Below, piece after piece: positions 1 to 64,000 of a stretch of 64,000 bases of DNA; the stretch's first letter is position 1; every line of letters begins with the position of its first letter. The position numbers and the translations under genes were made by a program. The DNA is taken from positions 2,643 to 66,642 of the forward strand of contig PHGD01000002.1 in assembly GCA_011090425.1 (NCBI GenBank). Reading direction: 5' to 3'. The notes beneath the pieces are model-generated. The model saw nothing but the letters and a program-made list of their open reading frames with translations. It did no database searches and was not told the origin of the DNA. The DNA is from Nitrospira sp. LK70. GTDB lineage: Bacteria > Nitrospirota > Nitrospiria > Nitrospirales > Nitrospiraceae.

Positions 1-209
1 CCGCCACCCTATCCTCTTCGAGCCGACCCGTCAAGGTATCTGACAAGGCGACCATCCCGGATACTAAGGCTATTCTTCACTGGACAGCCCGCCCCCATTT
101 GTCCTAAAATAACGACCATTACGATTGAATAGGACAAAGATAGTAATCAGTAGTATTCCCTAGCCCAATTCTGATTCCTCCTGATGAGTCAAGGAGATCG
201 CCGATCGGC

Positions 210-902
210 ATGCTCGACTCAGACGCCCCACCCGACGTCCACAGTGAGCCCCTCTCGCGTGAGGCGCTGCGTGCCGCCTGCGACTCCCCGCTGCAGTACC
301 TCGCGATTCTCCATCGGTACTTGGACGGCGGACTCACGGCGCTGCCGGTCTCGGCGCAGCGGGTGTTTCTCCAACTCGTACGGGAGACCCTCGCGCGTGG
401 TCGGGATCGAGTCCGGATTACGATTCGAGCACTGACGGAGAAGACCGGGTTGAGTAAGGAAACCGTCAGCCATGCCCTCCGCCAGTTGAGTAGTCCCTCG
501 GTTGATCTGGTCAATGTCGTGGATGCGGGCGGCGCCCATCGGGCTGGCCAGTATCAAGTCCGCTGGTACACCTATCAGAAACGGACGGTCGGAACGACAC
601 CGCAGCGAAGCCGTATGAAGGTCCGTTCGCTCATCGATCATTCTTCGATCGAGAACCGCCTGCTCAGTCTGAGTGCCGAGGACCGCGCCTTGCTGGAACA
701 GTCCTATCTGGCACTGCAACCGACCGAACGCCGTGACGTGGAAGACACGGTCAGAGACAATCTCCTCACTCTCGGGATGGTGGTCACCAAGGAGGCGTTT
801 CATCAATATGTTTTATACGAGACAATGCGTCGCACGATGTATCATCACATTCGCCGTCACTATCCCAACATGTTTGTCTTCAATCCCGTGTCAACCTCCT
901 GA
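210..902 (+). CDS. hypothetical protein with helix-turn-helix-like segment
   Basis: 230-aa ORF. The segment ITIRALTEKTGLSKETVSHALRQL resembles a wHTH recognition unit. No family recognised. It is the first gene of the all-plus-strand block. Confidence 0.4.
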   Translation: MLDSDAPPDVHSEPLSREALRAACDSPLQYLAILHRYLDGGLTALPVSAQRVFLQLVRETLARGRDRVRITIRALTEKTGLSKETVSHALRQLSSPSVDLVNVVDAGGAHRAGQYQVRWYTYQKRTVGTTPQRSRMKVRSLIDHSSIENRLLSLSAEDRALLEQSYLALQPTERRDVEDTVRDNLLTLGMVVTKEAFHQYVLYETMRRTMYHHIRRHYPNMFVFNPVSTS

Positions 903-964
903 CCGTTTCACCAACCACTCTAATCTCGTAGCCATTAGATCCATGGTGCCCGTTCATTCTAGAG

Positions 965-978
965 GTTACGCACGTAAC
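965..978. repeat. degenerate copy (GTTACGCACGTAAC) of the GTTACGCGCGTAAC palindrome
   Basis: One mismatch to the perfect copies at 1027 and 1323. Lies in the AT-rich tract upstream of the parAB operon. Confidence 0.4.
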
Positions 979-1026
979 AAACTGAAAAACAAAAAGTTTC
1001 AATAACATGATTTAAAAGATTATTAT

Positions 1027-1040
1027 GTTACGCGCGTAAC
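1027..1040. repeat. perfect 14-bp palindrome GTTACGCGCGTAAC (candidate parS or operator)
   Basis: Read directly from the sequence. The GC core is embedded in AT-rich DNA. Confidence 0.5.
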
Positions 1041-1320
1041 GTCCACACGTTTCTTTCGAATATTATCCTTTGATAGTAACATTTTACATCCCTATATCCA
1101 GGCATCCATCTCAATCTAGAATCCGTATCATCCTTCGCCACCACATCACATCTGTCATTAAAAAATGGCTAGGTTAATTCAATCATTTTGACAAAATGAC
1201 TCACTGGCGGAAGCGACGTAAAGAAACACCGATTCTGTCTTCGACGTACCAATTTCAAAAACCACACTAACACTACTTTGTATATATTTGACCACTGTAT
1301 ATTTCTTTTATTCTTTTTAT

Positions 1321-1338
1321 ATGTTACGCGCGTAACAT
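1321..1338. repeat. perfect 18-bp palindrome ATGTTACGCGCGTAACAT (candidate parS or operator)
   Basis: Read directly. It is an extended version of the 14-bp core, about 165 bp upstream of the HTH gene that precedes parA. Confidence 0.5.
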
Positions 1339-1488
1339 CAAACGACTGTGACCTTGCTAAACCCAATGGATTGGCTCCCCGTCACTGCTACATACAACAT
1401 AATGCATTGACAAGGATCCATCTCTTTGATACAAGAGCATTGCCCTAGGTTATTTGCATTTCACTTTTGCCCCAGGTTTTCATCTATC

Positions 1489-1794
1489 ATGAAGACGTAC
1501 AAACGCCAAAAAGAGACCCCAGCTATCTTGACCGGTCGCATTAAGCAACATCGGAAAACAGAGCCGCAGGCTAGGGCAGATAGGGCCCTCACAATGACGG
1601 AAGTCGCTAAGACGCTTGGTATTCATCGCGACACGCTTAAACGTTGGATTAAAGAAGGAAAAATTCCGGATGCCCGACGAAACTCCAGAAACTCTTACCG
1701 CATGTTCACACAGGATGACGTGAATAAAATCAAGATCCTGATGCAAGACCGAAAAGGGATGACCCTCAATGACGAAAGGGATGGCAGGGGTTAG
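1489..1794 (+). CDS. MerR/excisionase-type helix-turn-helix protein
   Basis: LTMTEVAKTLGIHRDTLKRWIKEGKIPDARR matches the Xis/AlpA/MerR-type HTH pattern. The start is uncertain: ATG 1489 or ATG 1594, and the ORF opens at 1426. Sits directly upstream of parA. Confidence 0.55.
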   Translation: MKTYKRQKETPAILTGRIKQHRKTEPQARADRALTMTEVAKTLGIHRDTLKRWIKEGKIPDARRNSRNSYRMFTQDDVNKIKILMQDRKGMTLNDERDGRG

Positions 1795-1833
1795 GCAACG
1801 GGATGTCAAACGGATCCACGAGGGAGGCGCGTC

Positions 1834-2667
1834 ATGATCATAGCACCCCATAATCAGCGTGGAGGAGTCGGCAAGACTACGACATCCGTTCACATTGCAC
1901 ATGCCGCGGCCTTATACGGGAAGCGCGTCCTTCTGGTTGACAGCGATCCTCAAGGGTCGCTGAGAAATATTCTGAAGATCCAGCACGACTCCACGTTGCA
2001 CGACCTGCTCGATAATGGGTTTAAGCTCGAAGAGGTGATTATCAAAGGTGTGCGTACCGGGCCAGAAAAAGGAACGTTGGACGTGATCATTAGTGATAAG
2101 GCTTTGACTGAAACCGAAACAAAATTGATTCAGTCAGGGAACCGTGCGGAAGCTGTCGGTAAACTGCGCGAAGCTCTCGCGCCAGTTAAAGACATGCAGT
2201 ACGATTTAATCCTGATCGACAGCCCTCCTGGACTATCTCCGATTTTACAGTCCGTCTATCACACAGTCGATAGTCTTCTGGTACCCATCGCGATGGATTA
2301 TATGTCTTTCGTCGGGTCCCATCAGGTCATCGAGAGTCTCAGCCTCCTGAAGCAGGACTATGACATCCGAGCCACGATTGCTGGTATTTTACCTGTCGCG
2401 GTTGATCACCGCTTGGCTGTTACGGATTCGACGCTCACGAGCATTAAGAATAAGTATGAAAAATACTATCCGATCTTCCCACCTATTCGTATCGACGCGA
2501 CGATTGCCAAATCGGGCATGCGGGGCCAGACTCTTTATGATCGCCTCGCACTTCCGGTGGAGCGCTTAACACCGGATCATCGTGCTGCTTGGGATTACTA
2601 CCAAGTGATGAAGCTGTTGATCGAAGGTCAGCATTCGCCAGGCATCCTGAAACAGCCGGATGCCTAA
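1834..2667 (+). CDS. parA: ParA/Soj-family partition ATPase
   Basis: Deviant Walker A NQRGGVGKTT, followed by VLLVDSDPQGS and LILIDSPP. Confidence 0.92.
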   Translation: MIIAPHNQRGGVGKTTTSVHIAHAAALYGKRVLLVDSDPQGSLRNILKIQHDSTLHDLLDNGFKLEEVIIKGVRTGPEKGTLDVIISDKALTETETKLIQSGNRAEAVGKLREALAPVKDMQYDLILIDSPPGLSPILQSVYHTVDSLLVPIAMDYMSFVGSHQVIESLSLLKQDYDIRATIAGILPVAVDHRLAVTDSTLTSIKNKYEKYYPIFPPIRIDATIAKSGMRGQTLYDRLALPVERLTPDHRAAWDYYQVMKLLIEGQHSPGILKQPDA

Positions 2668-2691
2668 CAGCGAGGAGGAGAGGATAGGAGT

Positions 2692-3645
2692 ATGAAATCT
2701 AAGTCACGAGATCGTGAGCCAATCGACATTGGTGATTCACTTCCCGACGCGCATTACCAGTCTTTATCTCCGGTCCCGAATGATCGCCGCCGCGAAGAAG
2801 AAGCCAAGAGTATGCGCAATGTCTTTGGCGCAGGAACAAACGAACGAATTACAGAGATTGCACTCGATCGGGTCGATGCCAGTCCTTATCAGCCACGCCT
2901 CGCGATAAACGAAGAGGCCCTCAATGAGTTGAAGGAGTCAATACGCGAACGTGGCGTTATCAATCCTATCCTCGTTCGTGCCGGCAATAATGGACGCTAC
3001 GAACTTATTGCTGGCGCGCGTCGAGCTGAAGCTAGCCGGACCCTTGGCCGCGCCACGATTCCAGCAATCGTGCGCAATTATTCAGACCAAGACGCTGAGT
3101 ATCTTGCGCTGATCGATAACATACATCGGCAAGACCTCGGCGTCCTAGAACAAGCACGATCCTTTGCTCGATTGATTGACCGGCATAACTTGACCCATGA
3201 AGACCTCGCCAAGCAGCTGAAATGTTCGCGCGCACGCATTACGCGGATGCTGAAAGTACTGGATCTCCCTCAGGAGGTTCAAGATCTCCTCTACGCACCT
3301 GGTTATGAATTTGGAGCATTGCATGGGGAACTCTTGGCCGGTGTGAAATCGTCGGAAAAGTGTTTTCGCCTTGCCCAACGCCTCGTTCAAGAGAGATGGA
3401 GCACTCGCCGCCTCGAAGAGGAGATCAATCGTAAGCCACGAGTACATAAAGGGTATGAGTCTGTTGTCTATGAAGAACGGCCTGATGGCTTTAACTTGCG
3501 CATCAATTTTCGTGACAACCATGAATATGACATCGCGCGCTCAGAGGACGCGATCCGAAAAGCCCTCGCCCGTCTCACCCGAATGAAAACCATAAGCGGC
3601 CAGAGAGACGGAGCCCTTACCACCGAAACATCCGAAGTCGGCTGA
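2692..3645 (+). CDS. parB: ParB-family partition protein
   Basis: ParB N-terminal box NPILVRAGNNGRYELIAGARRAEASR, followed by an HTH region. Immediately downstream of parA. Confidence 0.9.
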   Translation: MKSKSRDREPIDIGDSLPDAHYQSLSPVPNDRRREEEAKSMRNVFGAGTNERITEIALDRVDASPYQPRLAINEEALNELKESIRERGVINPILVRAGNNGRYELIAGARRAEASRTLGRATIPAIVRNYSDQDAEYLALIDNIHRQDLGVLEQARSFARLIDRHNLTHEDLAKQLKCSRARITRMLKVLDLPQEVQDLLYAPGYEFGALHGELLAGVKSSEKCFRLAQRLVQERWSTRRLEEEINRKPRVHKGYESVVYEERPDGFNLRINFRDNHEYDIARSEDAIRKALARLTRMKTISGQRDGALTTETSEVG

Positions 3646-3834
3646 GCCCGAAAGTACGTGGTTTCAATTCTTTTCAAAGATTGCCCTTTCCCGACGGCTA
3701 CGCCGATACTTTCTTTCAACTATCGAAAAGATCACAAGAGACTTTTATTCTTTTTCACGTCGATCCAAAAATTAGTATCTCTCATCCCCACAATACTGAG
3801 AAGATTTTCTGTATATCTCTGGTTATCCACAGGC

Positions 3835-3958
3835 GTTCGATACTTGACAGAAGGGTTTTCGATAGATGACAGAACGTTCGATACTTGACAGAAGAGCAGG
3901 GACGATAGTTGACCGAAACGAAACGATAGTCGAGAGAATGTTCGATGGTTGAGAGAAG
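3835..3958 (+). repeat. iteron-like direct repeats (candidate oriV)
   Basis: Two exact copies of GTTCGATACTTGACAGAAG (3835-3853, 3876-3894) plus degenerate copies near 3858, 3903, 3924 and 3941. The CGA cores are spaced 19-24 bp apart. The array lies about 100 bp upstream of the rep-like gene in AT-rich DNA. Confidence 0.6.
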
Positions 3959-4054
3959 GATATTCAGCGCTAAGTACGTGATACTCCACGAACTAGCCAT
4001 CAATAGCGATCCCTCCTACGTTAAACCCTTAACGAAAGAATAATCTACGTTACG

Positions 4055-5428
4055 ATGGATCACGCTGACTTCGTCACCTCTTCGGAAGAAAATCCATTGA
4101 ATAGGGTACTTGATACTCCAAAAAAAGAATTTCTCCTCACAGCTCCCGTTTTACTGCTATCAGAACACATTCTGGGCTCCATCCCTCTCTGGGAGGTCAA
4201 AAGCAAGAACCGTAGAGAAGGACTCCGCGAAAAGGAAGTCGTCCGTGAGGTGTATTACCGGGGAGAGGTACGCAAAATCCCATTGGTGATTTATGCGAGC
4301 GGGGATTTAGGACTCCCGAATTCGGTCGATCTTGAACTCTTCCGCGGGTTTGAACGCTGGGCGCTTAGGCAGCTCGAGCGCAAGAAAACGTTAGAGCCGA
4401 TTGTAAAGATTTCAGGGGCAGAAATCCTGCACGCAGCTGGGAAGGAGCCGTCAGGTGCCGCGTATGCAGAGGTAGATCGTTTCTTTTTGCGGATGGCTGG
4501 GACCATGATTTCTGCTGGTCGGACAAAGACAGAGGTGGCTGGAGAAGAAAGAACGAGAAGTTCGTTGACGCGGAAACGACTGCGAAGCAATAAGGGGATT
4601 GTGTTTAAGATTTTTGGTACGGTCGTGTTACCAGGCCAACCGAATAAAAAGGGTGAGTTGGTGGATAAATACGAGGTGGAGCTCGCATCTTGGTATCGTG
4701 ACAGTTTGTTGATGGGGAACTGTTTTGTGATCGACCATTCATTATTTAGTGGGATGAAAGGATCGCTCTCAAAGTTGTTGCATCAACTTCTACATAATCT
4801 CTTCTATCTCGGGAAGGGACATGCAGAACAGCGATACTCAGATCTCGTGCGCTATTGGCAAATCAAGCAGTACCTGGCGAAGTCGAAAGTAATCGAACAG
4901 TTTGCCGAGGCTCATCGGGAACTTGTCAAACGAGGGTTTCTAGAGCATTGGCAGATTGTTCCTGTGGGTCAACGTGATCAGAAAGACTTTCTCTTTGTGT
5001 GGGATGCGGGAGCTGCGTGGTGGAAAACAGAGGCGCAATTACCAACGGTACAAGCGAAGTATGAATTAGGGGAGGCGCATCACATCGACGCAGACCCTGT
5101 GATTGATCCATTTCTCAGTGCGCTCCCTGAACCAAGCACACGAGCCGCTACAACATCGGTGACTGATAGTAATTCAGCAGCGCGCCTATTGGATGAAATT
5201 ATGGGATTGTCCGGTCGTCGGAAGGACCCTGAGGTTTGGGAGAAATGGTGGAAGCGAGCCATCGCGGCAGTTCCTCACCCACGGATTTGGCTTCGGATTG
5301 GCGAAGTGAAAGAAAGGAAGGCACGCGGAGAACGTATTAATATGGGAAGCTATCTCGCGAAGCTGGTTAAGATTGAAGCTAAAACCCTCGGAGTACCCTG
5401 GGCTGAGGACGAGAACAGGAGCGCGTAG
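4055..5428 (+). CDS. putative plasmid replication initiator (RepA/RPA-like)
   Basis: 457-aa ORF directly downstream of the iterons and next to parAB. The N-terminal segment IPLVIYASGDLGLPNSVDLELFRGFERWAL resembles replication-initiator-protein-A family proteins. The call rests mostly on context. Confidence 0.5.
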   Translation: MDHADFVTSSEENPLNRVLDTPKKEFLLTAPVLLLSEHILGSIPLWEVKSKNRREGLREKEVVREVYYRGEVRKIPLVIYASGDLGLPNSVDLELFRGFERWALRQLERKKTLEPIVKISGAEILHAAGKEPSGAAYAEVDRFFLRMAGTMISAGRTKTEVAGEERTRSSLTRKRLRSNKGIVFKIFGTVVLPGQPNKKGELVDKYEVELASWYRDSLLMGNCFVIDHSLFSGMKGSLSKLLHQLLHNLFYLGKGHAEQRYSDLVRYWQIKQYLAKSKVIEQFAEAHRELVKRGFLEHWQIVPVGQRDQKDFLFVWDAGAAWWKTEAQLPTVQAKYELGEAHHIDADPVIDPFLSALPEPSTRAATTSVTDSNSAARLLDEIMGLSGRRKDPEVWEKWWKRAIAAVPHPRIWLRIGEVKERKARGERINMGSYLAKLVKIEAKTLGVPWAEDENRSA

Positions 5429-5735
5429 GAGGAGTTGGAGAAATGGGTGGAAACATCCCTTCGGCGGCACGTGTCATGTCCCATGGCACGTATCGGAAGA
5501 GGTATACGTCACTGATTTCGTACAACCGGTGCGCGTTTCTCATAGGAAGCGACCGGGACAGGATCGACTGTGCCTTCGCCTGTCAGGAGAAGGGGACGGA
5601 GTCGGCGCCGATACACGCAGAACAGGGATGCAAGCAGATGTACATTTCTCACCGATGATTAAGGAGTTGCTCTTCCCTCCGCTCTCACGGTTTTCCTCGC
5701 CCTGTCAGATCGCTTTGATACAATAACCGACTGTC

Positions 5736-5873
5736 ATGAGTGTGGTCCTCCTTCTCCTCTTCGCCGGCGTGTTTCTCAGCCTGTTCCAGTCCACGCGCGA
5801 CGGGTTTCTCTGGCTGCTCGCCGGTGCCCTGGTGCTGGGCATCGTGTACCTGGTTTTTCCTCTCTCTCCGTGA
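5736..5873 (+). CDS. possible 45-aa two-helix membrane peptide
   Basis: My own translation gives MSVVLLLLFAGVFLSLFQSTRDGFLWLLAGALVLGIVYLVFPLSP. It is below the ORF-track cutoff and no RBS was recognised. Confidence 0.2.
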   Translation: MSVVLLLLFAGVFLSLFQSTRDGFLWLLAGALVLGIVYLVFPLSP

Positions 5874-6783
5874 CCGCCTTCTCTCAAGCCGTGCTTCGCC
5901 ATCGCATGCCGTCGGACACTGTATTGCGACTCGTGTAGTCACACGAATCAGGGCATGCCTACGTAAGACGGAGATCACCTCAGTGGCGATCCAGCAGATT
6001 CAACAGGTCCGGCATGGATCCCCTCGGCCTCCTCTGCGATCACGAGTCGACACCGAGCCCACAAGGTCATATGCCCCACGTGAGATCGGGTCATTATTGG
6101 GATGGAGCCTGGCACACTCCTGTGGAGGCGTCATCGGACAGGGAGTTGGCATCTCGTCGGACTCGTCGCGAGCAATCTCCATAGAACAAGAACGTGGCGA
6201 ATCTGTGGGGATTGCGCCAGCAACGTGCTGAGGCAGTGGGGCTCACGGATGATCCGACCGTGCACGTAATCGTGACCGAACAACAGGTGAGTGTCACGGC
6301 GAGCGAAGACGGTACGCAGGGGGAACGGAACGGCTACGCGTTCCGCACTCATCTTGGGTTGCCGTCGGGTGGCTCACACAGTTTCTTCCTTCTTGAATTG
6401 CGGGAACTCGATCTCACTGACAAAGCAGGCGGGTTTGCTCGACAGAACACTGGCTGTGGCCCATGTCAACAGCAGAAAAAGAAACAGGAGAAGAGAACGA
6501 AGAGTCAGATACCGTGAAGGCGGACGCTCTCGGTAGGTGAGGCAGACTGTCTCAGTTTGACCCAAAGCAGACGTACACGACTGACCGCTATCAGAGGGGG
6601 AGGGCTTACACGGATCCGCAGAAGAACCCATGATACATGGTCCCATTGTCGCAATTTATTGGACCAACGTTGAGCATGGCGTACTATTCACTAATAGTCG
6701 TGGCGTCTTCTACGAACAGAAAATGGCAGCTCCGGTTCTTATATGGACCCGCCTAAACATTGTTATGAGCTTGAGGGTTTTCG

Positions 6784-7503
6784 ATGATTGAGTGGTATCT
6801 CTCGATCCGCAATCTCATACGCGCGCTTGAGCAGAAAGCACGCGATGCGTTGGAGTTGTACGAGAGGCAAGGCAAAGATGCCGCCGCCCCAATCAATGGA
6901 TACATGAATACCGACTATCAGCAGCTCTGGGATCGTTGGAGGAGCCGCTTCCCTGACGAACACCTCGGCAACCTAGGAAGACACATTGGCTTCGGAATGG
7001 ATAAGGACTACCGAGACATTGTCACGCATGACCTGCCAGAGTTGGAGAAGCGAGCTGAAGCACATCTACTTAAGGAAACAAGAGTCGGAACACAACAAGC
7101 ATTGGGATTCGAAGAACTCCTGCACCCTGTAATAATGGAACACTCCTACCAACTTTACAGAAACGGCCATCTGAGAGAGGCCGTGCTGAATTCCATCACA
7201 GCCCTCTTTGACTTCATCCGGAGCCGGACCAAAGCACAAGAGGACGGTGATCGGTTAATTGGCCAAGTCTTTTCGCTTGCAAACCCCAAGTTGGTGTTGA
7301 CCGAGTTAGAAACAGAGTCCGGTCAGAATGAACAAAAAGGGTTCATGCAGATATTCAAGGGTGCTTATCAGGGCATCAGAAATCCAAAGGCACACAGCCT
7401 GACCCACGATTTGACCCCAGAAAAGGTTGCGCAGTATCTAGTATTTGCGAGTCTGCTAATTCGGCGCGTGCAGGAGGCCAAGGATGCCAAGAAGCGCGCA
7501 TAA
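6784..7503 (+). CDS. TIGR02391 (Hypoth_Ymh)-like protein
   Basis: C-terminal GFMQIFKGAYQGIRNPKAHSLTHDLTPEKVAQYLVFASLLIRRV matches my memory of the Hypoth_Ymh signature (RNP.AH). Confidence 0.6.
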   Translation: MIEWYLSIRNLIRALEQKARDALELYERQGKDAAAPINGYMNTDYQQLWDRWRSRFPDEHLGNLGRHIGFGMDKDYRDIVTHDLPELEKRAEAHLLKETRVGTQQALGFEELLHPVIMEHSYQLYRNGHLREAVLNSITALFDFIRSRTKAQEDGDRLIGQVFSLANPKLVLTELETESGQNEQKGFMQIFKGAYQGIRNPKAHSLTHDLTPEKVAQYLVFASLLIRRVQEAKDAKKRA

Positions 7504-7583
7504 CAAGCGGTTCCAACGGTCGCGCCCGCCTTGCGGCGGCCGCGCCGCTGAGCGACGGCGTTGGCCGACATAGCAGAATCCAA

Positions 7584-8300
7584 ATGCAAGAAACCGAGCC
7601 TGACTACAAACGCCCTTTCGACACCGATGACTTCCGAGGCTACTTCACCTGGGATAGCTCCACTACGAAAGCTGCGGGCTCAAGGCTTTACCACGCTTGT
7701 CATCAAGACGAGCTTGAAGAAGTATTGAGTCGCGGTGAATTGATCCTGCGAAGTACTTGGTCTCTAAATCTGCCGGAACATGGGCTTTGGGAATCACCTG
7801 GCGTATGGGCCGGGCTAAACTATTACACGAACGGGAATAGGTACGGGCCGTTTGTCATCGAGTTCCCGCTTGAGGTTCTCAATGGCAAGCGATTCATGGC
7901 CTTCCGTCGAACCGGCGGTCGAAAAAGATTCTTTTTCGTACAATACGAAGCACAAATCCCAATCTACAGTTTCGAGTCGAAGATATGGCGAACCGTAAAT
8001 CCAAAACATTATTTCACAGATACTGGAATCGGTGCAATTTGGGACATCGTTCTTACCCAACCCATTTTGATTGGCAGTGCGGTTGTTACGGGAGTTGAAC
8101 ATCCAAGCTGCATCTCAGGAAAATGCAATGGTTCATCGGCACGTGCAAATCGAAAGTCTCTTCGTTCGCTCGCAAAGGAAAAGCTCACAGAATTGTTGGT
8201 TAGCAACAACGAGTATGCGTCGTTTCTAAAGCGATTCGATGTTGCCGAAGGTATGGAGATTACACTGCCGTTGATGAACAAGAATGAGTGCAGCACCTAA
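7584..8300 (+). CDS. hypothetical protein (weak ADP-ribosyltransferase/DarT-like N-terminal pattern)
   Basis: 238-aa ORF 80 nt downstream of the Ymh-like gene. It contains RLYHACHQDELEEVLSRGELILRS, then GVWAGLNYY, YGPFVIEF and FVQYEAQIP. Coding is plausible; the function is only inferred. Confidence 0.5.
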   Translation: MQETEPDYKRPFDTDDFRGYFTWDSSTTKAAGSRLYHACHQDELEEVLSRGELILRSTWSLNLPEHGLWESPGVWAGLNYYTNGNRYGPFVIEFPLEVLNGKRFMAFRRTGGRKRFFFVQYEAQIPIYSFESKIWRTVNPKHYFTDTGIGAIWDIVLTQPILIGSAVVTGVEHPSCISGKCNGSSARANRKSLRSLAKEKLTELLVSNNEYASFLKRFDVAEGMEITLPLMNKNECST

Positions 8301-9022
8301 AGTCGGCCAACAAGACGGTCAAGCCGAGCGGTGGATTCGGCGTGTTCTGAAATCAATGTCAATTGGCCGCCGCCGGGTTCCCTTAGACGTTAATGCGACA
8401 AGGCTGAGGACTGCTTCATGGCGGTGCGGTCTCGTCGCCGAACTTCCGCACTTGGCCGCTAGCGGACGGTGGGTGCGGGTGACGACATTACACCCAACAT
8501 GATCCTTGGTAATCGTTCATGCCCCACACCAAGCTGCGCGGCATCAGCGTCGAGGAACCCTTCTGCCGCAGTCCTTTAAGTTCGTTGTGGCGTCTCGCCT
8601 GCGGCGACCGCGCTGCTCCTGGTTCGCTTCGCTCATCCCGTCAGACGGCGCGACTCACGCCCTGCTCATGACCCCAATCACACAGACCGATGGACGGCAC
8701 CGCGCCCGCGCCGTGCCGCACTCGTAATCGATTGGCACCGTCCATCCGCGCCGGGCAGATGGACCGTGCGAAGACGCCTCCTCAATCCAATCTCGTCACT
8801 CGCATCGGTGGGAAAGAAAGACCGCTGACAGACAGGAGGGGAGGGGGCATGCGTGCCTGTGTGTCGTGAGGCTATCACACCGTTCTCGACGTCAAGGCCT
8901 CCGCGCGCGGCTGCGCCACGTGCTCGCGAGCGTGTGTCACACGGCCCTGACGGCTGCGCTTTCGGTGTGCTGGAGGCCTTCCACTCAGGCAATTCCGCTT
9001 GGGACAACGCGGAGGGAATGAC

Positions 9023-9454
9023 ATGAAACCATTCAACAACGAACAACCAGCGATCGTGGCGACCTTGGTGCCGGAAGAGGACCGGCTCGAGTTTCTGCCG
9101 CGCCACTTTTGGATGCACATGCTCACCGTGGAGAAAGTTCTTTACGCGCAGTTCGCCAAGCTCTGTCCCCCCTACACCGGAGGGTATTGGCACTTCTATG
9201 ACTTGAGCAACGGCGGGTGTTATCTCGCACCGAGTCATGAACGCTATGCACTCGTGCATGCGGACAATTTCTTTGATGCCACGGTCTCGGGGGATGCCGC
9301 TGGGATCATCGTATCCCTGTTCACGTTCAGCCACCTGTCCTTCCTGTTGGAGGACGATCCACACGGTCCTCGGATTGCCGACTACTTCCATCTGCTACGT
9401 GACTTCGCAGCCGACCATTCCGAGGCCGGCCTGATCTTTCGAGCGATCGACTGA
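9023..9454 (+). CDS. klcA: antirestriction protein, ArdB/KlcA family
   Basis: YTGGYWHFYDLSNGGCYLAP, DAAGIIVSLF and the C-terminal EAGLIFRAID match KlcA/ArdB as I remember it. GGAGGG RBS at 9011-9016. The ORF-track start at 8999 is probably too far upstream. Confidence 0.8.
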   Translation: MKPFNNEQPAIVATLVPEEDRLEFLPRHFWMHMLTVEKVLYAQFAKLCPPYTGGYWHFYDLSNGGCYLAPSHERYALVHADNFFDATVSGDAAGIIVSLFTFSHLSFLLEDDPHGPRIADYFHLLRDFAADHSEAGLIFRAID

Positions 9455-9784
9455 TTCGCTCAACAGGGCCGGCGGGCCTCGCTCGCTCGTCGGCCTTGTC
9501 TGATCAGGCCAGTTCTCCATTACTTTTCCCACATTGATCTCTCCGATCCTGACCCAGGAGTGTGGTGGACCGTTCCACCAGCATGGTGGCACCGCGCCCG
9601 CGCCGTGCCCTCCTTCACGCACCGTCGTGTCGCCTTTGGCGGCCCGACCGTGCGGACTGTTCTCCCAGTCCATCCCATTCCCTCGCCCCCCACGGTGTGT
9701 GGCACTCCCGACAGCAACCGCGCCAGCCAACGGCCCGGAGGGCTGTCACGCTCGCACGCGTCCGTGGCCACAGATTCGGAGATG

Positions 9785-9821
9785 GTGTTGCGCCTCCTGC
9801 TGTGCGTGAGAGGCGCAACAC
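9785..9821. other. strong stem-loop (12-bp stem, 13-nt loop)
   Basis: GTGTTGCGCCTC (9785-9796) pairs perfectly with GAGGCGCAACAC (9810-9821). No U-tract follows on either strand. Confidence 0.5.
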
Positions 9822-9923
9822 ATGTTCGTGAAAGAGACCGGTGGGCCGGTCGACGCGCTGTGGCCGTTGGTCTCGGGGGTGGCTGTTCTCATGGGGAGAC
9901 AGTCCAACAGAAAGGACACGAGG

Positions 9924-10181
9924 ATGAAGAGTGTAACGATGTATCGGGCGAATGTTCGAAAGCTGAAGCGGCATCCGAATGCGATCCGGGCGGATCGAGC
10001 CGCGCAGGCGCTGGCCTACTATCGTGTGGCGGCTCTCCGGGAGCCGGGCGTCTCGGTCGACACCGTGCTGTCCGATTTTCTCTCCGACCTCCGTCATTTC
10101 TGCGATCGGGTGCACCTCCATCTCGCGAAGCTCGATCGGATGGCCCATCGCAATTATCTCACCGAGAAATATTCACGGTAG
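9924..10181 (+). CDS. hypothetical leading-region protein
   Basis: 85 aa starting from the internal ATG (MKSVTMYRANV...), with AAAGGA upstream. The longer ORF from 9822 runs into GC-rich spacer. Confidence 0.4.
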   Translation: MKSVTMYRANVRKLKRHPNAIRADRAAQALAYYRVAALREPGVSVDTVLSDFLSDLRHFCDRVHLHLAKLDRMAHRNYLTEKYSR

Positions 10182-10193
10182 GCCAACAAACGG

Positions 10194-10223
10194 GAGTCGG
10201 AACGGGAGCAGCCGTTCCGACTC
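10194..10223. other. strong stem-loop (12-bp perfect stem, 6-nt loop)
   Basis: GAGTCGGAACGG / CCGTTCCGACTC. Lies 13 nt after the stop of the 9924 ORF and 40 nt before radC. No U-tract. Confidence 0.5.
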
Positions 10224-10263
10224 TCTGACAACCAAGCATCACACAGAAGAGAAAGGCGAGAAG

Positions 10264-10785
10264 ATGACAAAGAAGATCGTATCAGGAAATCAGAACCAGC
10301 CTGGCACCACGTCAGTCTGTATCCCCCTCTATCGGTTGCAGGTGGTGAAAGAACCACACTCACCCCTCTACGGCGCACCGAAGATGTCTGATTCCTCCGA
10401 TGTGTCGAGATTTCTCCGCGCCCACTTCGAGGGGCGACCACACGAAGAGTTTCTCGTGCTGTTTCTCGACGCGAAGAACACCCCCGTCGGCTATCAGGTC
10501 GTGTCGGTTGGGAGCCTCACGCTCTCGATCGTCCATCCACGCGAGGCTTTTAAAGCTGCCGTGTGCATGAGCGCGGCGGCCGTGATTTTTGCGCATAACC
10601 ACCCTAGTGGAGATCCGACACCAAGCCTTGAGGACCGCACGTTGACGAAACGGCTCGTCAGCGCCGGAGAGTTACTCGGCATTCGGGTGCTCGATCATAT
10701 CGTGATGGGGGAGGGGCGGCATGTCTCTTTCGCCGATGAAGGATGGTTGCATGGGGAGGGGCGAGACGTCCTGTCGAACGACTGA
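10264..10785 (+). CDS. radC: RadC-like JAB-domain protein
   Basis: HPREAFKAAV...AHNHPSGDPTPSLEDRTLTKRL...GIRVLDHIV. The start is set at ATG 10264, preceded by GAAAGG. Confidence 0.85.
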   Translation: MTKKIVSGNQNQPGTTSVCIPLYRLQVVKEPHSPLYGAPKMSDSSDVSRFLRAHFEGRPHEEFLVLFLDAKNTPVGYQVVSVGSLTLSIVHPREAFKAAVCMSAAAVIFAHNHPSGDPTPSLEDRTLTKRLVSAGELLGIRVLDHIVMGEGRHVSFADEGWLHGEGRDVLSND

Positions 10786-10791
10786 TGAGCG

Positions 10792-11088
10792 ATGAACGGG
10801 AAAGTACAGACCAACAGACTTGAACAAGAACGAGAGGACAGCATCATGACACCAGACAGGATCGACGCATCACCGAATCGACATGATGGAGAGGGCTGGC
10901 ACTGCCCGGATTGCCAGAGCTGGGGCCCGTTTACCGTTGAGGTCTCCATGCGCGTGCTGGTGAGCGAGGAGGGAACGCCCTTTCGTGAAGAAGCCGGCGG
11001 CACGGACGACGACCGAGCGTTTGCGAAGTGCCACGACTGCCAGCGACAGGCCCCCGTGGCTCTCTTCGCGTGGAAGGAGCGTGACTGA
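10792..11088 (+). CDS. hypothetical zinc-ribbon-like protein
   Basis: Two Cys pairs are present: CPDC ... CHDC. Confidence 0.4.
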   Translation: MNGKVQTNRLEQEREDSIMTPDRIDASPNRHDGEGWHCPDCQSWGPFTVEVSMRVLVSEEGTPFREEAGGTDDDRAFAKCHDCQRQAPVALFAWKERD

Positions 11089-11312
11089 TGACGAAACGAG
11101 CACAACGGCGATGTGTGAGCGATCTGCTGAGCAGCATCCGTCACGACATCTATGCTGCCATCCATCAAGACCGTATTCCCTTCTCATGGAACGGCATCGA
11201 GTTGCGCGAATACATCGTGGACAAGGCCCAGCGGTCCCGCGCGGCTCATGCGCTGATGGGCCGACGGGCGCGAGACTCCCGCAACCACATCACGATCAGC
11301 GCGGGTTTGTGA
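11088..11312 (+). CDS. hypothetical protein
   Basis: 74-aa ORF whose start abuts the previous stop (TGATG). No motif recognised. Confidence 0.3.
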   Translation: MTKRAQRRCVSDLLSSIRHDIYAAIHQDRIPFSWNGIELREYIVDKAQRSRAAHALMGRRARDSRNHITISAGL

Positions 11313-11313
11313 G

Positions 11314-12204
11314 ATGACAATGGAGCACAGAAAGGAAGAAGACATGACGACCCAAGCGGAGACCATCTTTGTGAGCCCGGACGGTGACGCAGGACCACAG
11401 CAGGAACTCATTCCGAGTGTGAGCATTGTCAATCTGTTACAGCAACGGGAGGCGGTCCTGACGCTCTTTCGCGAGGCGCTCGACAAACTGGAGCAAGCTG
11501 ACGCCTTGGCAACGGCGGCACGGCTCGGATTTCCTGATCTCTGCATGGCCCGAGGGTGGCGAGGCAACGGCATCCGTGTGACGGGCGAGTATACCAACCG
11601 TACGACGCTATTGGAGACGTTTCAAGCCTGTGTCGATGCCGGCGGGTGGACCACGCTCTTACAGGATTCTGGCCTGCGGTCCATGATGTCCGCGTCAAAG
11701 AGAAAGGAGGTGGATGAGCAAATTGGAGCAGAGAAGGTGCCGGAACTCACGCGCGAGGCGATTCGCGCCACCTTTGCCACGCTCCATGACTCACGAGTGG
11801 ACATGCTCGAGCAGGGGGTGATTGAGTGTTTTCGCCACCTCTCCTGGGATTATAAGACGAATTTGCCGCAGAAATTTGGAAAGCGGATGGTGATGACGTC
11901 TCTCACGTCGTATGGCAGCGCCAACATGCGGCAGACCGATCATCTGGACGATCTCCTCCGTGTCTTTCACCTCTGTGATGGCAAGCCGGAGGCCGATCAT
12001 CGGAGAGGAGCCCATCGGCTCATTGCCGATGCGATGCAGTGGACCTCAGCGTGGCCGAAGCTTGCCGAGCATGACTATGTCGCCATTCGGCTGTTTAAAA
12101 ATCAGAACGGGCATGTGACCTTTACGCGACCGGATCTGATCCATCGGCTGAACCGAATCCTCGCCAAGCACTATCCTCACGCCTTGGCCGCGCCGAAAGA
12201 CTGA
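11314..12204 (+). CDS. DUF4942-like protein
   Basis: The C-terminal IRLFKNQNGHVTFTRPDLIHRLNRILAKHYP resembles the DUF4942 signature. That family typically occurs alongside radC and antirestriction genes. Confidence 0.7.
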   Translation: MTMEHRKEEDMTTQAETIFVSPDGDAGPQQELIPSVSIVNLLQQREAVLTLFREALDKLEQADALATAARLGFPDLCMARGWRGNGIRVTGEYTNRTTLLETFQACVDAGGWTTLLQDSGLRSMMSASKRKEVDEQIGAEKVPELTREAIRATFATLHDSRVDMLEQGVIECFRHLSWDYKTNLPQKFGKRMVMTSLTSYGSANMRQTDHLDDLLRVFHLCDGKPEADHRRGAHRLIADAMQWTSAWPKLAEHDYVAIRLFKNQNGHVTFTRPDLIHRLNRILAKHYPHALAAPKD

Positions 12205-12435
12205 GGAGGAATGGCGCTGGTGCGATGAGACCGCAGGGAGGAGGGGAGGGAATCAGGACTCTCTTTCCTTCTTTCTATCGCGTTTCCCGCCCCTCACCCA
12301 CGACGGGGCAGGGACGCCTGATTCTGAGTTCGGCGAATGAGACGCTGCAGGCGTGCCAGCCTCCTGGCCATTGGCTGGCGCGGTTGCTCGCCCCATGAGC
12401 CGCCCCACGTAAGGGCGTCGCGTTCCATCTCGGCC

Positions 12436-12475
12436 ACACGTGTATGTGGACACGTGTTACGTTACAGGCTACACT
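12436..12475 (+). promoter_or_regulatory. candidate higBA-1 promoter with two ACACGTGT operator palindromes
   Basis: ACACGTGT occurs at 12436-12443 and 12450-12457. TGGACA (12447-12452), a 17-nt spacer, then TACACT (12470-12475). The GTG start follows 6 nt later. Confidence 0.45.
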
Positions 12476-12481
12476 CTGACG

Positions 12482-12772
12482 GTGAAGATACGGAACTTTC
12501 TCCATAAAGGCTTACAACGACTCTATCTGGATGACAACGCCAAGGGCGTGCCGCCCGATACGGTGGAGAAGTTGCGGAAGATGTTCGCCTTCCTGGACGT
12601 GATGAGCGGTGTCGACGAAGTGCGCGCCCTCACCGCATGGAAACCGCACACGTTGACCGGCGACCGAAAAGGCACGGTCAGCTTGAGCGTGACGCGCAAC
12701 CGTCGCTTGACGTTCCGCGTGGATGCTGCCGAACAAGAAATCTATGACGTGAATTTAGAGGATTATCACTAA
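12482..12772 (+). CDS. higB: HigB-like (plasmid maintenance system killer) toxin
   Basis: VKIRNFLHKGLQRLYLDD...RLTFRVDAAEQEIYDVNLEDYH. GTG start. Followed by higA. Confidence 0.8.
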   Translation: MKIRNFLHKGLQRLYLDDNAKGVPPDTVEKLRKMFAFLDVMSGVDEVRALTAWKPHTLTGDRKGTVSLSVTRNRRLTFRVDAAEQEIYDVNLEDYH

Positions 12773-12789
12773 CACAGGAGCACCCGGCC

Positions 12790-13089
12790 ATGCCTATGAA
12801 GAACCCGCCGCATCCCGGCGATTTTATCCGTACCGAGATCATTCAACCGGCTGGTTTGTCCGTCACTGCTGCCGCTGCCGTGCTGGATGTCTCCCGCCCT
12901 GCCCTTTCAAATTTGTTAAACGGGAAGGCTGACCTCACCGGCGAGATGGCCTTGCGGATCGAAAAGGCCTTTGGCGTCACAATGGATACGCTGATGAAGA
13001 TGCAGTCCAATTATGACATTGCCGAGACACGCCGCCGCGAGAAGGACATTAAAGGTGTGCGGCGCTTTCATGCGGCGATGCACCCGTGA
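12790..13089 (+). CDS. higA: HigA-family antitoxin (XRE HTH)
   Basis: NPPHPGDFIRTEIIQPAGLSVTAAAAVLDVSRPALSNLLNGKADLTGEMALRIEKAFG. Confidence 0.85.
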   Translation: MPMKNPPHPGDFIRTEIIQPAGLSVTAAAAVLDVSRPALSNLLNGKADLTGEMALRIEKAFGVTMDTLMKMQSNYDIAETRRREKDIKGVRRFHAAMHP

Positions 13090-13170
13090 CCGGGTTCCTT
13101 GAATGGGAAGGCAGACAGATGAGGAGGGTTCTTCCCAAGGGTCTGATTGTGTCAGAACAGAGCGGACGTG

Positions 13171-13614
13171 TTAAGGGCGCACCGTCCAATAGACCACGAC
13201 CGCTGCAAGAAACGTCACGAGCGCGGCGAGGAGATTCAGATAGCCCAGGGCGGTGGCCCGGCGCATCCGCGTCTCAGTCTGTTCCAATACCGCGGTGACG
13301 TCCTTCCGGATCGCGCGGGCCACGTCCGTGGTGTGGGTCGCCATCTCCGCCTTCATGGTCTCCGTGCTGGCGGTCAGCGTCGCTGTCACGATCCGCTCCG
13401 CTTTAGTTTTCGTCTCCGTGCCCCATCGGTCCAACAACGCTTCGAGCGTCGTGCGATAGTCCTCGAGCATCGCCTGGTGCGCGGACCGGCTCTCGGCCAA
13501 CAACCGCATGTGGAGGGTTTGCACAATCAGAATCGGATCTTCTCGGTCTAGTGCCACGCCATGCTTCGACGCAATCTCGTGGAGTAACTTGTCGGTGGGA
13601 TCGTCGCCCATCAC
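13171..13614 (-). CDS. traM: IncP-type conjugal transfer protein TraM
   Basis: GDDPTDKLLHEIASKHGVALDREDPILIVQT parallels RP4 TraM as I remember it. C-terminal TM segment. The ATGA overlap with the traL stop indicates coupling. Confidence 0.75.
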   Translation of the reverse strand: MMGDDPTDKLLHEIASKHGVALDREDPILIVQTLHMRLLAESRSAHQAMLEDYRTTLEALLDRWGTETKTKAERIVTATLTASTETMKAEMATHTTDVARAIRKDVTAVLEQTETRMRRATALGYLNLLAALVTFLAAVVVYWTVRP

Positions 13615-14336
13615 AGCACTGGCACGGCGGAGAACTGTTCAAAGAGCTGTTTCTTGATAATCGCCAACCGTTGCCTCGTCATGATCGTGAGGGAGGGGAG
13701 GGCGATGGCCTCATCGAACGTCAGATGGGCTTGCAACATCTCACTCAGATCGCGGCCAAACGTTTCTTTTTTCAAATCCGGGAGCGGGATGATGGCGGAA
13801 ATCCGATCTTTGTGCTCCCGATAGGCCTTCATCTGCTCAAAGGATTTGCCCTCCAACTCAATCGGCCCCCAGTACGGATTCAACCAGACGACGAAGGGGA
13901 CGTCAGCCGGGAACTGACGGATGAGCTGCGTCAGACCGGTGAGCGTGTCGAGCAAGGCCTGTCCCCCGGTGACCACCGTATGCACGATCAATTGATGACC
14001 CATGTCGCGCAGCAGGGTCGGCACGTGGTTCGACAGCACATAGGCCGAGAGCGGCACGAAGGAACTCGCACCATTGTCAATCACCACATCCACTTTGGTC
14101 TTTGCCACGAGTTCAATCAGTTGATCGAAACTGCGCGGATCGATCTCGTCGTGCTGTATAATGCTCAGCCGGGACACCTTCAAGCTCTTGTACGCCTCAA
14201 ACGACGCATTGACCGGATCGGTATCGAGACAGAGCGGGCGCTTCCCTTTCCCCACCTGATACTGCGCGATGAACGCCGCTATCATGGATTTACCGACCCC
14301 GCCCTTACCTTGCACGATCAGATGAATGGCTGCCAT
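13611..14336 (-). CDS. traL: IncP-type TraL (ParA-like NTPase)
   Basis: IHLIVQGKGGVGKS...LDTDPVNASF...VVIDNGASSFVPL...VVWLNPYWGPIELEGKSFEQMKAY is near-collinear with RP4 TraL. Confidence 0.85.
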   Translation of the reverse strand: MAAIHLIVQGKGGVGKSMIAAFIAQYQVGKGKRPLCLDTDPVNASFEAYKSLKVSRLSIIQHDEIDPRSFDQLIELVAKTKVDVVIDNGASSFVPLSAYVLSNHVPTLLRDMGHQLIVHTVVTGGQALLDTLTGLTQLIRQFPADVPFVVWLNPYWGPIELEGKSFEQMKAYREHKDRISAIIPLPDLKKETFGRDLSEMLQAHLTFDEAIALPSLTIMTRQRLAIIKKQLFEQFSAVPVL

Positions 14337-14671
14337 TAGATGAGTTCCTCCTTGTTGGGAACGGGATTAAACGTAAAGCCCGTGGTTCCTTTTGCGGAGC
14401 CCGGCTCGCGCGGCAGGGATGGGGAGGTCGGTCTGGCTCTCGCGGGCGTCAGGATCAACTTATTGACGTACAGCCGAAACGCTTGATAGCTGAAGGTCAC
14501 CTTCTGTTCCGCGTGCAACGTTCGCCAAATCGTGATCACAGACCAGCCCTCGTCCAGGGCCTGGCGAATCTCCGGGAGCAACGCGAGAAAGACCGCGCGA
14601 TTACGTTCACGGGGTGACGCCGGGTGCGTCTTGACGCGCTCCGCAATCCGCGCCGACAACCGCGGTTCCAT
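14336..14671 (-). CDS. traK: IncP-type oriT-binding protein TraK
   Basis: ITIWRTLHAEQKVTFSYQAFRLYV and the C-terminal TGFTFNPVPNKEELI match the RP4 TraK pattern. Faces oriT. Confidence 0.75.
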   Translation of the reverse strand: MEPRLSARIAERVKTHPASPRERNRAVFLALLPEIRQALDEGWSVITIWRTLHAEQKVTFSYQAFRLYVNKLILTPARARPTSPSLPREPGSAKGTTGFTFNPVPNKEELI

Positions 14672-14828
14672 GCGCCTCCCTCACGACAGTCAGAACGTAC
14701 ACGATGAAACAACGCACAAACAAGCTGTAAGAACTACTTATATAGTATAAAGCGCGCTAAATCTATATTAAACAACAGTTGCCAGACATGTATGAGTCCT
14801 GTTACATAGAAGAAACATGCAGAAACGC

Positions 14829-14882
14829 AGGGCAGGATAGGTGAAGGGGGCCCACCACTGACACTGGTCGGCCACCCTTCAC
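14829..14882 (-). other. oriT nick region and adjacent inverted repeat
   Basis: The minus strand reads CTTCACCTATCCTGCCC (complement of 14830-14846), identical to the RP4 nic core as I recall it. Inverted repeat GTGAAGGG (14841-14848) / CCCTTCAC (14875-14882). Located between divergent traK and traJ. Confidence 0.75.
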
Positions 14883-14952
14883 AGGCCCCTTCTTCGCGCC
14901 TGCGCGCTCAACGGGGTTTCTATCGTTCGAGGTTGAAGACCACAGACGACGC

Positions 14953-15372
14953 ATGACACCACGGCAGAAAACCAATCGCAAAGACTTCCAACCGATCAAA
15001 GTCTATTGTTTTCCGGACGAGCGGGAGTCCATCGAGCAGCAAGCCCGTTCGACCGGATTGAGCAAGTCGTCCTATCTGTTGCAAGTCGGCATGGGTTATC
15101 CCATTCGCAGCATCGTGGACCATCACCAGGTTGAAGAGTTGGTCAAGGTCAATGGGGATCTTGGGCGGCTCGGCGGACTCTTAAAATTGTGGCTCTCGAA
15201 CGGGAAGCCCATCCCGGGGATCGATGCCCGCACCATCCGCGAGACGTTGAAGAAGATCGACCGGACACAGGATCAGATGCTCGCGCTGATGCAGAAGGTC
15301 CTTCGGCCACAGGCCGAACCCATTTCAAGTATAGGCACGAGCCCACGCACACAGAAGGACGACGGCACATGA
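14953..15372 (+). CDS. traJ: relaxosome accessory protein TraJ
   Basis: PIKVYCFPDERESIEQQARSTGLSKSSYLL...VNGDLGRLGGLLKLWLS closely parallels RP4 TraJ. Confidence 0.85.
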   Translation: MTPRQKTNRKDFQPIKVYCFPDERESIEQQARSTGLSKSSYLLQVGMGYPIRSIVDHHQVEELVKVNGDLGRLGGLLKLWLSNGKPIPGIDARTIRETLKKIDRTQDQMLALMQKVLRPQAEPISSIGTSPRTQKDDGT

Positions 15373-17243
15373 TCATCAAGCATGTGCCGATGCGATCACT
15401 GCGGAAGAGCAATGTCGTGTCTCTCGTAGACTATCTGACGAACACTCAGGGGAGACAGGAACGGGTCGGGGAGATCACGCTGACGAACTGCCAGAGTGAC
15501 CGGCACGAAGCTGCGTCACTCGAAATGTTGAATACCCAATCGCTCAACAGACGCGCTCAATCGGATAAGACCTATCATCTCATCATCAGTTTCCGGCCTG
15601 GGGAGCTGCCCTCGGCGGCGACCGTGCGAGCGATCGAAGCCCGAGTCTGTCACCGACTGGGATTTGGTGAGCATCAACGGGTGAGTGTCTTGCACCATGA
15701 CACCAACAACGTGCATCTTCATCTGGCGATCAATAAAATCCATCCGACACGGTACACCCTCCATGAGCCGTACAACGCCTACCGGGCCTTTGGAGAACTC
15801 TGCGACAGCTTAGAGGAAGCCTTTCATCTCGAACGCGACAATCACCAGGTCCGGAAAACCGGTGGGGAGAATCGGGCGTCAGATATGGAGCGGCACGCGG
15901 GCACCGAAAGCCTCATCGGGTGGACGCAGCGGGAGTGCCTTGGCGAACTACGGTCTGCGCACAGTTGGCCAGAATTACATAAGGTCCTTTGTCAGCATGG
16001 GTTAGTGATTCAACCACGCGGCCAAGGGCTGGTGATCACGGACGGGCAGGGGACCTTTGTGCGGGCCAGCTCGGTTGCGCGGGATCTCTCGAAGGTCTCG
16101 CTCGAACGGCGTCTTGGCCGGTTCCAGCCACCCGGTCCTGTCCAGACCACGAAGCCCACACGCCGGTATGAATTGAAGCCGGTTCAGAGCCGCGTGGACA
16201 CCCAGGCGCTCTTTGAGCGGTATCAACAAGACCGGCTGGCCCGCGCTCAAGGAAGAGCCGTGGCCAGGCACGAGGCGCGAACCAACAAGGCGCGGCACAT
16301 TGATGCGGCGAAGCGAGCCGGACAGATCAAACGGGACACGATCAAACTGACCATGAGCGGACGAATCACAAAGAAGCTCCTCTACATGCGTGTGTCTCAG
16401 TCGCTTCGATCCGATATCCGTCAGATAGTCGATCGGCATCGGCGCGACTGTGTGACCATCACGGAGCGCTACAAGCGACTGACGTGGGCCGATTGGTTGC
16501 GACAACAGGCGCTCGCGGGTCATACAGAGGCGCTGCGTGCGTTGCGCGCCCAGGACGCCGCACGCGGTCTGACCGGTGACACGATCACGGCGGTCGGAAC
16601 CAGACTCGTTGACGCGGTTGTTGGCGCGAAGCAAGACCACATTACAAAACAAGGCACCATCATTTATCGGGTCGGGCTCTCGGCCGTCCGCGACGACGGG
16701 ACACGCTTACAGGTTTCGCGTGAAGTGACGAATGAGGGGATCGACGCGGCGCTCCGGCTCGCCGTCCAAAAATACGGCACCACGATTGCGGTCTCCGGGT
16801 CTGATGACTTCAAAACTCGTGTGGCACAGGTGGCCGCTCATTCCCATCTCACCATTCGGTTCGATGACCCGATAGTGGAGCACCAGCGCCAACGTTACGG
16901 GCGGGACTCGCAACGTCCACCCATACAGGATACCGCGACACCTCTCACCTCGCCGAGCGATGCCGTGCTCCGCCATCTTGCGGAACAGGAACGAAAACGG
17001 TTACAGATCATTCGGACGCCGACCCTCAGACGGTTCGAGGAGCGAGACCAAGGGATGGTGCGATTTGGGGCTGTAGAGAAGATCGAGGGGAAATATTTTG
17101 CCCTGGTGCACCGGCAGGACGAAATCTTAGTGCTGTCCATCGATGACGCAACATACGGACGATTCGCCTCATTGAAACGAGGGCAGTCCATACGCGTGTC
17201 TGCTCGAGGAACGATCACGCTGGGGAGAGGGCGTAGGCGATGA
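15369..17243 (+). CDS. traI: MOB-P relaxase TraI
   Basis: MIIKHVPMR N-terminus and histidine triad VLHHDTNNVHLHLAINKI. Start ATG 15369 overlaps the traJ stop (ATGA). The ORF-track start at 15189 is probably too early. Confidence 0.9.
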   Translation: MIIKHVPMRSLRKSNVVSLVDYLTNTQGRQERVGEITLTNCQSDRHEAASLEMLNTQSLNRRAQSDKTYHLIISFRPGELPSAATVRAIEARVCHRLGFGEHQRVSVLHHDTNNVHLHLAINKIHPTRYTLHEPYNAYRAFGELCDSLEEAFHLERDNHQVRKTGGENRASDMERHAGTESLIGWTQRECLGELRSAHSWPELHKVLCQHGLVIQPRGQGLVITDGQGTFVRASSVARDLSKVSLERRLGRFQPPGPVQTTKPTRRYELKPVQSRVDTQALFERYQQDRLARAQGRAVARHEARTNKARHIDAAKRAGQIKRDTIKLTMSGRITKKLLYMRVSQSLRSDIRQIVDRHRRDCVTITERYKRLTWADWLRQQALAGHTEALRALRAQDAARGLTGDTITAVGTRLVDAVVGAKQDHITKQGTIIYRVGLSAVRDDGTRLQVSREVTNEGIDAALRLAVQKYGTTIAVSGSDDFKTRVAQVAAHSHLTIRFDDPIVEHQRQRYGRDSQRPPIQDTATPLTSPSDAVLRHLAEQERKRLQIIRTPTLRRFEERDQGMVRFGAVEKIEGKYFALVHRQDEILVLSIDDATYGRFASLKRGQSIRVSARGTITLGRGRRR

Positions 17244-19216
17244 GCACCACCTACAACAATGCGGTGGGTCCCCAAGTTCGAAACCCACACCCGAAACCAG
17301 GGGTGGTGATTCCCTTCTTGGCCTGTGCCTCGCTCGTCGTTGGATTGCAGTCGGCCACCCAATTCTTTGCCGCTACGTTCAACTATCAGGACGTATTAGG
17401 GGACCAATTCGGTGGACTGTATAAGCCCTGGGCGATTCTTGAATGGGCCTCCCGTTGGATGAGCGACTATCCGATGCAGCTCCGGCAGGCCGGAGGGTTC
17501 GGCATGATCGTGGCGGCGAGTGGATTGTTGTGTCTCGCCATCGTTCGTACGGTCCAGGCCTCACGGCCTCGACCCAATCCGTTCCTGCACGGCTCGGCAC
17601 GATGGGCCAATCGAGAGGATCTTGAAGCCGCCACGTTGCTGCCTCGCGCACGCACGGTCATGGATCGGGTGAAGGGCGCGCCGAACCATTTAAGCGATGG
17701 CGTGTATGTGGGGGGCTGGCTGGATACGAAGGGCACGCTGCACTACTTGCGCCACAGTGGACCGGAGCATGTGTTGACCTATGCGCCGACCCGATCCGGC
17801 AAAGGGGTCGGATTAGTCATTCCGACCCTGCTCTCTTGGCCGCACAGCGCCCTCGTGGCCGATCTGAAAGGGGAGTTGTGGGAGCTCACCGCCGGATGGC
17901 GACAGCACCACGCGAAGAATAAAGTCTTGCGATTCGAACCGGCTGCGGCGCAGGGCAGTGTGCGGTGGAATCCGCTGGATGAAGTGCGGCTAGGGACCGA
18001 ACACGAAGTGGCCGACGTCCAGAATCTGGCCACGATCCTCGTCGATCCCGACGGACGGGGACTGGAATCTCATTGGCAGAAGACGAGCCAAGCATTGCTG
18101 GTCGGCGTCATGTTGCACGCGCTGTACAAAGCCCGGCACAATGGCACGACGACATCCTTGCCTGCTGTGGATGCCATGCTCTCGGATCCTCATCGGCCGA
18201 TTGCGGAACTGTGGAAAGAGATGACGACCTACGGCCATGTGAACGGGCAGGTGCATCCGGTGGTGGGTGCCGCGGCCCGCGACATGCTGGATCGACCGGA
18301 GGAGGAAGCGGGGTCGGTCCTCTCATCCGCGAAATCCTACCTCGCCCTGTATCGCGATCCTCTCGTGGCTCATAATGTTAGTGCCTCGGAGTTTAGGATT
18401 CGGGATTTGATGCATCATACGAGCCCCGTGAGTCTGTACCTCGTCACCAAGCCGAATGATAAAGCCCGCTTGCGTCCATTGATTCGCGTGTTCGTGGCCA
18501 TGGCGCTGCGCTTGCTCACCGATACGATTGCCGTTCATCGAGAGGCCGTTCCTCCATCCGGGATCATGGGCCTGCTTGAGCGCCTCGGGATCCAATCCGC
18601 ATCTCCACAGCTCACGACGAAACCTCCTTATGCCCATCGGTTGCTTGGCATGCTGGATGAATTTCCGAGTCTCGGCAAACTCGAGATCTTTCAAGAATCC
18701 CTTGCGTTCATGGCGGGCTACGGGCTGAAGTTCTATCTCATCTGTCAGGACATCAACCAACTGCGGAGCCGTGAGACTGGGTACGGTGCTGATGAAGCCA
18801 TTAGTTCCAACTGCCACATCCAAAATGCCTTTCCGCCGAACCGCCTCGAAACCGCTGAACATCTGTCCCGTCTGACAGGACAGACGACCGTCATTCACGA
18901 AAAACTGACGGTGAGCCGACGCCGCATGAGCGCCATCCACACCCAGGAATCACGGACGCACCACGAGGTGCAACGTCCGCTGCTCACCCCCGATGAATGT
19001 CTCCGGATGCCGGGGCCGAAGAAAAACGCGCAGGGACAGATCATGGAAGCCGGGGACATGGTGATTTATGTGGCGGGCTGTCCGGCCATTTACGGCCGGC
19101 AGCCGCTCTTTTTTCAGGATCCTATCTTTGCGGCTCGGGCCGCGATTCCACCGCCAGCAGTCAGGGACACTCTACGTGAGCCACATATTCCACACGTCGT
19201 GAAGATCGAGCTATGA
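17240..19216 (+). CDS. traG: type IV coupling protein TraG (VirD4 family)
   Basis: Two N-terminal TM segments, Walker A APTRSGKGVGLVIPT, and LLGMLDEFPSLGKL. Confidence 0.92.
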   Translation: MSTTYNNAVGPQVRNPHPKPGVVIPFLACASLVVGLQSATQFFAATFNYQDVLGDQFGGLYKPWAILEWASRWMSDYPMQLRQAGGFGMIVAASGLLCLAIVRTVQASRPRPNPFLHGSARWANREDLEAATLLPRARTVMDRVKGAPNHLSDGVYVGGWLDTKGTLHYLRHSGPEHVLTYAPTRSGKGVGLVIPTLLSWPHSALVADLKGELWELTAGWRQHHAKNKVLRFEPAAAQGSVRWNPLDEVRLGTEHEVADVQNLATILVDPDGRGLESHWQKTSQALLVGVMLHALYKARHNGTTTSLPAVDAMLSDPHRPIAELWKEMTTYGHVNGQVHPVVGAAARDMLDRPEEEAGSVLSSAKSYLALYRDPLVAHNVSASEFRIRDLMHHTSPVSLYLVTKPNDKARLRPLIRVFVAMALRLLTDTIAVHREAVPPSGIMGLLERLGIQSASPQLTTKPPYAHRLLGMLDEFPSLGKLEIFQESLAFMAGYGLKFYLICQDINQLRSRETGYGADEAISSNCHIQNAFPPNRLETAEHLSRLTGQTTVIHEKLTVSRRRMSAIHTQESRTHHEVQRPLLTPDECLRMPGPKKNAQGQIMEAGDMVIYVAGCPAIYGRQPLFFQDPIFAARAAIPPPAVRDTLREPHIPHVVKIEL

Positions 19217-19752
19217 CGACAGGGTGGAGTCGCTTGCGACATCCGATCGTGATCCTGGGCTTCTGTCTCGCGGTCGGTCTTGCTCTGGCGCATCAAGCCG
19301 GTCTACGCCTCAACACCACGCGCAGCACTCCCCTCGGCCTCTATACGATGTCACACGATCCGATTGAGAAAGGGGCCTATGTGCTGTTCTGTCCACCGGA
19401 GCGTCCGGAGTTTGATCTGGCGAAGGAGCGGGGCTACATCGGGGCGGGGTACTGTCCCCGCGGATACGGGAACATGATGAAAAAGGTCTTGGCGTCCCAT
19501 CACGATGTTGTGAGCGTGACAGATAATGGTGTAAGGATTAACGGGACGCTCATTCCTAACAGTCAACCCATTGAGACAGATTCACTGGGACGGCCGCTGC
19601 CACGGTTCCGTGTCACAAATTATGTGCTCGCTTCATCGGAACTCTTGTTAATGTCAGACACCAACAATCGTTCCTTCGATGCTCGCTATTTTGGTCCCGT
19701 GCACCGGGATCACATCCAAAGCCTTATTCATCCTATCTGGACATGGGAGTGA
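19213..19752 (+). CDS. traF: conjugative signal-peptidase-like TraF
   Basis: 179 aa with an N-terminal TM segment. PLGLYTM...GAYVLFCPP...LLLMSDTNNRSFDARYFGPV matches the TraF/S26 pattern. Confidence 0.85.
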   Translation: MTTGWSRLRHPIVILGFCLAVGLALAHQAGLRLNTTRSTPLGLYTMSHDPIEKGAYVLFCPPERPEFDLAKERGYIGAGYCPRGYGNMMKKVLASHHDVVSVTDNGVRINGTLIPNSQPIETDSLGRPLPRFRVTNYVLASSELLLMSDTNNRSFDARYFGPVHRDHIQSLIHPIWTWE

Positions 19753-19864
19753 AGCCGGACGCCCCGGTGCGAAGGCCGATAACATCCGAGGACCGGTTAG
19801 CGTCCACTCCGCACCGTGATCCACACACAGACGGGGAAGCATCGAGGCGCGCTCAGTCTCCATC

Positions 19865-19893
19865 TTGACATGCGCCACGTGGCGCATTACAGT
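19865..19893 (+). promoter_or_regulatory. candidate higBA-2 promoter with operator palindrome in the spacer
   Basis: TTGACA (19865-19870), a 17-nt spacer containing the perfect 16-bp palindrome TGCGCCACGTGGCGCA (19871-19886), then TACAGT (19888-19893). The GTG start follows 5 nt later. Confidence 0.5.
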
Positions 19894-19898
19894 TCTGA

Positions 19899-20175
19899 GT
19901 GATTCACAGTTTTCGCCACAAGGGACTGCAACGGCTGTTTGACGACGACGATGCGTGGGGAGTAAACCCGGAGCATATCGGCAAGCTCAAGAACATTCTG
20001 GCTTCGTTAGATGCGGCGCCGACCATCGAACATATGAACATGCCAAGTTTTCGGCTGCACCCCTTGAAAGGCGCGTACAAAGGATTGTGGGCCGTCACCG
20101 TGCGGGTCAATTGGGCGGGTGATGTTCCGTTTCGACAACGGCGCACACGACGTGGACTATCTCGATTATCACTGA
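19899..20175 (+). pseudogene. higB: HigB-like toxin disrupted by a +1 frameshift
   Basis: The N-terminus VIHSFRHKGLQRLFDDD parallels HigB-1. After ...VRVNW the conserved C-terminus RVMFRFDNGAHDVDYLDYH* is readable only in the +1 frame, because of an extra nucleotide in TGGGCGGG near 20113-20116. Confidence 0.6.
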
Positions 20176-20189
20176 AGGGAGACTAAATC

Positions 20190-20471
20190 ATGAGCATGAA
20201 AAACCCGCCTCATCCTGGCCTGGTCGTCTTGCAGGAGTGCATTGAACCACTCGGCTTGAGCATCACCGATGCCGCGACCGCCCTGGGTGTGACGCGCAAC
20301 ACTCTGTCAGAACTGGTGAACGGCAAGCGGGGGATTTCGCCAGAAATGGCCGTCCGGCTGGCCAAGGCGTTTGGCGGCACCGAAGACGGGTGGCTCGTGC
20401 AACAAGCACACTATGAACTAGCGCAGGTCCGACGCGATCAGATCAAAGTCCGACGCCTGCACGTCGCGTGA
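20190..20471 (+). CDS. higA: HigA-family antitoxin (XRE HTH)
   Basis: [58 protein letters not shown]. The ORF is intact. Confidence 0.85.
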
Positions 20472-20520
20472 AGGTCTTCACCTCGCGATCCCTGAACATA
20501 GGAACTTCCAGGTACGCTGT

Positions 20521-20625
20521 TCACATCGCCATCCCCTCAACCTCATCGAGCGACATCTGATCGGTGCGAGCGGCGGTCATGATGGCGCAGCTTCATCGCC
20601 CCCCGTTCTTTCACGTGATCGGCCA
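20521..20625 (-). pseudogene. short degenerate remnant of a tyrosine-recombinase 3' end
   Basis: The reverse strand encodes ...TDQMSLDEVEGMAM*, parallel to ...TDQVSLDEVERIVI* of the intact gene at 38514. About 45 nt align clearly, and the similarity is patchy beyond that. Confidence 0.3.
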
Positions 20626-20680
20626 ACATCGATGTATCTGACAAGCCCGCTCTGGACGCGTGTTTCGATTCTTTCCTTCC

Positions 20681-21007
20681 TTACGACACATGCAACGCCG
20701 CCGCGTAGGTCTTGGCGCGGTGGGGGCGCACAACAATGTCCACATCGTGATCGAGCCTGACGAGAAAGCGGAGCAGCCGCTCCATCGAAAACTGGCGGAA
20801 TGCGCCGCGCAGCATCTTCGAGATGTCCGGCTGCCGCACACCAAACAATGCGGCCGCCTCTCGTTGGGTCAAGCGGCGTTGTTTCAAGATCGTGTCGATC
20901 TTGTAAGCCAGTTGCGCTTTGATCACATGCTCGTCCGCATTCGGCACGCCAAGGTCCTCAAAGACATGGCGTCCCCCCACTTCGTATCCTTTCTTTCTCA
21001 TGACCAT
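20681..21007 (-). CDS. XRE-family HTH antitoxin
   Basis: 108 aa: MVMRKKGYEV...LTQREAAALFGVRQPDISKMLRGAFRQFSMERLLRFL. Its start overlaps the extended frame of the upstream toxin. Confidence 0.7.
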   Translation of the reverse strand: MVMRKKGYEVGGRHVFEDLGVPNADEHVIKAQLAYKIDTILKQRRLTQREAAALFGVRQPDISKMLRGAFRQFSMERLLRFLVRLDHDVDIVVRPHRAKTYAAALHVS

Positions 21008-21351
21008 GCTCCTTGTGGGATCTGCTCCGCGACGCGAAGTCGTTGTGGGCTCACTTCTATCTCGTGCTTCGGCGTCGCCCGACCGGACGTGGATTTCTTC
21101 TAAAAGACATGCAGCACATACACCGTGCCCCGATACCGCACCGCATAGGGCACGGAATGTGTCGCCACGATGGTCCGCGATGTTTCCACTACCCCGGCAC
21201 TGCCAAACCCGGCCAAGGTCTTGGTCTCGCGATGCCTCCCCTTGTTGCGCGACGTACAGCGCGTATCCTGCGTGGCAGCGGGAAACGCGCGGAGGTCCTT
21301 GCGGCTCGATCCGACCCAAACCACTGCCCTCAGAGGTGGGTCCATCGGCAT
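20998..21351 (-). pseudogene. Gp49/RelE-like toxin with an in-frame TAG
   Basis: VVWVGSSRKDLRAFP...VRYRGTVYVLHVF, then TAG (21100-21102), then in the same frame KKSTSGRATPKHEIEVSPQRLRVAEQ. The family normally reads ...LH.FqKK..kTP, so a CAG to TAG change is likely. Confidence 0.55.
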
Positions 21352-21356
21352 TCCTC

Positions 21357-21378
21357 AATATAGTGATATCACTATATT
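21357..21378. promoter_or_regulatory. perfect 22-bp palindrome AATATAGTGATATCACTATATT (candidate operator)
   Basis: Read directly. Lies immediately upstream of the GAGGA RBS and ATG of the Gp49-like toxin/XRE operon on the minus strand. Confidence 0.55.
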
Positions 21379-21517
21379 CTTCCAAGGAGAAGGCCGGGAT
21401 AACGGAATATTCGGTCACATGAGCAGATCTCTTCGGGTAATGGGTTGGAAGCTGCCATGGGGCACCAAGGGAGTTCGGCGTAGCTGTTACTGTAATTCGA
21501 ATACCACGCATTTCTTC

Positions 21518-21546
21518 TTGACTGTAGTTACAAAAAGATCTACAGT
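21518..21546 (+). promoter_or_regulatory. candidate brnTA promoter
   Basis: TTGACT, a 17-nt spacer with inverted repeat ACTGTAG/CTACAGT, then TACAGT. The GTG start of brnT follows 5 nt later. Confidence 0.4.
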
Positions 21547-21551
21547 GATAT

Positions 21552-21815
21552 GTGCAGTTTGAATGGGATGAGCGTAAAGCCGCACAGAATATTGCCAAAC
21601 ACGGCGTCCCATTCGATTATGCCGCACGTGTCTTTCTTGACCCAGTCCGGCTCGACAGAAAGGACGCCCGGCACGACTACAACGAGGAACGGCGGCTGAC
21701 GCTCGGCAGGATTGAAGGACGGCTCTTTGTGGTGGCCTATACCGCGCGGGGCCACACGATCCGGTTGATTTCAGCACGGAAGGCCAACGAACGCGAACAG
21801 AGGGGATACCGATGA
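21552..21815 (+). CDS. brnT: BrnT-family ribonuclease toxin
   Basis: QFEWDERKAAQNIAKHGVPFDYAARVFLDP...IRLISARKANEREQRGY. Confidence 0.85.
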   Translation: MQFEWDERKAAQNIAKHGVPFDYAARVFLDPVRLDRKDARHDYNEERRLTLGRIEGRLFVVAYTARGHTIRLISARKANEREQRGYR

Positions 21816-22135
21816 CACGCTATCGACAGGACCCCAAAAAACTTCGGCGACTGACCCCGGCAGAGGCGCGACGGTTAGACCTGGCCCCTCTTGATTACTC
21901 GGACATTCCACCCCTCGGTGATGAATTCTTTACCAAGGCCACCGAAGCCTGGCCGCCGACGAAACAACAACTGACCATCCGTCTTGATGCCGATGTGCTG
22001 ACGTGGTTAAAGGCCTATGGGCGAGGCTACCAGACGCGCATCAACAGGATTTTGCGGGCCGCTATGGAGAGTCGCCCGCCGCGTCGCTCACGCACCCGCC
22101 GAAAATCTCATGCACGCACCGAACACGCGGCATGA
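21812..22135 (+). CDS. brnA: BrnA-family antitoxin
   Basis: Overlaps the brnT stop. Contains QQLTIRLDADVLTWLKAYGRGYQTRINRILRAAME. Confidence 0.8.
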   Translation: MTRYRQDPKKLRRLTPAEARRLDLAPLDYSDIPPLGDEFFTKATEAWPPTKQQLTIRLDADVLTWLKAYGRGYQTRINRILRAAMESRPPRRSRTRRKSHARTEHAA

Positions 22136-22159
22136 CGGCTGCTTCTTGGCACACCGAGC

Positions 22160-22318
22160 ATCAAATCACAATCCGTTCGACTTCATCCAACGACACTTGA
22201 TCGGACCGTCGATCATAGAGGCCCGTCGTTCGCGCACTTTCATGGCTCGCCATCTGCTGCGCAATTTCCAGCTTCCCGCCGTTCTTGAGATATTCCGTAA
22301 TGCCCGCGCGAGGCGCGA
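22160..22318 (-). pseudogene. about 160-nt fragment of a tyrosine-recombinase 3' end
   Basis: Aligns by eye at about 84% identity (about 124 of 148 positions) with 38514-38672, the 3' end of the intact integrase including its stop. The fragment would encode ...GITEYLKNGGKLEIAQQMASHESARTTGLYDRRSDQVSLDEVERIVI*. Confidence 0.65.
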
Positions 22319-22321
22319 AGT

Positions 22322-23695
22322 TGGGAGGACTTCACTCAGGTGCTCCATCAGCACGGGCTGTTGCTCGAAGCACGTGGACAAGGATTCGTGCTGACGGACG
22401 GGGCGGGGACGTTTGTCAAAGCCAGCTCCGTCGCGCGTGACCTGTCGAAGGTCTCGCCCGAACGCCGCCTTGGGCTTCGTGAGGCTTCGCACAGACCGCG
22501 TATGGCACAGCAGCCACGAGACGAATCCAGCCGACCATCGCAGGTGAAACCCATCAGGTCCCGTTATGAACCGAGACCGCTCCGTAGTCGGATGGATACC
22601 CGCGCTCTGTACGCTCGCTATCCACAGGATCGACTCACCCGCACCAAGCCCGGTCTCACGCCTTCCAGCAGGTGAGCACCAAGAAGACGCAGCAGATATC
22701 CGCCGCGAAACGGGTCTGGCGTCTCAAGCGCGGCACCATCAAACTGACGAAGGCCACGCGCCTGCACAAAACCGCCCTCTCTCTGCTGGCATCACAACGC
22801 TATTGTTCTAACATGCATGAGATCCGCTCGCAGTCTCGCCGAGAACGGGCGGCGCTCACCACGCGGTTTCGCCACCTCACCTGGGTGGATTGGCTCCGGC
22901 AGCAGGCGATGGCGGGCGATCAAGAGGCGCTTCGCGCGTTACGCGCCCGCGACTCCACGCACGGACTCCAAGGGGACACGCTCATGGCGTCTGGTCACCC
23001 CGTGCTCAAGGCCGCGGTCGGAGCCTATCAAGATTCCGTGACGAAACAGGGGACGATCATTTATCGCGTCGGGGCGTCCGCTGTCCGCGATGACGGGTCG
23101 AAATTACAGGTGCCGCGTGAAGTCACTGACGAGGGGGATTGTTGCAGCCCTCCGGCTCGCGATGGGCAAGTACGGGACCCACCTAGCCGTGAACGGCAGC
23201 GACTTCTTCAAGGATCGCGTCGCCCGTGCGGCCGCACACTCGACCTTCGCGGTGCGCTTCACAGATGCCACGGTGGAGGCTCGCCGCGAACGCTATGCCC
23301 AGGCGTTCAGCCAGCAGTCCGTTCAGGCCCCCTCACCGGTTCAACGCCCCGCATCAGCACAAGGTTGGCCACCATCTGACGCGCCGCGTGGGCGGCGCAC
23401 GGCGACCGACCGCGCCATTGACGCCTATCTTGCCGAGCGTAACAGGACACGAGAGAGGATCAGAGATATGCTCCCGCATCGCCGGTTCGAGGCGCGTGAT
23501 GTCGGACCGCACCCGTTCGCCGGGCTTCGGACGATCGACGGCATTGAATTAGCCCTGATCCATCACCATCATGACATCGTGGTGGTCGGCATCGATGCGA
23601 GAACCGCGCAGCGTCTCACACGCGTGAAAGTCGGGGAGTCCATTCAGGTTCGTGAGTCCGGCTCAATCAGGATTGGGAAAGGACGACGGCTATGA
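22322..23695 (+). pseudogene. traI: 5'-truncated, frameshifted second traI
   Basis: Homology to TraI-1 begins at its WPELHKVLCQHGLVIQPRGQG region, so the relaxase domain is absent. The remainder is split over three frames (ORFs 22340-22675, 22672-23379, 23090-23695). Confidence 0.8.
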
Positions 23696-25635
23696 GTACT
23701 GCCTATAACAATGCGATCGGTCCGCAAGTGCGTACTCCGCCACCGAAGCCAGGCCTCGTCATTCCTGTTCTGGCCGTGCTGTCCCTCGTCTTAGGCCTCC
23801 AATCGGCCACGCAATACTTTGCCTCCATCTTTCAGTACCAAGACATCTTAGGGACACACCTGAACCATCTCTATCCGCCCTGGGCGATCGTCGGGTGGGC
23901 ACAACAGTGGGCGAACGACTATCCGATGCAATTGAAGCAGGCTGGGGGATTGGGGATGGTAGTGGCGGCGAGTGGACTCCTCGGCCTGACGATCGTGCGC
24001 GTGGTGCAGGCCATGCGCCCGCGCCCGAATCCCTATCTGCATGGCTCGGCACGATGGGCCAACAAAACGGATCTTGAACAGGCCTCGTTGCTACCTCGAT
24101 CTAGAACCCTGTGGGATCGCATCCGTGGTGTTTCCACATCTGCCGATGATGGGGTTTACGTCGGAGGCTGGCTGGATCAGAAGGGACGGCTTCAATACCT
24201 CCGGCATAGTGGGCCGGAACATGTGTTGACCTTCGCGCCGACGCGCTCAGGCAAAGGCGTCGGCTTGGTGATCCCGACGCTCTTGTCCTGGCCCCACAGT
24301 GCACTGATTTCAGATCCGAAAGGAGAGTTGTGGGCACTCACGGCGGGGTGGCGGCAACAACATGCCCACAATAAAGTTCTGCGGTTTGAACCGGCGGCGA
24401 AAGAGGGCACGGTGCGCTGGAACCCGCTCGACGAGATCCGCATTGGGACGGACTACGAAGTGGGCGATGTGCAGAATCTCGCCACCATGATTGTCGACCC
24501 GGATGGACGCGGCTTGGAGACCCATTGGCAGAAGACGAGCCAAGCGCTCCTGGTCGGGGTGATGCTCCATGCGCTCTATCAGGCCCGCCACGACGGAACG
24601 ACGACCTCACTGCCTGCGGTGGACGCGATGCTGTCTGATCCGATCAAGAAGATTGACGACCTCTGGAAGGAGATGACCATGTATGGCCATGTGAACGGGC
24701 AGGTGCATCCCGTCGTGGGGGCCGCCGCACGCGACATGATGGACCGACCGGAGGAGGAAGCGGGCTCGGTGCTTTCGACCGCCAAATCCTACTTGGCCCT
24801 CTACCGGGATCCGGTGGTGGCCCACACTGTCAGTGCGTCGGAATTCAGGATCACGGATCTGATGCACCATGACCATCCGGTCAGCCTCTACATCGTGACT
24901 ACGCCGAATGATAAAATCCGACTGCGCCCGCTGGTCCGGGTGCTCCTCACGATGGCCGTGCGATTGCTCACGGACCACAACACTTTCGCTCGGCCGACAG
25001 CGCCCGCGTCTCCGGCACGGCCGCCACAGTACGCCCTCACTGCCTCGTATCAACATCGCTTGCTGGTCATGCTCGACGAGTTTCCCAGTCTCGGCAAGAT
25101 GGAGATTCTACAAGAATCGCTCGCGTTCATGGCTGGATACGGGCTGAAGTTCTATTTGATCTGTCAGGACATCACGCAGCTGAAGAGCCGGGACACCGGC
25201 TACGGCCATGATGAGTCCATTACCTCGAACTGCCATATTCAGAATGCGTTTCCACCCAATCGGATTGAAACCGCCGAACATCTGTCGCGCCTCACGGGGC
25301 AAACGACCGTCGTGACGGAACAACTCACGGTGAGCGGCAGGCGCACGACCGGCTGGCACGGCCATGAATCTCGAACCACGCACGAGGTGCAACGGCCCCT
25401 GCTCACGTCCGATGAATGTCTCCGCATGCCGGGGCCAAAAAAAGATCCACAGGGCCAGATCACGGAGCCGGGTGACATGGTGATGTACGTCGCGGGCTTT
25501 CCCGCGATCTACGGCCGTCAACCGCTCTATTTCCAAGACCCGACCTTTGCGGCTCGTGCCGCGATCGCGCCGCCGGTGAGAAGCGATACCTTGAGGGTTG
25601 CACAAGATCCGAACCCGGTCACGGTCCGGCTGTGA
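23692..25635 (+). CDS. traG: second type IV coupling protein TraG
   Basis: Intact 647-aa paralogue collinear with TraG-1, roughly 80% identical by eye. Carries the same Walker A APTRSGKGVGLVIPT. Confidence 0.9.
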   Translation: MSTAYNNAIGPQVRTPPPKPGLVIPVLAVLSLVLGLQSATQYFASIFQYQDILGTHLNHLYPPWAIVGWAQQWANDYPMQLKQAGGLGMVVAASGLLGLTIVRVVQAMRPRPNPYLHGSARWANKTDLEQASLLPRSRTLWDRIRGVSTSADDGVYVGGWLDQKGRLQYLRHSGPEHVLTFAPTRSGKGVGLVIPTLLSWPHSALISDPKGELWALTAGWRQQHAHNKVLRFEPAAKEGTVRWNPLDEIRIGTDYEVGDVQNLATMIVDPDGRGLETHWQKTSQALLVGVMLHALYQARHDGTTTSLPAVDAMLSDPIKKIDDLWKEMTMYGHVNGQVHPVVGAAARDMMDRPEEEAGSVLSTAKSYLALYRDPVVAHTVSASEFRITDLMHHDHPVSLYIVTTPNDKIRLRPLVRVLLTMAVRLLTDHNTFARPTAPASPARPPQYALTASYQHRLLVMLDEFPSLGKMEILQESLAFMAGYGLKFYLICQDITQLKSRDTGYGHDESITSNCHIQNAFPPNRIETAEHLSRLTGQTTVVTEQLTVSGRRTTGWHGHESRTTHEVQRPLLTSDECLRMPGPKKDPQGQITEPGDMVMYVAGFPAIYGRQPLYFQDPTFAARAAIAPPVRSDTLRVAQDPNPVTVRL

Positions 25636-26168
25636 CCGCTCGCCGCCCACGCGGGGTCGTCCCGGCGCTGAGTGTGTTTCTGTGTCTCACTCTCGGCGTC
25701 GTGCTGGCCCATCAGGCCGGGCTCCGTGTGAACACGACGCGCAGCATTCCACTCGGCCTCTATGTGCTGTCGAATGAGCCAATTGTGAAAGGGGCCTATG
25801 TGCTGTTCTGTCCACCGGAGCGCCCAGAGTTTAATTTGGCCAAGGAGCGCGGCTATATTGGAGCCGGATTCTGTCCCGGTGGATACGGGAAAATGATGAA
25901 GAAAGTCTTCGCGACGCATCACGATGTCGTGAGCGTGACGGATGAGGGAGTCGTGATTAACGGGACACTAATTCCAGCCAGTCAGCCCATCGGGGCGGAT
26001 TCGACGGGACGACCGCTCCCACTGTTTCGCGTCAGCAATCATGTGCTGGATTCAACAGAGTTATTGTTGATGTCGGACACCAACAGCCGTTCCTTTGATG
26101 CTCGCTACTTTGGTCCGGTGCACCGAGGCCACATTCAAAGTCTCATTTATCCTGTGTTGACATGGTAG
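25632..26168 (+). CDS. traF: second TraF signal-peptidase-like protein
   Basis: Intact 178-aa paralogue of TraF-1. Confidence 0.85.
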   Translation: MTARRPRGVVPALSVFLCLTLGVVLAHQAGLRVNTTRSIPLGLYVLSNEPIVKGAYVLFCPPERPEFNLAKERGYIGAGFCPGGYGKMMKKVFATHHDVVSVTDEGVVINGTLIPASQPIGADSTGRPLPLFRVSNHVLDSTELLLMSDTNSRSFDARYFGPVHRGHIQSLIYPVLTW

Positions 26169-26474
26169 TGAGGTAGGATGCCCCTGACGCGAAGGCCGAA
26201 GGCGTCTGAGGTCAGGTTAGCCGGGATGTGAGCGGTCACGTTGTCGAGGAGCAGGCGAACGTTCACGAGAGTGGTCGGTGCTGCCCGGCTGAAATGGTCG
26301 AGAAGCACTCAGGAGGGGAAGCTCCTGCAAAGCTGGACGAGCCTGTGTGTTATCGATTGAGGACCACGCCTGAAAAGTCGTGGAAAGCTATCACATGACC
26401 GATTTTCCTTGTTTTGTCTACGATTTCTATTCTGCCCGGTCTTCTCCTTCCCTGTAACAATTCGTCTAGCAACA

Positions 26475-26491
26475 TAAAGGATAATCCTTTA
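26475..26491. promoter_or_regulatory. box A1: perfect palindrome TAAAGGATAATCCTTTA
   Basis: A -10-like TTATAT/TATATA hexamer starts 31 nt from the palindrome centre. About 125 nt upstream of the transporter start. Confidence 0.5.
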
Positions 26492-26614
26492 CTCCCCTCA
26501 CCAGTGAGTTGCGTTATATAACCCTAAGAGTCGTGATCGAGCGAGGACCGCACTCCGAACTCCGAGGTCACGGAGCTAGTCTGGATTAGGGTTCGACCAC
26601 CTGAAGGAACTGGT

Positions 26615-28072
26615 ATGGAATCATCACAGATCTCCCGAAAACAGAACCGATTCACGCTGGCTATCGTGGTTGGCCTGGTGGTCGGCACGCTGCTCGGTGT
26701 GTGGCTGCACGCCAGATATCTGACAGAGGATAATGCGCGACTCAATACCATTGAGCAATGGCAGAAAGAGATCACACGGAAAATAGGGGAGGCTAAGGAT
26801 GCCGCCACCCGTCTTCACCTGGAGCACCAACAGCAGGAACTCGCGGCCCAATACAAGGCTGCTGAGATGGCCCGCGACCAAAAAGTCGAGCCACTGGGGC
26901 TGTTGGGAGAACTCTTTCTGCGCCTCATTCAAATGATTATTGCCCCACTGGTCTTCACCACCGTGGTGGTCGGGGTCGCGAAACTCGGTGACAGCACGGC
27001 GGTGGGGCGGATTGGAGGGAAAACCTTGGTCTGGTTTCTGAGCGCGTCATGTGTGAGTCTCGTGCTGGGGCTGATTCTAGTCAACATTCTGCAACCAGGA
27101 GTTCCCCTGCAGGGACATCTGCCGGACCCCTCGGGCAGTCCGGAAATTCCGAAAGAACCCCCATCGCTGAAACGGTTTTTCTACCAGCTCATCCCGTCCA
27201 GTGTTGTGGACGCAATGGCCCACAACGACACGCTGGCGATCGTGCTGTTCTCTGTCTTGTTCGGTATCGCCACCGCGGCGTTGCGCGAGTCAGGCACCAT
27301 TCTGGTGCAGGTCTGTGAGGCTGCGGCGCAGGTCATTTTGAAGATCACGGGCTATATCATGCGCCTTGCGCCGGTGGCCGTGTTCGGAGCAATGGCGGCC
27401 ATCATCGCGAAACACGGACCTGGCGTTCTGCATACGTATATCGTGTTCATTGTCGAATTCTACGGGGGGTTGCTTCTCCTGTGGGCCATCCTGCTTGTGG
27501 CGGGCTATTGTGTCATTGGGACACGGGTGCTCGCACTGCTTCGGCAAATTCAAGAGCCGATCGTCTTAGCCTTCTCCACCTCGAGCAGTGAAGCGGCCTT
27601 TCCCAAAACGATGGAGGTCTTAGAGCGATTCGGGTGCAAGGCGAGCATCGTCCGGTTTGTGTTGCCGATCGGGTATTCGTTCAACCTAGATGGCAGCATG
27701 ATGTATATGACCTTTGCGACGCTGTTTATTGCCCAAGCGGCTGGTCTGGAGTTGCCGCTTGCCACTCAGATGAGCATGCTCTTGGTGCTGATGCTGACCA
27801 GTAAAGGAGTGGCTGGCGTGCCGAGAGCGTCTCTAGTCGTGATTGCCGCAACGTTGACGCAGTTCCAAATTCAAGGAGCCGGTGGCCTGGCATTATTGTT
27901 GGGGATTGATGCTCTGCTGGATATGGGCCGGAGCGGGACCAACGTGCTCGGCAACGCCGTCGCAACGGCTGTGATCTCGAAATGGGAAGGGGCTTTGGAC
28001 TCTCCACAGGAGAAGAGCGAGCCACACCGTTCATCAGCCTGCGCAAAGCCACATGGATCTCCACCTCCCTGA
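26615..28072 (+). CDS. dicarboxylate/amino acid:cation symporter (DAACS, GltP/DctA-like)
   Basis: Multi-TM protein with FLRLIQMIIAPLVFTTVVVG, SSSEAAFP and LPIGYSFNLDGSMMY motifs. GAAGGA RBS. Confidence 0.85.
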   Translation: MESSQISRKQNRFTLAIVVGLVVGTLLGVWLHARYLTEDNARLNTIEQWQKEITRKIGEAKDAATRLHLEHQQQELAAQYKAAEMARDQKVEPLGLLGELFLRLIQMIIAPLVFTTVVVGVAKLGDSTAVGRIGGKTLVWFLSASCVSLVLGLILVNILQPGVPLQGHLPDPSGSPEIPKEPPSLKRFFYQLIPSSVVDAMAHNDTLAIVLFSVLFGIATAALRESGTILVQVCEAAAQVILKITGYIMRLAPVAVFGAMAAIIAKHGPGVLHTYIVFIVEFYGGLLLLWAILLVAGYCVIGTRVLALLRQIQEPIVLAFSTSSSEAAFPKTMEVLERFGCKASIVRFVLPIGYSFNLDGSMMYMTFATLFIAQAAGLELPLATQMSMLLVLMLTSKGVAGVPRASLVVIAATLTQFQIQGAGGLALLLGIDALLDMGRSGTNVLGNAVATAVISKWEGALDSPQEKSEPHRSSACAKPHGSPPP

Positions 28073-28120
28073 ATCTGGGACTCTTTCCACCAAGTGTAGA
28101 TGGACTCTTGACTGACAACA

Positions 28121-28137
28121 TAAAGGATAATCCTTTA
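28121..28137. promoter_or_regulatory. box A2: perfect palindrome TAAAGGATAATCCTTTA
   Basis: Same 17-mer as A1 with TAGTAT at the same offset. About 160 nt upstream of the histidine kinase gene. Confidence 0.5.
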
Positions 28138-28297
28138 GATCGGCGATCAGTGAGTTGCGTAGTATTACCCCAACGGTCGTGAACGAGTTAGGGCAGCACT
28201 TCCGACCTTCAAAGTCACCGAGCTGACCTTGAGTTGAGCAATTGAGAGACTTGATAGGAACGCAGCAGCGCTCAACAACAGGAAAGAAAGGATCACC

Positions 28298-29770
28298 ATG
28301 AGTTTGTGGGTTACATACACGATTAATAAGTGGATTACCCCCATGATTCAGCGGCAGCCAGAACTCTCGGGAAAGATTCGATGGACCTTTCAATTTATGT
28401 TGCGATGGGCTGCAGCACCGATTGTGTTGATCTTGATGATGAGTATGTTCGCGAGCTTGAAAATTGTTAGCGGCGCGCTGGAAAGCTCTATTTGGGAACG
28501 ATCGAAGGATGGTGTACGGACCATGGTGGAGGCGATGGCAACGGTCATTGAGTCAACCGTGCCGCCGGGGGATGCGATTGGGCCGGAGATGGATAAAACG
28601 GTACGGGAACGTGTCACGCAGATCATCCACAACGCACAATTCCCTCCAAACGTGTACCTTATGCTTTTCGATGTGGAAGGTTTTGTCATAGCCCAAGGTA
28701 CGAGACCGGCAGATGAGGATGTGGGAGGCAATCATTTTAACTATAAGGATGTCGACGAGTTTCCGTTCATTCAGGAGTTGATAAAGGCAGCGCAAAGGAA
28801 ACAGGGCGAGTTTGTTTCCTACAAGTGGCCCAAACAGAATGGTGGGACGCCCTACAGAAAATCTACCTATCCTAGACTACTCAAAGGAGATCGTTGGTGG
28901 ATTGCGTCAGGTGTCTACCATGATACTGTCGAACAGGTGCTCCAAGAAAGCATCGTTCAACATTACTGGTATATATTGTTGGCTACGTCCTTATTGGTCC
29001 TTGTGACGGCGACGTTTCTGCTCTTCATCTCCCAACTAGGTGAAGTCTTAGGGGAGAGAATTGCGCAACCAGTGCTTGAGCAGATGAAGGGATTGACGAA
29101 AACGGGAGATGAAGAACGTAGTTTACTCGCTGTGGCGCTGCACAATCTGGTTTCAGAAGATTTGATTAATCCGCTGAAACCCACACTTTCTCAAATGGCA
29201 CACGCAATGGATACCACCACGCGCCAGACGCTCAAACAGCAAGCGTCGAAGATCATCGCTGACTTCGACGACAAATGCCATGATGTGGAACGCGATATCT
29301 ATCCACCGGCGGTTCGGTGTTTGGGTGTCGGGACGGCGGTGAAGCATAAGGTCAGGGAGATGACCCAAGGCCACGATGCTCTGCACATCAAACACGACAT
29401 TGATGAGTCGATACCTCAGTCAGACCCTGGACGAGAATGCGCGCTCTATCGCATCGCCCAAGGACTCCTCCAGAATGTGCTCAAGTCTGCGCAGGCGACG
29501 CAGGTTCACATTGAGCTGGCGATTCACGGAGAGACCGTGACGCTCACGGTCAAGGATAACGGAAACGGGTTTGATGTGGACCCTGTGGTTTATGAGCCAT
29601 GGAAGGCACGATCCCGCTTTGGGATTCAATGGATGTTGGCTCAAGCGGCAGTGTACGAAGGTCATATCAAGTTCACCTCTAAGAAACGGCAAGCCGACTC
29701 TCCTGAGCATGGAACGACGGTCCATGTCACCATGAGATGGCCAAAGCCAGAAACGAAAAACGGCTCGTAA
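28298..29770 (+). CDS. sensor histidine kinase (Cache-like periplasmic domain, HisKA_3-type)
   Basis: A TM segment, a Cache-like segment (YLMLFDVEGFVIAQG...YKWPKQNGGTPYRKSTY...WWIASGVY), a second TM segment, the candidate phospho-His context LLAVALHNLVSEDL, then the HATPase segment VKDNGNGFDV...GTTVHVTMRW. Confidence 0.8.
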   Translation: MSLWVTYTINKWITPMIQRQPELSGKIRWTFQFMLRWAAAPIVLILMMSMFASLKIVSGALESSIWERSKDGVRTMVEAMATVIESTVPPGDAIGPEMDKTVRERVTQIIHNAQFPPNVYLMLFDVEGFVIAQGTRPADEDVGGNHFNYKDVDEFPFIQELIKAAQRKQGEFVSYKWPKQNGGTPYRKSTYPRLLKGDRWWIASGVYHDTVEQVLQESIVQHYWYILLATSLLVLVTATFLLFISQLGEVLGERIAQPVLEQMKGLTKTGDEERSLLAVALHNLVSEDLINPLKPTLSQMAHAMDTTTRQTLKQQASKIIADFDDKCHDVERDIYPPAVRCLGVGTAVKHKVREMTQGHDALHIKHDIDESIPQSDPGRECALYRIAQGLLQNVLKSAQATQVHIELAIHGETVTLTVKDNGNGFDVDPVVYEPWKARSRFGIQWMLAQAAVYEGHIKFTSKKRQADSPEHGTTVHVTMRWPKPETKNGS

Positions 29771-29783
29771 AGGAGGCACTCCG

Positions 29784-31196
29784 ATGACAGAGCAGATTCG
29801 TATTGTCATAGCCGATGATGACAAAAAGATTCGAGCGTACATTCGCGAGTTGGTCGAACGCCAGAGGGACATGAAGGTCATTGCGGAAGTTGGGAATGGC
29901 CCTGACGCGATAGTGTGCGTGAAGGAACAGCTGACAGATATCCTGTTGCTGGATATCTCCATGCCTGGGATGAATGGACTGCAGGTGCTCAAGCGCATCC
30001 GTCATGACCACCCACACACGCAGGTGGTGATCGTCTCATCTTCAACAGACCGGGATTCGGTTGAAGAGGCGCAGGAACTGGGAGCCCATGGGTATATTGT
30101 GAAACGGGATCTTGAAGAGGAGCTCATTCTTGGGGTGCAGCGCGTCATGGGCGGTGGCATATTCCTGAGTAAGGCAGTCAGCCAAGAGAGACTGGTGTCC
30201 GGAGAAGACGCGCCGGGAACCAGCGCAACAGCCAGTCCTAGGAAGGATGTGCCCAACGGTCAGCAGAGTGAGACGGCAGGCCTGCAGGCAAATAAGTTGG
30301 ATCCTCAGCCAGTTGCCGGCGATTGTTATGAACCAAGAAAGATCACGGTGTTCGTGGTGGAGGATGAGCCACATACGATTCGGTATATTTCCGACACCCT
30401 GACACAGGAAAGACGGATTGCACTTGTCGGACTCTCCAAAGATGAGTGTTACCAAGTATGTACCAGTGTGGCGACCATTGTGGAGCAGATTCAGGAACGG
30501 AACCCAGATCTTGTCGTGGTGGATCTGAATTTGGGAAGCCATGATCGAGGTGGCTGGCAGGTCATAAATGCATTGCGAAAAGATGCAAGGCAAAAAAAGA
30601 AACCTCAAGTCCCTGTGATTATTTTGACACGCACAGTGGACCAATACGTTGTCAGTCAAGCCTGGCGGAATGGTATCGCGGGGTACGTTCCAAAGCTTCG
30701 TCTCGAGGAGGAACTCCTCCAAGCAGTTCTCGCCGTCCATTCCGGGGAAACACATTATAGCCCATCACTTGGTGAACGAGTTTGGAGACCAAGCCCGGAA
30801 ACTCTGAGGCTGACTCCACGAGGACGACAGGTGTTTTATCTATTTGTAATGGATCGCTCAACGGAACAGATCGCAGAGGAATTGGGAATGGACGAGGATA
30901 CGGTCTGGGGACATGAGTCCAAAAATCGACAAAGAATAGGCCCCGAGCTTGGGTGGAAGGACGTGGATAGAGTTGCGAAAAAGGATCCGAGCGTCCTCAA
31001 GGCATTAACAGAAAGGGAGCGGAAGGTGTTCGATGCGTACGTGAAGGACCCCGGTGACGTGGAGCACATTGCTGCGGCGACAGGGTTTTCAGTCCTTGAA
31101 GTCAAGGACTTGGTCTCAGCCATGCACGATAAGGATAAGGTAGGGTGCTATCCTGGAGGATGGTTTGACATTGCACGGAAGGAGAGAGCCATATGA
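29784..31196 (+). CDS. response regulator with two receiver domains and two LuxR/GerE-like HTH units
   Basis: REC1 (DDD...LLLDISMPGMNG...YIVK); REC2 (VVEDE...VVVDLNLG...ILTRT...YVPK); HTH1 LTPRGRQVFYLFVMDRSTEQIAEELGMDEDTV; HTH2 LTERERKVFDAYVKDPGDVEHIAAATGFSVLEV. AAGGAGG RBS. Confidence 0.8.
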   Translation: MTEQIRIVIADDDKKIRAYIRELVERQRDMKVIAEVGNGPDAIVCVKEQLTDILLLDISMPGMNGLQVLKRIRHDHPHTQVVIVSSSTDRDSVEEAQELGAHGYIVKRDLEEELILGVQRVMGGGIFLSKAVSQERLVSGEDAPGTSATASPRKDVPNGQQSETAGLQANKLDPQPVAGDCYEPRKITVFVVEDEPHTIRYISDTLTQERRIALVGLSKDECYQVCTSVATIVEQIQERNPDLVVVDLNLGSHDRGGWQVINALRKDARQKKKPQVPVIILTRTVDQYVVSQAWRNGIAGYVPKLRLEEELLQAVLAVHSGETHYSPSLGERVWRPSPETLRLTPRGRQVFYLFVMDRSTEQIAEELGMDEDTVWGHESKNRQRIGPELGWKDVDRVAKKDPSVLKALTERERKVFDAYVKDPGDVEHIAAATGFSVLEVKDLVSAMHDKDKVGCYPGGWFDIARKERAI

Positions 31197-31374
31197 ATTG
31201 ATCGCAGAATGGAACAATGTCGTTTCAAGCGATCACATCGCCGATGACTCTAAGCATCGGCACGCATTTGTTTATCCCAGTTCGATGTTCTGATGTTCAG
31301 TGGGGCAAGTAGCTGCGTTGACGGAGTTCGACTCCATAGAAAATTGATAGTGAGATTAGGTTTATAGCCCATTA

Positions 31375-31517
31375 GTCACTTGTGCCTTGAGTGCCTGTCC
31401 TGCCGGTTTGCCTTCTTCTCTGGAACAGCTTATCTGACGGCCTAAAGGGATTTCCTTTACAAAAGCCCAGTCCAAACCTCAGCTCGCTGGACCGTGGAAT
31501 GCGAGACAATCCCGCCA
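31375..31517 (+). repeat. element B1, about 140 nt, homologous to B2; contains TAAAGGGATTTCCTTTA
   Basis: Aligns at about 75% identity by eye with 34868-35017. The box is at 31443-31459. A GG-N10-GC motif TGGACCGTGGAATGC lies at 31488-31502. Confidence 0.6.
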
Positions 31518-31909
31518 TGAAAGGGTCAGTTTCTTGCGGATTCTTATCAGCGCGCAGATGGAATGCTGCAGGGAGCACACCCTTGAACGATGCGGTGCTG
31601 AATCGTGAGGGCCACACGATTCGAGAGCAGCAGGAACTCGGGGGCTCATGCCGCGTTGGCGTGGACTCAGAACAAGGGCCAGGGAGTCCGGGAGAGTCAA
31701 CATCCGGATCACCATGGGGCTGACGTTTCGTACCCTGGCTCGGAGAATCAGTCGCCTGAAGGATGGTGGAGTTTGCACCCCTCCAGGCTACAATTCTGGA
31801 CTCTATTTCGCTAGACCCCCGGGTGGTTGCTGCTCTCGTAGGTTGTGCCCAAATTCATTAATGACTGCGTGTTATCAGGCGTGTGGATCTTATCTTTGGA
31901 GGGACAACT

Positions 31910-33391
31910 ATGACAAAGAGAACAAGGAATAGGCTCAATATTCTTCACCTCTTATGCCTGGCCATGCTGTTCGTGAGTGGATGCTCTGACGGCGGCCAGG
32001 ATCAGGCGGCTTTCGTGCCGAACCAGTCAAGTCCTGGGCCAACCGAGCCGGGCCCTGACCCTACTCCACCCGGACAGTCACCTCTTCCTTCCGACAAGGA
32101 GAACGGAACTCCAGCGACTTTTACAATTCAAGGTCCAAACGGAGAACTCTCAACTTTAACTGGAAGAAAAGTTGGTCAGGAGTTCGTCTACCAAGGCGAT
32201 ATGCGATTCAGATACCCAGAGAAATCAGGTCAGTTTGAGCCATTTGGGATAGGCATCAGACGCTTCAAACGCTGGGATAACGGTGTCATTCCCTACTACT
32301 TGCAAACAGATCATCCCTACGGGGCAGAGATTGAAAAAGCGATTACCACATTGAACAGAAACACCGTCCTTTGGTATGTGCCAGCAACCGATCCCAGTCG
32401 CGACCACATTTCCATACAATACGGCGAGGACTGCTCCTCTGGGGTTGGTACGCCATGGTTTGGGGATGGATACCAGGTATCACTTGGCAAAGGATGCAAT
32501 AGCCAAGGGACAATCATACACGAGCTTCTCCATGCTGCCGGGCTTTTTCATGAACAGTCACGCGAGGATCGAGATAACTACTTGACCATCTATTGGGACA
32601 ACATTAAAGAGGATTACAAAGACCAGTGGGAAAAGGATCCCTGGTGGTCGAAGTCAATCGGACCGTATAACCCTGAATCCGTGATGCACTATGATTGCAT
32701 GACGAGACCATTTGCGATTGATCCTAAGAAGAAAACAATGGACTCGAAGATACAGACTCCCTTCGGGCAAAGAGTAGGCTTAAGCGCTGGAGATGTGGCA
32801 GCGATTAGCGCAATGTATTACAACGTTTCTGCTGATCGTGGAAAACCTGCGATGACACCAGAACCTTTGCCAACCTTGGTATACGATGCCAGATGTACAT
32901 ACGACAATCGGACGGTGACGGTCCTCAGCAATGGGAGAGGTCGTTTGACGACGGTGGTGAGAGGGAATTCGACAACCTATCACATCGATGAGCCGTACGT
33001 ACAAGGGCCATCTATAGAATACCCGGAAATCTCGTTTGACCCCGGAGATACCATGTACATTGAAGCAGGCGGGTGCGTGCAGACCGGTGGGCGCGGACGC
33101 ACATGGAAGCGTTACCTCGACCCATCAGGTAACAACTCTGATCACCTGTATTGGGGGACGATCCTGATTCCTGGTCTAGTCGGAGATGTGCCTGGCGATC
33201 ACAATCCGCCTATCAGAGATCACATTGGAGCGCTACTGACGATTCCCGCGGGCCCGAGACTCACCTTGAGTCTCGGCTATGAGGACGACAATTATGATGA
33301 TAACGGGTATTGGGGCCATGATGACGGCACTGAGAATCAGTGTAAAAATGTAGGTAATGCCTATGTAAGTATCACCAAAACCAAGACATGA
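31910..33391 (+). CDS. astacin-like (M12A) zinc metalloprotease lipoprotein
   Basis: HELLHAAGLFHEQSREDRDNY plus the Met-turn SVMHY. Lipobox LFVSGC. GGAGGG RBS ahead of ATG 31910. The C-terminal ~170 aa are of unknown fold. Confidence 0.8.
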   Translation: MTKRTRNRLNILHLLCLAMLFVSGCSDGGQDQAAFVPNQSSPGPTEPGPDPTPPGQSPLPSDKENGTPATFTIQGPNGELSTLTGRKVGQEFVYQGDMRFRYPEKSGQFEPFGIGIRRFKRWDNGVIPYYLQTDHPYGAEIEKAITTLNRNTVLWYVPATDPSRDHISIQYGEDCSSGVGTPWFGDGYQVSLGKGCNSQGTIIHELLHAAGLFHEQSREDRDNYLTIYWDNIKEDYKDQWEKDPWWSKSIGPYNPESVMHYDCMTRPFAIDPKKKTMDSKIQTPFGQRVGLSAGDVAAISAMYYNVSADRGKPAMTPEPLPTLVYDARCTYDNRTVTVLSNGRGRLTTVVRGNSTTYHIDEPYVQGPSIEYPEISFDPGDTMYIEAGGCVQTGGRGRTWKRYLDPSGNNSDHLYWGTILIPGLVGDVPGDHNPPIRDHIGALLTIPAGPRLTLSLGYEDDNYDDNGYWGHDDGTENQCKNVGNAYVSITKTKT

Positions 33392-33410
33392 TCTCGCTTT
33401 GACCTCGTAT

Positions 33411-33456
33411 TCAACGTGTGATTCCCGGTAGCAAGCTACGGAGAATCACACGTTGA
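33411..33456. terminator. long hairpin after the protease gene (14-bp stem)
   Basis: TCAACGTGTGATTC / GAATCACACGTTGA, with a sub-hairpin in the loop. Starts 20 nt after the stop. No U-tract, so terminator function is inferred. Confidence 0.45.
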
Positions 33457-33548
33457 TGTCGTGCCTGTTCCAGAGCATGATGATATTCACGACGAGGCCC
33501 AAAGCACGGCTCGTTCCGCTCATAGGACAGGGGCCTCATCTGGCAACA

Positions 33549-33565
33549 TAAAGGATAATCCTTTA
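33549..33565. promoter_or_regulatory. box A3: perfect palindrome TAAAGGATAATCCTTTA
   Basis: Same 17-mer with TACTAT at the same offset (33588-33593). About 140 nt upstream of the glutaminase start. Confidence 0.5.
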
Positions 33566-33703
33566 TATCAGCCGCCGTAGAAATGCGTACTATCACCCTT
33601 CAAGGCCTATAAATCATATCCAACCGAAAAATTACATGAGGCCTCGATATAATTGGAAACTCTGCCGGTGAGGCCCTGGGATCGACAAACCACGGAGGCA
33701 ATT

Positions 33704-34766
33704 ATGCCAGTTCTACCAATAGTCTATTCGCTCCTCGCCATGTCTTTCATCGGGTGCCAGTCTCTCGTTCTCGAAAACCCTCCACTCGCTGGAATCTCAC
33801 CACCCACCCAATGCCGATCACCTCAGGCGCCGGAGGAAGAGAAATTAGGCTGCGTGGTGAAGGAAGCACATGCACGGTTCAAGGATGACACGGAGGGGGA
33901 GAACTTCAAGGACATTGACTATCTCGCCAAGAAGGTGGACTCAAAGCTCTTTGGTGTGGCGATTGTCACGATAGACGGCAAGGTCTACGCGGCTGGCGAC
34001 AGTGAGTATCCGTTCGCCATCGAATCGATTTCCAAGCCCTTCACCCTCGCGCTGGTCATGCAGGACCAAAAAGAAGCAGCCGTCGTAGAGAGGATCGGCG
34101 TCGAACCCACCGGGATGCCCTTCAATTCCCTCGCTGCTGTAAAGCGGCATCAATCTGCAGGAAATCCGTTGGTCAATGCCGGTGCCATCGCCTCCGTCAG
34201 TCTCGTGCAAGCAACTTCTAAAGAGGAACGATGGGAAAAGATTCAGCACACGTACAAGAAATTTGCCGGCATCGAATTGAAATTCAATACAGAGGTCTAT
34301 GAATCGGAGGCTGAGACAAATCAGCGTAATTGCAACATTGCCAAGATGTTGTTCGGCTATGGACTACTCTATGCTGATCCTTTGGATACAGTGGATGTTT
34401 ATACGAAACAATGTTCCCTCACCGTGACCACAACACAACTTGCCCTGAATGGGGGCGACGTTGGCGAACAGGGGCGTCAATCCCATCACACAAGAACGGG
34501 CGGTTGATGACAAGTATGTGCCGAAAATCCTAGCGGTCATGATGATGGCGGGATTATATGACGGAGCGGGCCACTGGGCGTGGCACACCGGGATTCCGGC
34601 GAAGACAAGTGTTGGGGGCGGGATTGTCGCGGTCGTACCGGGCAGGTTTGCAATTGCCGCGTTCTCGCCTCCCTTGGATCAGCACGGCACCAGCGTTCGA
34701 GCCGCCCTGGCGATCCAATACATCAGCGAGCAATTAGGGCTGAATCTGTTCAATGCAAGCAGGTGA
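33704..34766 (+). pseudogene. glsA: glutaminase (GlsA family) lipoprotein, split by a 1-nt insertion
   Basis: The lipobox SFIGC follows ATG 33704 (GGAGG RBS). Glutaminase motifs FAIESISKPF and NPLVNAGAI are present. The frame breaks at 34445-34449: removing one A from CTGAATGGG restores ...QLALMGATLANRGVNPIT.... Confidence 0.75.
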
Positions 34767-34867
34767 TTATGTACAACATACTGGTGGAGCTCCGAAAGAG
34801 CCGAAGAACAGCAGCCACGATTCAAGAATGATCCAGGAGGCAGCCACGTATACGAAGTGAAGAAGCC

Positions 34868-35017
34868 CCACTTGTCAATCGTGCGTCGAGTGCCGCCCTA
34901 CCGGTTTGTCTCCTCTTATATATCAGCTCATCTGACGACCTAAAGGCTATTCCTTTACAAAAGCCCAGCTAAAGCTCCTAGCTCCCGGGACCGTGGAATG
35001 CGGCACAGTACCGCCAT
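34868..35017 (+). repeat. element B2, homologous to B1; contains TAAAGGCTATTCCTTTA
   Basis: The box is at 34941-34957. GG-N10-GC motif GGGACCGTGGAATGC at 34987-35001. Confidence 0.6.
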
Positions 35018-35089
35018 GTCGTTTCATGCAAAACGTTCAGAGACCAAGGCGGCTAAATCTCAGCCACATTCTCAACCGAGGAGGACACC

Positions 35090-35356
35090 ATGAATACACA
35101 GGAAAGACGAGTGTTGAGCGTCTTACGAGGAGCCGCAGGACTTATACTGTTCGCGTTCTCGGCTAGCGTTGCGTGGCCGCCGTCAGCTAACGCAATGGCC
35201 CCAAGTAAGTCGTGGGAGAAACTCCATGTCACGGAGAGCGCGGTGATCTGCGAGCATCGCACACAACCGCTACCGTACACGCCCTGTGACCTGCTCGCAG
35301 CAAGACATGCGGTAGAAACTGGAGGGCTTTCAATTTGGACCACCATACCGGTGTGA
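35090..35356 (+). CDS. small secreted hypothetical protein
   Basis: 88 aa with signal-peptide-like GLILFAFSASVAWPPSANA and a strong GAGGAGG RBS. Confidence 0.55.
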   Translation: MNTQERRVLSVLRGAAGLILFAFSASVAWPPSANAMAPSKSWEKLHVTESAVICEHRTQPLPYTPCDLLAARHAVETGGLSIWTTIPV

Positions 35357-36162
35357 GTAACACACACAAAATCATGAAACGGAACCGAGCACGGTGAGCA
35401 ATCAAGGCGAATAGGAAGATGATCGGAGTGAGGTTCACACGATGAATGTGGAACTGGAGATGGCCAAGCTGCAGCAATGGTTTCCGCAGAAGGAGGGCGC
35501 CATGCGAACACAACGTTATCGAGTGTGGAAGGTCCTGCAAGGGATTACCGATTTCCTAGTGTCTACTTTCAGGACGACCAGTTCATTGTCGAAGCCGGCT
35601 GCCGAGCCTGCTGCGGGTAATTCTCGGAAGAAGACGGGGCCCATCGTCAGTTCAACTGGTGTCACGGAGCGGACAGTGCTCCGTGACCATCGGACGAAAC
35701 GGAGACCGTCCTTCTCTATCAATCAGACCACAGAGTCCGGCAGACGAAGCTGGCAGGACGTCATGGGGTCGGGGCATGGCAGATGAAATAGCGATATAAA
35801 TGCTCGCAATATGTGCTTCGATCAAGAACGATAACTGTTTAGCATACTGCTGATTCGTATCTGTAGATGATGTAGCACTTCGTGGTGCCGAGGAGGCGAG
35901 CATCATGCAAGACCTCATGAAGAAGTCGATCCTCTGGAGTCTTGGATCACAAGGTAGAAAACTCTGATTTTGGGAGGTACGAACGATGGCTGCTCATCGC
36001 AACGAAGTCACCGGACCATTCTGTGCCGCTGTCCATCTGGCATCTATACTCTGCGAAACGGGGTCCACGACACAGCTGGAAAGGACACATCATGCACGCA
36101 CCCCATCACGAGGACCGAATCGTCGCATCCCTGTTTCTCTGTCTGCACGGGAGAGCACACTG

Positions 36163-38340
36163 TTGTATCAATTCGTGTGGCTGGCCCTCGCGCTGGTGGT
36201 GTCCGTGACCGGTGCTCATGCAGAAAGTTTTCCCAAGGAAGAGAGCAGGGGAACGACGTGGACTGGTCCGAACTGGGGGCCAGAGCAACCCCGATTCGTC
36301 ACGGACCTGAACGGGGACGGCAAGGGGGATCTCGTGGGGTTCGGCACCGACGGGGTGTGGACCGCGCTCGGCAAGGGCGATGGGACGTTCAGTAAGGCGC
36401 GCATGGTCCTCACCAGTTTCAATTCCCAGGGATGGCACACGGGACAGCACCCCCGGTTTGTGGTGGATCTGAACGGAGACGGCAAGGGCGACATTATCGG
36501 CTTTGGCGATAATGGGGTCTCGACGGCGATCAGCAAGGGTGACGGGACCTTCGCCGAGGACCAGCTCGTGCTGGCGCAGTTCGGTGTCAATCAAGGCTGG
36601 CGCATGGATCAACATCCGCGATTCGTCGCAGATCTGACCGGTGACGGCAAGGCCGATCTCGTGGGATTCAATAACGATGGAGTGTGGACCGCACTCGGCC
36701 GGGGCGACGGCACCTTCGGATCTGCGACTTTGGTGCTCGCGAACTTCGGGATCAACCAGGGCTGGCAGGTGGCGCAGCATCCCCGATTCGTGGCGGATTT
36801 GACCGGCGATGGCAAGGCCGATCTCGTGGGATTTGGCCCTGAGGGAGTCAGGACTGCGCTTGGCAAGGGCGACGGCACCTTTGGAGCTGCGACTTTGGTG
36901 CTCGCGAACTTCGGGGTCAACCAGCGCTGGCCGGTGGACAAGAACCCTCTGTTCCTCGCTGATGTAATTGGCAGTGGGCGACTTGATCTTGTAGGCTTCG
37001 GCGACGACGGGGTGTGGACTGCGTCCGGCAACGGGGATGGGACCTTCGGCAATGCGAATCAGGTGCTCGCGAACTTCGGGGTCAACCAGGGTTGGCAGGT
37101 GGGGCAGCATCCTCGATTCGTCGTGGATCTGACCGGCGATGGCAAGGCTGACATCCTCGGCTTCGACAACCAAGGGGTCAGGGTCGCGTTGAATAATGGG
37201 GACGGGACCTATGGAGAGACGAAGCTCGTGCTCCCGAGCTTTGGCATCAACCAAGGTTGGCAGGTGGGGCAGCATCTCCGATTGGCGGTCGATCTGAATG
37301 GCGATGGCAAGGCCGACATCATCGGCTTCGGCAACGACGCCGTGCCTAGGGCTGTCCTGAATAACGGCAATGGGACTTTTGGGCCACGACTTTCCTCCAT
37401 CGCCGATATCACGAACCAGCCGAGTTCTGCGGTCCAGCATGATGCGACTTTTGAGGTCAAGCACAAGCAGATCTCTCTCGCCGATCTGCAATTCTACCTG
37501 AACGTCTTCTTGTCTCAGGTTCATCTGAACCTCGACAGCAAAGACCACATGTTTGGAAGGTCCGAGTTCACACTCAACGCGGCGGCTAACCCTGCTTTTG
37601 GCATTCCACTGCCCATCCAGTCCACGATCGAGCTGAACGGCCTGAATTTTGCGGTCTACAACTATTATTTTCAGGACATCAATAGTACCCTGCTGACGGC
37701 CTCGCTCATTCCGGGAAAGCCGCTCGCCCTTTCTGTGACCATCCCCTTCGAGACCGATGGCCCGGTGGAGATCAAGGTCGATGGCCACACCGGCCATGAC
37801 ATCGACTTTCATCGCTTCAACATCGTCCTCCGGCCCGAGCTCACTCTGCACGGAAATTCGCTGGACCTCTTTGGTTTCGTAGACGAGATCGAGGATGCCA
37901 TCACGCACGCGACTATCACCTCTTCTAGAGTTCGCAACGATTACGTCCCTCACTCCACCGTCACCGTCAACTTCCGGGGCGAGACGATCATCAGAGAGAC
38001 CCCTTGGCACCCTAGCCGAATACCATCCCCTGGCGATCCATACGCGTGGCTGGACGGAATTAAGGATACCCTGATCCAGCGCTTCATCGCGGCCGACATG
38101 AGCGTCGACGCGGGCTTCTTGTGGGACAATGTCTTCGCCGCCGAAAACAAGATCAAAAGTGCCATCAATGCCACGATCTACAACATGCTCAGGGCGGGAG
38201 CTAACGGTACCGACAACCAGTACCGCGAAAGCCTGAGCACCAAGCTGAAGCAGTTGTTGGGCATCGATAAGTCTTCCATCATCACGAGCGTGTCGAGCGA
38301 CAGCAACGCATTGTACATCGACTATGCGGTCCCGCGGTGA
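36163..38340 (+). CDS. secreted FG-GAP/VCBS-repeat (7-blade propeller) protein with an unknown C-terminal domain
   Basis: Seven copies of F[VL].DL.GDGK.D..GF...GV..A.G.GDGTF. Signal-like YQFVWLALALVVSVTGAHA. I place the start at TTG 36163 (GGGAGAG lies 7 nt upstream). The longest ORF opens at 35986. Confidence 0.8.
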   Translation: MYQFVWLALALVVSVTGAHAESFPKEESRGTTWTGPNWGPEQPRFVTDLNGDGKGDLVGFGTDGVWTALGKGDGTFSKARMVLTSFNSQGWHTGQHPRFVVDLNGDGKGDIIGFGDNGVSTAISKGDGTFAEDQLVLAQFGVNQGWRMDQHPRFVADLTGDGKADLVGFNNDGVWTALGRGDGTFGSATLVLANFGINQGWQVAQHPRFVADLTGDGKADLVGFGPEGVRTALGKGDGTFGAATLVLANFGVNQRWPVDKNPLFLADVIGSGRLDLVGFGDDGVWTASGNGDGTFGNANQVLANFGVNQGWQVGQHPRFVVDLTGDGKADILGFDNQGVRVALNNGDGTYGETKLVLPSFGINQGWQVGQHLRLAVDLNGDGKADIIGFGNDAVPRAVLNNGNGTFGPRLSSIADITNQPSSAVQHDATFEVKHKQISLADLQFYLNVFLSQVHLNLDSKDHMFGRSEFTLNAAANPAFGIPLPIQSTIELNGLNFAVYNYYFQDINSTLLTASLIPGKPLALSVTIPFETDGPVEIKVDGHTGHDIDFHRFNIVLRPELTLHGNSLDLFGFVDEIEDAITHATITSSRVRNDYVPHSTVTVNFRGETIIRETPWHPSRIPSPGDPYAWLDGIKDTLIQRFIAADMSVDAGFLWDNVFAAENKIKSAINATIYNMLRAGANGTDNQYRESLSTKLKQLLGIDKSSIITSVSSDSNALYIDYAVPR

Positions 38341-38393
38341 CCGTAGGTTGTGTCCAAATTCGTTGACGACTACCTGTAAGTAGGATGTGGAAT

Positions 38394-38437
38394 GGAAGGA
38401 AGCCACGATGGGACTGAATAGATCGCGGCTTCCTTCC
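38394..38437. terminator. hairpin between the convergent FG-GAP and integrase genes
   Basis: GGAAGGAAGCC / GGCTTCCTTCC, an 11-bp perfect stem with a 22-nt loop. Confidence 0.45.
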
Positions 38438-38513
38438 CGGTACTCCGACATCCCATCGTAGGTGGAGTGGAGTAACATCGAGTGATGTGGAATTGACCGT
38501 TCTCGATCTGTAC

Positions 38514-39491
38514 TCAAATCACAATGCGCTCCACTTCATCCAACGACACCTGATCGGTGCGTCGATCATACAGTCCGGTCGTGCGGGCGCTTTCATGATT
38601 CGCCATCTGTTGCGCGACTTCCAGCTTGCCGCCGTTCCGCAGATATTCGGTGATGCCCGTGGCGCGAAAGGAGTGATTGCCGATCTTGGTCCGAATGCCG
38701 ACCGACTCCGCACGGCGGCGGATCATGCGGTAGGCGTCCGGCTGCGTCATGGGCTGATCGGAGAGGAGCCCAGTTCGGCCCCGCATCGTCCGAAAGAGCG
38801 GGGTCTTGCCCTCGGTGAGCTGCGCCGTCTTGATATAAGCATGGAGGTATTCCTCTAGATTGTGGTGACAAGGCATCGTATGGAGCTTGCCGCCTTTTTC
38901 ATGCAACCGTACCCAGGTGCGACGGCCCTGGATAAACACATCCTCCACAGTCATGGTGATCGCCGCGCCGATCCGGGCAAAGGTGTAGACCATCAAGCCG
39001 ATCAACGCGCGATCGCGCAAGCCTTCAATCGTCTTGCTATCGATCGCGTCGAGGAGGAGACGGGCCTCTTCGGCGGTGAGCACCGGCGTCTTGCCTTTCT
39101 TCATCGAATACTTCGGGCCTCGCACGGAACTCGCCGGATTGTTGGGAATGACCTGGCCGACCACGAGCCAATCGAACAGCATGCGAATGGCCGCGAGATG
39201 TTGTTTCACGGACGGCGCGGCCAACCGGCGCTGCAAGGTTTCAATATAGGTGGCCACATGGACCGGCTCGATGGCCTGTAAGGAGAGCAGCCCATGCTGT
39301 TCGCACCAGGTCGCAAATTCGGTGACCGCCCAGGTATAGGCTTTCCGAGTGTGCGGGTTGCGGATATTCGCCGTAAAGAATTCGACGAACTTCTTGGCTG
39401 CGGCGGGCGTCGGGGTGAAGAGGGTGGGGAGCGTTCTGGTTTCCGGAATCGCGAGCTGAATTCCTTGTGTCATGCCGTCCCCTACCGACAT
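38514..39491 (-). CDS. tyrosine recombinase/integrase
   Basis: 325 aa with an N-terminal SAM-like core-binding region and catalytic-domain motifs ...GLRDRALIGLMVYTFARIGA..., HSFRATGITEYL and TTGLYDRR. Confidence 0.9.
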   Translation of the reverse strand: MSVGDGMTQGIQLAIPETRTLPTLFTPTPAAAKKFVEFFTANIRNPHTRKAYTWAVTEFATWCEQHGLLSLQAIEPVHVATYIETLQRRLAAPSVKQHLAAIRMLFDWLVVGQVIPNNPASSVRGPKYSMKKGKTPVLTAEEARLLLDAIDSKTIEGLRDRALIGLMVYTFARIGAAITMTVEDVFIQGRRTWVRLHEKGGKLHTMPCHHNLEEYLHAYIKTAQLTEGKTPLFRTMRGRTGLLSDQPMTQPDAYRMIRRRAESVGIRTKIGNHSFRATGITEYLRNGGKLEVAQQMANHESARTTGLYDRRTDQVSLDEVERIVI

Positions 39492-39582
39492 ATTAGTGTA
39501 TGATAACGTCCTTTATCATACTGTATTCTTGTTCGCTGCCGGCAGTGAAAAAAGCTGCAATACTATTCTATTGCCGTTTCTC

Positions 39583-39867
39583 ATGGCATATGGCATGATG
39601 AATGGCATGGATGTGAAAATTGATAAATCTGGTCGGATCGTCGTGCCGAAACCGCTCCGAGATCGGCTCGGGTTGAAACCCGATATGGAACTGGAGGTCC
39701 AAGAACAAGCTGATGGGCTGTTCCTCCGGGTGCCCGTGCCACACCCTACGATGGTCAATGTGGATGGGCTCTGGGTGCACCAGGGGACGGCGCAGACCAA
39801 CGCGGACTGGGCGCGTGTGCTGGAGGACGTGCGCGACGAACGCCTCCGGGCCGTGGGCTCGGACTGA
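39583..39867 (+). CDS. vapB: AbrB/SpoVT-type antitoxin (VapB-like)
   Basis: MDVKIDKSGRIVVPKPLRDRLGL. The start is ambiguous among ATGs at 39583, 39595 and 39607. Confidence 0.75.
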   Translation: MAYGMMNGMDVKIDKSGRIVVPKPLRDRLGLKPDMELEVQEQADGLFLRVPVPHPTMVNVDGLWVHQGTAQTNADWARVLEDVRDERLRAVGSD

Positions 39868-39870
39868 GCC

Positions 39871-40311
39871 GTGGTGCAGGTATTTTTTGATACGACGGTT
39901 TTGGTCGCCGCGTCGGAACGGAGCCATCCCCATCATGCGCGCGCCCTGCCCGCCCTACGGCGAGTCGTCGCCGGTCAGGATACGGGATTTGTGAGTGCCC
40001 ATTCGATTGCGGAGACCTACGCGGCGTTGACCCGGCTCCCGGTGCAGCCTCGGATTCATCCGAGTGAAGCAGCCCGCATCATTACGGAGAATATTGTGCC
40101 GTATTGTACGGTAGTGCCCCTCACGCACGAGGAGTATCTCCAGGCATTGACCGTGGTGCGGGATGCGGGGATTCCTGGGGCCAAAATCTATGATGCCCTG
40201 CTCCTGGCCTGTGCGACCAAATGTGCGGCAGAGCGGATCTACACGTTTAATCTTAGCGACTTTCGTCAATTGGCGACCCCCGATCAACTCTCAAAGGTGA
40301 TGGCCCCCTAA
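39871..40311 (+). CDS. vapC: PIN-domain toxin (VapC-like)
   Basis: VFFDTTVLV..., ...SAHSIAETY... and ...IYDALLLACA... fit the PIN acidic-residue pattern. GTG start 4 nt after vapB. Confidence 0.85.
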   Translation: MVQVFFDTTVLVAASERSHPHHARALPALRRVVAGQDTGFVSAHSIAETYAALTRLPVQPRIHPSEAARIITENIVPYCTVVPLTHEEYLQALTVVRDAGIPGAKIYDALLLACATKCAAERIYTFNLSDFRQLATPDQLSKVMAP

Positions 40312-40405
40312 GAGCGCGCGGGGTCTCCTCACCACATCCCTCAGAAAACGACGCCGGCAGACTTCCAAGCATATTTGGGATATAGTAAAGTCTTTTTCCG
40401 GTAAC

Positions 40406-43400
40406 TTACAAAGATAATGTCTGTCTAGAGTCGTCCAGCCATCCTGCAGACGTACGTCTACCAAGCGCGACTCGGCCAACGATGGAATTGTCACGGAGGG
40501 AGTAGATCGCACCAGTATGCCTACGTTGAAGTCCGAGTAGAGTACGAACCTCAGCACAAACTGCAAGATGAGACTTATCTGGCGAGAGAGACGCGGCTAC
40601 TACTCGGCATCGCCCCTTTTCCAGAGCAGCTTCAAGTCTTTGGGCTATTGTCATCCATCTTTCGGGTTCATCCTCGGTTCTTCTCTTACCGTCAAGGAGA
40701 TCCAGGAGTATCTCCAGGGAAGGGTGTCGTCCGGAGGTGGTAAACTCGAAATGCACAAGTACCTTAGTCAGCCAACAATCGTGAAGGTCTTCAGGGTGAA
40801 ATCTGCGTCCGCTCCATAGACAGGATCTTGCTTCAACAGGGGCACAGAACTTTCCTGTCGCCGATGTGATAGCAACTTGCTGTAGAATTCGCGCTCCAGA
40901 CAAACTGCTAGTAACAAGAAAGGTTCTTAAGGCTCGTTTCCCGGTGGCCGCACAACGCTCCATTTCTCTTGGGAGGACCCGTTTCTTCGAAACGAAGCAT
41001 TCTTCTAGTACCCCTGGCCTAACTAAGGCATTGGTTATTGCGCATTGCTCGGTCTCCGATACGAGAATCGGCTGTCTAGTTTCTTCACATACTATGAACT
41101 CAGATGTGTGCCCAGACTTCCCAGACACCACAGAGCGCAGCTGCTCGTCCGATCGATAGCGCTTGCCCGATACTTCGCTTGTAGCCAGCTCGGTTATTAG
41201 CACCTCAGCCCCAGTGAAATCACAGCGCCCAAAATACTCTGGTTCTGCACGCTTCCCACTTGTAGCCGATGTTTTTAGCAACCGTTTAAAGACAGGTTGA
41301 CCCGTGACCGCGGATTGTTCCACTTCATCTTTTAGTAACCGCTTCTTGGTTGTGGCACAGAGAACCATGAATTCTGGCAAGGCGTATCTTCCAGACACAT
41401 CGGAACGCGCAAGCAGGTCCTCAAGGACTGATTGGCCAGACATTTCACACTGCTTGAAGCATACGGGGGGAGCTTTCCGTCCGCTCTTGGCACAGGTCAA
41501 GAGCGCAGGAGCATCGACTAAAGTCGGATCGTGCGGGACGAGAGTAATCGTGGTGCCATATTCCTTCTCCCCTTCCAGTTTAAAGCGGACTTGTACCTCG
41601 GCTCGCCTATAGACTTTTCCTTCCAAGGCGACAAGGCTCATCTCAAGTCTGGGTGTGAATTCATCTTCGAGCTTTTTGGCTCTGCGCCGATCATCTCCTG
41701 CCGCTCGAATCTCCTCGTCTCGTCGTTCTAGATAAAAACGGCTAAATTCAGAAATCCCGGCGTCCTCCTTGGCGTCTCTGACAATACCTTCCAACCTCAG
41801 TCCTATGTCTCTTGGATACTGAATTATTTGTGGTATTGGATCGAACCCTCTACGCGCAAAGGGAGTCATGTGTTCCGCTCCCGAACATTTGACAGCGACA
41901 AGCCTTTCGTAACTGTCATGCGCGACTGTGGCCCGAACCCGGACTACGGCATGGCCATCAAAGCATTGGCTTACCAACGGAATATCTATTCCGGTTAATG
42001 CGGCATTGAAGGATCGAAGCCAGCTGGTTGAGATTTCGCTGCATCGGATGGCCGGCTGGTTATCACGGTCCTCTAAATTGTATAGCGCAGAACCTACGAC
42101 TCGATGAACAAGGTCGAGGAATGGACCTGTCCCCGGTTCGTATAGGACACTTTTCTTCTCCTTGTTGGGCTGATCGTTAAAGGAGATGAATTGGTGGCCC
42201 CCATTCTCCTCAACAAGGACCAGCCCGTCTTCGAGCTCAGTAACCTGCGCCCCAAGGACACGAAGAGCCGAGATTGTAAACTCACGGGGCTCCATCGCTC
42301 GTGTGACCACTGGTAGCCTCGGGGCTCGTGGACCGGCGTAAGCGGCACCATCCATTCCGCCGAGGAGTGAATTAATGTGTTCTTCTTCCCGTGTCAAAGT
42401 CTGTCTTGCATTCTCAATACTTTGTTCAGCCTGACGAGTCGCTTCCTCGAAATCTTTTCCTGTAAGGGCCGCAATTACCAGTTGGCGAATTTTTTCATCG
42501 AAGTCAGTAGGGCCTTCCTCATCTCCCTCATTGATACCAGCGGCCCCAAGGAGAGCTTCGATGTCTCCAATCGCATGTGAAGCTAATTGGAGTTTCTCCA
42601 TGAGCCGTCCGACAATGAACTCTTCAAATGTCCCGCTCAAGATAATGTTAAAGATGGCGACGCTGGCATGGTCAGAGGCGAGACGCTGGATTCGGCCGAT
42701 CCGCTGCTCAACGATCATGGGATTCCAAGGCAGGTCATAATTAACCAACACGTTCGCGATCTGAAGGTTGATACCTTCAGACCCTGCTTCGGTCGAGACA
42801 ATGACGTGGCAATCCGGCGGCGTTTTGCGAAACCCGGCGAGCGTTTCCTGGTTACGAGGTCCAGAAGAGCCATTGATAACTCCGACCTTTAAGCCATGTT
42901 TTTCCAAGAAGGCTTGAATCGTCGTTTGAGTCTCACGGCGCCCCGTGAAAACGACAAGTCGCCAGCGCTCAGGATTTTCACCTTTGAGTCTCTCAATTAA
43001 TGCCCCCAAGCCTCGAAGTTTAGCGGTCAATGGCATTTGCGTAACCAGCGTGCTAACCATCTGCGCAAGCTCGAGCGGAACAGTGCGGTTTCGAGCCATG
43101 TTCTCGAGTTGGGCCTTTAGAGCTTCAGGGCTGCTCGTGAGTGCCTGCAATATCGAAATTTGTGCCAGCCGATTTAGTTTCTGGATTGGCTTCGCAATTG
43201 TTCGAATGAGTTCGAGCTCGGCCGGGGTCGGTTCAACCTTATACAGCTGTACTTTGCGGTCGGGAAAGGACAAGTTGGTATCCGCGCGACGAATTCGAGA
43301 CATGTAGCCATAAATAATGGAGCGAAATTCCTCCCTGGCTTCGAGCTTCAATTGGCGTGCCTTCTCAGGGCTATCGGCGATAAATTTGCGAGCAAACACG

Positions 43401-44128
43401 CCTTCGCTGCCAAATGGGTTTTGATGTCCCCTCGCGACTGTCAGCAGATCGACGAGCGAATAGAGATCCCAGAGACGATTTTGGATCGGTGTGGCAGTTA
43501 GCATCAGGACATAGCGAAACCGGCGATCTTGAAGCGCCGCTCGAAAGCGCCGAGCGACCAGTGGCGGTGACTCGACTCCATATAAATTTCTAAGCTTATG
43601 AGCCTCGTCGAGAATGAGCATTTCAAAACGATCGCGTGGGATTTCGTCCAGGTACAAGCGGGCGGAGTTATACGTCGTTATGACGGCGCTGTGCTCTTGT
43701 GGCATTTCACCGATAAGATCTCGACCTGTTGCGATCGTCGAAGGGATGTTAAATTTGGACGCGAGCTCTTCTTGCCACTGAGGACCCAATAACTTTGGGC
43801 AGACAACCAGAAACTTGGAAAGGCGCGACCGAGAAATCAACTCGCTAACAATTAACCCAGCACTAATTGTTTTACCAAGTCCAACGTCATCCGCGAGTAA
43901 CGTGACAGGGAGACGGCGGCAAAAAGTTATAAGGTTTGTGACTTGGTGCTGGTATGGACTAACACGGTCCTGCCAACGCGCTTCAGACTTGAGATCGTCA
44001 TGTTTCTCTATGACTATAGGGTCGAGTAAGTCCCATTCAAGTCCGGCCCTATAGACATCGTATTCGAGAGGAGTGGCTGCTTTATGAAGTACGCGAGTTT
44101 GGAGGTTCACCTCTGACATAGGGTTCAA
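40406..44128 (-). CDS. SNF2-family helicase with a long repeat-containing C-terminal extension
   Basis: LADDVGLGKT, LILDEAHKLRN, LTATPIQN and DLPWNPMIVEQRIGRIQR. The ORF opens with TTG and the first ATG is at 44119. Residues ~878-1133 carry about 17 tandem 15-residue units. Confidence 0.85.
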   Translation of the reverse strand: MNPMSEVNLQTRVLHKAATPLEYDVYRAGLEWDLLDPIVIEKHDDLKSEARWQDRVSPYQHQVTNLITFCRRLPVTLLADDVGLGKTISAGLIVSELISRSRLSKFLVVCPKLLGPQWQEELASKFNIPSTIATGRDLIGEMPQEHSAVITTYNSARLYLDEIPRDRFEMLILDEAHKLRNLYGVESPPLVARRFRAALQDRRFRYVLMLTATPIQNRLWDLYSLVDLLTVARGHQNPFGSEGVFARKFIADSPEKARQLKLEAREEFRSIIYGYMSRIRRADTNLSFPDRKVQLYKVEPTPAELELIRTIAKPIQKLNRLAQISILQALTSSPEALKAQLENMARNRTVPLELAQMVSTLVTQMPLTAKLRGLGALIERLKGENPERWRLVVFTGRRETQTTIQAFLEKHGLKVGVINGSSGPRNQETLAGFRKTPPDCHVIVSTEAGSEGINLQIANVLVNYDLPWNPMIVEQRIGRIQRLASDHASVAIFNIILSGTFEEFIVGRLMEKLQLASHAIGDIEALLGAAGINEGDEEGPTDFDEKIRQLVIAALTGKDFEEATRQAEQSIENARQTLTREEEHINSLLGGMDGAAYAGPRAPRLPVVTRAMEPREFTISALRVLGAQVTELEDGLVLVEENGGHQFISFNDQPNKEKKSVLYEPGTGPFLDLVHRVVGSALYNLEDRDNQPAIRCSEISTSWLRSFNAALTGIDIPLVSQCFDGHAVVRVRATVAHDSYERLVAVKCSGAEHMTPFARRGFDPIPQIIQYPRDIGLRLEGIVRDAKEDAGISEFSRFYLERRDEEIRAAGDDRRRAKKLEDEFTPRLEMSLVALEGKVYRRAEVQVRFKLEGEKEYGTTITLVPHDPTLVDAPALLTCAKSGRKAPPVCFKQCEMSGQSVLEDLLARSDVSGRYALPEFMVLCATTKKRLLKDEVEQSAVTGQPVFKRLLKTSATSGKRAEPEYFGRCDFTGAEVLITELATSEVSGKRYRSDEQLRSVVSGKSGHTSEFIVCEETRQPILVSETEQCAITNALVRPGVLEECFVSKKRVLPREMERCAATGKRALRTFLVTSSLSGARILQQVAITSATGKFCAPVEARSCLWSGRRFHPEDLHDCWLTKVLVHFEFTTSGRHPSLEILLDLLDGKRRTEDEPERWMTIAQRLEAALEKGRCRVVAASLSPDKSHLAVCAEVRTLLGLQRRHTGAIYSLRDNSIVGRVALGRRTSAGWLDDSRQTLSL

Positions 44129-44636
44129 TCGGTGTCACGAATTCCATTGCGGAGTAATAAATTGCGTTCATTCGTACGCCTAGAGCTTCTGAAAATCAAC
44201 AATACTGATGAGGGAGTGCGGCTAGGAACTCAAGGAAAGCGTGCAATAGATGTCTTTCTGTTTTGAGTAGCATCTCAGGTTAGACTCCTGGATCTCCTAT
44301 CACAGATTTGCTGACCAGTTGACGCGCACAGGCGGTGTGTCAATTTACCGAATACTTGTTTAGGTCGCTCATCGGTGTACATATGCCCCCCCACTTCAAT
44401 GATAAACCGTTCATAGGCGAGGTTCAGGAACCAATGTCTGTTCATACATGGATCAGGGGATCGCCCAGTAAATGAATCAAAGGGGGCATTCTCTGATTCA
44501 GATCCAGCTCGACCAACAGCCGTCGCTCTCGGAGCCTATACAGCATGCTGTGACGCATATCATGAATCAACTCCACGCCATGAAGCCGAACCTCAATCAG
44601 ATTGCGCGCGCCTCAGACTGCGTTCAAGCTTAACAG

Positions 44637-44661
44637 GTGGCGGTGCGGCTCGAACCGCTCC
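44637..44661 (-). other. tRNA 3'-end-like fragment (T-arm plus acceptor strand)
   Basis: The reverse strand reads GGAGCGGTTCGAGCCGCACCGCCAC, i.e. GG-TTCGAGC-CC T-loop geometry followed by 7 nt. No matching 5' half is present. Confidence 0.35.
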
Positions 44662-44901
44662 AAGACTAGCCCAAATGTATTGGCACGATGGACTAGATCA
44701 TGACACTCATCAGTTCGAGGTCTGAAACTCGGCGCGACGCCCGTTCCTTTCTTCTCTCTGCAAAAGCAACTAATAAGATACTTGGGTATCCCCCCAAAAG
44801 GTGGTATGAGAAACAGTCTAAATCAGCTATATAAACAGCCCTTCTCTCTGCATGTCATCTTCCTAGGTTTGTTTATTATGTTAGAACCGCTCGGTTAAGA
44901 G

Positions 44902-46830
44902 ATGAGACTCGAATCAGTACGAATTAAGAATCTCCGATCCTTTGCTGACGTGACCGTCCCTTTCAATGAGTACACTTGCCTTGTGGGGCCAAATGGTTCT
45001 GGTAAATCGACCATCTTGTGTGCCCTCAACGTCTTTTTCCGTGAAACCGAGAATTCAGGCATTGATCTGAGTCAGCTTGATCGTGAGGATTTTCATCAAA
45101 AGAATACCGCTGAACCAATAGAGATTACTGTCACATTCACAGACTTAAGTCCGGAAGCTCAGCAGGACTTTTCCAATTACTATCGTCAGGGAAAGCTCAT
45201 CATTTCCGCAGTTACTACTTTCAATGATGCCACCGGAAAAGCCGAGGTCAGACAGTACGGCCAACGCCTCGCCATGCCCGGGTTCAAAGACTTTTTCCGA
45301 GCCGTTGGGGATAACAAGAAAGTCACTGAACTAAAGTCCCTTTACGCTGAGATCCAGAAGAACTTTGGCGATCTCCCTGCCGCTGGCACGAAGGACGCCA
45401 TGATCGAGGCTCTCCGCAAGTACGAAACTGACCACCCTGATCAGTGCGAATTGATCGTGAGCGAAGATCAGTTTTATGGGATCTCCAAGGGCGCTAACCG
45501 TCTTGCCCAATACATTCAGTGGGTTTACGTCCCAGCAGTTAAAGATGCGGCCACGGAACAGCTTGAGGCCAGAGACACAGCCCTCGGCAAACTACTGGCA
45601 CGTACCGTCCGGGCAAAGACAAATTTTGAAGAGGCCGTCAAAGCCCTTCGCACGGGAATGCAGGAACAATATCAACAACTTCTCGATAAGAATCAGGAGG
45701 TTTTGAAGGAACTCTCAGATTCACTCCAGACACGCTTAACCGAGTGGGCACACCCAGAAGCCACTTTGAAGCTAGAGTGGCGTCAGGATCCTGATAGATC
45801 TGTGCGGGTCGATGAGCCTTTAGCAAGGATCATCGCAGGAGAGGGTAATTTCGAGGGGGAACTCCCCCGGTTCGGGCATGGCCTTCAGCGGTCCTACCTT
45901 CTTGCTTTGCTGCATGAACTCGCTAGCAGCAATGCCAAGGCCACTCCGCGACTCATCTTAGGGTGCGAAGAACCTGAACTCTATCAACACCCCCCTCAGG
46001 CCAGACATCTAGCCACCGTTCTCCAGGACCTCAGCAAGGCCACCTCACAGGTTATTGTTTCGACCCATAGTCCATTATTCGTCTCCGGCGAGGGCTTTGA
46101 AGATGTCCGCATGGTCAGAAAAGATGTCATTCAAAAGCACTCGACCGTTACATATATGTCCTATAAAGACATTGCCGATGCCGTTGCAACCGCCACGGGA
46201 GAACCGCCCAGCAAACCGCAGGGTGTTCTGGCAAAGATCCACCAAGCATTACAACCTTCACTCAACGAGATGTTTTTTACTTCCCGCCTGGTACTGGTCG
46301 AAGGTCTTGAAGATGTTGCTTATTTGAGTTCCTATCTTCATCTCCTCAATAAATGGGACCAGTACCGCCGCAGCGGCTGTCATATTGTCCCCGTGAATGG
46401 CAAGAGTGAGATGTTACGCCCGGTGGTGATTGCCAAGCGTATCCGCATTCCAACCTTCGTTGTCTTTGATTCAGATGCCGATGAGCAGCATCCAGACAAG
46501 AGGGCAAAACATCAGAAAGATAACAAAGCCCTGCTTGCGCTCCTAGGCAAGGCAAACGAAAACCCATTACCCACGACCAGCTTGTGGGGCTCTGGGTTTG
46601 TCATGTGGCGATCCAATATTGGCGCTCTTATTAGAGCGGAAATTGGTACAGCTGACTGGAGTGCCTTTCAAGCAGAAGCTGACAAGCAGTACGGCCATGC
46701 TGGCGGACTTCGGAAAAATATACTGCATATCGGGTTTTGTCTTGCCCAAGCTTGGGAAGCGGGCAAAAGATCTCCGAGTCTCGAACGCCTGTGTAATGAG
46801 ATTTTGAATCCAGCCGTCAGTGTACAGTGA
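44902..46830 (+). CDS. OLD-family ATPase/Toprim nuclease
   Basis: Walker A GPNGSGKST, LILGCEEPELYQHP and VSTHSP. Toprim: LVLVEGLEDVAYL, VPVNGKSEM and VVFDSDAD. Confidence 0.85.
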   Translation: MRLESVRIKNLRSFADVTVPFNEYTCLVGPNGSGKSTILCALNVFFRETENSGIDLSQLDREDFHQKNTAEPIEITVTFTDLSPEAQQDFSNYYRQGKLIISAVTTFNDATGKAEVRQYGQRLAMPGFKDFFRAVGDNKKVTELKSLYAEIQKNFGDLPAAGTKDAMIEALRKYETDHPDQCELIVSEDQFYGISKGANRLAQYIQWVYVPAVKDAATEQLEARDTALGKLLARTVRAKTNFEEAVKALRTGMQEQYQQLLDKNQEVLKELSDSLQTRLTEWAHPEATLKLEWRQDPDRSVRVDEPLARIIAGEGNFEGELPRFGHGLQRSYLLALLHELASSNAKATPRLILGCEEPELYQHPPQARHLATVLQDLSKATSQVIVSTHSPLFVSGEGFEDVRMVRKDVIQKHSTVTYMSYKDIADAVATATGEPPSKPQGVLAKIHQALQPSLNEMFFTSRLVLVEGLEDVAYLSSYLHLLNKWDQYRRSGCHIVPVNGKSEMLRPVVIAKRIRIPTFVVFDSDADEQHPDKRAKHQKDNKALLALLGKANENPLPTTSLWGSGFVMWRSNIGALIRAEIGTADWSAFQAEADKQYGHAGGLRKNILHIGFCLAQAWEAGKRSPSLERLCNEILNPAVSVQ

Positions 46831-46872
46831 TAATCGTGTTTCCGGGAAAATGGCCGCCGGAGAAGAAACCAC

Positions 46873-48114
46873 ATGCGGGTCATCCACACTTCCGATTGGC
46901 ATCTTGGCCAGGAGCTGCATGGTTTCGATCGTCGCGTCGAACATGATTTGTTCCTCGACTGGCTAGCCGAGCAACTGATCGAACAAAAGGCTGACGCACT
47001 CATCATCACGGGCGACGTTTACGACACGGTCAACCCACCTATTCCCGCTCAACAGCGCCTGTATAAATTCCTCCGGCGAGTAATAACCGAAAGTCCACAC
47101 CTTCAAATAGTGCTCATCGGCGGCAATCATGACTCAGCTGCACGACTTGAGCTGCCAAAACATCTTCTCGATACTAGCCGAGTCCATCTCATCGGGGGAA
47201 TGCCTCGGTATAATGGTCAGCCGGTTGTAGGGCAGACACTGATCGCACTACGGGACGTGACCGGAACTCCCCGAGCTGTGTGCGCTGCTGTCCCCTACCT
47301 ACGCCCAGGAGATCTTCCCGTGGTAGCCAGTAGCGAACGCCCCCTTCACGCTCTCTACCAGCAAGTTATTGAGGCTGGGCACATCATGCATGAAGGCCTC
47401 CCCTTGATCGTCACAGGCCACTTACACATGAGCGGGGGAGCAGTATCGGAACTGAGCGAACGGCGAATCGTCATAGGAGGCGAGGAGGCGGTTTCCTCTG
47501 ATCTTTTCCCATCAAGTGTCTCCTATGTAGCGTTAGGCCATCTCCACAAACCACAGTTTGTATCAGGTCACACTATCATCCGCTATGCCGGATCGCCTTT
47601 CCCGATGTCGGTCGCGGAGAGGGACTATCAACACAGTATCGTCGTGATCGATTTCGATACGACGGCTGGTCTCACAATAGATTTGGTGCGGACCCCGAGA
47701 CCCGTCGCCTTCCTTCGGGTTCCGGAAGTTGGTGCAGAGCCACTCGACCAAGTAGAGGCTGAATTACGCACTCTTAAGATCGACGATCCTGGGCAGGATC
47801 GTCGACCATTCCTTGAGGTCGCGGTTCGGCTCGATGGAGCTGAGCCAGAGCTTAGGGCACGTATCGAAGCGGCCTTGGAGGGGAAGCCTGTCCGACTCAC
47901 GCGCATCGTTCGTCAGACTGAGGGACAGGGAGGCACATTGGCTGACAACGTGGAAGGAGACACAGAGCTCGACACGCTGGAGCCGGCCCATGTGTTCGCT
48001 CGGCGTCATGTTGAGGAATACGGAGTTGAGCCGGCGGCAGAGCTTATGAGGGCCTTTGACGAAGTGCTGACGGGCATCTCATCGCCAGAGAACGATCAGA
48101 CAGGCGTGACATGA
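46873..48114 (+). CDS. sbcD: SbcD/Mre11-type nuclease
   Basis: HTSDWHLG, ITGDVYD, IGGNHDS, VTGHLH and ALGHLH. GGAGAAG RBS. Confidence 0.9.
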   Translation: MRVIHTSDWHLGQELHGFDRRVEHDLFLDWLAEQLIEQKADALIITGDVYDTVNPPIPAQQRLYKFLRRVITESPHLQIVLIGGNHDSAARLELPKHLLDTSRVHLIGGMPRYNGQPVVGQTLIALRDVTGTPRAVCAAVPYLRPGDLPVVASSERPLHALYQQVIEAGHIMHEGLPLIVTGHLHMSGGAVSELSERRIVIGGEEAVSSDLFPSSVSYVALGHLHKPQFVSGHTIIRYAGSPFPMSVAERDYQHSIVVIDFDTTAGLTIDLVRTPRPVAFLRVPEVGAEPLDQVEAELRTLKIDDPGQDRRPFLEVAVRLDGAEPELRARIEAALEGKPVRLTRIVRQTEGQGGTLADNVEGDTELDTLEPAHVFARRHVEEYGVEPAAELMRAFDEVLTGISSPENDQTGVT

Positions 48115-51100
48115 GAATCCTTGCGATCCGAGGTGAAAACCTTGCCAGCCTCTCCGACCCATTCGAAGTCGACTTCGAGGCGGAGCCAATCCGCAGCTCC
48201 GGTATCTTCGTGATTACTGGGCCAACCGGCGCTGGGAAGACAACCCTGCTGGATGCGCTTTGTCTTGCGCTGTTCGACCGGCTCCCTCGCATGGATACAG
48301 CAGAGAGTGGAGCATCAATCGGACGGGTCGAAGGCGATATTTCGCAGCAGCTCAAATATGATGACGTACGTGGGATCCTCTGTCATGGCACCGGCACGGG
48401 CTATGCGGAGGTAGACTTTGTCGCACAGGATGGACAGCGGTATCGCTCTCGCTGGGAGGTGAAGCGTGCGCGCGGCAAAGCCGATGGGAAACTTCAGAAT
48501 CAGAAGATGACGCTTACAGACATCACGTCCGGGGCAATTATCGGTGATAAGAAGACTGATACCCTTCAGCAGATCCAAAAGCGCATCGGGCTCACCTTCG
48601 ATCAATTTCGGCGATCAGTCCTTCTAGCCCAGGGCGACTTTGACATTTTCATAAAGGCCGGCTCAAAAGACAGAGCTGAGCTCCTCGAAAAGATCACAGG
48701 GACCCAGATTTACTCTGATATCTCGCGGGCCGCATTCGCCCGAGCCAAACAGGAGCGGGAAGCGCTACGAGACCTTGAAACCCAGCTCGGTGAGCATCAG
48801 CCACTTGGGGATGAGGCAAGAACTTCGGCAGAGGTACGTTTCCAGGAAGCTAAGATCCAACAAGACCGTATCGAGGCAGCACGAGTCACTCTCAAGAAAT
48901 GGGAGGATTGGCACGAGGTTAGATCTCGACTCGACAGACGTGTTGTGGAAGGGAATGCGGCGCTGACGCAAGCCTTGGCGTTAGATCAAAATGCCGAAAG
49001 TGACCGGGCCAACCTAGCTATGGCAAAGAAGGCATTTGCCCTGCGTGCCGAGATCGAGACAGCAACGGCCACCGGAAGGCGGCTGGCAGACGCATGGAAA
49101 GCATTCGTCGACGCGCAGGAAGGTGAGCATAAGGCTCTAGAGGGGCGCGATAAAGCCGTTTGGGCAAGCAACGCTGCAAAGGATGAACGTGACAAAGAAC
49201 GAGCAGCCTATGATGCGATAGGCCCTGAACTCGACAAGGCGCAACGGCTCGACGCCCTGATTGAATCAGCCAATGTTGATTTGGCAAATCTAGCAGACCT
49301 CCTAGGAAAGAGCTCCAAGGAGAAAGACACCGCCCACGATGCCATTACAGAAGTCGAACGTACACTCAAGGCGACACGAGACCAGCGTGAAAATGATGGC
49401 CGTTGGCTCGAAGAACACAAATCAGTCGAGGCACTTTCGGTACGAATGAAAGATGTCGAGAGGGATCTATCCGAGCGGCTCACTCTGACATCTGACATTA
49501 CATCAACCGAGCCAATGATTCGGCAGCTTGCTCTCGATGCGGAAGTTGCCAGAACATCCCGGCGGGAAAAGGAAAATGTGGTCGCGGCCCTCCAGGAACA
49601 AGACCGTAAACTAGACGAGCAGCTTGCCACGCTCCGACAAATTGCTGGCGCAATCGATGTCTCTGCGGTTGAAACCAGACGCGATAATCTTATGCGGGTT
49701 CAGGCTGCGCTAGATAATGCGCAGCACGCTTCAGAAGATGCCCGGAAGGCCCATGGGGCAATCATTACGGCAAACGATGAAGCAGCCAAACAGGAAACCC
49801 TCATCCATCGCGCTTCCGGAGTCATGACTCAGATAGATTCCGAGTTACCCACGGACCTTGCACGTATGGAAGAAGCCCGGCGCAGCCTTGCTCTTTCTGA
49901 AGCGGCTGGAACGGAGGCAGCAGAGCACCTTCGCCTCAAACTGGAAGAGGGACAACCATGTCCAGTCTGCGGAGCAACGGAACATCCAGTCGCCGACGTT
50001 GATCGAGTTCTTAAGGCTCGAGTACTGGCCGATCATAGTCGCGTCGCCGAGCTGGAAGCAAAGGTGTCATCCGCTCAGGCTAACCGTACTCGCGCAGAGA
50101 CACAGATCGCTGCGGCAAAGGACGCACTAGAAGGAGTCCTGCAACGGAGATCGAATCAAGAGAAAGAATTGCGGGTTGCCCTCGATAAATGGCAGGCATC
50201 AATTGCTTCTGCATCGACCTATTATGGCGAGATTGGAGTTTCCATCCCAACCTTCCTCGAGGATGCCATTGGCACAGAAAGTGTAGAGGTCATCAACTCC
50301 GTTCGAGGGACAGTGGAGAAGCTGCTGAGTGATGCCAGGGAGACCATTAAGCGTGCGTCCGACGCTGAAGCTCAAATCCGAACAGTCTCCGATGATCGTG
50401 AGAATGTTCGCGCTCGCCTTTTGACCGCGAATGCAGGCATTGTGAAGTTCACGGATGAAGAACATGACAAAGTCAGTAAGGCGGGGATGCTCCAAGCGAC
50501 ACTTCAAGGAACGAAGCAGAATCTAGCCTCCCTCTGTTCCCGTCTCGACACGGCGCTCGCCCCGGTGTTTCCCAACTGGCAGAATCAAATTGCCAGCACC
50601 AGTGAACCATTCGTAGAGATCTACAGCAATCTTGTCAATGACTGGCATAAATGTTGTAGACGGCAGGAGATGACCGCTGCCGATATTTCCCGTCTTGAAG
50701 CAGACCTGGAGGGAAAGCGGGCAACGCTCAAGGGGCTGGAGACCGCCATCGAGGGAACCCTGAAACGATATGCAGATAAGAAAGATGAGCTCAACGGGCA
50801 CAATAGTGATCGCATCCTGGTTATCAAAGGACGGCCCGTCGAAGAGGTTCGGACTGAATACAGAAAGCAGTGGGAAGCCACCGAAAAACTGTGGAACGAA
50901 GCCGAGCATAAGAAGTCCATGGCCGAGCAGATTGCTGCTGGGATGTCGTCAAATGCCCTTGCCGCTCGTAAGACCGCCGAGGCAGCAAGAATCGACCATG
51001 AATCGGCAGAAGCTTTGCTTAAAGAAAAGCTCCTGGCCAATAACATCGGTAGGTCGCAAGTCGAATCCGCAATCACCAAAGGTGAGGCATGGGTTGTAGC

Positions 51101-51884
51101 GGAACAGGTTCGTCTCGATACCCTTCGAGACATCCTCGCGGCCGCTCGGGCAACTCTCCTTGAGAGACATCAATCTGCTAAGGAGCACGAAGCGACTGAT
51201 CGCCCAACACAAACTCGAGAAGAAATTGCCACGGCTCTCGAGGAGATAGAGGCGCAGCACAGCAAGGCGTCGGAGGCATTTGTCGAAGCAAGCTCGGTTC
51301 TCTTGAGTGACGACCAAGCGCGTTCAAAAACAGGGAAAATCAAAGCCGCTCTTCATGAGCGGCAACAGCAAGCACATGTATGGGGACAGCTCGACGATCT
51401 CATCGGTTCAGCTGACGGCACCAAGTTTCGGCGATTCGCTCAATCTCTGACACTAAATTATCTCATTCATTTGGCAAACCGACATCTGAACAATTTACAC
51501 CCTCGATATGAGCTACAACGATCACCGGGCAGCGATCTCGTATTACAGGTCATTGATCGAAACATGGCAGATGAGGTCCGCGGTGTTCATAACCTTTCAG
51601 GCGGCGAAAGATTTCTAGTTAGCCTTTCTCTAGCACTCGGACTTGCCAGCATGTCGTCGAATCGCGGGATTAAAGTTGAAAGCTTATTTATTGACGAAGG
51701 ATTTGGCGCACTAGATAGCAATAGCCTTGCAATGGCAGTCTCTGTCCTTGAGCAGCTTCAAGCAACCGGCCGTCAAGTCGGGGTCATTAGTCACGTCGAA
51801 GAGATGAAGGAACGAATCGCCGTAAAGGTGGAGGTGACCCCAGTTGGGGGTGGTCGCAGCATCGTCCAAGTTGTTACTGCCTGA
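48111..51884 (+). CDS. sbcC: SbcC/Rad50-type ATPase
   Basis: GPTGAGKTT, a long coiled coil, zinc hook PCPVCG, LSGGERFLVSLSLAL and LFIDEGFGALD. The start overlaps the sbcD stop. Confidence 0.9.
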   Translation: MRILAIRGENLASLSDPFEVDFEAEPIRSSGIFVITGPTGAGKTTLLDALCLALFDRLPRMDTAESGASIGRVEGDISQQLKYDDVRGILCHGTGTGYAEVDFVAQDGQRYRSRWEVKRARGKADGKLQNQKMTLTDITSGAIIGDKKTDTLQQIQKRIGLTFDQFRRSVLLAQGDFDIFIKAGSKDRAELLEKITGTQIYSDISRAAFARAKQEREALRDLETQLGEHQPLGDEARTSAEVRFQEAKIQQDRIEAARVTLKKWEDWHEVRSRLDRRVVEGNAALTQALALDQNAESDRANLAMAKKAFALRAEIETATATGRRLADAWKAFVDAQEGEHKALEGRDKAVWASNAAKDERDKERAAYDAIGPELDKAQRLDALIESANVDLANLADLLGKSSKEKDTAHDAITEVERTLKATRDQRENDGRWLEEHKSVEALSVRMKDVERDLSERLTLTSDITSTEPMIRQLALDAEVARTSRREKENVVAALQEQDRKLDEQLATLRQIAGAIDVSAVETRRDNLMRVQAALDNAQHASEDARKAHGAIITANDEAAKQETLIHRASGVMTQIDSELPTDLARMEEARRSLALSEAAGTEAAEHLRLKLEEGQPCPVCGATEHPVADVDRVLKARVLADHSRVAELEAKVSSAQANRTRAETQIAAAKDALEGVLQRRSNQEKELRVALDKWQASIASASTYYGEIGVSIPTFLEDAIGTESVEVINSVRGTVEKLLSDARETIKRASDAEAQIRTVSDDRENVRARLLTANAGIVKFTDEEHDKVSKAGMLQATLQGTKQNLASLCSRLDTALAPVFPNWQNQIASTSEPFVEIYSNLVNDWHKCCRRQEMTAADISRLEADLEGKRATLKGLETAIEGTLKRYADKKDELNGHNSDRILVIKGRPVEEVRTEYRKQWEATEKLWNEAEHKKSMAEQIAAGMSSNALAARKTAEAARIDHESAEALLKEKLLANNIGRSQVESAITKGEAWVVAEQVRLDTLRDILAAARATLLERHQSAKEHEATDRPTQTREEIATALEEIEAQHSKASEAFVEASSVLLSDDQARSKTGKIKAALHERQQQAHVWGQLDDLIGSADGTKFRRFAQSLTLNYLIHLANRHLNNLHPRYELQRSPGSDLVLQVIDRNMADEVRGVHNLSGGERFLVSLSLALGLASMSSNRGIKVESLFIDEGFGALDSNSLAMAVSVLEQLQATGRQVGVISHVEEMKERIAVKVEVTPVGGGRSIVQVVTA

Positions 51885-52060
51885 TCGTCGTGATTCTCTT
51901 CGGTGACTAAAGAACATCTGGGCCAGGACGGTGAAGTGCCTGTCCGGTAATTGCAATGCGGTTCCATAAGGTCTTCGGCGACTTGATAACTATTGCTAAC
52001 GCGAATTTATCCACCGCAAGTAGACGGAGTACACTTGCTTGCCAGCTGTGATTACGAACT

Positions 52061-53704
52061 CTAGGCCAGATTCCTAATACCATCGAGTAAAACCCGTGTT
52101 GCACGGCAATCATCCTCGTTGTAGTCAAGGATACGTTGCTGTGTTTCAAGGGAACCCGTTTTGACCCACTCGTCAAACCACTGGATCGAGGCCGCACCGG
52201 ATGGGTGCGTGTCCCGCCAGTGAAAGCCCAGAAATTTGGCCAGCGTCTTGATGGAGAGATCATGGGTCGGCCATTCGGTATGGGGTCTGACGACATCGGT
52301 ATACAGATCGATGGTGTTGGTCGGCTCGAACAGCGTCTCAATGTCGTCCGCGCTGCACACAGTGGGATACTTGGCCTGCAGCTTCCGATACATCGTCCGC
52401 TCGTATTTGGAGTAGTAAAAGATTGCACACGGCTGGGCGCGGCGCATGTAGTCCATGGCTTGGGCGAATGCGGCTTCTTCGGCTTCTGGTGCCGTGTCCG
52501 AGGTGAAATAGCCGATGAATTTCTCGGTGCTGTTGTCGCGGCCACGGCGCTCGATGAAGCCGTGCAGGTAGCACACATCCCGCATCGGATCGACTTCAAT
52601 GTCGAAGAACACTTCCACCTCATGCGTCGGCAACGTGATCGGTGCCTTCAGATAGGGCCTCGGATTCTGGCTGCTTAAGAGCTTTGCCCGTTCATGGAAC
52701 TTTGCCAACGTATCAGGGCCAATCCCGGTAAAGACGGTTTTCTTGCCTTTGGTGTACACCCCGGGATTGATGGTTGCCAATTCTGTCACGGTCCTGATCT
52801 CGCTGCACATGGCATCACGTTTCGCTCGACCAAGCTCAGAAATGAGTGTCAGATCATCAGCCGCCTTCACAGCTTGAAAGCAGCTGCTGTACCAGTGACA
52901 GAGCTTGCAGGTCCCTGACGCATAGGCGGGCAAGGTGTCATGTGTCCTGGCCATAATGTCGCGCGCGGTCGCCAATTGTGCCGCGTAGAAGTCCCACCAC
53001 GTTTCCGTGTTCCGCACGCCGCGCGACACGCTCATGTCGTAGGTCACTTCCGCACCATGCACATCCCAGATGAATCCACGGGGTCCTGCGGAGAGGCCCA
53101 AGCGTTCGAGAATATCCATGTACAGCGCCAGCTGCACAGCGTAGGTTTTCTTGAGACGGCGGTCGTCGCCCTCATCATCGCCCCCTTCCTCCCCAGCTCC
53201 GGATTTGATGTCGCCTGGCACATAGCCCGTTCCTTCCTTGCGCAATAAGTCAGGCTCGCCGAGGAGATCATCGGCCTCAATACGGCCGCCATAGATGAGT
53301 TGTGCGCCGGCGGCCATGGCTTCACGCGTCTTGTGAGCTTTCTCTCTCGTGGTGAACGTGTGGAGATCCACGAACGGAATATCAAGGGCGGCCATGCGTT
53401 CACGCTCCACACTTGAGCCACGCTCCCACAGCAGTTCCACGAAGGGATTCACGGGATCGCGTTGAGCAGGATCCGCATACGCATCCATGGTGACCCGATG
53501 CGGGCAGGTCACAAGGCTATACAACATCGACGCCGTGATTGCGCGTTGAGACCCAGAGCTGAATTCCTGCGGAGCGGTCTTTTCAGTCACGTCTGAGTTG
53601 ATGCGGTCTCTTGGTTGTGCTCGCAGTAGGTCCACCGGCTGTGGGCCTATCCGATGACGGGCGTTATTTCTTTCCGAGGATGGCGTCTTTGGCGGCCTTG
53701 ACAA
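52061..53704 (-). CDS. RecB/Cas4-like nuclease fused to a DnaQ-like exonuclease domain (TM0106-type)
   Basis: Cys cluster (TCPHR ... CKLCHWYSSC). Later VEVFFDIEVDP and a C-terminal YNEDDCRAT. The annotated start overlaps the HU gene by 41 nt. An in-frame GTG at 53590 is an alternative start. Confidence 0.75.
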   Translation of the reverse strand: MSRPPKTPSSERNNARHRIGPQPVDLLRAQPRDRINSDVTEKTAPQEFSSGSQRAITASMLYSLVTCPHRVTMDAYADPAQRDPVNPFVELLWERGSSVERERMAALDIPFVDLHTFTTREKAHKTREAMAAGAQLIYGGRIEADDLLGEPDLLRKEGTGYVPGDIKSGAGEEGGDDEGDDRRLKKTYAVQLALYMDILERLGLSAGPRGFIWDVHGAEVTYDMSVSRGVRNTETWWDFYAAQLATARDIMARTHDTLPAYASGTCKLCHWYSSCFQAVKAADDLTLISELGRAKRDAMCSEIRTVTELATINPGVYTKGKKTVFTGIGPDTLAKFHERAKLLSSQNPRPYLKAPITLPTHEVEVFFDIEVDPMRDVCYLHGFIERRGRDNSTEKFIGYFTSDTAPEAEEAAFAQAMDYMRRAQPCAIFYYSKYERTMYRKLQAKYPTVCSADDIETLFEPTNTIDLYTDVVRPHTEWPTHDLSIKTLAKFLGFHWRDTHPSGAASIQWFDEWVKTGSLETQQRILDYNEDDCRATRVLLDGIRNLA

Positions 53705-53951
53705 CTCTGAATTTGACCACGCGTTTGGCAGGGATCTTTATTTCTTTGCCCGTTTGGGGATTGCGGCCGATGCGAGCTTTGCGGTTGGCGAGCTTGAGTT
53801 TTCCGAGACCAGGGATGGTAAAGACGTTTTTCGCCTCCCGATAGGCCAAGGCGGCGAGCTCGTCGAGAAACTCCACCATCGCTTTTTTCGTGAGTCCAGA
53901 TTTCTCAGCGAGGTGCTCGGCGATCTGTGACTTGGTGAGGGGTTTTCCCAT
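53664..53951 (-). CDS. HU/IHF-family DNA-binding protein
   Basis: MGKPLTKSQIAEHLAEKSGLTKKAMVEFLDELAALA...GRNPQTGKEIKIPAKRVVKFR. AAGGAG RBS. The ORF-track start at 54143 is too far upstream. Confidence 0.9.
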   Translation of the reverse strand: MGKPLTKSQIAEHLAEKSGLTKKAMVEFLDELAALAYREAKNVFTIPGLGKLKLANRKARIGRNPQTGKEIKIPAKRVVKFRVVKAAKDAILGKK

Positions 53952-54531
53952 TGAATGCTCCTTTCTGTGTACACGGTGAGCGATGGTTGTAGCGAGATGC
54001 GACAAGAGTGTCAAGACGCGTTGTGCGCTATGATGGCAGCGGACATGCCTCGCATAGGGTCGTGCCAGATTTGACGAGACCGCACGGTCCACCTCCATCC
54101 TCATCCTTGTGTACTCAATCTCCTCGCGCGGGGCCTTCGACATCCTCCCGTATGCAGTACCCGACTCGCCTCAATTCACGCGCCTCATGTCCGCCTCGAA
54201 GCTGATCATTCGACCATCTACCCTGTGATGAGCGGGTGTCGTGACTTCGGCGTGTCACAACGGGCCTCTTCGCCCCATTCCCTCCATCTCGTGTGCTGCA
54301 TCTCTGAAACCGGCATCGGTGTTGACGTGTGATGCCTGTGCGGGTGCGTCCTCGGCCCTGGCTTTCCCCCGGCGGGCTGCGTCGCGCTCACGCCAGCACG
54401 CTGTCATTTCTCCGCTGGGCGCCCGCCGGTCCGCCAGGTGGCCTCGTCCTCTCTGTCTCCTTTGTCGTCGCTGTGTGGCCTCCACGCCTGGTGAGAGGTC
54501 AGCCCATCAACTCAAATCAAAGGAGACGTCA

Positions 54532-54846
54532 ATGGCACCTCACGATCAACCACTCAAACCTCAGCCGGTCGAGAAGTTCACGTGCAGCAGCATTACCGCG
54601 AGCATTTGGAAAAACGAGGGGGAGAAGGGCGCGTTCTACAACGTGACCATCACCCGCTCCTATAAGACGGCGGATGGGTGGAAGCGCTCCGACTCGTTCA
54701 GCCTGAACGATCTGGAAGCGGTCACGGTCGTCCTTGGCCACGCGAAAGTGTGGATCGGAGCAGGCCAGGTACTAACCGGATATCGGACGCCTTCGGCCCT
54801 CGCGCCGGGGGCGTCCCTTCGCCATATGAAAGGAAATCCACGATGA
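54532..54846 (+). CDS. hypothetical protein
   Basis: 104 aa starting from ATG 54532 (AAGGAG RBS). No motif recognised. Confidence 0.4.
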   Translation: MAPHDQPLKPQPVEKFTCSSITASIWKNEGEKGAFYNVTITRSYKTADGWKRSDSFSLNDLEAVTVVLGHAKVWIGAGQVLTGYRTPSALAPGASLRHMKGNPR

Positions 54847-55016
54847 ACATGTATCGAGAGTTCGCAGCAGACTTGAATCAGCCTCTTGGCAGTCACATCG
54901 CGGTCCGCATCACCGTGGACTCCTACCTCGTGAGATGTGATCGAATATTCGGAGATCTCGGCATGACCCCAGAGAGAGAAACTCACAGAGGCGTATCGTC
55001 GCGCGCCCGACCATGA
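54843..55016 (+). CDS. possible small hypothetical protein
   Basis: 57 aa. Its ATG overlaps the previous stop (ATGA), suggesting coupling. No motif recognised. Confidence 0.25.
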   Translation: MNMYREFAADLNQPLGSHIAVRITVDSYLVRCDRIFGDLGMTPERETHRGVSSRARP

Positions 55017-55116
55017 CCGACGACGTGGTCATGACGATCGGTAGTGGTTTTCCTTACGGTCTTCAGTTGGTCAATCATAATTTACTAGAACAATTAACTA
55101 TGAATAATGGATAACT

Positions 55117-56373
55117 ATGCTTTACCATTTTAAAGCTGTAGTACGTCTGGTAAATTATCCTTTACCATGGCTCACTTACTGTGGGGACATATCTATATAT
55201 AAGGATCACTTCGCCGGCACCCTGCGCCAGGAACCGGGGGACCGGACGTCCTTTACCTACCATGACAGCTACCTGTCCTCAGGTCAGCCGTCCATAGCCC
55301 ACACCCTTCCTCTTCAGGCAGCGCCATTCCTCTCAGAGTCCGGCCTGCCACCCTTCTTTGACAATCTGGTCGCCGAAGGCTGGCTGGAAGAAGCACAGAC
55401 GCGCCTGCTGGCCAAGCGCCGGGCCTCGCGCTTCGAACTGCTGCTGGCCTTCGGTCAGGACTGCGCGGGCGCCGTCTCCATGATCGATCCGGAACCGCAG
55501 GAGCGCGGCATCATCAAACCCGATAATCCTATGGACATGGCGGTCATGGCAGGGCGGGCATCGCTCTCGGGTATCCAGCCCAAGCTGGCCCTGATCAAGC
55601 AGGATAGAACATTCCGTCCGGCGCGCGCGCGCGAATTGAGCACGCATATCGGAAAGTTTCCATCGCCGCGCCATGAGGATCTGACCGCCAATGAATGCCT
55701 GACGACCATGGCGCTCAAGGCCCTGCTACCCGACGACAAGATTGTTGATCTGCACATGGGAACAATAGAGGGCTTGACCGAGCAGGCGCTCATCATCACG
55801 CGTTTTGACCGGACGGCGGACGGGCAACGGATCCATTTTGAGGAGTTTAACCAGCTGCTGGGTTACCCTTCCGACGCCAAATATGGCGGAAGCCACACAA
55901 GCATGGCGGATTTTATCCGCGAGACACCAGGTTGCTTGCCCGCTGAAATCTATAGGCTCTACCTGCGGATTCTGGCCGGACTCCTGCTCGGCAATACCGA
56001 CATGCATCTGAAGAACTTTGCCATGTTCCATACGGATGCCGGCATGCGGTTATCACCCGCTTACGACGCCGTATCCGCGGCTTTATACGGGGACAAGACC
56101 ATTGCCTTGTCGATCGGCGGCACTCCCAATATTCCGATAGGAAATTTGAAGCCGCAAACGCTCATCCACCTGGGACAGGAGTTCGGCTTATCCACGGACG
56201 CCGTGGCGATGGCTGCCGGTCAGCTCGAACGACGCAGGCAGGCAGCCAGGGAAGCCATGGCGAAGAGCAAGATCGGCAGCCAGTCATTAAAAGATGAAAT
56301 CCTCACGCACATGGACAGACGATGGAACGGAACCTTCGCCTTGATTGGCAAGACCTTGTCGAAGAAGCGGTAA
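55117..56373 (+). CDS. hipA: HipA-family serine/threonine kinase toxin
   Basis: SLSGIQPKLAL, LLGNTDMHLKNFAMFH and an N-terminal coupling-domain pattern (FTYHDSYL). The start is uncertain. Confidence 0.85.
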   Translation: MLYHFKAVVRLVNYPLPWLTYCGDISIYKDHFAGTLRQEPGDRTSFTYHDSYLSSGQPSIAHTLPLQAAPFLSESGLPPFFDNLVAEGWLEEAQTRLLAKRRASRFELLLAFGQDCAGAVSMIDPEPQERGIIKPDNPMDMAVMAGRASLSGIQPKLALIKQDRTFRPARARELSTHIGKFPSPRHEDLTANECLTTMALKALLPDDKIVDLHMGTIEGLTEQALIITRFDRTADGQRIHFEEFNQLLGYPSDAKYGGSHTSMADFIRETPGCLPAEIYRLYLRILAGLLLGNTDMHLKNFAMFHTDAGMRLSPAYDAVSAALYGDKTIALSIGGTPNIPIGNLKPQTLIHLGQEFGLSTDAVAMAAGQLERRRQAAREAMAKSKIGSQSLKDEILTHMDRRWNGTFALIGKTLSKKR

Positions 56374-56522
56374 AGCGTCGCAAGGAACAGAAACTAAGCC
56401 AGAAGAAGCTGGCCGTGCTTGCCGGCGTCAGCGGGCCGACAGTCAACGACTTCGAGCAGCAACGGACGACCATCACGTTGGAATCCGCCCTGAAAATCCT
56501 CAGATGCCTGGGGATGGCATAA
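56322..56522 (+). CDS. XRE-family HTH protein (candidate HipB-like partner encoded downstream)
   Basis: LSQKKLAVLAGVSGPTVNDFEQQRTTITLESALKILRCLG. Overlaps the hipA 3' end by 52 nt. Confidence 0.6.
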   Translation: MERNLRLDWQDLVEEAVKRRKEQKLSQKKLAVLAGVSGPTVNDFEQQRTTITLESALKILRCLGMA

Positions 56523-57199
56523 AGGAAGCCGTTCCGGGTTGTGCTGGAGCCGCTTCATCGGTGGTCAACGGGCAAGTCGGGCGGACGCGTACCCGGCTGA
56601 TGTTTTCACGCGTCCCCAGGGCATTCCGGCGAGCAGGCTCCCTCCTTTCGTCCGGATAAGATTCTGCGACACGGTTTAAAACAGGACGCAACGTTCTTTC
56701 TCGCTGCGGCGCTCCAGTTCATAGGCTGACATCCGTTTCATGTCATCCTCCACTGTTTCAGACTGCGACTGCCGCGGCCTTTCAGGCCGCCCGTCCAAGC
56801 AGCATTGTCTCGAAGCCGTCTCTGCCTTCTGGTCCCGTGACGCCCCACCGCCACCCGGCTGCCGCTTCGGCCATAGCTCCAAGGAAGATTGTCTCGAATG
56901 GGCGGTACCCGCCGCGAAGCAGCGTGCCGAGGATGAATGCTTCATGAAGCTCATGTGCGCAGCGACGCTCGATGACGTCTCACCACGTCCGGCAATCGAT
57001 CATGTTTCCGGTGTTGCACCGGCGGACGTAACCCGCCCCGGCATGACCGCGCGACGCCCGCCACCTATCGGTCGTGGCATGCGGCTCGCTTTCCGTCCCA
57101 CCGGCAACGCCCGCCTTCTCCTCTCCTTTTTCCTTCGGGGTGATTTTGCTCCTGAACTCTCCGCGACGGAGCAACACCACCTTCAAAAAGGAGAAGAAG

Positions 57200-57652
57200 A
57201 TGCAACACCGGAACACATATATTCCCCGCTTCAGGATCTCGCTCGTCCGCGAAACCCGCGGAACCTACACGGAGCAAAAGCTTTCATCCTCGGCGGACGC
57301 CGACCGGCTCCTACGGCCCCTCCTGCATAATCTCGACCGGGAACATTTCATCGTCATCGGGTTGGATGCGAAGAATGCCGTCATCGGCATGAATACCGTC
57401 TCGATCGGATCCCTCAATATGGCGATCGTCCACCCGCGCGAGGTATGCAAGCCCCTTATCCTCATGAATGCCGCCGGTTTCATCTGCGCCCACAACCACC
57501 CCTCCGGCGACGCGACGCCAAGCCTGGAGGACCGGCAGCTCACGACCCGTCTGAAGCAGGCCGCCGACATCATCGGTATCAGAATGCTCGACCACGTCAT
57601 CATCGGCGAATCCGGCCTTTACAGCTTCGCCGACAACGGGTGCCTGTCATGA
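57200..57652 (+). CDS. radC: second RadC-like JAB-domain protein
   Basis: HPREVCKPLI...AHNHPSGDATPSLEDRQLTTRL...GIRMLDHVI. AAAGGAG RBS. Confidence 0.85.
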   Translation: MQHRNTYIPRFRISLVRETRGTYTEQKLSSSADADRLLRPLLHNLDREHFIVIGLDAKNAVIGMNTVSIGSLNMAIVHPREVCKPLILMNAAGFICAHNHPSGDATPSLEDRQLTTRLKQAADIIGIRMLDHVIIGESGLYSFADNGCLS

Positions 57653-57765
57653 TCGAATACAAAAATTCATAAAGCGGATGGATCGAGCCATAGCGATGCC
57701 TCTCAACGAAGAAAGAGTTTTTCGTGAGGGCAAGGCGGCTCGCACCAACCTGTCGCCGTAATCCC

Positions 57766-58227
57766 CTATTTCTTGCGGGATTGATCGATAAACTGAACAG
57801 TCGTAAACCGCGCGGAAAGCCAACTGGCCCACTTTGCCGCCTTCCGCATGACACCCCTTCGGTATCGAGCATTGTGTGAGGGGGTGCGCGAATGGTAATT
57901 GGCCACGCGTGTCCAGAGGTCCCCTCGATCATGGAGGATATGGGATCGTAATCGCCATGCGGCCAATTCGTAGGGATAGCAGCCGGCTTGCTCAACATCC
58001 GCTGCCGTAATGCCGTAAGGCTTTAAGTGGTGCAGATAGGACGTGTTGAACTGCATGGGGCCGATATCATAAGTACCGTTGGTGTTTCTTATCCATTGTC
58101 CCGGCTTGCCCCCTTCTTTCTCCGCCACTGCCAGCACGATATTGGCCGGGACTTCGTACTTCACCGCCGCCACGATCGAGCAGACGATCCGTTCCTGGTC
58201 CTGAGGTGGAAGATCTGCAGCAATCAT
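57766..58227 (-). CDS. trbN: lytic transglycosylase TrbN (VirB1-like)
   Basis: ANIVLAVAEKEGGKPGQWIRNTNGTYDIGPMQFN. I prefer ATG 58227 (GAGG RBS) to the GTG at 58323, which overlaps trbM. Confidence 0.75.
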   Translation of the reverse strand: MIAADLPPQDQERIVCSIVAAVKYEVPANIVLAVAEKEGGKPGQWIRNTNGTYDIGPMQFNTSYLHHLKPYGITAADVEQAGCYPYELAAWRLRSHILHDRGDLWTRVANYHSRTPSHNARYRRGVMRKAAKWASWLSARFTTVQFIDQSRKK

Positions 58228-58235
58228 GGCTGGCC

Positions 58236-58580
58236 TCAGCGCACCAGCGGACAGGCCGCTAAGAATGCAGGACCGCCGCCAAACATCTGCGCCGCATGGT
58301 ATTTGGCTAACGACGAGGCGCACTCGGCGGGAGCGGACCCAATCGCGGAGAGACAGAGCATGGCTTCGCAGGCGTCACGAGCCATACCGGTGAGCAGCGA
58401 CAAGGCTCTGCTGTTTTGGCTCATCCCAGGAAGCACAGGGGATGCTGCTGATGACGCTGGTGCGCTCGACATAGCCGGTGCCGGAGCACCTGGACTCTCT
58501 GCGTGGACTGACGGGGTGCTGAGAGAGAAGAACAAAAGACCGAGACCCAATACGAACAGGCGTGGGGACTGAATGGTCAT
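58236..58580 (-). CDS. trbM: TrbM-like conjugal transfer protein
   Basis: Signal peptide plus the Cys motif CEAMLCLSAIGSAPAECASSL. Sits between trbL and trbN, as in RP4. Confidence 0.6.
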   Translation of the reverse strand: MTIQSPRLFVLGLGLLFFSLSTPSVHAESPGAPAPAMSSAPASSAASPVLPGMSQNSRALSLLTGMARDACEAMLCLSAIGSAPAECASSLAKYHAAQMFGGGPAFLAACPLVR

Positions 58581-59995
58581 GCTTTTCCTCCTTTCGGCCA
58601 GGTGAAGGGCTCTTTTCGATCACGAAACGTGGCAATTTCTTCTTTCGGATCAAATGCCGTGTCATCGGTCTTGCCCTTCGACAGGCTCTCGCCGCCAAAT
58701 GTGGGTTCTGGCGACGACGTTGACGTGTCCGAGTTGCTTTTGGTGACACTGGCATAGGATCGACCGGTGAATTGTGGGCCTGGGCCCACACCATCCATGG
58801 CCGCCGCTAAGGGCATGTTTCCGCTTGGACTTCCTTTTGGAGGAGTACTCGTTGGGCTCCCACTCGGCCCACTTCCACTTGGTCCACCACTCGGGCCGGT
58901 GATCATAGTTGTTGGGGGAGGCGCACTCCCACTTCCGTTCGACACCGCTTGCATCAGCGCGTGAGACCCGGCCGCTCCACCCGCCACTCCTGCCCGCGCC
59001 ATGTTTGCCACAAGTCCGACCCCCGCTGCCATGGCCGCTGCTGTGCCGACGGCTGATACTAACGATACTCCCGAGCCCAGTGCCCCCACCCCGCCACCCA
59101 TCGCCAGACCACCCAGCAAGGGTGGGATCTTGTTCACGAGCCCCAGCAGCACAATCGCCGCAACCATCAACACTGCCATTTCCTTGACGCTCACTTGGCT
59201 GCTCATATTCGCGTAATACAGATTGATGAATGAGAAGCCAATGCCCACCACCAAGACCATCCCCGCCAGTTGTGCGCCGAGCGAAAGGACCGTGCGGTAA
59301 TAGTTAATCGCCATATCGGAGGTCCATCGGGACCCGCCGAATCCCAGAAAGAAGATTCCGGCGTAGGCCAAGATCCATCCACTCACCAACAGCACCAACA
59401 TGTTGATGGCGATGAGGGCCACCACAATGAGAATGATGAGGCACACGACAACACCAACCGCACTATCGACCGGCTGCCAGACCGACGATTGCGTCATGAC
59501 CCGATCGAGCAATTGAAACCCAATATCCGCCAGCGTGGACGGATAGACACTCGGACCCAACCCGCTGGCACTCCCCGCGAGTTGGCGCATCGAATTGATG
59601 ATCTGCATCGCGAAGGTCGGACCATTCGTCAGCAGCCACCAGAAGAACCCCGTCATCAACGTAAAGGACAGGAACTCCCCAAGAAACTCCCCGATCTCCG
59701 CACGGCGAAGCGCCAACTGCCCCATCGTCCAGACTAAGGAGATCGTTGCGAGCGTCCAAAAGAGCCAGGAGGCTCGCGCGGTAATATAGGCTGCCCAGCC
59801 TGTCGCGCTGGTCTGAAAACTTTGGAGGGCAGTATCGAGGAGACCTGAGGAATTGATGGCTGCCTGGGTTTCACCGGGCCAGCACAATAAGGCGAGCACC
59901 GCGCCTATTATTGTGTGCTGCACAAGGCACGATAACCAGTGCCCTCTGGTCACGTACCAAGGCGTATCTCGGGTGGATATTCGGAACGTCCTCAT
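58577..59995 (-). CDS. trbL: TrbL/VirB6-family inner-membrane protein
   Basis: Multiple TM segments and a Gly/Pro/Ser-rich tail. ATG 59995 overlaps the trbK stop (ATGA). Confidence 0.85.
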   Translation of the reverse strand: MRTFRISTRDTPWYVTRGHWLSCLVQHTIIGAVLALLCWPGETQAAINSSGLLDTALQSFQTSATGWAAYITARASWLFWTLATISLVWTMGQLALRRAEIGEFLGEFLSFTLMTGFFWWLLTNGPTFAMQIINSMRQLAGSASGLGPSVYPSTLADIGFQLLDRVMTQSSVWQPVDSAVGVVVCLIILIVVALIAINMLVLLVSGWILAYAGIFFLGFGGSRWTSDMAINYYRTVLSLGAQLAGMVLVVGIGFSFINLYYANMSSQVSVKEMAVLMVAAIVLLGLVNKIPPLLGGLAMGGGVGALGSGVSLVSAVGTAAAMAAGVGLVANMARAGVAGGAAGSHALMQAVSNGSGSAPPPTTMITGPSGGPSGSGPSGSPTSTPPKGSPSGNMPLAAAMDGVGPGPQFTGRSYASVTKSNSDTSTSSPEPTFGGESLSKGKTDDTAFDPKEEIATFRDRKEPFTWPKGGKA

Positions 59996-60234
59996 TTTCC
60001 CCTGAAGATATCGCTCACCGCTTGTTGCGCATTGACGCAATTCGGCATCGAGGCGAGTTGGCCCGGGTTGTTATGACATTTCGTGACCATCGCCGTCCGT
60101 TCCGCCTCGTGACTCTTGTACCACTCGACTGTTTGCACAGGATCGAGTGCCTCCTGCGTACACCCGCTCAACCCAATAGCTCCGCTCACGACCACGCGGA
60201 AGACAATGGGATAAAAATTCCAGCCAAAACCCAT
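59992..60234 (-). CDS. trbK: entry-exclusion lipoprotein (TrbK/EexN-like)
   Basis: Lipobox GLSGC, then TVEWYKSHEAERTAMVTKCHNNPGQLASMPNCVNAQQA. Confidence 0.6.
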   Translation of the reverse strand: MGFGWNFYPIVFRVVVSGAIGLSGCTQEALDPVQTVEWYKSHEAERTAMVTKCHNNPGQLASMPNCVNAQQAVSDIFRGK

Positions 60235-60292
60235 TCGGTGTTGGGAACACGTGCTCACAATCATAGAAGCTCCATGTCGTTCTCGTTGGGAG

Positions 60293-61057
60293 TCACCACG
60301 CGCGCCGGAGGCTTGGTTGAAACGTACCCTGACGAAACGTTCGACTCGCGGCCAGCTGCATCGCCTCTCGATCCGCCTGGGCTTGCTGGCGGGTCGCGTC
60401 CATGTTCTGTTGCGCCAAGAGCGCAGCCCGAATCTGCATCAACTGATTCGCTCCCTCACTCGTCAGCATGTTGTTGTGTTGCATGACATCAGCTTGCCCA
60501 TTCGACGATTGAGCGGCCAGTTGGAGCCGCTTCAAGCGTCGCGAATCAAGATTCAGCGTGTCGTACTGGCGTTCCAATCCTCGGAACAGGGCCTCGATCG
60601 ATTTCTTTTGCGATTGCGCCCCGATGACTTCGTTCTCCAAGATCAGACCCCACTGACTTGGGGAACAGCCCGGCTCTTTAAAGCACTGCGCATTGCGATA
60701 CCATGCCATGTCATGGAAATTTCCGGTAAAGCCAGCCACCGTCCCATACAGCTGTCTGTAGAATGATACGGTATCGATCATGTACCGCAGATCGTTCATG
60801 GTTTCTTGCGCGTTGTCCCAGATGAACAGGCCGGGGTTCATCGTGTTTTGCAACATGTTCACATATTGCTGCAGCTGCAGCCGGTATTGCTCGATTTGCT
60901 TCAGTTGCTGAGCCATGTTCGAGATCGCCCCCGTCATCGACGGGGCCAGCACGGCGCCGTCGAAGGTGGGAATGCCGCTGCCATAGCTCGGTGTCCACGG
61001 AGCCAGGAACACGACTGATAAGACGAGCCCTGCAAGACGAGGTGTGGTGGTCGTCAT
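60293..61057 (-). CDS. trbJ: P-type TrbJ (VirB5-like)
   Basis: Signal peptide, then GIPTFDGAVLAPSMTGAISNMAQQLKQIEQYRLQLQQYVNMLQNT. Confidence 0.8.
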   Translation of the reverse strand: MTTTTPRLAGLVLSVVFLAPWTPSYGSGIPTFDGAVLAPSMTGAISNMAQQLKQIEQYRLQLQQYVNMLQNTMNPGLFIWDNAQETMNDLRYMIDTVSFYRQLYGTVAGFTGNFHDMAWYRNAQCFKEPGCSPSQWGLILENEVIGAQSQKKSIEALFRGLERQYDTLNLDSRRLKRLQLAAQSSNGQADVMQHNNMLTSEGANQLMQIRAALLAQQNMDATRQQAQADREAMQLAASRTFRQGTFQPSLRRAW

Positions 61058-62559
61058 GGCGTCTCCTTTCCTGCGAAATCGAACTCTTGGTACGGTTTGG
61101 GCAACACGAGGTCTTTTACCACTACGACGTTGAACCGATACCCAGGACGAATCGTCAACTCGGGCGCGATGCTCAGATTCTTTGCGATGAGCTGCGCCGT
61201 GACTTGTCCTAATTGCTGACCGAGGGCTTGGCTCATGGCAGTCCCGGCATTGTATTGCGGAATGCCGACTTGACCGGGAATGCCTGCCCCTTGCGCTTGT
61301 TGCTGACTGAACGTAACACCGGCCGTGACTGCAGACATCAGCAGGGCGGATCCGAACAGCCTCACATAATGATTATTGACGAGATCGGTGAGGCCGGATG
61401 CCCCCGAACCCGTAGCTCCTGGCATGGAGCCTAGATCGAGCGTTTTTCCGTCCGGATACCCTAAGCGTTGCCAGGCCACCAGCAAGGCTTTCTGCCCGTA
61501 TCCGACCTCACTGGAATAGGTTCCAATGAGTTTGGTGCCCTGTGGGATCAGGAGTTGTGTCTTCGTGGGCGTGTCGTACACGTTTTGCGACACTTGCGCG
61601 ATGATCTGACCCGGCAACGAAGAATCAATTTCAGACAGCATGAGCGCCGGGAGCACATCACCGGCTTGAATCACAAATGGCGCACGAGGCGGGAGCTGTG
61701 TGCCGTCATGCTTCCATCGATCTCCTCCCGCCGGGTTTGCTGAACTCGTGGTCCCACTGAGAGCGCTGAGTTTGGCCGTGGATGACGACTCCGATCCTCC
61801 ATCAAAGGGGCCGAGCATCCCGGCTTGGCGCAATTGCGTGAGTTGCGCCTGATACGCTTTCGTGGGGTCGTCACTCCGCGCCGCATCAGCCACCTGTTGT
61901 TTGACTTCGGCTAGGCGATTGCGCTGGTCGCTGGACGACACTGACTCCGGCTTACTCTCGATGGTCGGCGCGGGTTTCTCGCTCCGCACCAGGGAAAAAG
62001 TGACGGTGGAGGGCGCTTTCAGCGCGTCCTGCAGCTGTTGGATCTTGGCGAGTCGGAGTGCCTCCCGTTCCTCACTCGATGGTGTTTTCGAGAGAGGTTT
62101 ACCGGTGACGAGCTGTAACCCTCCGGCTCGATTTGGCATCGGTGGCGCATCGAGATCGTCAGGCCGTGCGATCAAGATATCAGCTTTGACTTGTCCATCC
62201 GCGTCGAGACTCCCCGTCCCGACCATCGGGGTCTCTGCCTGATCGAATTCTTTGCGAACCGGTGGTTTTGCGGATGCGGGCGGGATTACGCCTCCCAGAT
62301 GCGATCCTGCGATCCGATTCGCCAGTGCCAGCGTGCCCCCGCCTTTGGCCTGCTGAGGCGGCCCTGTGGTCGCTTTCAACAGCTGCGCTTGTTGCTGAGC
62401 CCGATCACTCGCCACCATCGCCACCACAAGGGCGACCACTGCGATCAACCCGATCACAAGATAGAGCGGAATGTGATTGGCGCGACGGACTCCGGCTCCG
62501 GGTGCGAGTGACCCCGGCGACCCCTCAGGGGACATCTGCGGATTGGCCGAGTGACTCAC
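61054..62559 (-). CDS. trbI: TrbI/VirB10-family protein
   Basis: N-terminal TM segment, a Pro-rich region, and a C-terminal VirB10 core (IQAGDVLPALMLSEIDSSLPGQIIAQV...LLVAWQRLGYPDGKTLDL). Confidence 0.88.
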   Translation of the reverse strand: MSHSANPQMSPEGSPGSLAPGAGVRRANHIPLYLVIGLIAVVALVVAMVASDRAQQQAQLLKATTGPPQQAKGGGTLALANRIAGSHLGGVIPPASAKPPVRKEFDQAETPMVGTGSLDADGQVKADILIARPDDLDAPPMPNRAGGLQLVTGKPLSKTPSSEEREALRLAKIQQLQDALKAPSTVTFSLVRSEKPAPTIESKPESVSSSDQRNRLAEVKQQVADAARSDDPTKAYQAQLTQLRQAGMLGPFDGGSESSSTAKLSALSGTTSSANPAGGDRWKHDGTQLPPRAPFVIQAGDVLPALMLSEIDSSLPGQIIAQVSQNVYDTPTKTQLLIPQGTKLIGTYSSEVGYGQKALLVAWQRLGYPDGKTLDLGSMPGATGSGASGLTDLVNNHYVRLFGSALLMSAVTAGVTFSQQQAQGAGIPGQVGIPQYNAGTAMSQALGQQLGQVTAQLIAKNLSIAPELTIRPGYRFNVVVVKDLVLPKPYQEFDFAGKETP

Positions 62560-62562
62560 GCC

Positions 62563-63048
62563 CTACTCCTTCCGCACCCAGGCCCCGGCCTGTGCGATCA
62601 CCTGGTCATCCATATGATAGGCTCGGCTTAACGACTGCGACCCGATAAAGACGGTGACACGATACAGGCGAGGCTCGAACGGACCATCGATCACATAGCC
62701 AAACGACAAGCCTTCTGTGTGGCTCACGGCCGACTGGACTGGTCCTGGCATGTCCTCTCGTGTGGTAAGGGTCGCTCGCCTGTTCACGCGATGCTCCATC
62801 ACTCCATACCCTTTCCGCCGTAACGCCTCGATCAGTGCGACGCCGTAGGGGTCTGTGGCGGCATGGGTGAACACGAGGCGGGTGAGGGCTGGAGGGTACA
62901 ATGCTGCCATCCGCGTAACCGTGTCCTGGGCCAGCCGTTCCGGCATCTGAGGCGGCACGCCTCCTTTCACCAGATAGCCATAGGGCGACGGACTGAAGCA
63001 GCCAGTGAACAGGAGTCCGACCCCAAGCATGAGAGACAACCGTCGCAT
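62563..63048 (-). CDS. trbH: TrbH lipoprotein
   Basis: Lipobox LLFTGC. Sits between trbG and trbI, as in RP4. Confidence 0.65.
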   Translation of the reverse strand: MRRLSLMLGVGLLFTGCFSPSPYGYLVKGGVPPQMPERLAQDTVTRMAALYPPALTRLVFTHAATDPYGVALIEALRRKGYGVMEHRVNRRATLTTREDMPGPVQSAVSHTEGLSFGYVIDGPFEPRLYRVTVFIGSQSLSRAYHMDDQVIAQAGAWVRKE

Positions 63049-63050
63049 CG

Positions 63051-63929
63051 TTATTTCCTCCGTTGGATCGTCACCCGGTCTTGATTCGATCCAACTCCTG
63101 CCACCAACACCGCTTTCTCAAAGACGGTATCGACAATATACCGCCGATCCTGCAGACTGTAGTTCACCATCACTTCCTCGGCATCGCTGAACAGCCCGCC
63201 CTCTTTCCGGACGACCAAGAGGATTGGCGCTTCGGTCTGCGCGATCGACGGCGGCATTTCAATGACGGTCCGTGCCCCATCGTTATAGACCCGCACGGGC
63301 TTCCATGCGGCGTGACCGGCCACGTCATACTCGAACGACAGCTTGGGCAGATAGTCACTGGTCTGCGGAATCGTCTTCTCCTTGATCTCCCGTTGTTGAC
63401 GCGCTTTCAGCATGTCGAACTTCACCGCCGAGTCCTCGGGATAGCTAAACGCGACTTGCGGCATGTAGCGCGTCTTATGGGACCGCAGCCGCAGATAATA
63501 GGCGCGGCGATTGGTCGCGACGACCAAGGACGTTTCCAAGCCGATTTCACGCGGTTTGATGATCACATGCTGGACTTCGTCGGCTCCGCTCCCGGTCAGC
63601 GCCGGCTCGATCGACCACCGGACGTTGTCACCGACATTGACCGAGTTCACCTGTTCGCCCGGTTGCAAGGCGACATCGCAGACATGCAACGGCGCACAGA
63701 CGATGCTGATCTGGTTCACGCCGTACGGAAACGTGATGAATCCATTGGCCCCCGCGACCGGCGCACTTCCGGCTATCGTGCCTTGTTCGCCATAGGCGAG
63801 TCCCGCTTGTTCTTGCGGCGTGAGGGCCGGATTGGAGCCGGTCAGCACCTCCTCGACGCTCGGGTCACTCCCGGCCGAGGCGCGAAGTGGCAGCAGCGCG
63901 AGCACCAGACACAGGACGATGTTTCTCAT
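63051..63929 (-). CDS. trbG: TrbG/VirB9-family protein
   Basis: Signal peptide and VirB9-like core. ATG 63929 (GAGGA RBS) is preferred to the GTG at 63941. Confidence 0.88.
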   Translation of the reverse strand: MRNIVLCLVLALLPLRASAGSDPSVEEVLTGSNPALTPQEQAGLAYGEQGTIAGSAPVAGANGFITFPYGVNQISIVCAPLHVCDVALQPGEQVNSVNVGDNVRWSIEPALTGSGADEVQHVIIKPREIGLETSLVVATNRRAYYLRLRSHKTRYMPQVAFSYPEDSAVKFDMLKARQQREIKEKTIPQTSDYLPKLSFEYDVAGHAAWKPVRVYNDGARTVIEMPPSIAQTEAPILLVVRKEGGLFSDAEEVMVNYSLQDRRYIVDTVFEKAVLVAGVGSNQDRVTIQRRK

Positions 63930-63944
63930 TCGGTTCCTCACTCC

Positions 63945-64000
63945 TCACAGTTGTTTGGACCAGGAGAAATCACGAACATAGATCGAGAGCGGGTTGCGCC
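63945..64000 (-). CDS. trbF: 3' end of trbF (partial; runs off the window)
   Basis: The reverse frame reads ...RNPLSIYVRDFSWSKQL*. Its position upstream of trbG matches RP4 gene order. Confidence 0.45.
   Translation of the reverse strand, partial: RNPLSIYVRDFSWSKQL

Follow-up and report, generated by a model that had tools for sequence, protein, structure and literature searches.

In a 64,000-nucleotide stretch of Nitrospira sp. LK70 DNA (the window), a gene for an OLD-family ATPase-nuclease leads a compact cassette that continues with a complete sbcD-sbcC pair. Relatives of this OLD protein repeatedly occur next to Mre11/Rad50-like pairs of three unrelated kinds, which points to a partner class of OLD defence nucleases not yet described. 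OLD-family ATPase-nucleases, sorted into classes by their partners, are among the commonest effector architectures of prokaryotic immunity. We give roughly an even chance to the reading that the OLD protein is functionally coupled to the co-encoded SbcCD in what would probably be an anti-phage or anti-plasmid abortive-infection module, with a damper or guard logic as the favoured arrangement. The cassette comprises the following features:

44790-44901, plus strand: leader and putative promoter region, ~110 nt, conserved and moving with the cassette (alignment of six type-A loci)
44902-46830, plus strand: OLD-family ABC ATPase plus Toprim nuclease, 642 aa (Pfam, PADLOC and structure matches)
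46873-48114, plus strand: SbcD, Mre11-type metallophosphoesterase with SbcD C-terminal domain, 413 aa (Metallophos, SbcD_C, TIGR00619)
48111-51884, plus strand: SbcC, Rad50-type coiled-coil ABC ATPase with CPVC zinc hook, 1257 aa (AAA_23, SbcC_Walker_B)

The layout given in the preliminary description proved exact to the open reading frame: the three genes are co-directional across 44902-51884, with 42 nt between the 642-aa OLD and the Mre11-type nuclease and with the ATG of the 1257-aa Rad50-type ATPase at 48111 overlapping the SbcD TGA (ATGA). Every motif it had quoted was likewise recovered in the translations, in agreement with the Pfam and NCBIfam searches. The OLD protein carries GPNGSGKST, LILGCEEPELYQHP, VSTHSP, LVEGLED, VNGKSE and FDSDAD and has the makeup of its family, an N-terminal ABC-type ATPase fused to a C-terminal Toprim domain, with Walker A and B and the Toprim E and DxD. 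Pfam AAA_15 (5.5e-47) and OLD-like_TOPRIM (5.8e-12) both exceed their cut-offs, and the best PADLOC model is the stand-alone "Old" (2.8e-54). The leading sequence and fold matches are OLD, GajA and Eco8 OLD structures, the nearest solved structure being the Thermus scotoductus class 1 OLD 6P74 (sequence, 3.5e-22; Foldseek, 2.1e-18).

SbcD contains all six phosphoesterase motifs (DWHLG, GDVYD, GNHD, GHLH and LGHLH among the translation matches) and the SbcC-binding C-terminal domain; it matches Pfam Metallophos and SbcD_C, and its TIGR00619 score of 180 bits exceeds the cut-off of 77.65. SbcC, encoded directly after sbcD, has the Walker A, signature and Walker B motifs (GPTGAGKT, LSGGE, LFIDEGFG), a CxxC zinc hook (CPVC, residues 617-620) and matches to Pfam AAA_23 (2.9e-27) and SbcC_Walker_B. 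Its match to the E. coli-type model NF007600 is strong (1.6e-121) yet under the model cut-off; the NCBIfam SbcC models score 407 against 750 and 260 against 478, consistent with a divergent, longer coiled coil. The dN/dS values (OLD, 0.03-0.14; SbcD, 0.13-0.22; SbcC, 0.12-0.27, with dS similar among the genes within each comparison) indicate purifying selection on each of the three genes.

The cassette has defined edges. In the alignment of six type-A loci, conservation starts near window position 44790 and extends to the OLD ATG, and this leader holds near-invariant blocks AAAAGGTGGTATGAGAAACAGTC..GCTATATAA and CTTCCTAGGTTTGTTTATT. A weak sigma-70-like match lies within it at 44852-44879, and the leader presumably has promoter function. 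The right edge is sharp, with homology between loci stopping just past the SbcC stop codon. Nucleotide homology between the window and Nitrospira (91-93%) is confined to about 44900-51896, the flanking genes being unrelated. No fewer than six chromosomal loci in Nitrospira, unrelated in their flanks, contain the 7.1-kb unit (about 44790-51890), and its GC content is constant at ~53% (53.1-53.6%), compared with 55-60% in the flanks. Among close Nitrospira genomes the insertion site differs, and in at least one genome the trio sits amid the housekeeping genes AsmA, RtcB and MFS. It is also present on a 122-133 kb conjugative-element contig (the L081 copy), alongside TraN, SLT, a ParM-like gene and SSB, where OLD, SbcD and SbcC are 79%, 78% and 60% identical to those of the window. 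The preliminary description had counted an adjacency peculiar to this replicon against the proposed system; instead, the whole trio is found again both in chromosomes of Nitrospira and on a further conjugative element. Because the genes share a conserved leader, are tightly spaced (the 42-nt gap and the ATGA overlap) and are transferred as a unit, the cassette is probably a single, horizontally mobile three-gene operon; the trio is inherited together.

To place the OLD protein, we surveyed its best 80 relatives from 185,579 species genomes. The OLD-SbcD-SbcC arrangement occurs in 5 of these 80, a Metallophos (~380 aa)-SMC-like (~900 aa)-OLD arrangement in 14, and an OLD-Metallophos-AAA_27/YhaN-like (1161-1176 aa) arrangement in 3 (L020, L023 and L073); two further Metallophos-SMC-OLD loci came from metagenome look-ups. 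An Mre11/Rad50-like pair adjoins OLD at 22 of 25 evaluable loci within the clade of the window OLD. The pairs are of three kinds, not orthologous to one another, and occur in two gene orders; among the unlinked loci of the core clade, one retains an SMC remnant. The OLD trees, which are neighbor joining (NJ) only, place the three arrangements in one clade; the subclade containing all three has a bootstrap of 199/200, and the union of the two OLD subclades is weakly supported (112/200). The partner pair has been swapped among three non-orthologous pairs within OLD proteins that are 67-80% identical. At a separate locus (L087), an SbcD with 78% identity to that of the window is immediately preceded by a highly divergent OLD-like Toprim gene (PF20469, 1.7e-9), which shares 25% identity with the window OLD. 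This is a fourth, independent junction of OLD to an Mre11/Rad50-like pair. The idea of a three-gene system, first put forward from adjacency, gains comparative backing from the recurrence of the trio and from the linkage in 22/25 evaluable clade loci, and most of the conditions that the preliminary description had set for its refutation do not hold.

We consider it very improbable, and strongly disfavour the view, that the OLD gene is a stand-alone class 1 defence gene that landed beside sbcDC and hitch-hikes with it, the two having no functional coupling. Such an origin would fit the single-gene "Old" as best PADLOC match, the class 1 closest structure, and the solitary state of most relatives outside the core clade, where only 5/55 loci are linked, and of all those on viral contigs (11/11). 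It is difficult to reconcile with four independent junctions, with linkage in 22/25 clade loci, and with the common conserved leader, the short gap, the overlapping start codon and the unit-wise transfer. In addition, an SbcCD-like pair occurs about once per genome, and chance adjacency at such a frequency would be implausible.

The surroundings of the cassette include a conjugative plasmid-like backbone (ParA, ParB, a RepA-like protein, TraI relaxase, two TraG, TrbL, TrbI and TrbG) and the following nearby features:

38514-39491, minus strand: integrase
39472-40311: MazE/PIN pair
40406-44128, minus strand: SNF2 helicase, 773 nt from OLD and on the opposite strand
52061-53704, minus strand: TM0106-family RecB-like nuclease, convergent

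With the plasmid context, the convergent RecB-like nuclease, the nearby SNF2 helicase and the MazE/PIN pair, the earlier account of the context is largely right.

We compared the cassette with the known OLD classes. Class 1 OLDs are stand-alone genes in variable neighbourhoods (PMC6755086, PMC12796447). The window OLD resembles them (P2 Old, 6P74) in its fused ABC ATPase and Toprim domains and its length (about 600-650 aa) but differs in the Mre11/Rad50-type pair conserved at 22/25 loci of its clade and in sharing a leader and operon spacing with sbcDC; we therefore did not place it in class 1. Nor does it belong to class 2 (Gabija), since the UvrD/PcrA/Rep-like helicase GajB is absent beside OLD, whose neighbours, the oppositely oriented SNF2 helicase and SbcD, include no UvrD-type protein. 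Class 3 (retron) was rejected because Pfam found no reverse transcriptase among the flanking proteins scanned (SNF2, SbcD, SbcC, RecB-like nuclease, integrase), no Rfam family reached its gathering score within 38000-56000, and the Eco8 effector model scored 57 against 250 bits. Class 4 (PARIS), in which the ATPase AriA and the Toprim protein AriB are encoded apart, was rejected because a single 642-aa protein bears both domains and the AriA match is limited to the ATPase half. The GajA, AriA and retron Eco8 models match the window OLD in part only. Gabija, retron Eco8 OLD and PARIS resemble the cassette in joining an OLD-type ATPase-Toprim protein to a co-encoded controlling or complementing partner; that partner is a UvrD helicase, a reverse transcriptase plus msr-msd ncRNA or a split Toprim subunit, respectively, whereas here it is an Mre11/Rad50-type pair.

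As the preliminary description had stated, none of the OLD classes in the published descriptions consulted (PMC6755086, PMC12796447) has an Mre11/Rad50 partner, and no OLD plus Mre11/Rad50 system is described in PADLOC 2.0, NCBIfam 20 or the literature searched. The components together satisfied no catalogued defence system (PADLOC-DB 2.0.0 or NCBIfam system equivalog). Neither SbcD nor the Metallophos protein that accompanies OLD in the Metallophos-SMC-OLD form is covered by a PADLOC model, and in NCBIfam release 20 neither OLD nor the Metallophos-SMC-OLD partners pass any equivalog. A stand-alone call for the OLD gene by annotation tools, which the preliminary description had counted against the system, is what the best PADLOC match gives, but PADLOC lacks any model for such a trio. 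In L020, L023 and L073 the partner pair (Metallophos plus AAA_27, 7.8e-61) is of the YhaO-YhaN (SbcF-SbcE) type, as in B. subtilis SbcE/SbcF; the window differs in carrying canonical SbcCD instead. We found no description of a YhaON-type pair linked to OLD in the literature and databases searched.

Judged by its sequence, the SbcCD of the cassette is of the ordinary kind and was taken over from a housekeeping lineage. Its closest relatives without OLD are stable housekeeping chromosomal pairs (SbcD identity, 71-78%), and it shares with housekeeping complexes (E. coli SbcCD; Mre11-Rad50) the full set of nuclease and ATPase motifs, a zinc hook and overlapping sbcD and sbcC genes. It differs from them in lying within a 7.1-kb unit with OLD and a common leader, at varied loci, on conjugative elements and with anomalous GC. 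An ordinary housekeeping orthologue, which would have spoken against the proposed system, is therefore what the sequence resembles, yet it is carried inside a mobile cassette.

The cassette may merely provide repair functions to its Nitrospira hosts. More broadly, OLD and SbcCD could process hairpins, blocked ends and replication-termination intermediates of the chromosome or plasmid and spread through a benefit to genome stability rather than through immunity, an explanation we regard as unlikely. The bona fide, unspecialised SbcCD of housekeeping lineage is in keeping with it, as are the Nitrospira locus amid housekeeping genes and the proximity of the L081 copy to SSB and ParM-like plasmid maintenance genes. 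An archaeal OLD class serves cell-cycle progression rather than defence (PMC12796447), and repair roles for OLD were speculated on by Schiltz et al. (PMC6755086). However, the insertion site varies among close Nitrospira genomes, the GC content is anomalous, and conjugative elements carry the trio. Moreover, the relatives lie in defence islands or mobile elements (type I R-M, SIR2-HerA, AbiEii, TraG), with sister systems between R-M, SIR2-HerA and AbiE genes; the best PADLOC matches of OLD are defence models; and the OLD clade is spread in a patchy, HGT-like manner over >10 phyla, as is typical of defence genes.

We infer a defence role for the cassette and favour a sign of coupling in which SbcCD would be a damper of OLD rather than its activator. 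In this scheme, SbcCD would bind and cut hairpins and blocked ends, and OLD would be a toxic effector whose activation is set by the number of persisting hairpins or abnormal ends. The cassette SbcCD would clear self-made hairpins and ends arising, for example, from plasmid replication or conjugative ssDNA, keeping OLD silent; an invader that floods the cell with hairpins or ends, or that, like lambda Gam, blocks nucleases of the Mre11/Rad50 and RecBCD types, would cause OLD to fire. P2 OLD provides the analogy: it is activated by ssDNA hairpins and unprocessed ends, its defence is potentiated by sbcD deletion, with host SbcCD damping hairpin activation, Gam inhibits SbcCD, and its in vivo target is tRNA (bioRxiv 10.64898/2026.07.10.737580). 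The proposed cassette would share with P2 OLD a functional tie to SbcCD and RecBCD via DNA hairpins and ends; it differs in that SbcCD acts in trans from the host in P2 and is encoded in the same operon as OLD here. By this analogy the relationship could be antagonistic rather than cooperative. P2 OLD is only distantly related to the window OLD. Because the lengths of OLD and SbcCD equal those of unlinked relatives, with no additional domains, and because the partner has been replaced, the coupling probably runs through shared DNA substrates and not through a fixed, dedicated protein interface.

Alternatively, the SbcCD-type complex could be a positive sensor or first nuclease acting on the hairpins, palindromes and ends of invaders, passing breaks to OLD or activating it within a physical complex; we think this rather unlikely. 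It draws on a resemblance to Lamassu, which has an SbcCD-derived sensor, evolved from SbcCD, and the gene order effector-SbcD(CTD)-SbcC (PMC12663957). Lamassu/DdmABC and the cassette are both three-gene operons in the order effector, SbcD-related, SbcC-related (LmuA-LmuC-LmuB) located on mobile elements and in defence islands, with a coiled-coil ATPase of the Rad50/SbcC type that detects DNA ends or palindromic hairpins in Lamassu and is predicted to do so in the cassette. SbcC and the ~900-aa SMC-like partner match PADLOC LmuB models (1e-13 to 1e-18). The phosphoesterase of the Metallophos-SMC-OLD form has other residues in place of two metal-ligand histidines (DxQ, GDWH), which fits a sensor or scaffold better than bulk hairpin clearance; if that protein is no nuclease, it would favour a sensor over a hairpin-clearing role. 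Earlier in vitro work also characterized P2 OLD and other OLD proteins as DNA exo- and endonucleases (PMC6755086). Against this, swapping of three non-orthologous pairs within OLDs that are 67-80% identical is hard to square with a co-evolved physical complex, neither OLD nor SbcCD has gained a docking domain, and SbcCD is negative toward P2 OLD, whose in vivo target is tRNA (bioRxiv 10.64898/2026.07.10.737580). We did not assign the cassette to Lamassu itself: only LmuB models matched, and partially (1.5e-18), neither OLD nor SbcD matched the PADLOC LmuA or LmuC models, SbcD is a full-length protein that keeps its nuclease site intact rather than a C-terminal domain only, SbcC retains a long coiled coil and standard motifs, and the upstream gene is an OLD ATPase-Toprim without the LmuA-type C-terminal domain.

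Returning to the damper reading, we propose tentatively, at somewhat less than an even chance, an OLD class with an obligate, interchangeable Mre11/Rad50-type partner (SbcCD, the ~380/~900-aa hook-less pair or the YhaON-like pair) that would form a guard circuit in which invaders unleash an abortive response. The window would then hold a housekeeping SbcCD captured whole, a living example of the first step in the exaptation of SbcCD into immunity as proposed for Lamassu, and so a concrete intermediate in the suggested evolution of SMC-like systems from repair to defence. Such a class, if true, would connect OLD activation directly with the metabolism of DNA ends and hairpins, a link on which host SbcCD acts in trans in P2 OLD genetics (bioRxiv 10.64898/2026.07.10.737580). 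The 7.1-kb cassette is a compact, clonable system whose sensor-damper-effector logic could be dissected by point mutants. At present these trios are annotated as "Old" plus ordinary SbcCD and are hence overlooked as systems.

The preliminary description placed three co-directional genes in this part of the window, and an ORF check returned all three at identical coordinates:

44902-46830, + strand: OLD, 642 aa, an ORF call with AAA_15 and OLD-like_TOPRIM domains (Pfam)
46873-48114, + strand: SbcD, 413 aa, with Metallophos and SbcD_C domains (Pfam)
48111-51884, + strand: SbcC, 1257 aa, with AAA_23 and SbcC_Walker_B domains (Pfam) and a CPVC zinc hook

OLD and SbcD are separated by 42 nt, the SbcC ATG overlaps the SbcD TGA, and the motifs previously quoted for the three proteins are all present in the translations. 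SbcD exceeds the NCBIfam SbcD subfamily cut-off; SbcC falls below the cut-offs of the curated NCBIfam SbcC models, as would fit a coiled coil of unusual length. Purifying selection acts on each of the three genes (dN/dS 0.03-0.27), and in any one genome pair their dS values are similar.

OLD proteins have been divided into stand-alone proteins (class 1), those with a UvrD-like helicase (class 2, Gabija), retron-associated forms (class 3), split PARIS (class 4), and archaeal Cran1 with a membrane protein (class 5); Mre11, Rad50, or SbcC partners are unmentioned in either class description (PMC6755086, PMC12796447). Schiltz et al. assigned 107 of 837 old genes to "species-specific operons" (PMC6755086). 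The closest solved structure to the window OLD, by sequence and by fold, is 6P74, the class 1 OLD of Thermus scotoductus (the fold match comes from an AF2 model of moderate quality, pLDDT 68, used solely for family-level matching). When OLD was checked against PADLOC, as had been proposed, the single-gene "Old" model scored best (2.8e-54), with AriA and many GajA models next; this places the protein itself, and PADLOC-DB 2.0.0 has no model for its phosphoesterase partners. NCBIfam release 20 holds no system-specific family for these proteins, and neither a reverse transcriptase nor a retron RNA was found near OLD (flanking proteins by Pfam; Rfam over 38000-56000). Class 1 is thus nearest by structure and PADLOC model, but class 1 proteins stand alone, whereas this one has a Mre11/Rad50-type partner pair. 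The literature searched, with the ABC ATPase classification of Krishnan et al. 2020 (NAR) outside its reach, contains no description of an OLD operon with SbcCD or Mre11-Rad50, and the cassette is best filed as an OLD-family module with a new, Mre11/Rad50-type partner class.

Among the 80 best OLD relatives from 185,579 species genomes, a set of top-scoring relatives and not a census, tblastn with the window SbcD and SbcC detected adjacency in only five, all from Nitrospira genomes. Reading this result as 75 of 80 OLD loci being unlinked proved wrong, because other partner pairs are too divergent for tblastn with these queries. The other pairs were found through Pfam-annotated contexts, followed by a new search with those proteins and clustering of all neighbors; OLD homologs at 71-74% identity, for example, have a Metallophos (~377 aa) and SMC_N/AAA_23 (892 aa) pair immediately upstream. 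The arrangements are as follows:

Type A, OLD-SbcD-SbcC: 5 of the 80 genome loci (Nitrospira)
Type B, Metallophos (~380 aa)-SMC-like (~900 aa)-OLD: 14 of the 80 genome loci and two metagenomic loci
Type C, OLD-Metallophos (412-443 aa)-AAA_27/YhaN-like (1161-1176 aa): 3 loci

The type B and C phosphoesterases are ~27% identical to SbcD, over the N terminus only, and the ATPases of both types lack a CxxC hook. Type B phosphoesterases (L006-L019 and L171-L173; L-numbers denote loci or contigs of OLD or SbcCD relatives) consistently have DxQ for DxH and GDWH for GHxH. OLD proteins of types A, B (L171 and L172), and C (L020) form one clade (bootstrap 199/200), and a second, B-rich clade (199/200) neighbors it; all trees are neighbor-joining (NJ) trees. 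Counting adjacency, which the preliminary description had proposed for sbcDC pairs, gave 22 of 25 evaluable loci linked to a Mre11/Rad50-like pair for the two clades together, and one of the three unlinked exceptions keeps a remnant of the SMC gene; among loci beyond both clades the figure is 5 of 55. Decay is visible at L016, where the SMC-like partner is reduced to its final ~100 codons (9629-9940) upstream of an intact OLD. None of the 11 OLD relatives from viral contigs has a partner pair; all stand alone. L036 and L048, suggested as Metallophos-SMC-OLD loci by ORF sizes, were rejected on reading the translations, which resemble an aminotransferase, a membrane protein, and low-complexity sequence and carry no phosphoesterase or Walker motifs. 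Another recurrent OLD neighbor is a DUF2130 protein (PF09903, ~400-450 aa; 1.7e-60 for L056), which adjoins OLD at five loci belonging to neither Mre11/Rad50-linked clade (L041, L049, L056, L063, and L071).

Sampling around SbcD, we found relatives at 71-77% identity in stable chromosomal loci without OLD, beside heme biosynthesis genes, PEPCK, or a chromate transporter with FBPase and PRK, the last neighborhood being syntenic in two contigs. No OLD gene accompanies ~75 further, more distant SbcCD loci either. A phylogeny of this SbcCD against chromosomal SbcCD had been suggested; in the NJ tree, OLD-linked SbcDs are interleaved with OLD-less ones. In some lineages the 413/1257-aa SbcCD serves as the housekeeping pair, and the OLD-less relatives and the interleaved tree together indicate that the cassette's SbcCD is, judged by sequence, an ordinary one that was captured. 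The window cassette is the form that captured a complete housekeeping pair. A markedly different OLD-like Toprim protein (PF20469, 1.7e-9; 25% identical to the window OLD) has its C terminus encoded at L087, directly upstream of an SbcD 78% identical to that of the window. Two same-strand ORFs precede a close OLD-less SbcCD at L088 (1-2596; SbcD 76% identical); judging by sequence motifs, one may be a DUF5131 (phage Gp37/Gp68-like) protein and the other a three-Cys-motif partner (TcmP) protein. A 209-aa upstream ORF at L091, considered as a PD-(D/E)xK effector, was dropped for lack of Pfam support.

The trio moves as a unit. Nucleotide homology between the window and the five Nitrospira species genomes (91-93%) is confined to ~44900-51896, with the SNF2 gene additionally common to the window and one of the five, and proteins flanking the trio are unrelated between these genomes. 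In an alignment of six loci, a ~110-nt leader is conserved from ~44790, and similarity stops abruptly just past the SbcC stop. GC content is constant across the cassette at 53.1-53.6%, versus 55-60% in the flanks. The closest relatives of all three proteins are in Nitrospira. A distant copy of the trio (79% identity for OLD, 78% for SbcD, and 60% for SbcC) lies on 122-133 kb contigs whose TraN, SLT, ParM-like, and SSB genes point to another conjugative element. Nothing that would account for mobility, neither direct or inverted repeats nor a transposase, was seen in the flanks. A megablast against PLSDB plasmids gave no DNA-level match to the cassette, and no convincing + strand terminator follows SbcC. 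One Nitrospira copy (L005) shows decay, its OLD (1987-4014) being broken by a ~100-nt insertion and a stop.

Recurrent linkage and unit-wise inheritance support, through conservation and not experiment, the earlier proposal of a three-gene functional system. OLDs that are 67-80% identical occur with three nonorthologous pairs in two gene orders, and the same SbcCD clade is also found beside an OLD of another lineage, a signature of functional dependency. Compared with their unlinked relatives, OLD and SbcCD carry no added domain, so the simplest reading is that any Mre11/Rad50-type activity suffices; we infer that the coupling would be mediated by DNA substrates or products, not by a dedicated interface.

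P2 OLD is reported to be an autoinhibited, tRNA-cleaving tetramer that ssDNA hairpins and unprocessed DNA ends switch on; host SbcCD, which is inhibited by lambda Gam, counteracts this activation, since sbcD deletion potentiates defense (bioRxiv 10.64898/2026.07.10.737580, July 2026). We favor a model in which the cassette is a mobile OLD module carrying its own damper or guardee, and we infer both the mechanism and the sign of the coupling. The co-encoded nuclease would clear self-generated hairpins and ends, which may be especially relevant on conjugative elements, and invaders that overload or inhibit it would release OLD. The main rival, a cooperative system acting as a Lamassu-like sensor-effector or by cutting and degrading, strikes us as less likely. 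Lamassu is argued to descend from SbcCD (PMC12663957, 2025), and its order is effector, SbcD-CTD-like LmuC, and SbcC-like LmuB, compared with OLD, SbcD, and SbcC here. Whether such trios fall in defense islands had been raised: type B loci of OLD homologs at 71-74% identity do, amid type I R-M, SIR2-HerA, and AbiEii genes, and one Nitrospira trio is located among housekeeping genes. That Nitrospira locus would fit a repair or maintenance role for the trio, as would the archaeal OLD class that is not defensive (PMC12796447); we consider such a role less likely as well.

The backbone of the window is conjugative-plasmid-like, and the accessory stretch around the cassette encodes an integrase, a MazE/PIN pair, an SNF2 helicase, a RecB-like nuclease, HU, and HipA:

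1.8-5.4 kb: ParA, ParB, and a RepA-like protein
15-26 kb: TraI relaxase and two TraG coupling proteins
17240-19216 and 23692-25635, + strand: the two TraG/VirD4-type coupling proteins, full-length (T4SS-DNA_transf, both ~1e-132)
within 26615-33391, + strand: sodium:dicarboxylate symporter, Cache-domain histidine kinase, response regulator, and astacin-family metallopeptidase
39472-40311, + strand: MazE/PIN (vapBC-like) pair
40406-44128, - strand: SNF2 helicase, 1240 aa, divergent upstream of OLD, with partial DrmD, BrxH, and DpdE-like matches
52061-53704, - strand: TM0106-family RecB-like nuclease with an RNase_H_2 domain, convergent to the cassette
55117-56373, + strand: HipA-family toxin kinase
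58.5-64 kb: TrbL, TrbI, and TrbG

HipA and the MazE/PIN pair flank the island; PemK, HigB, and HicAB modules occur near related SbcCD or OLD loci (L168, L186, and L085). The SNF2 helicase has an 84% identical counterpart in L004, and more distant SNF2 proteins are encoded immediately upstream of OLD, on the opposite strand in L003 and on the OLD strand in L042, L065, and L080. The RecB-like nuclease is 60% identical to the product of an L171 gene (15581-17053, - strand), located 3.6 kb downstream of OLD, past a SIR2-HerA pair, in a Metallophos-SMC-OLD locus. This neighbor is missing from the other loci compared, and its presence in the window and L171 may be left over from a common ancestor or mark a further recurrent neighbor.

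The first TraG gene directly follows that of the TraI relaxase (15189-17243), and the accessory block at 26615-33391 (+) has a lower GC content (~51-52%). Two ORFs on opposite strands, at 35986-38340 (+; 784 aa) and 36106-38517 (-; 803 aa), occupy nearly the same stretch; the former is probably the real gene, since it has FG-GAP repeats and the latter has no Pfam match.
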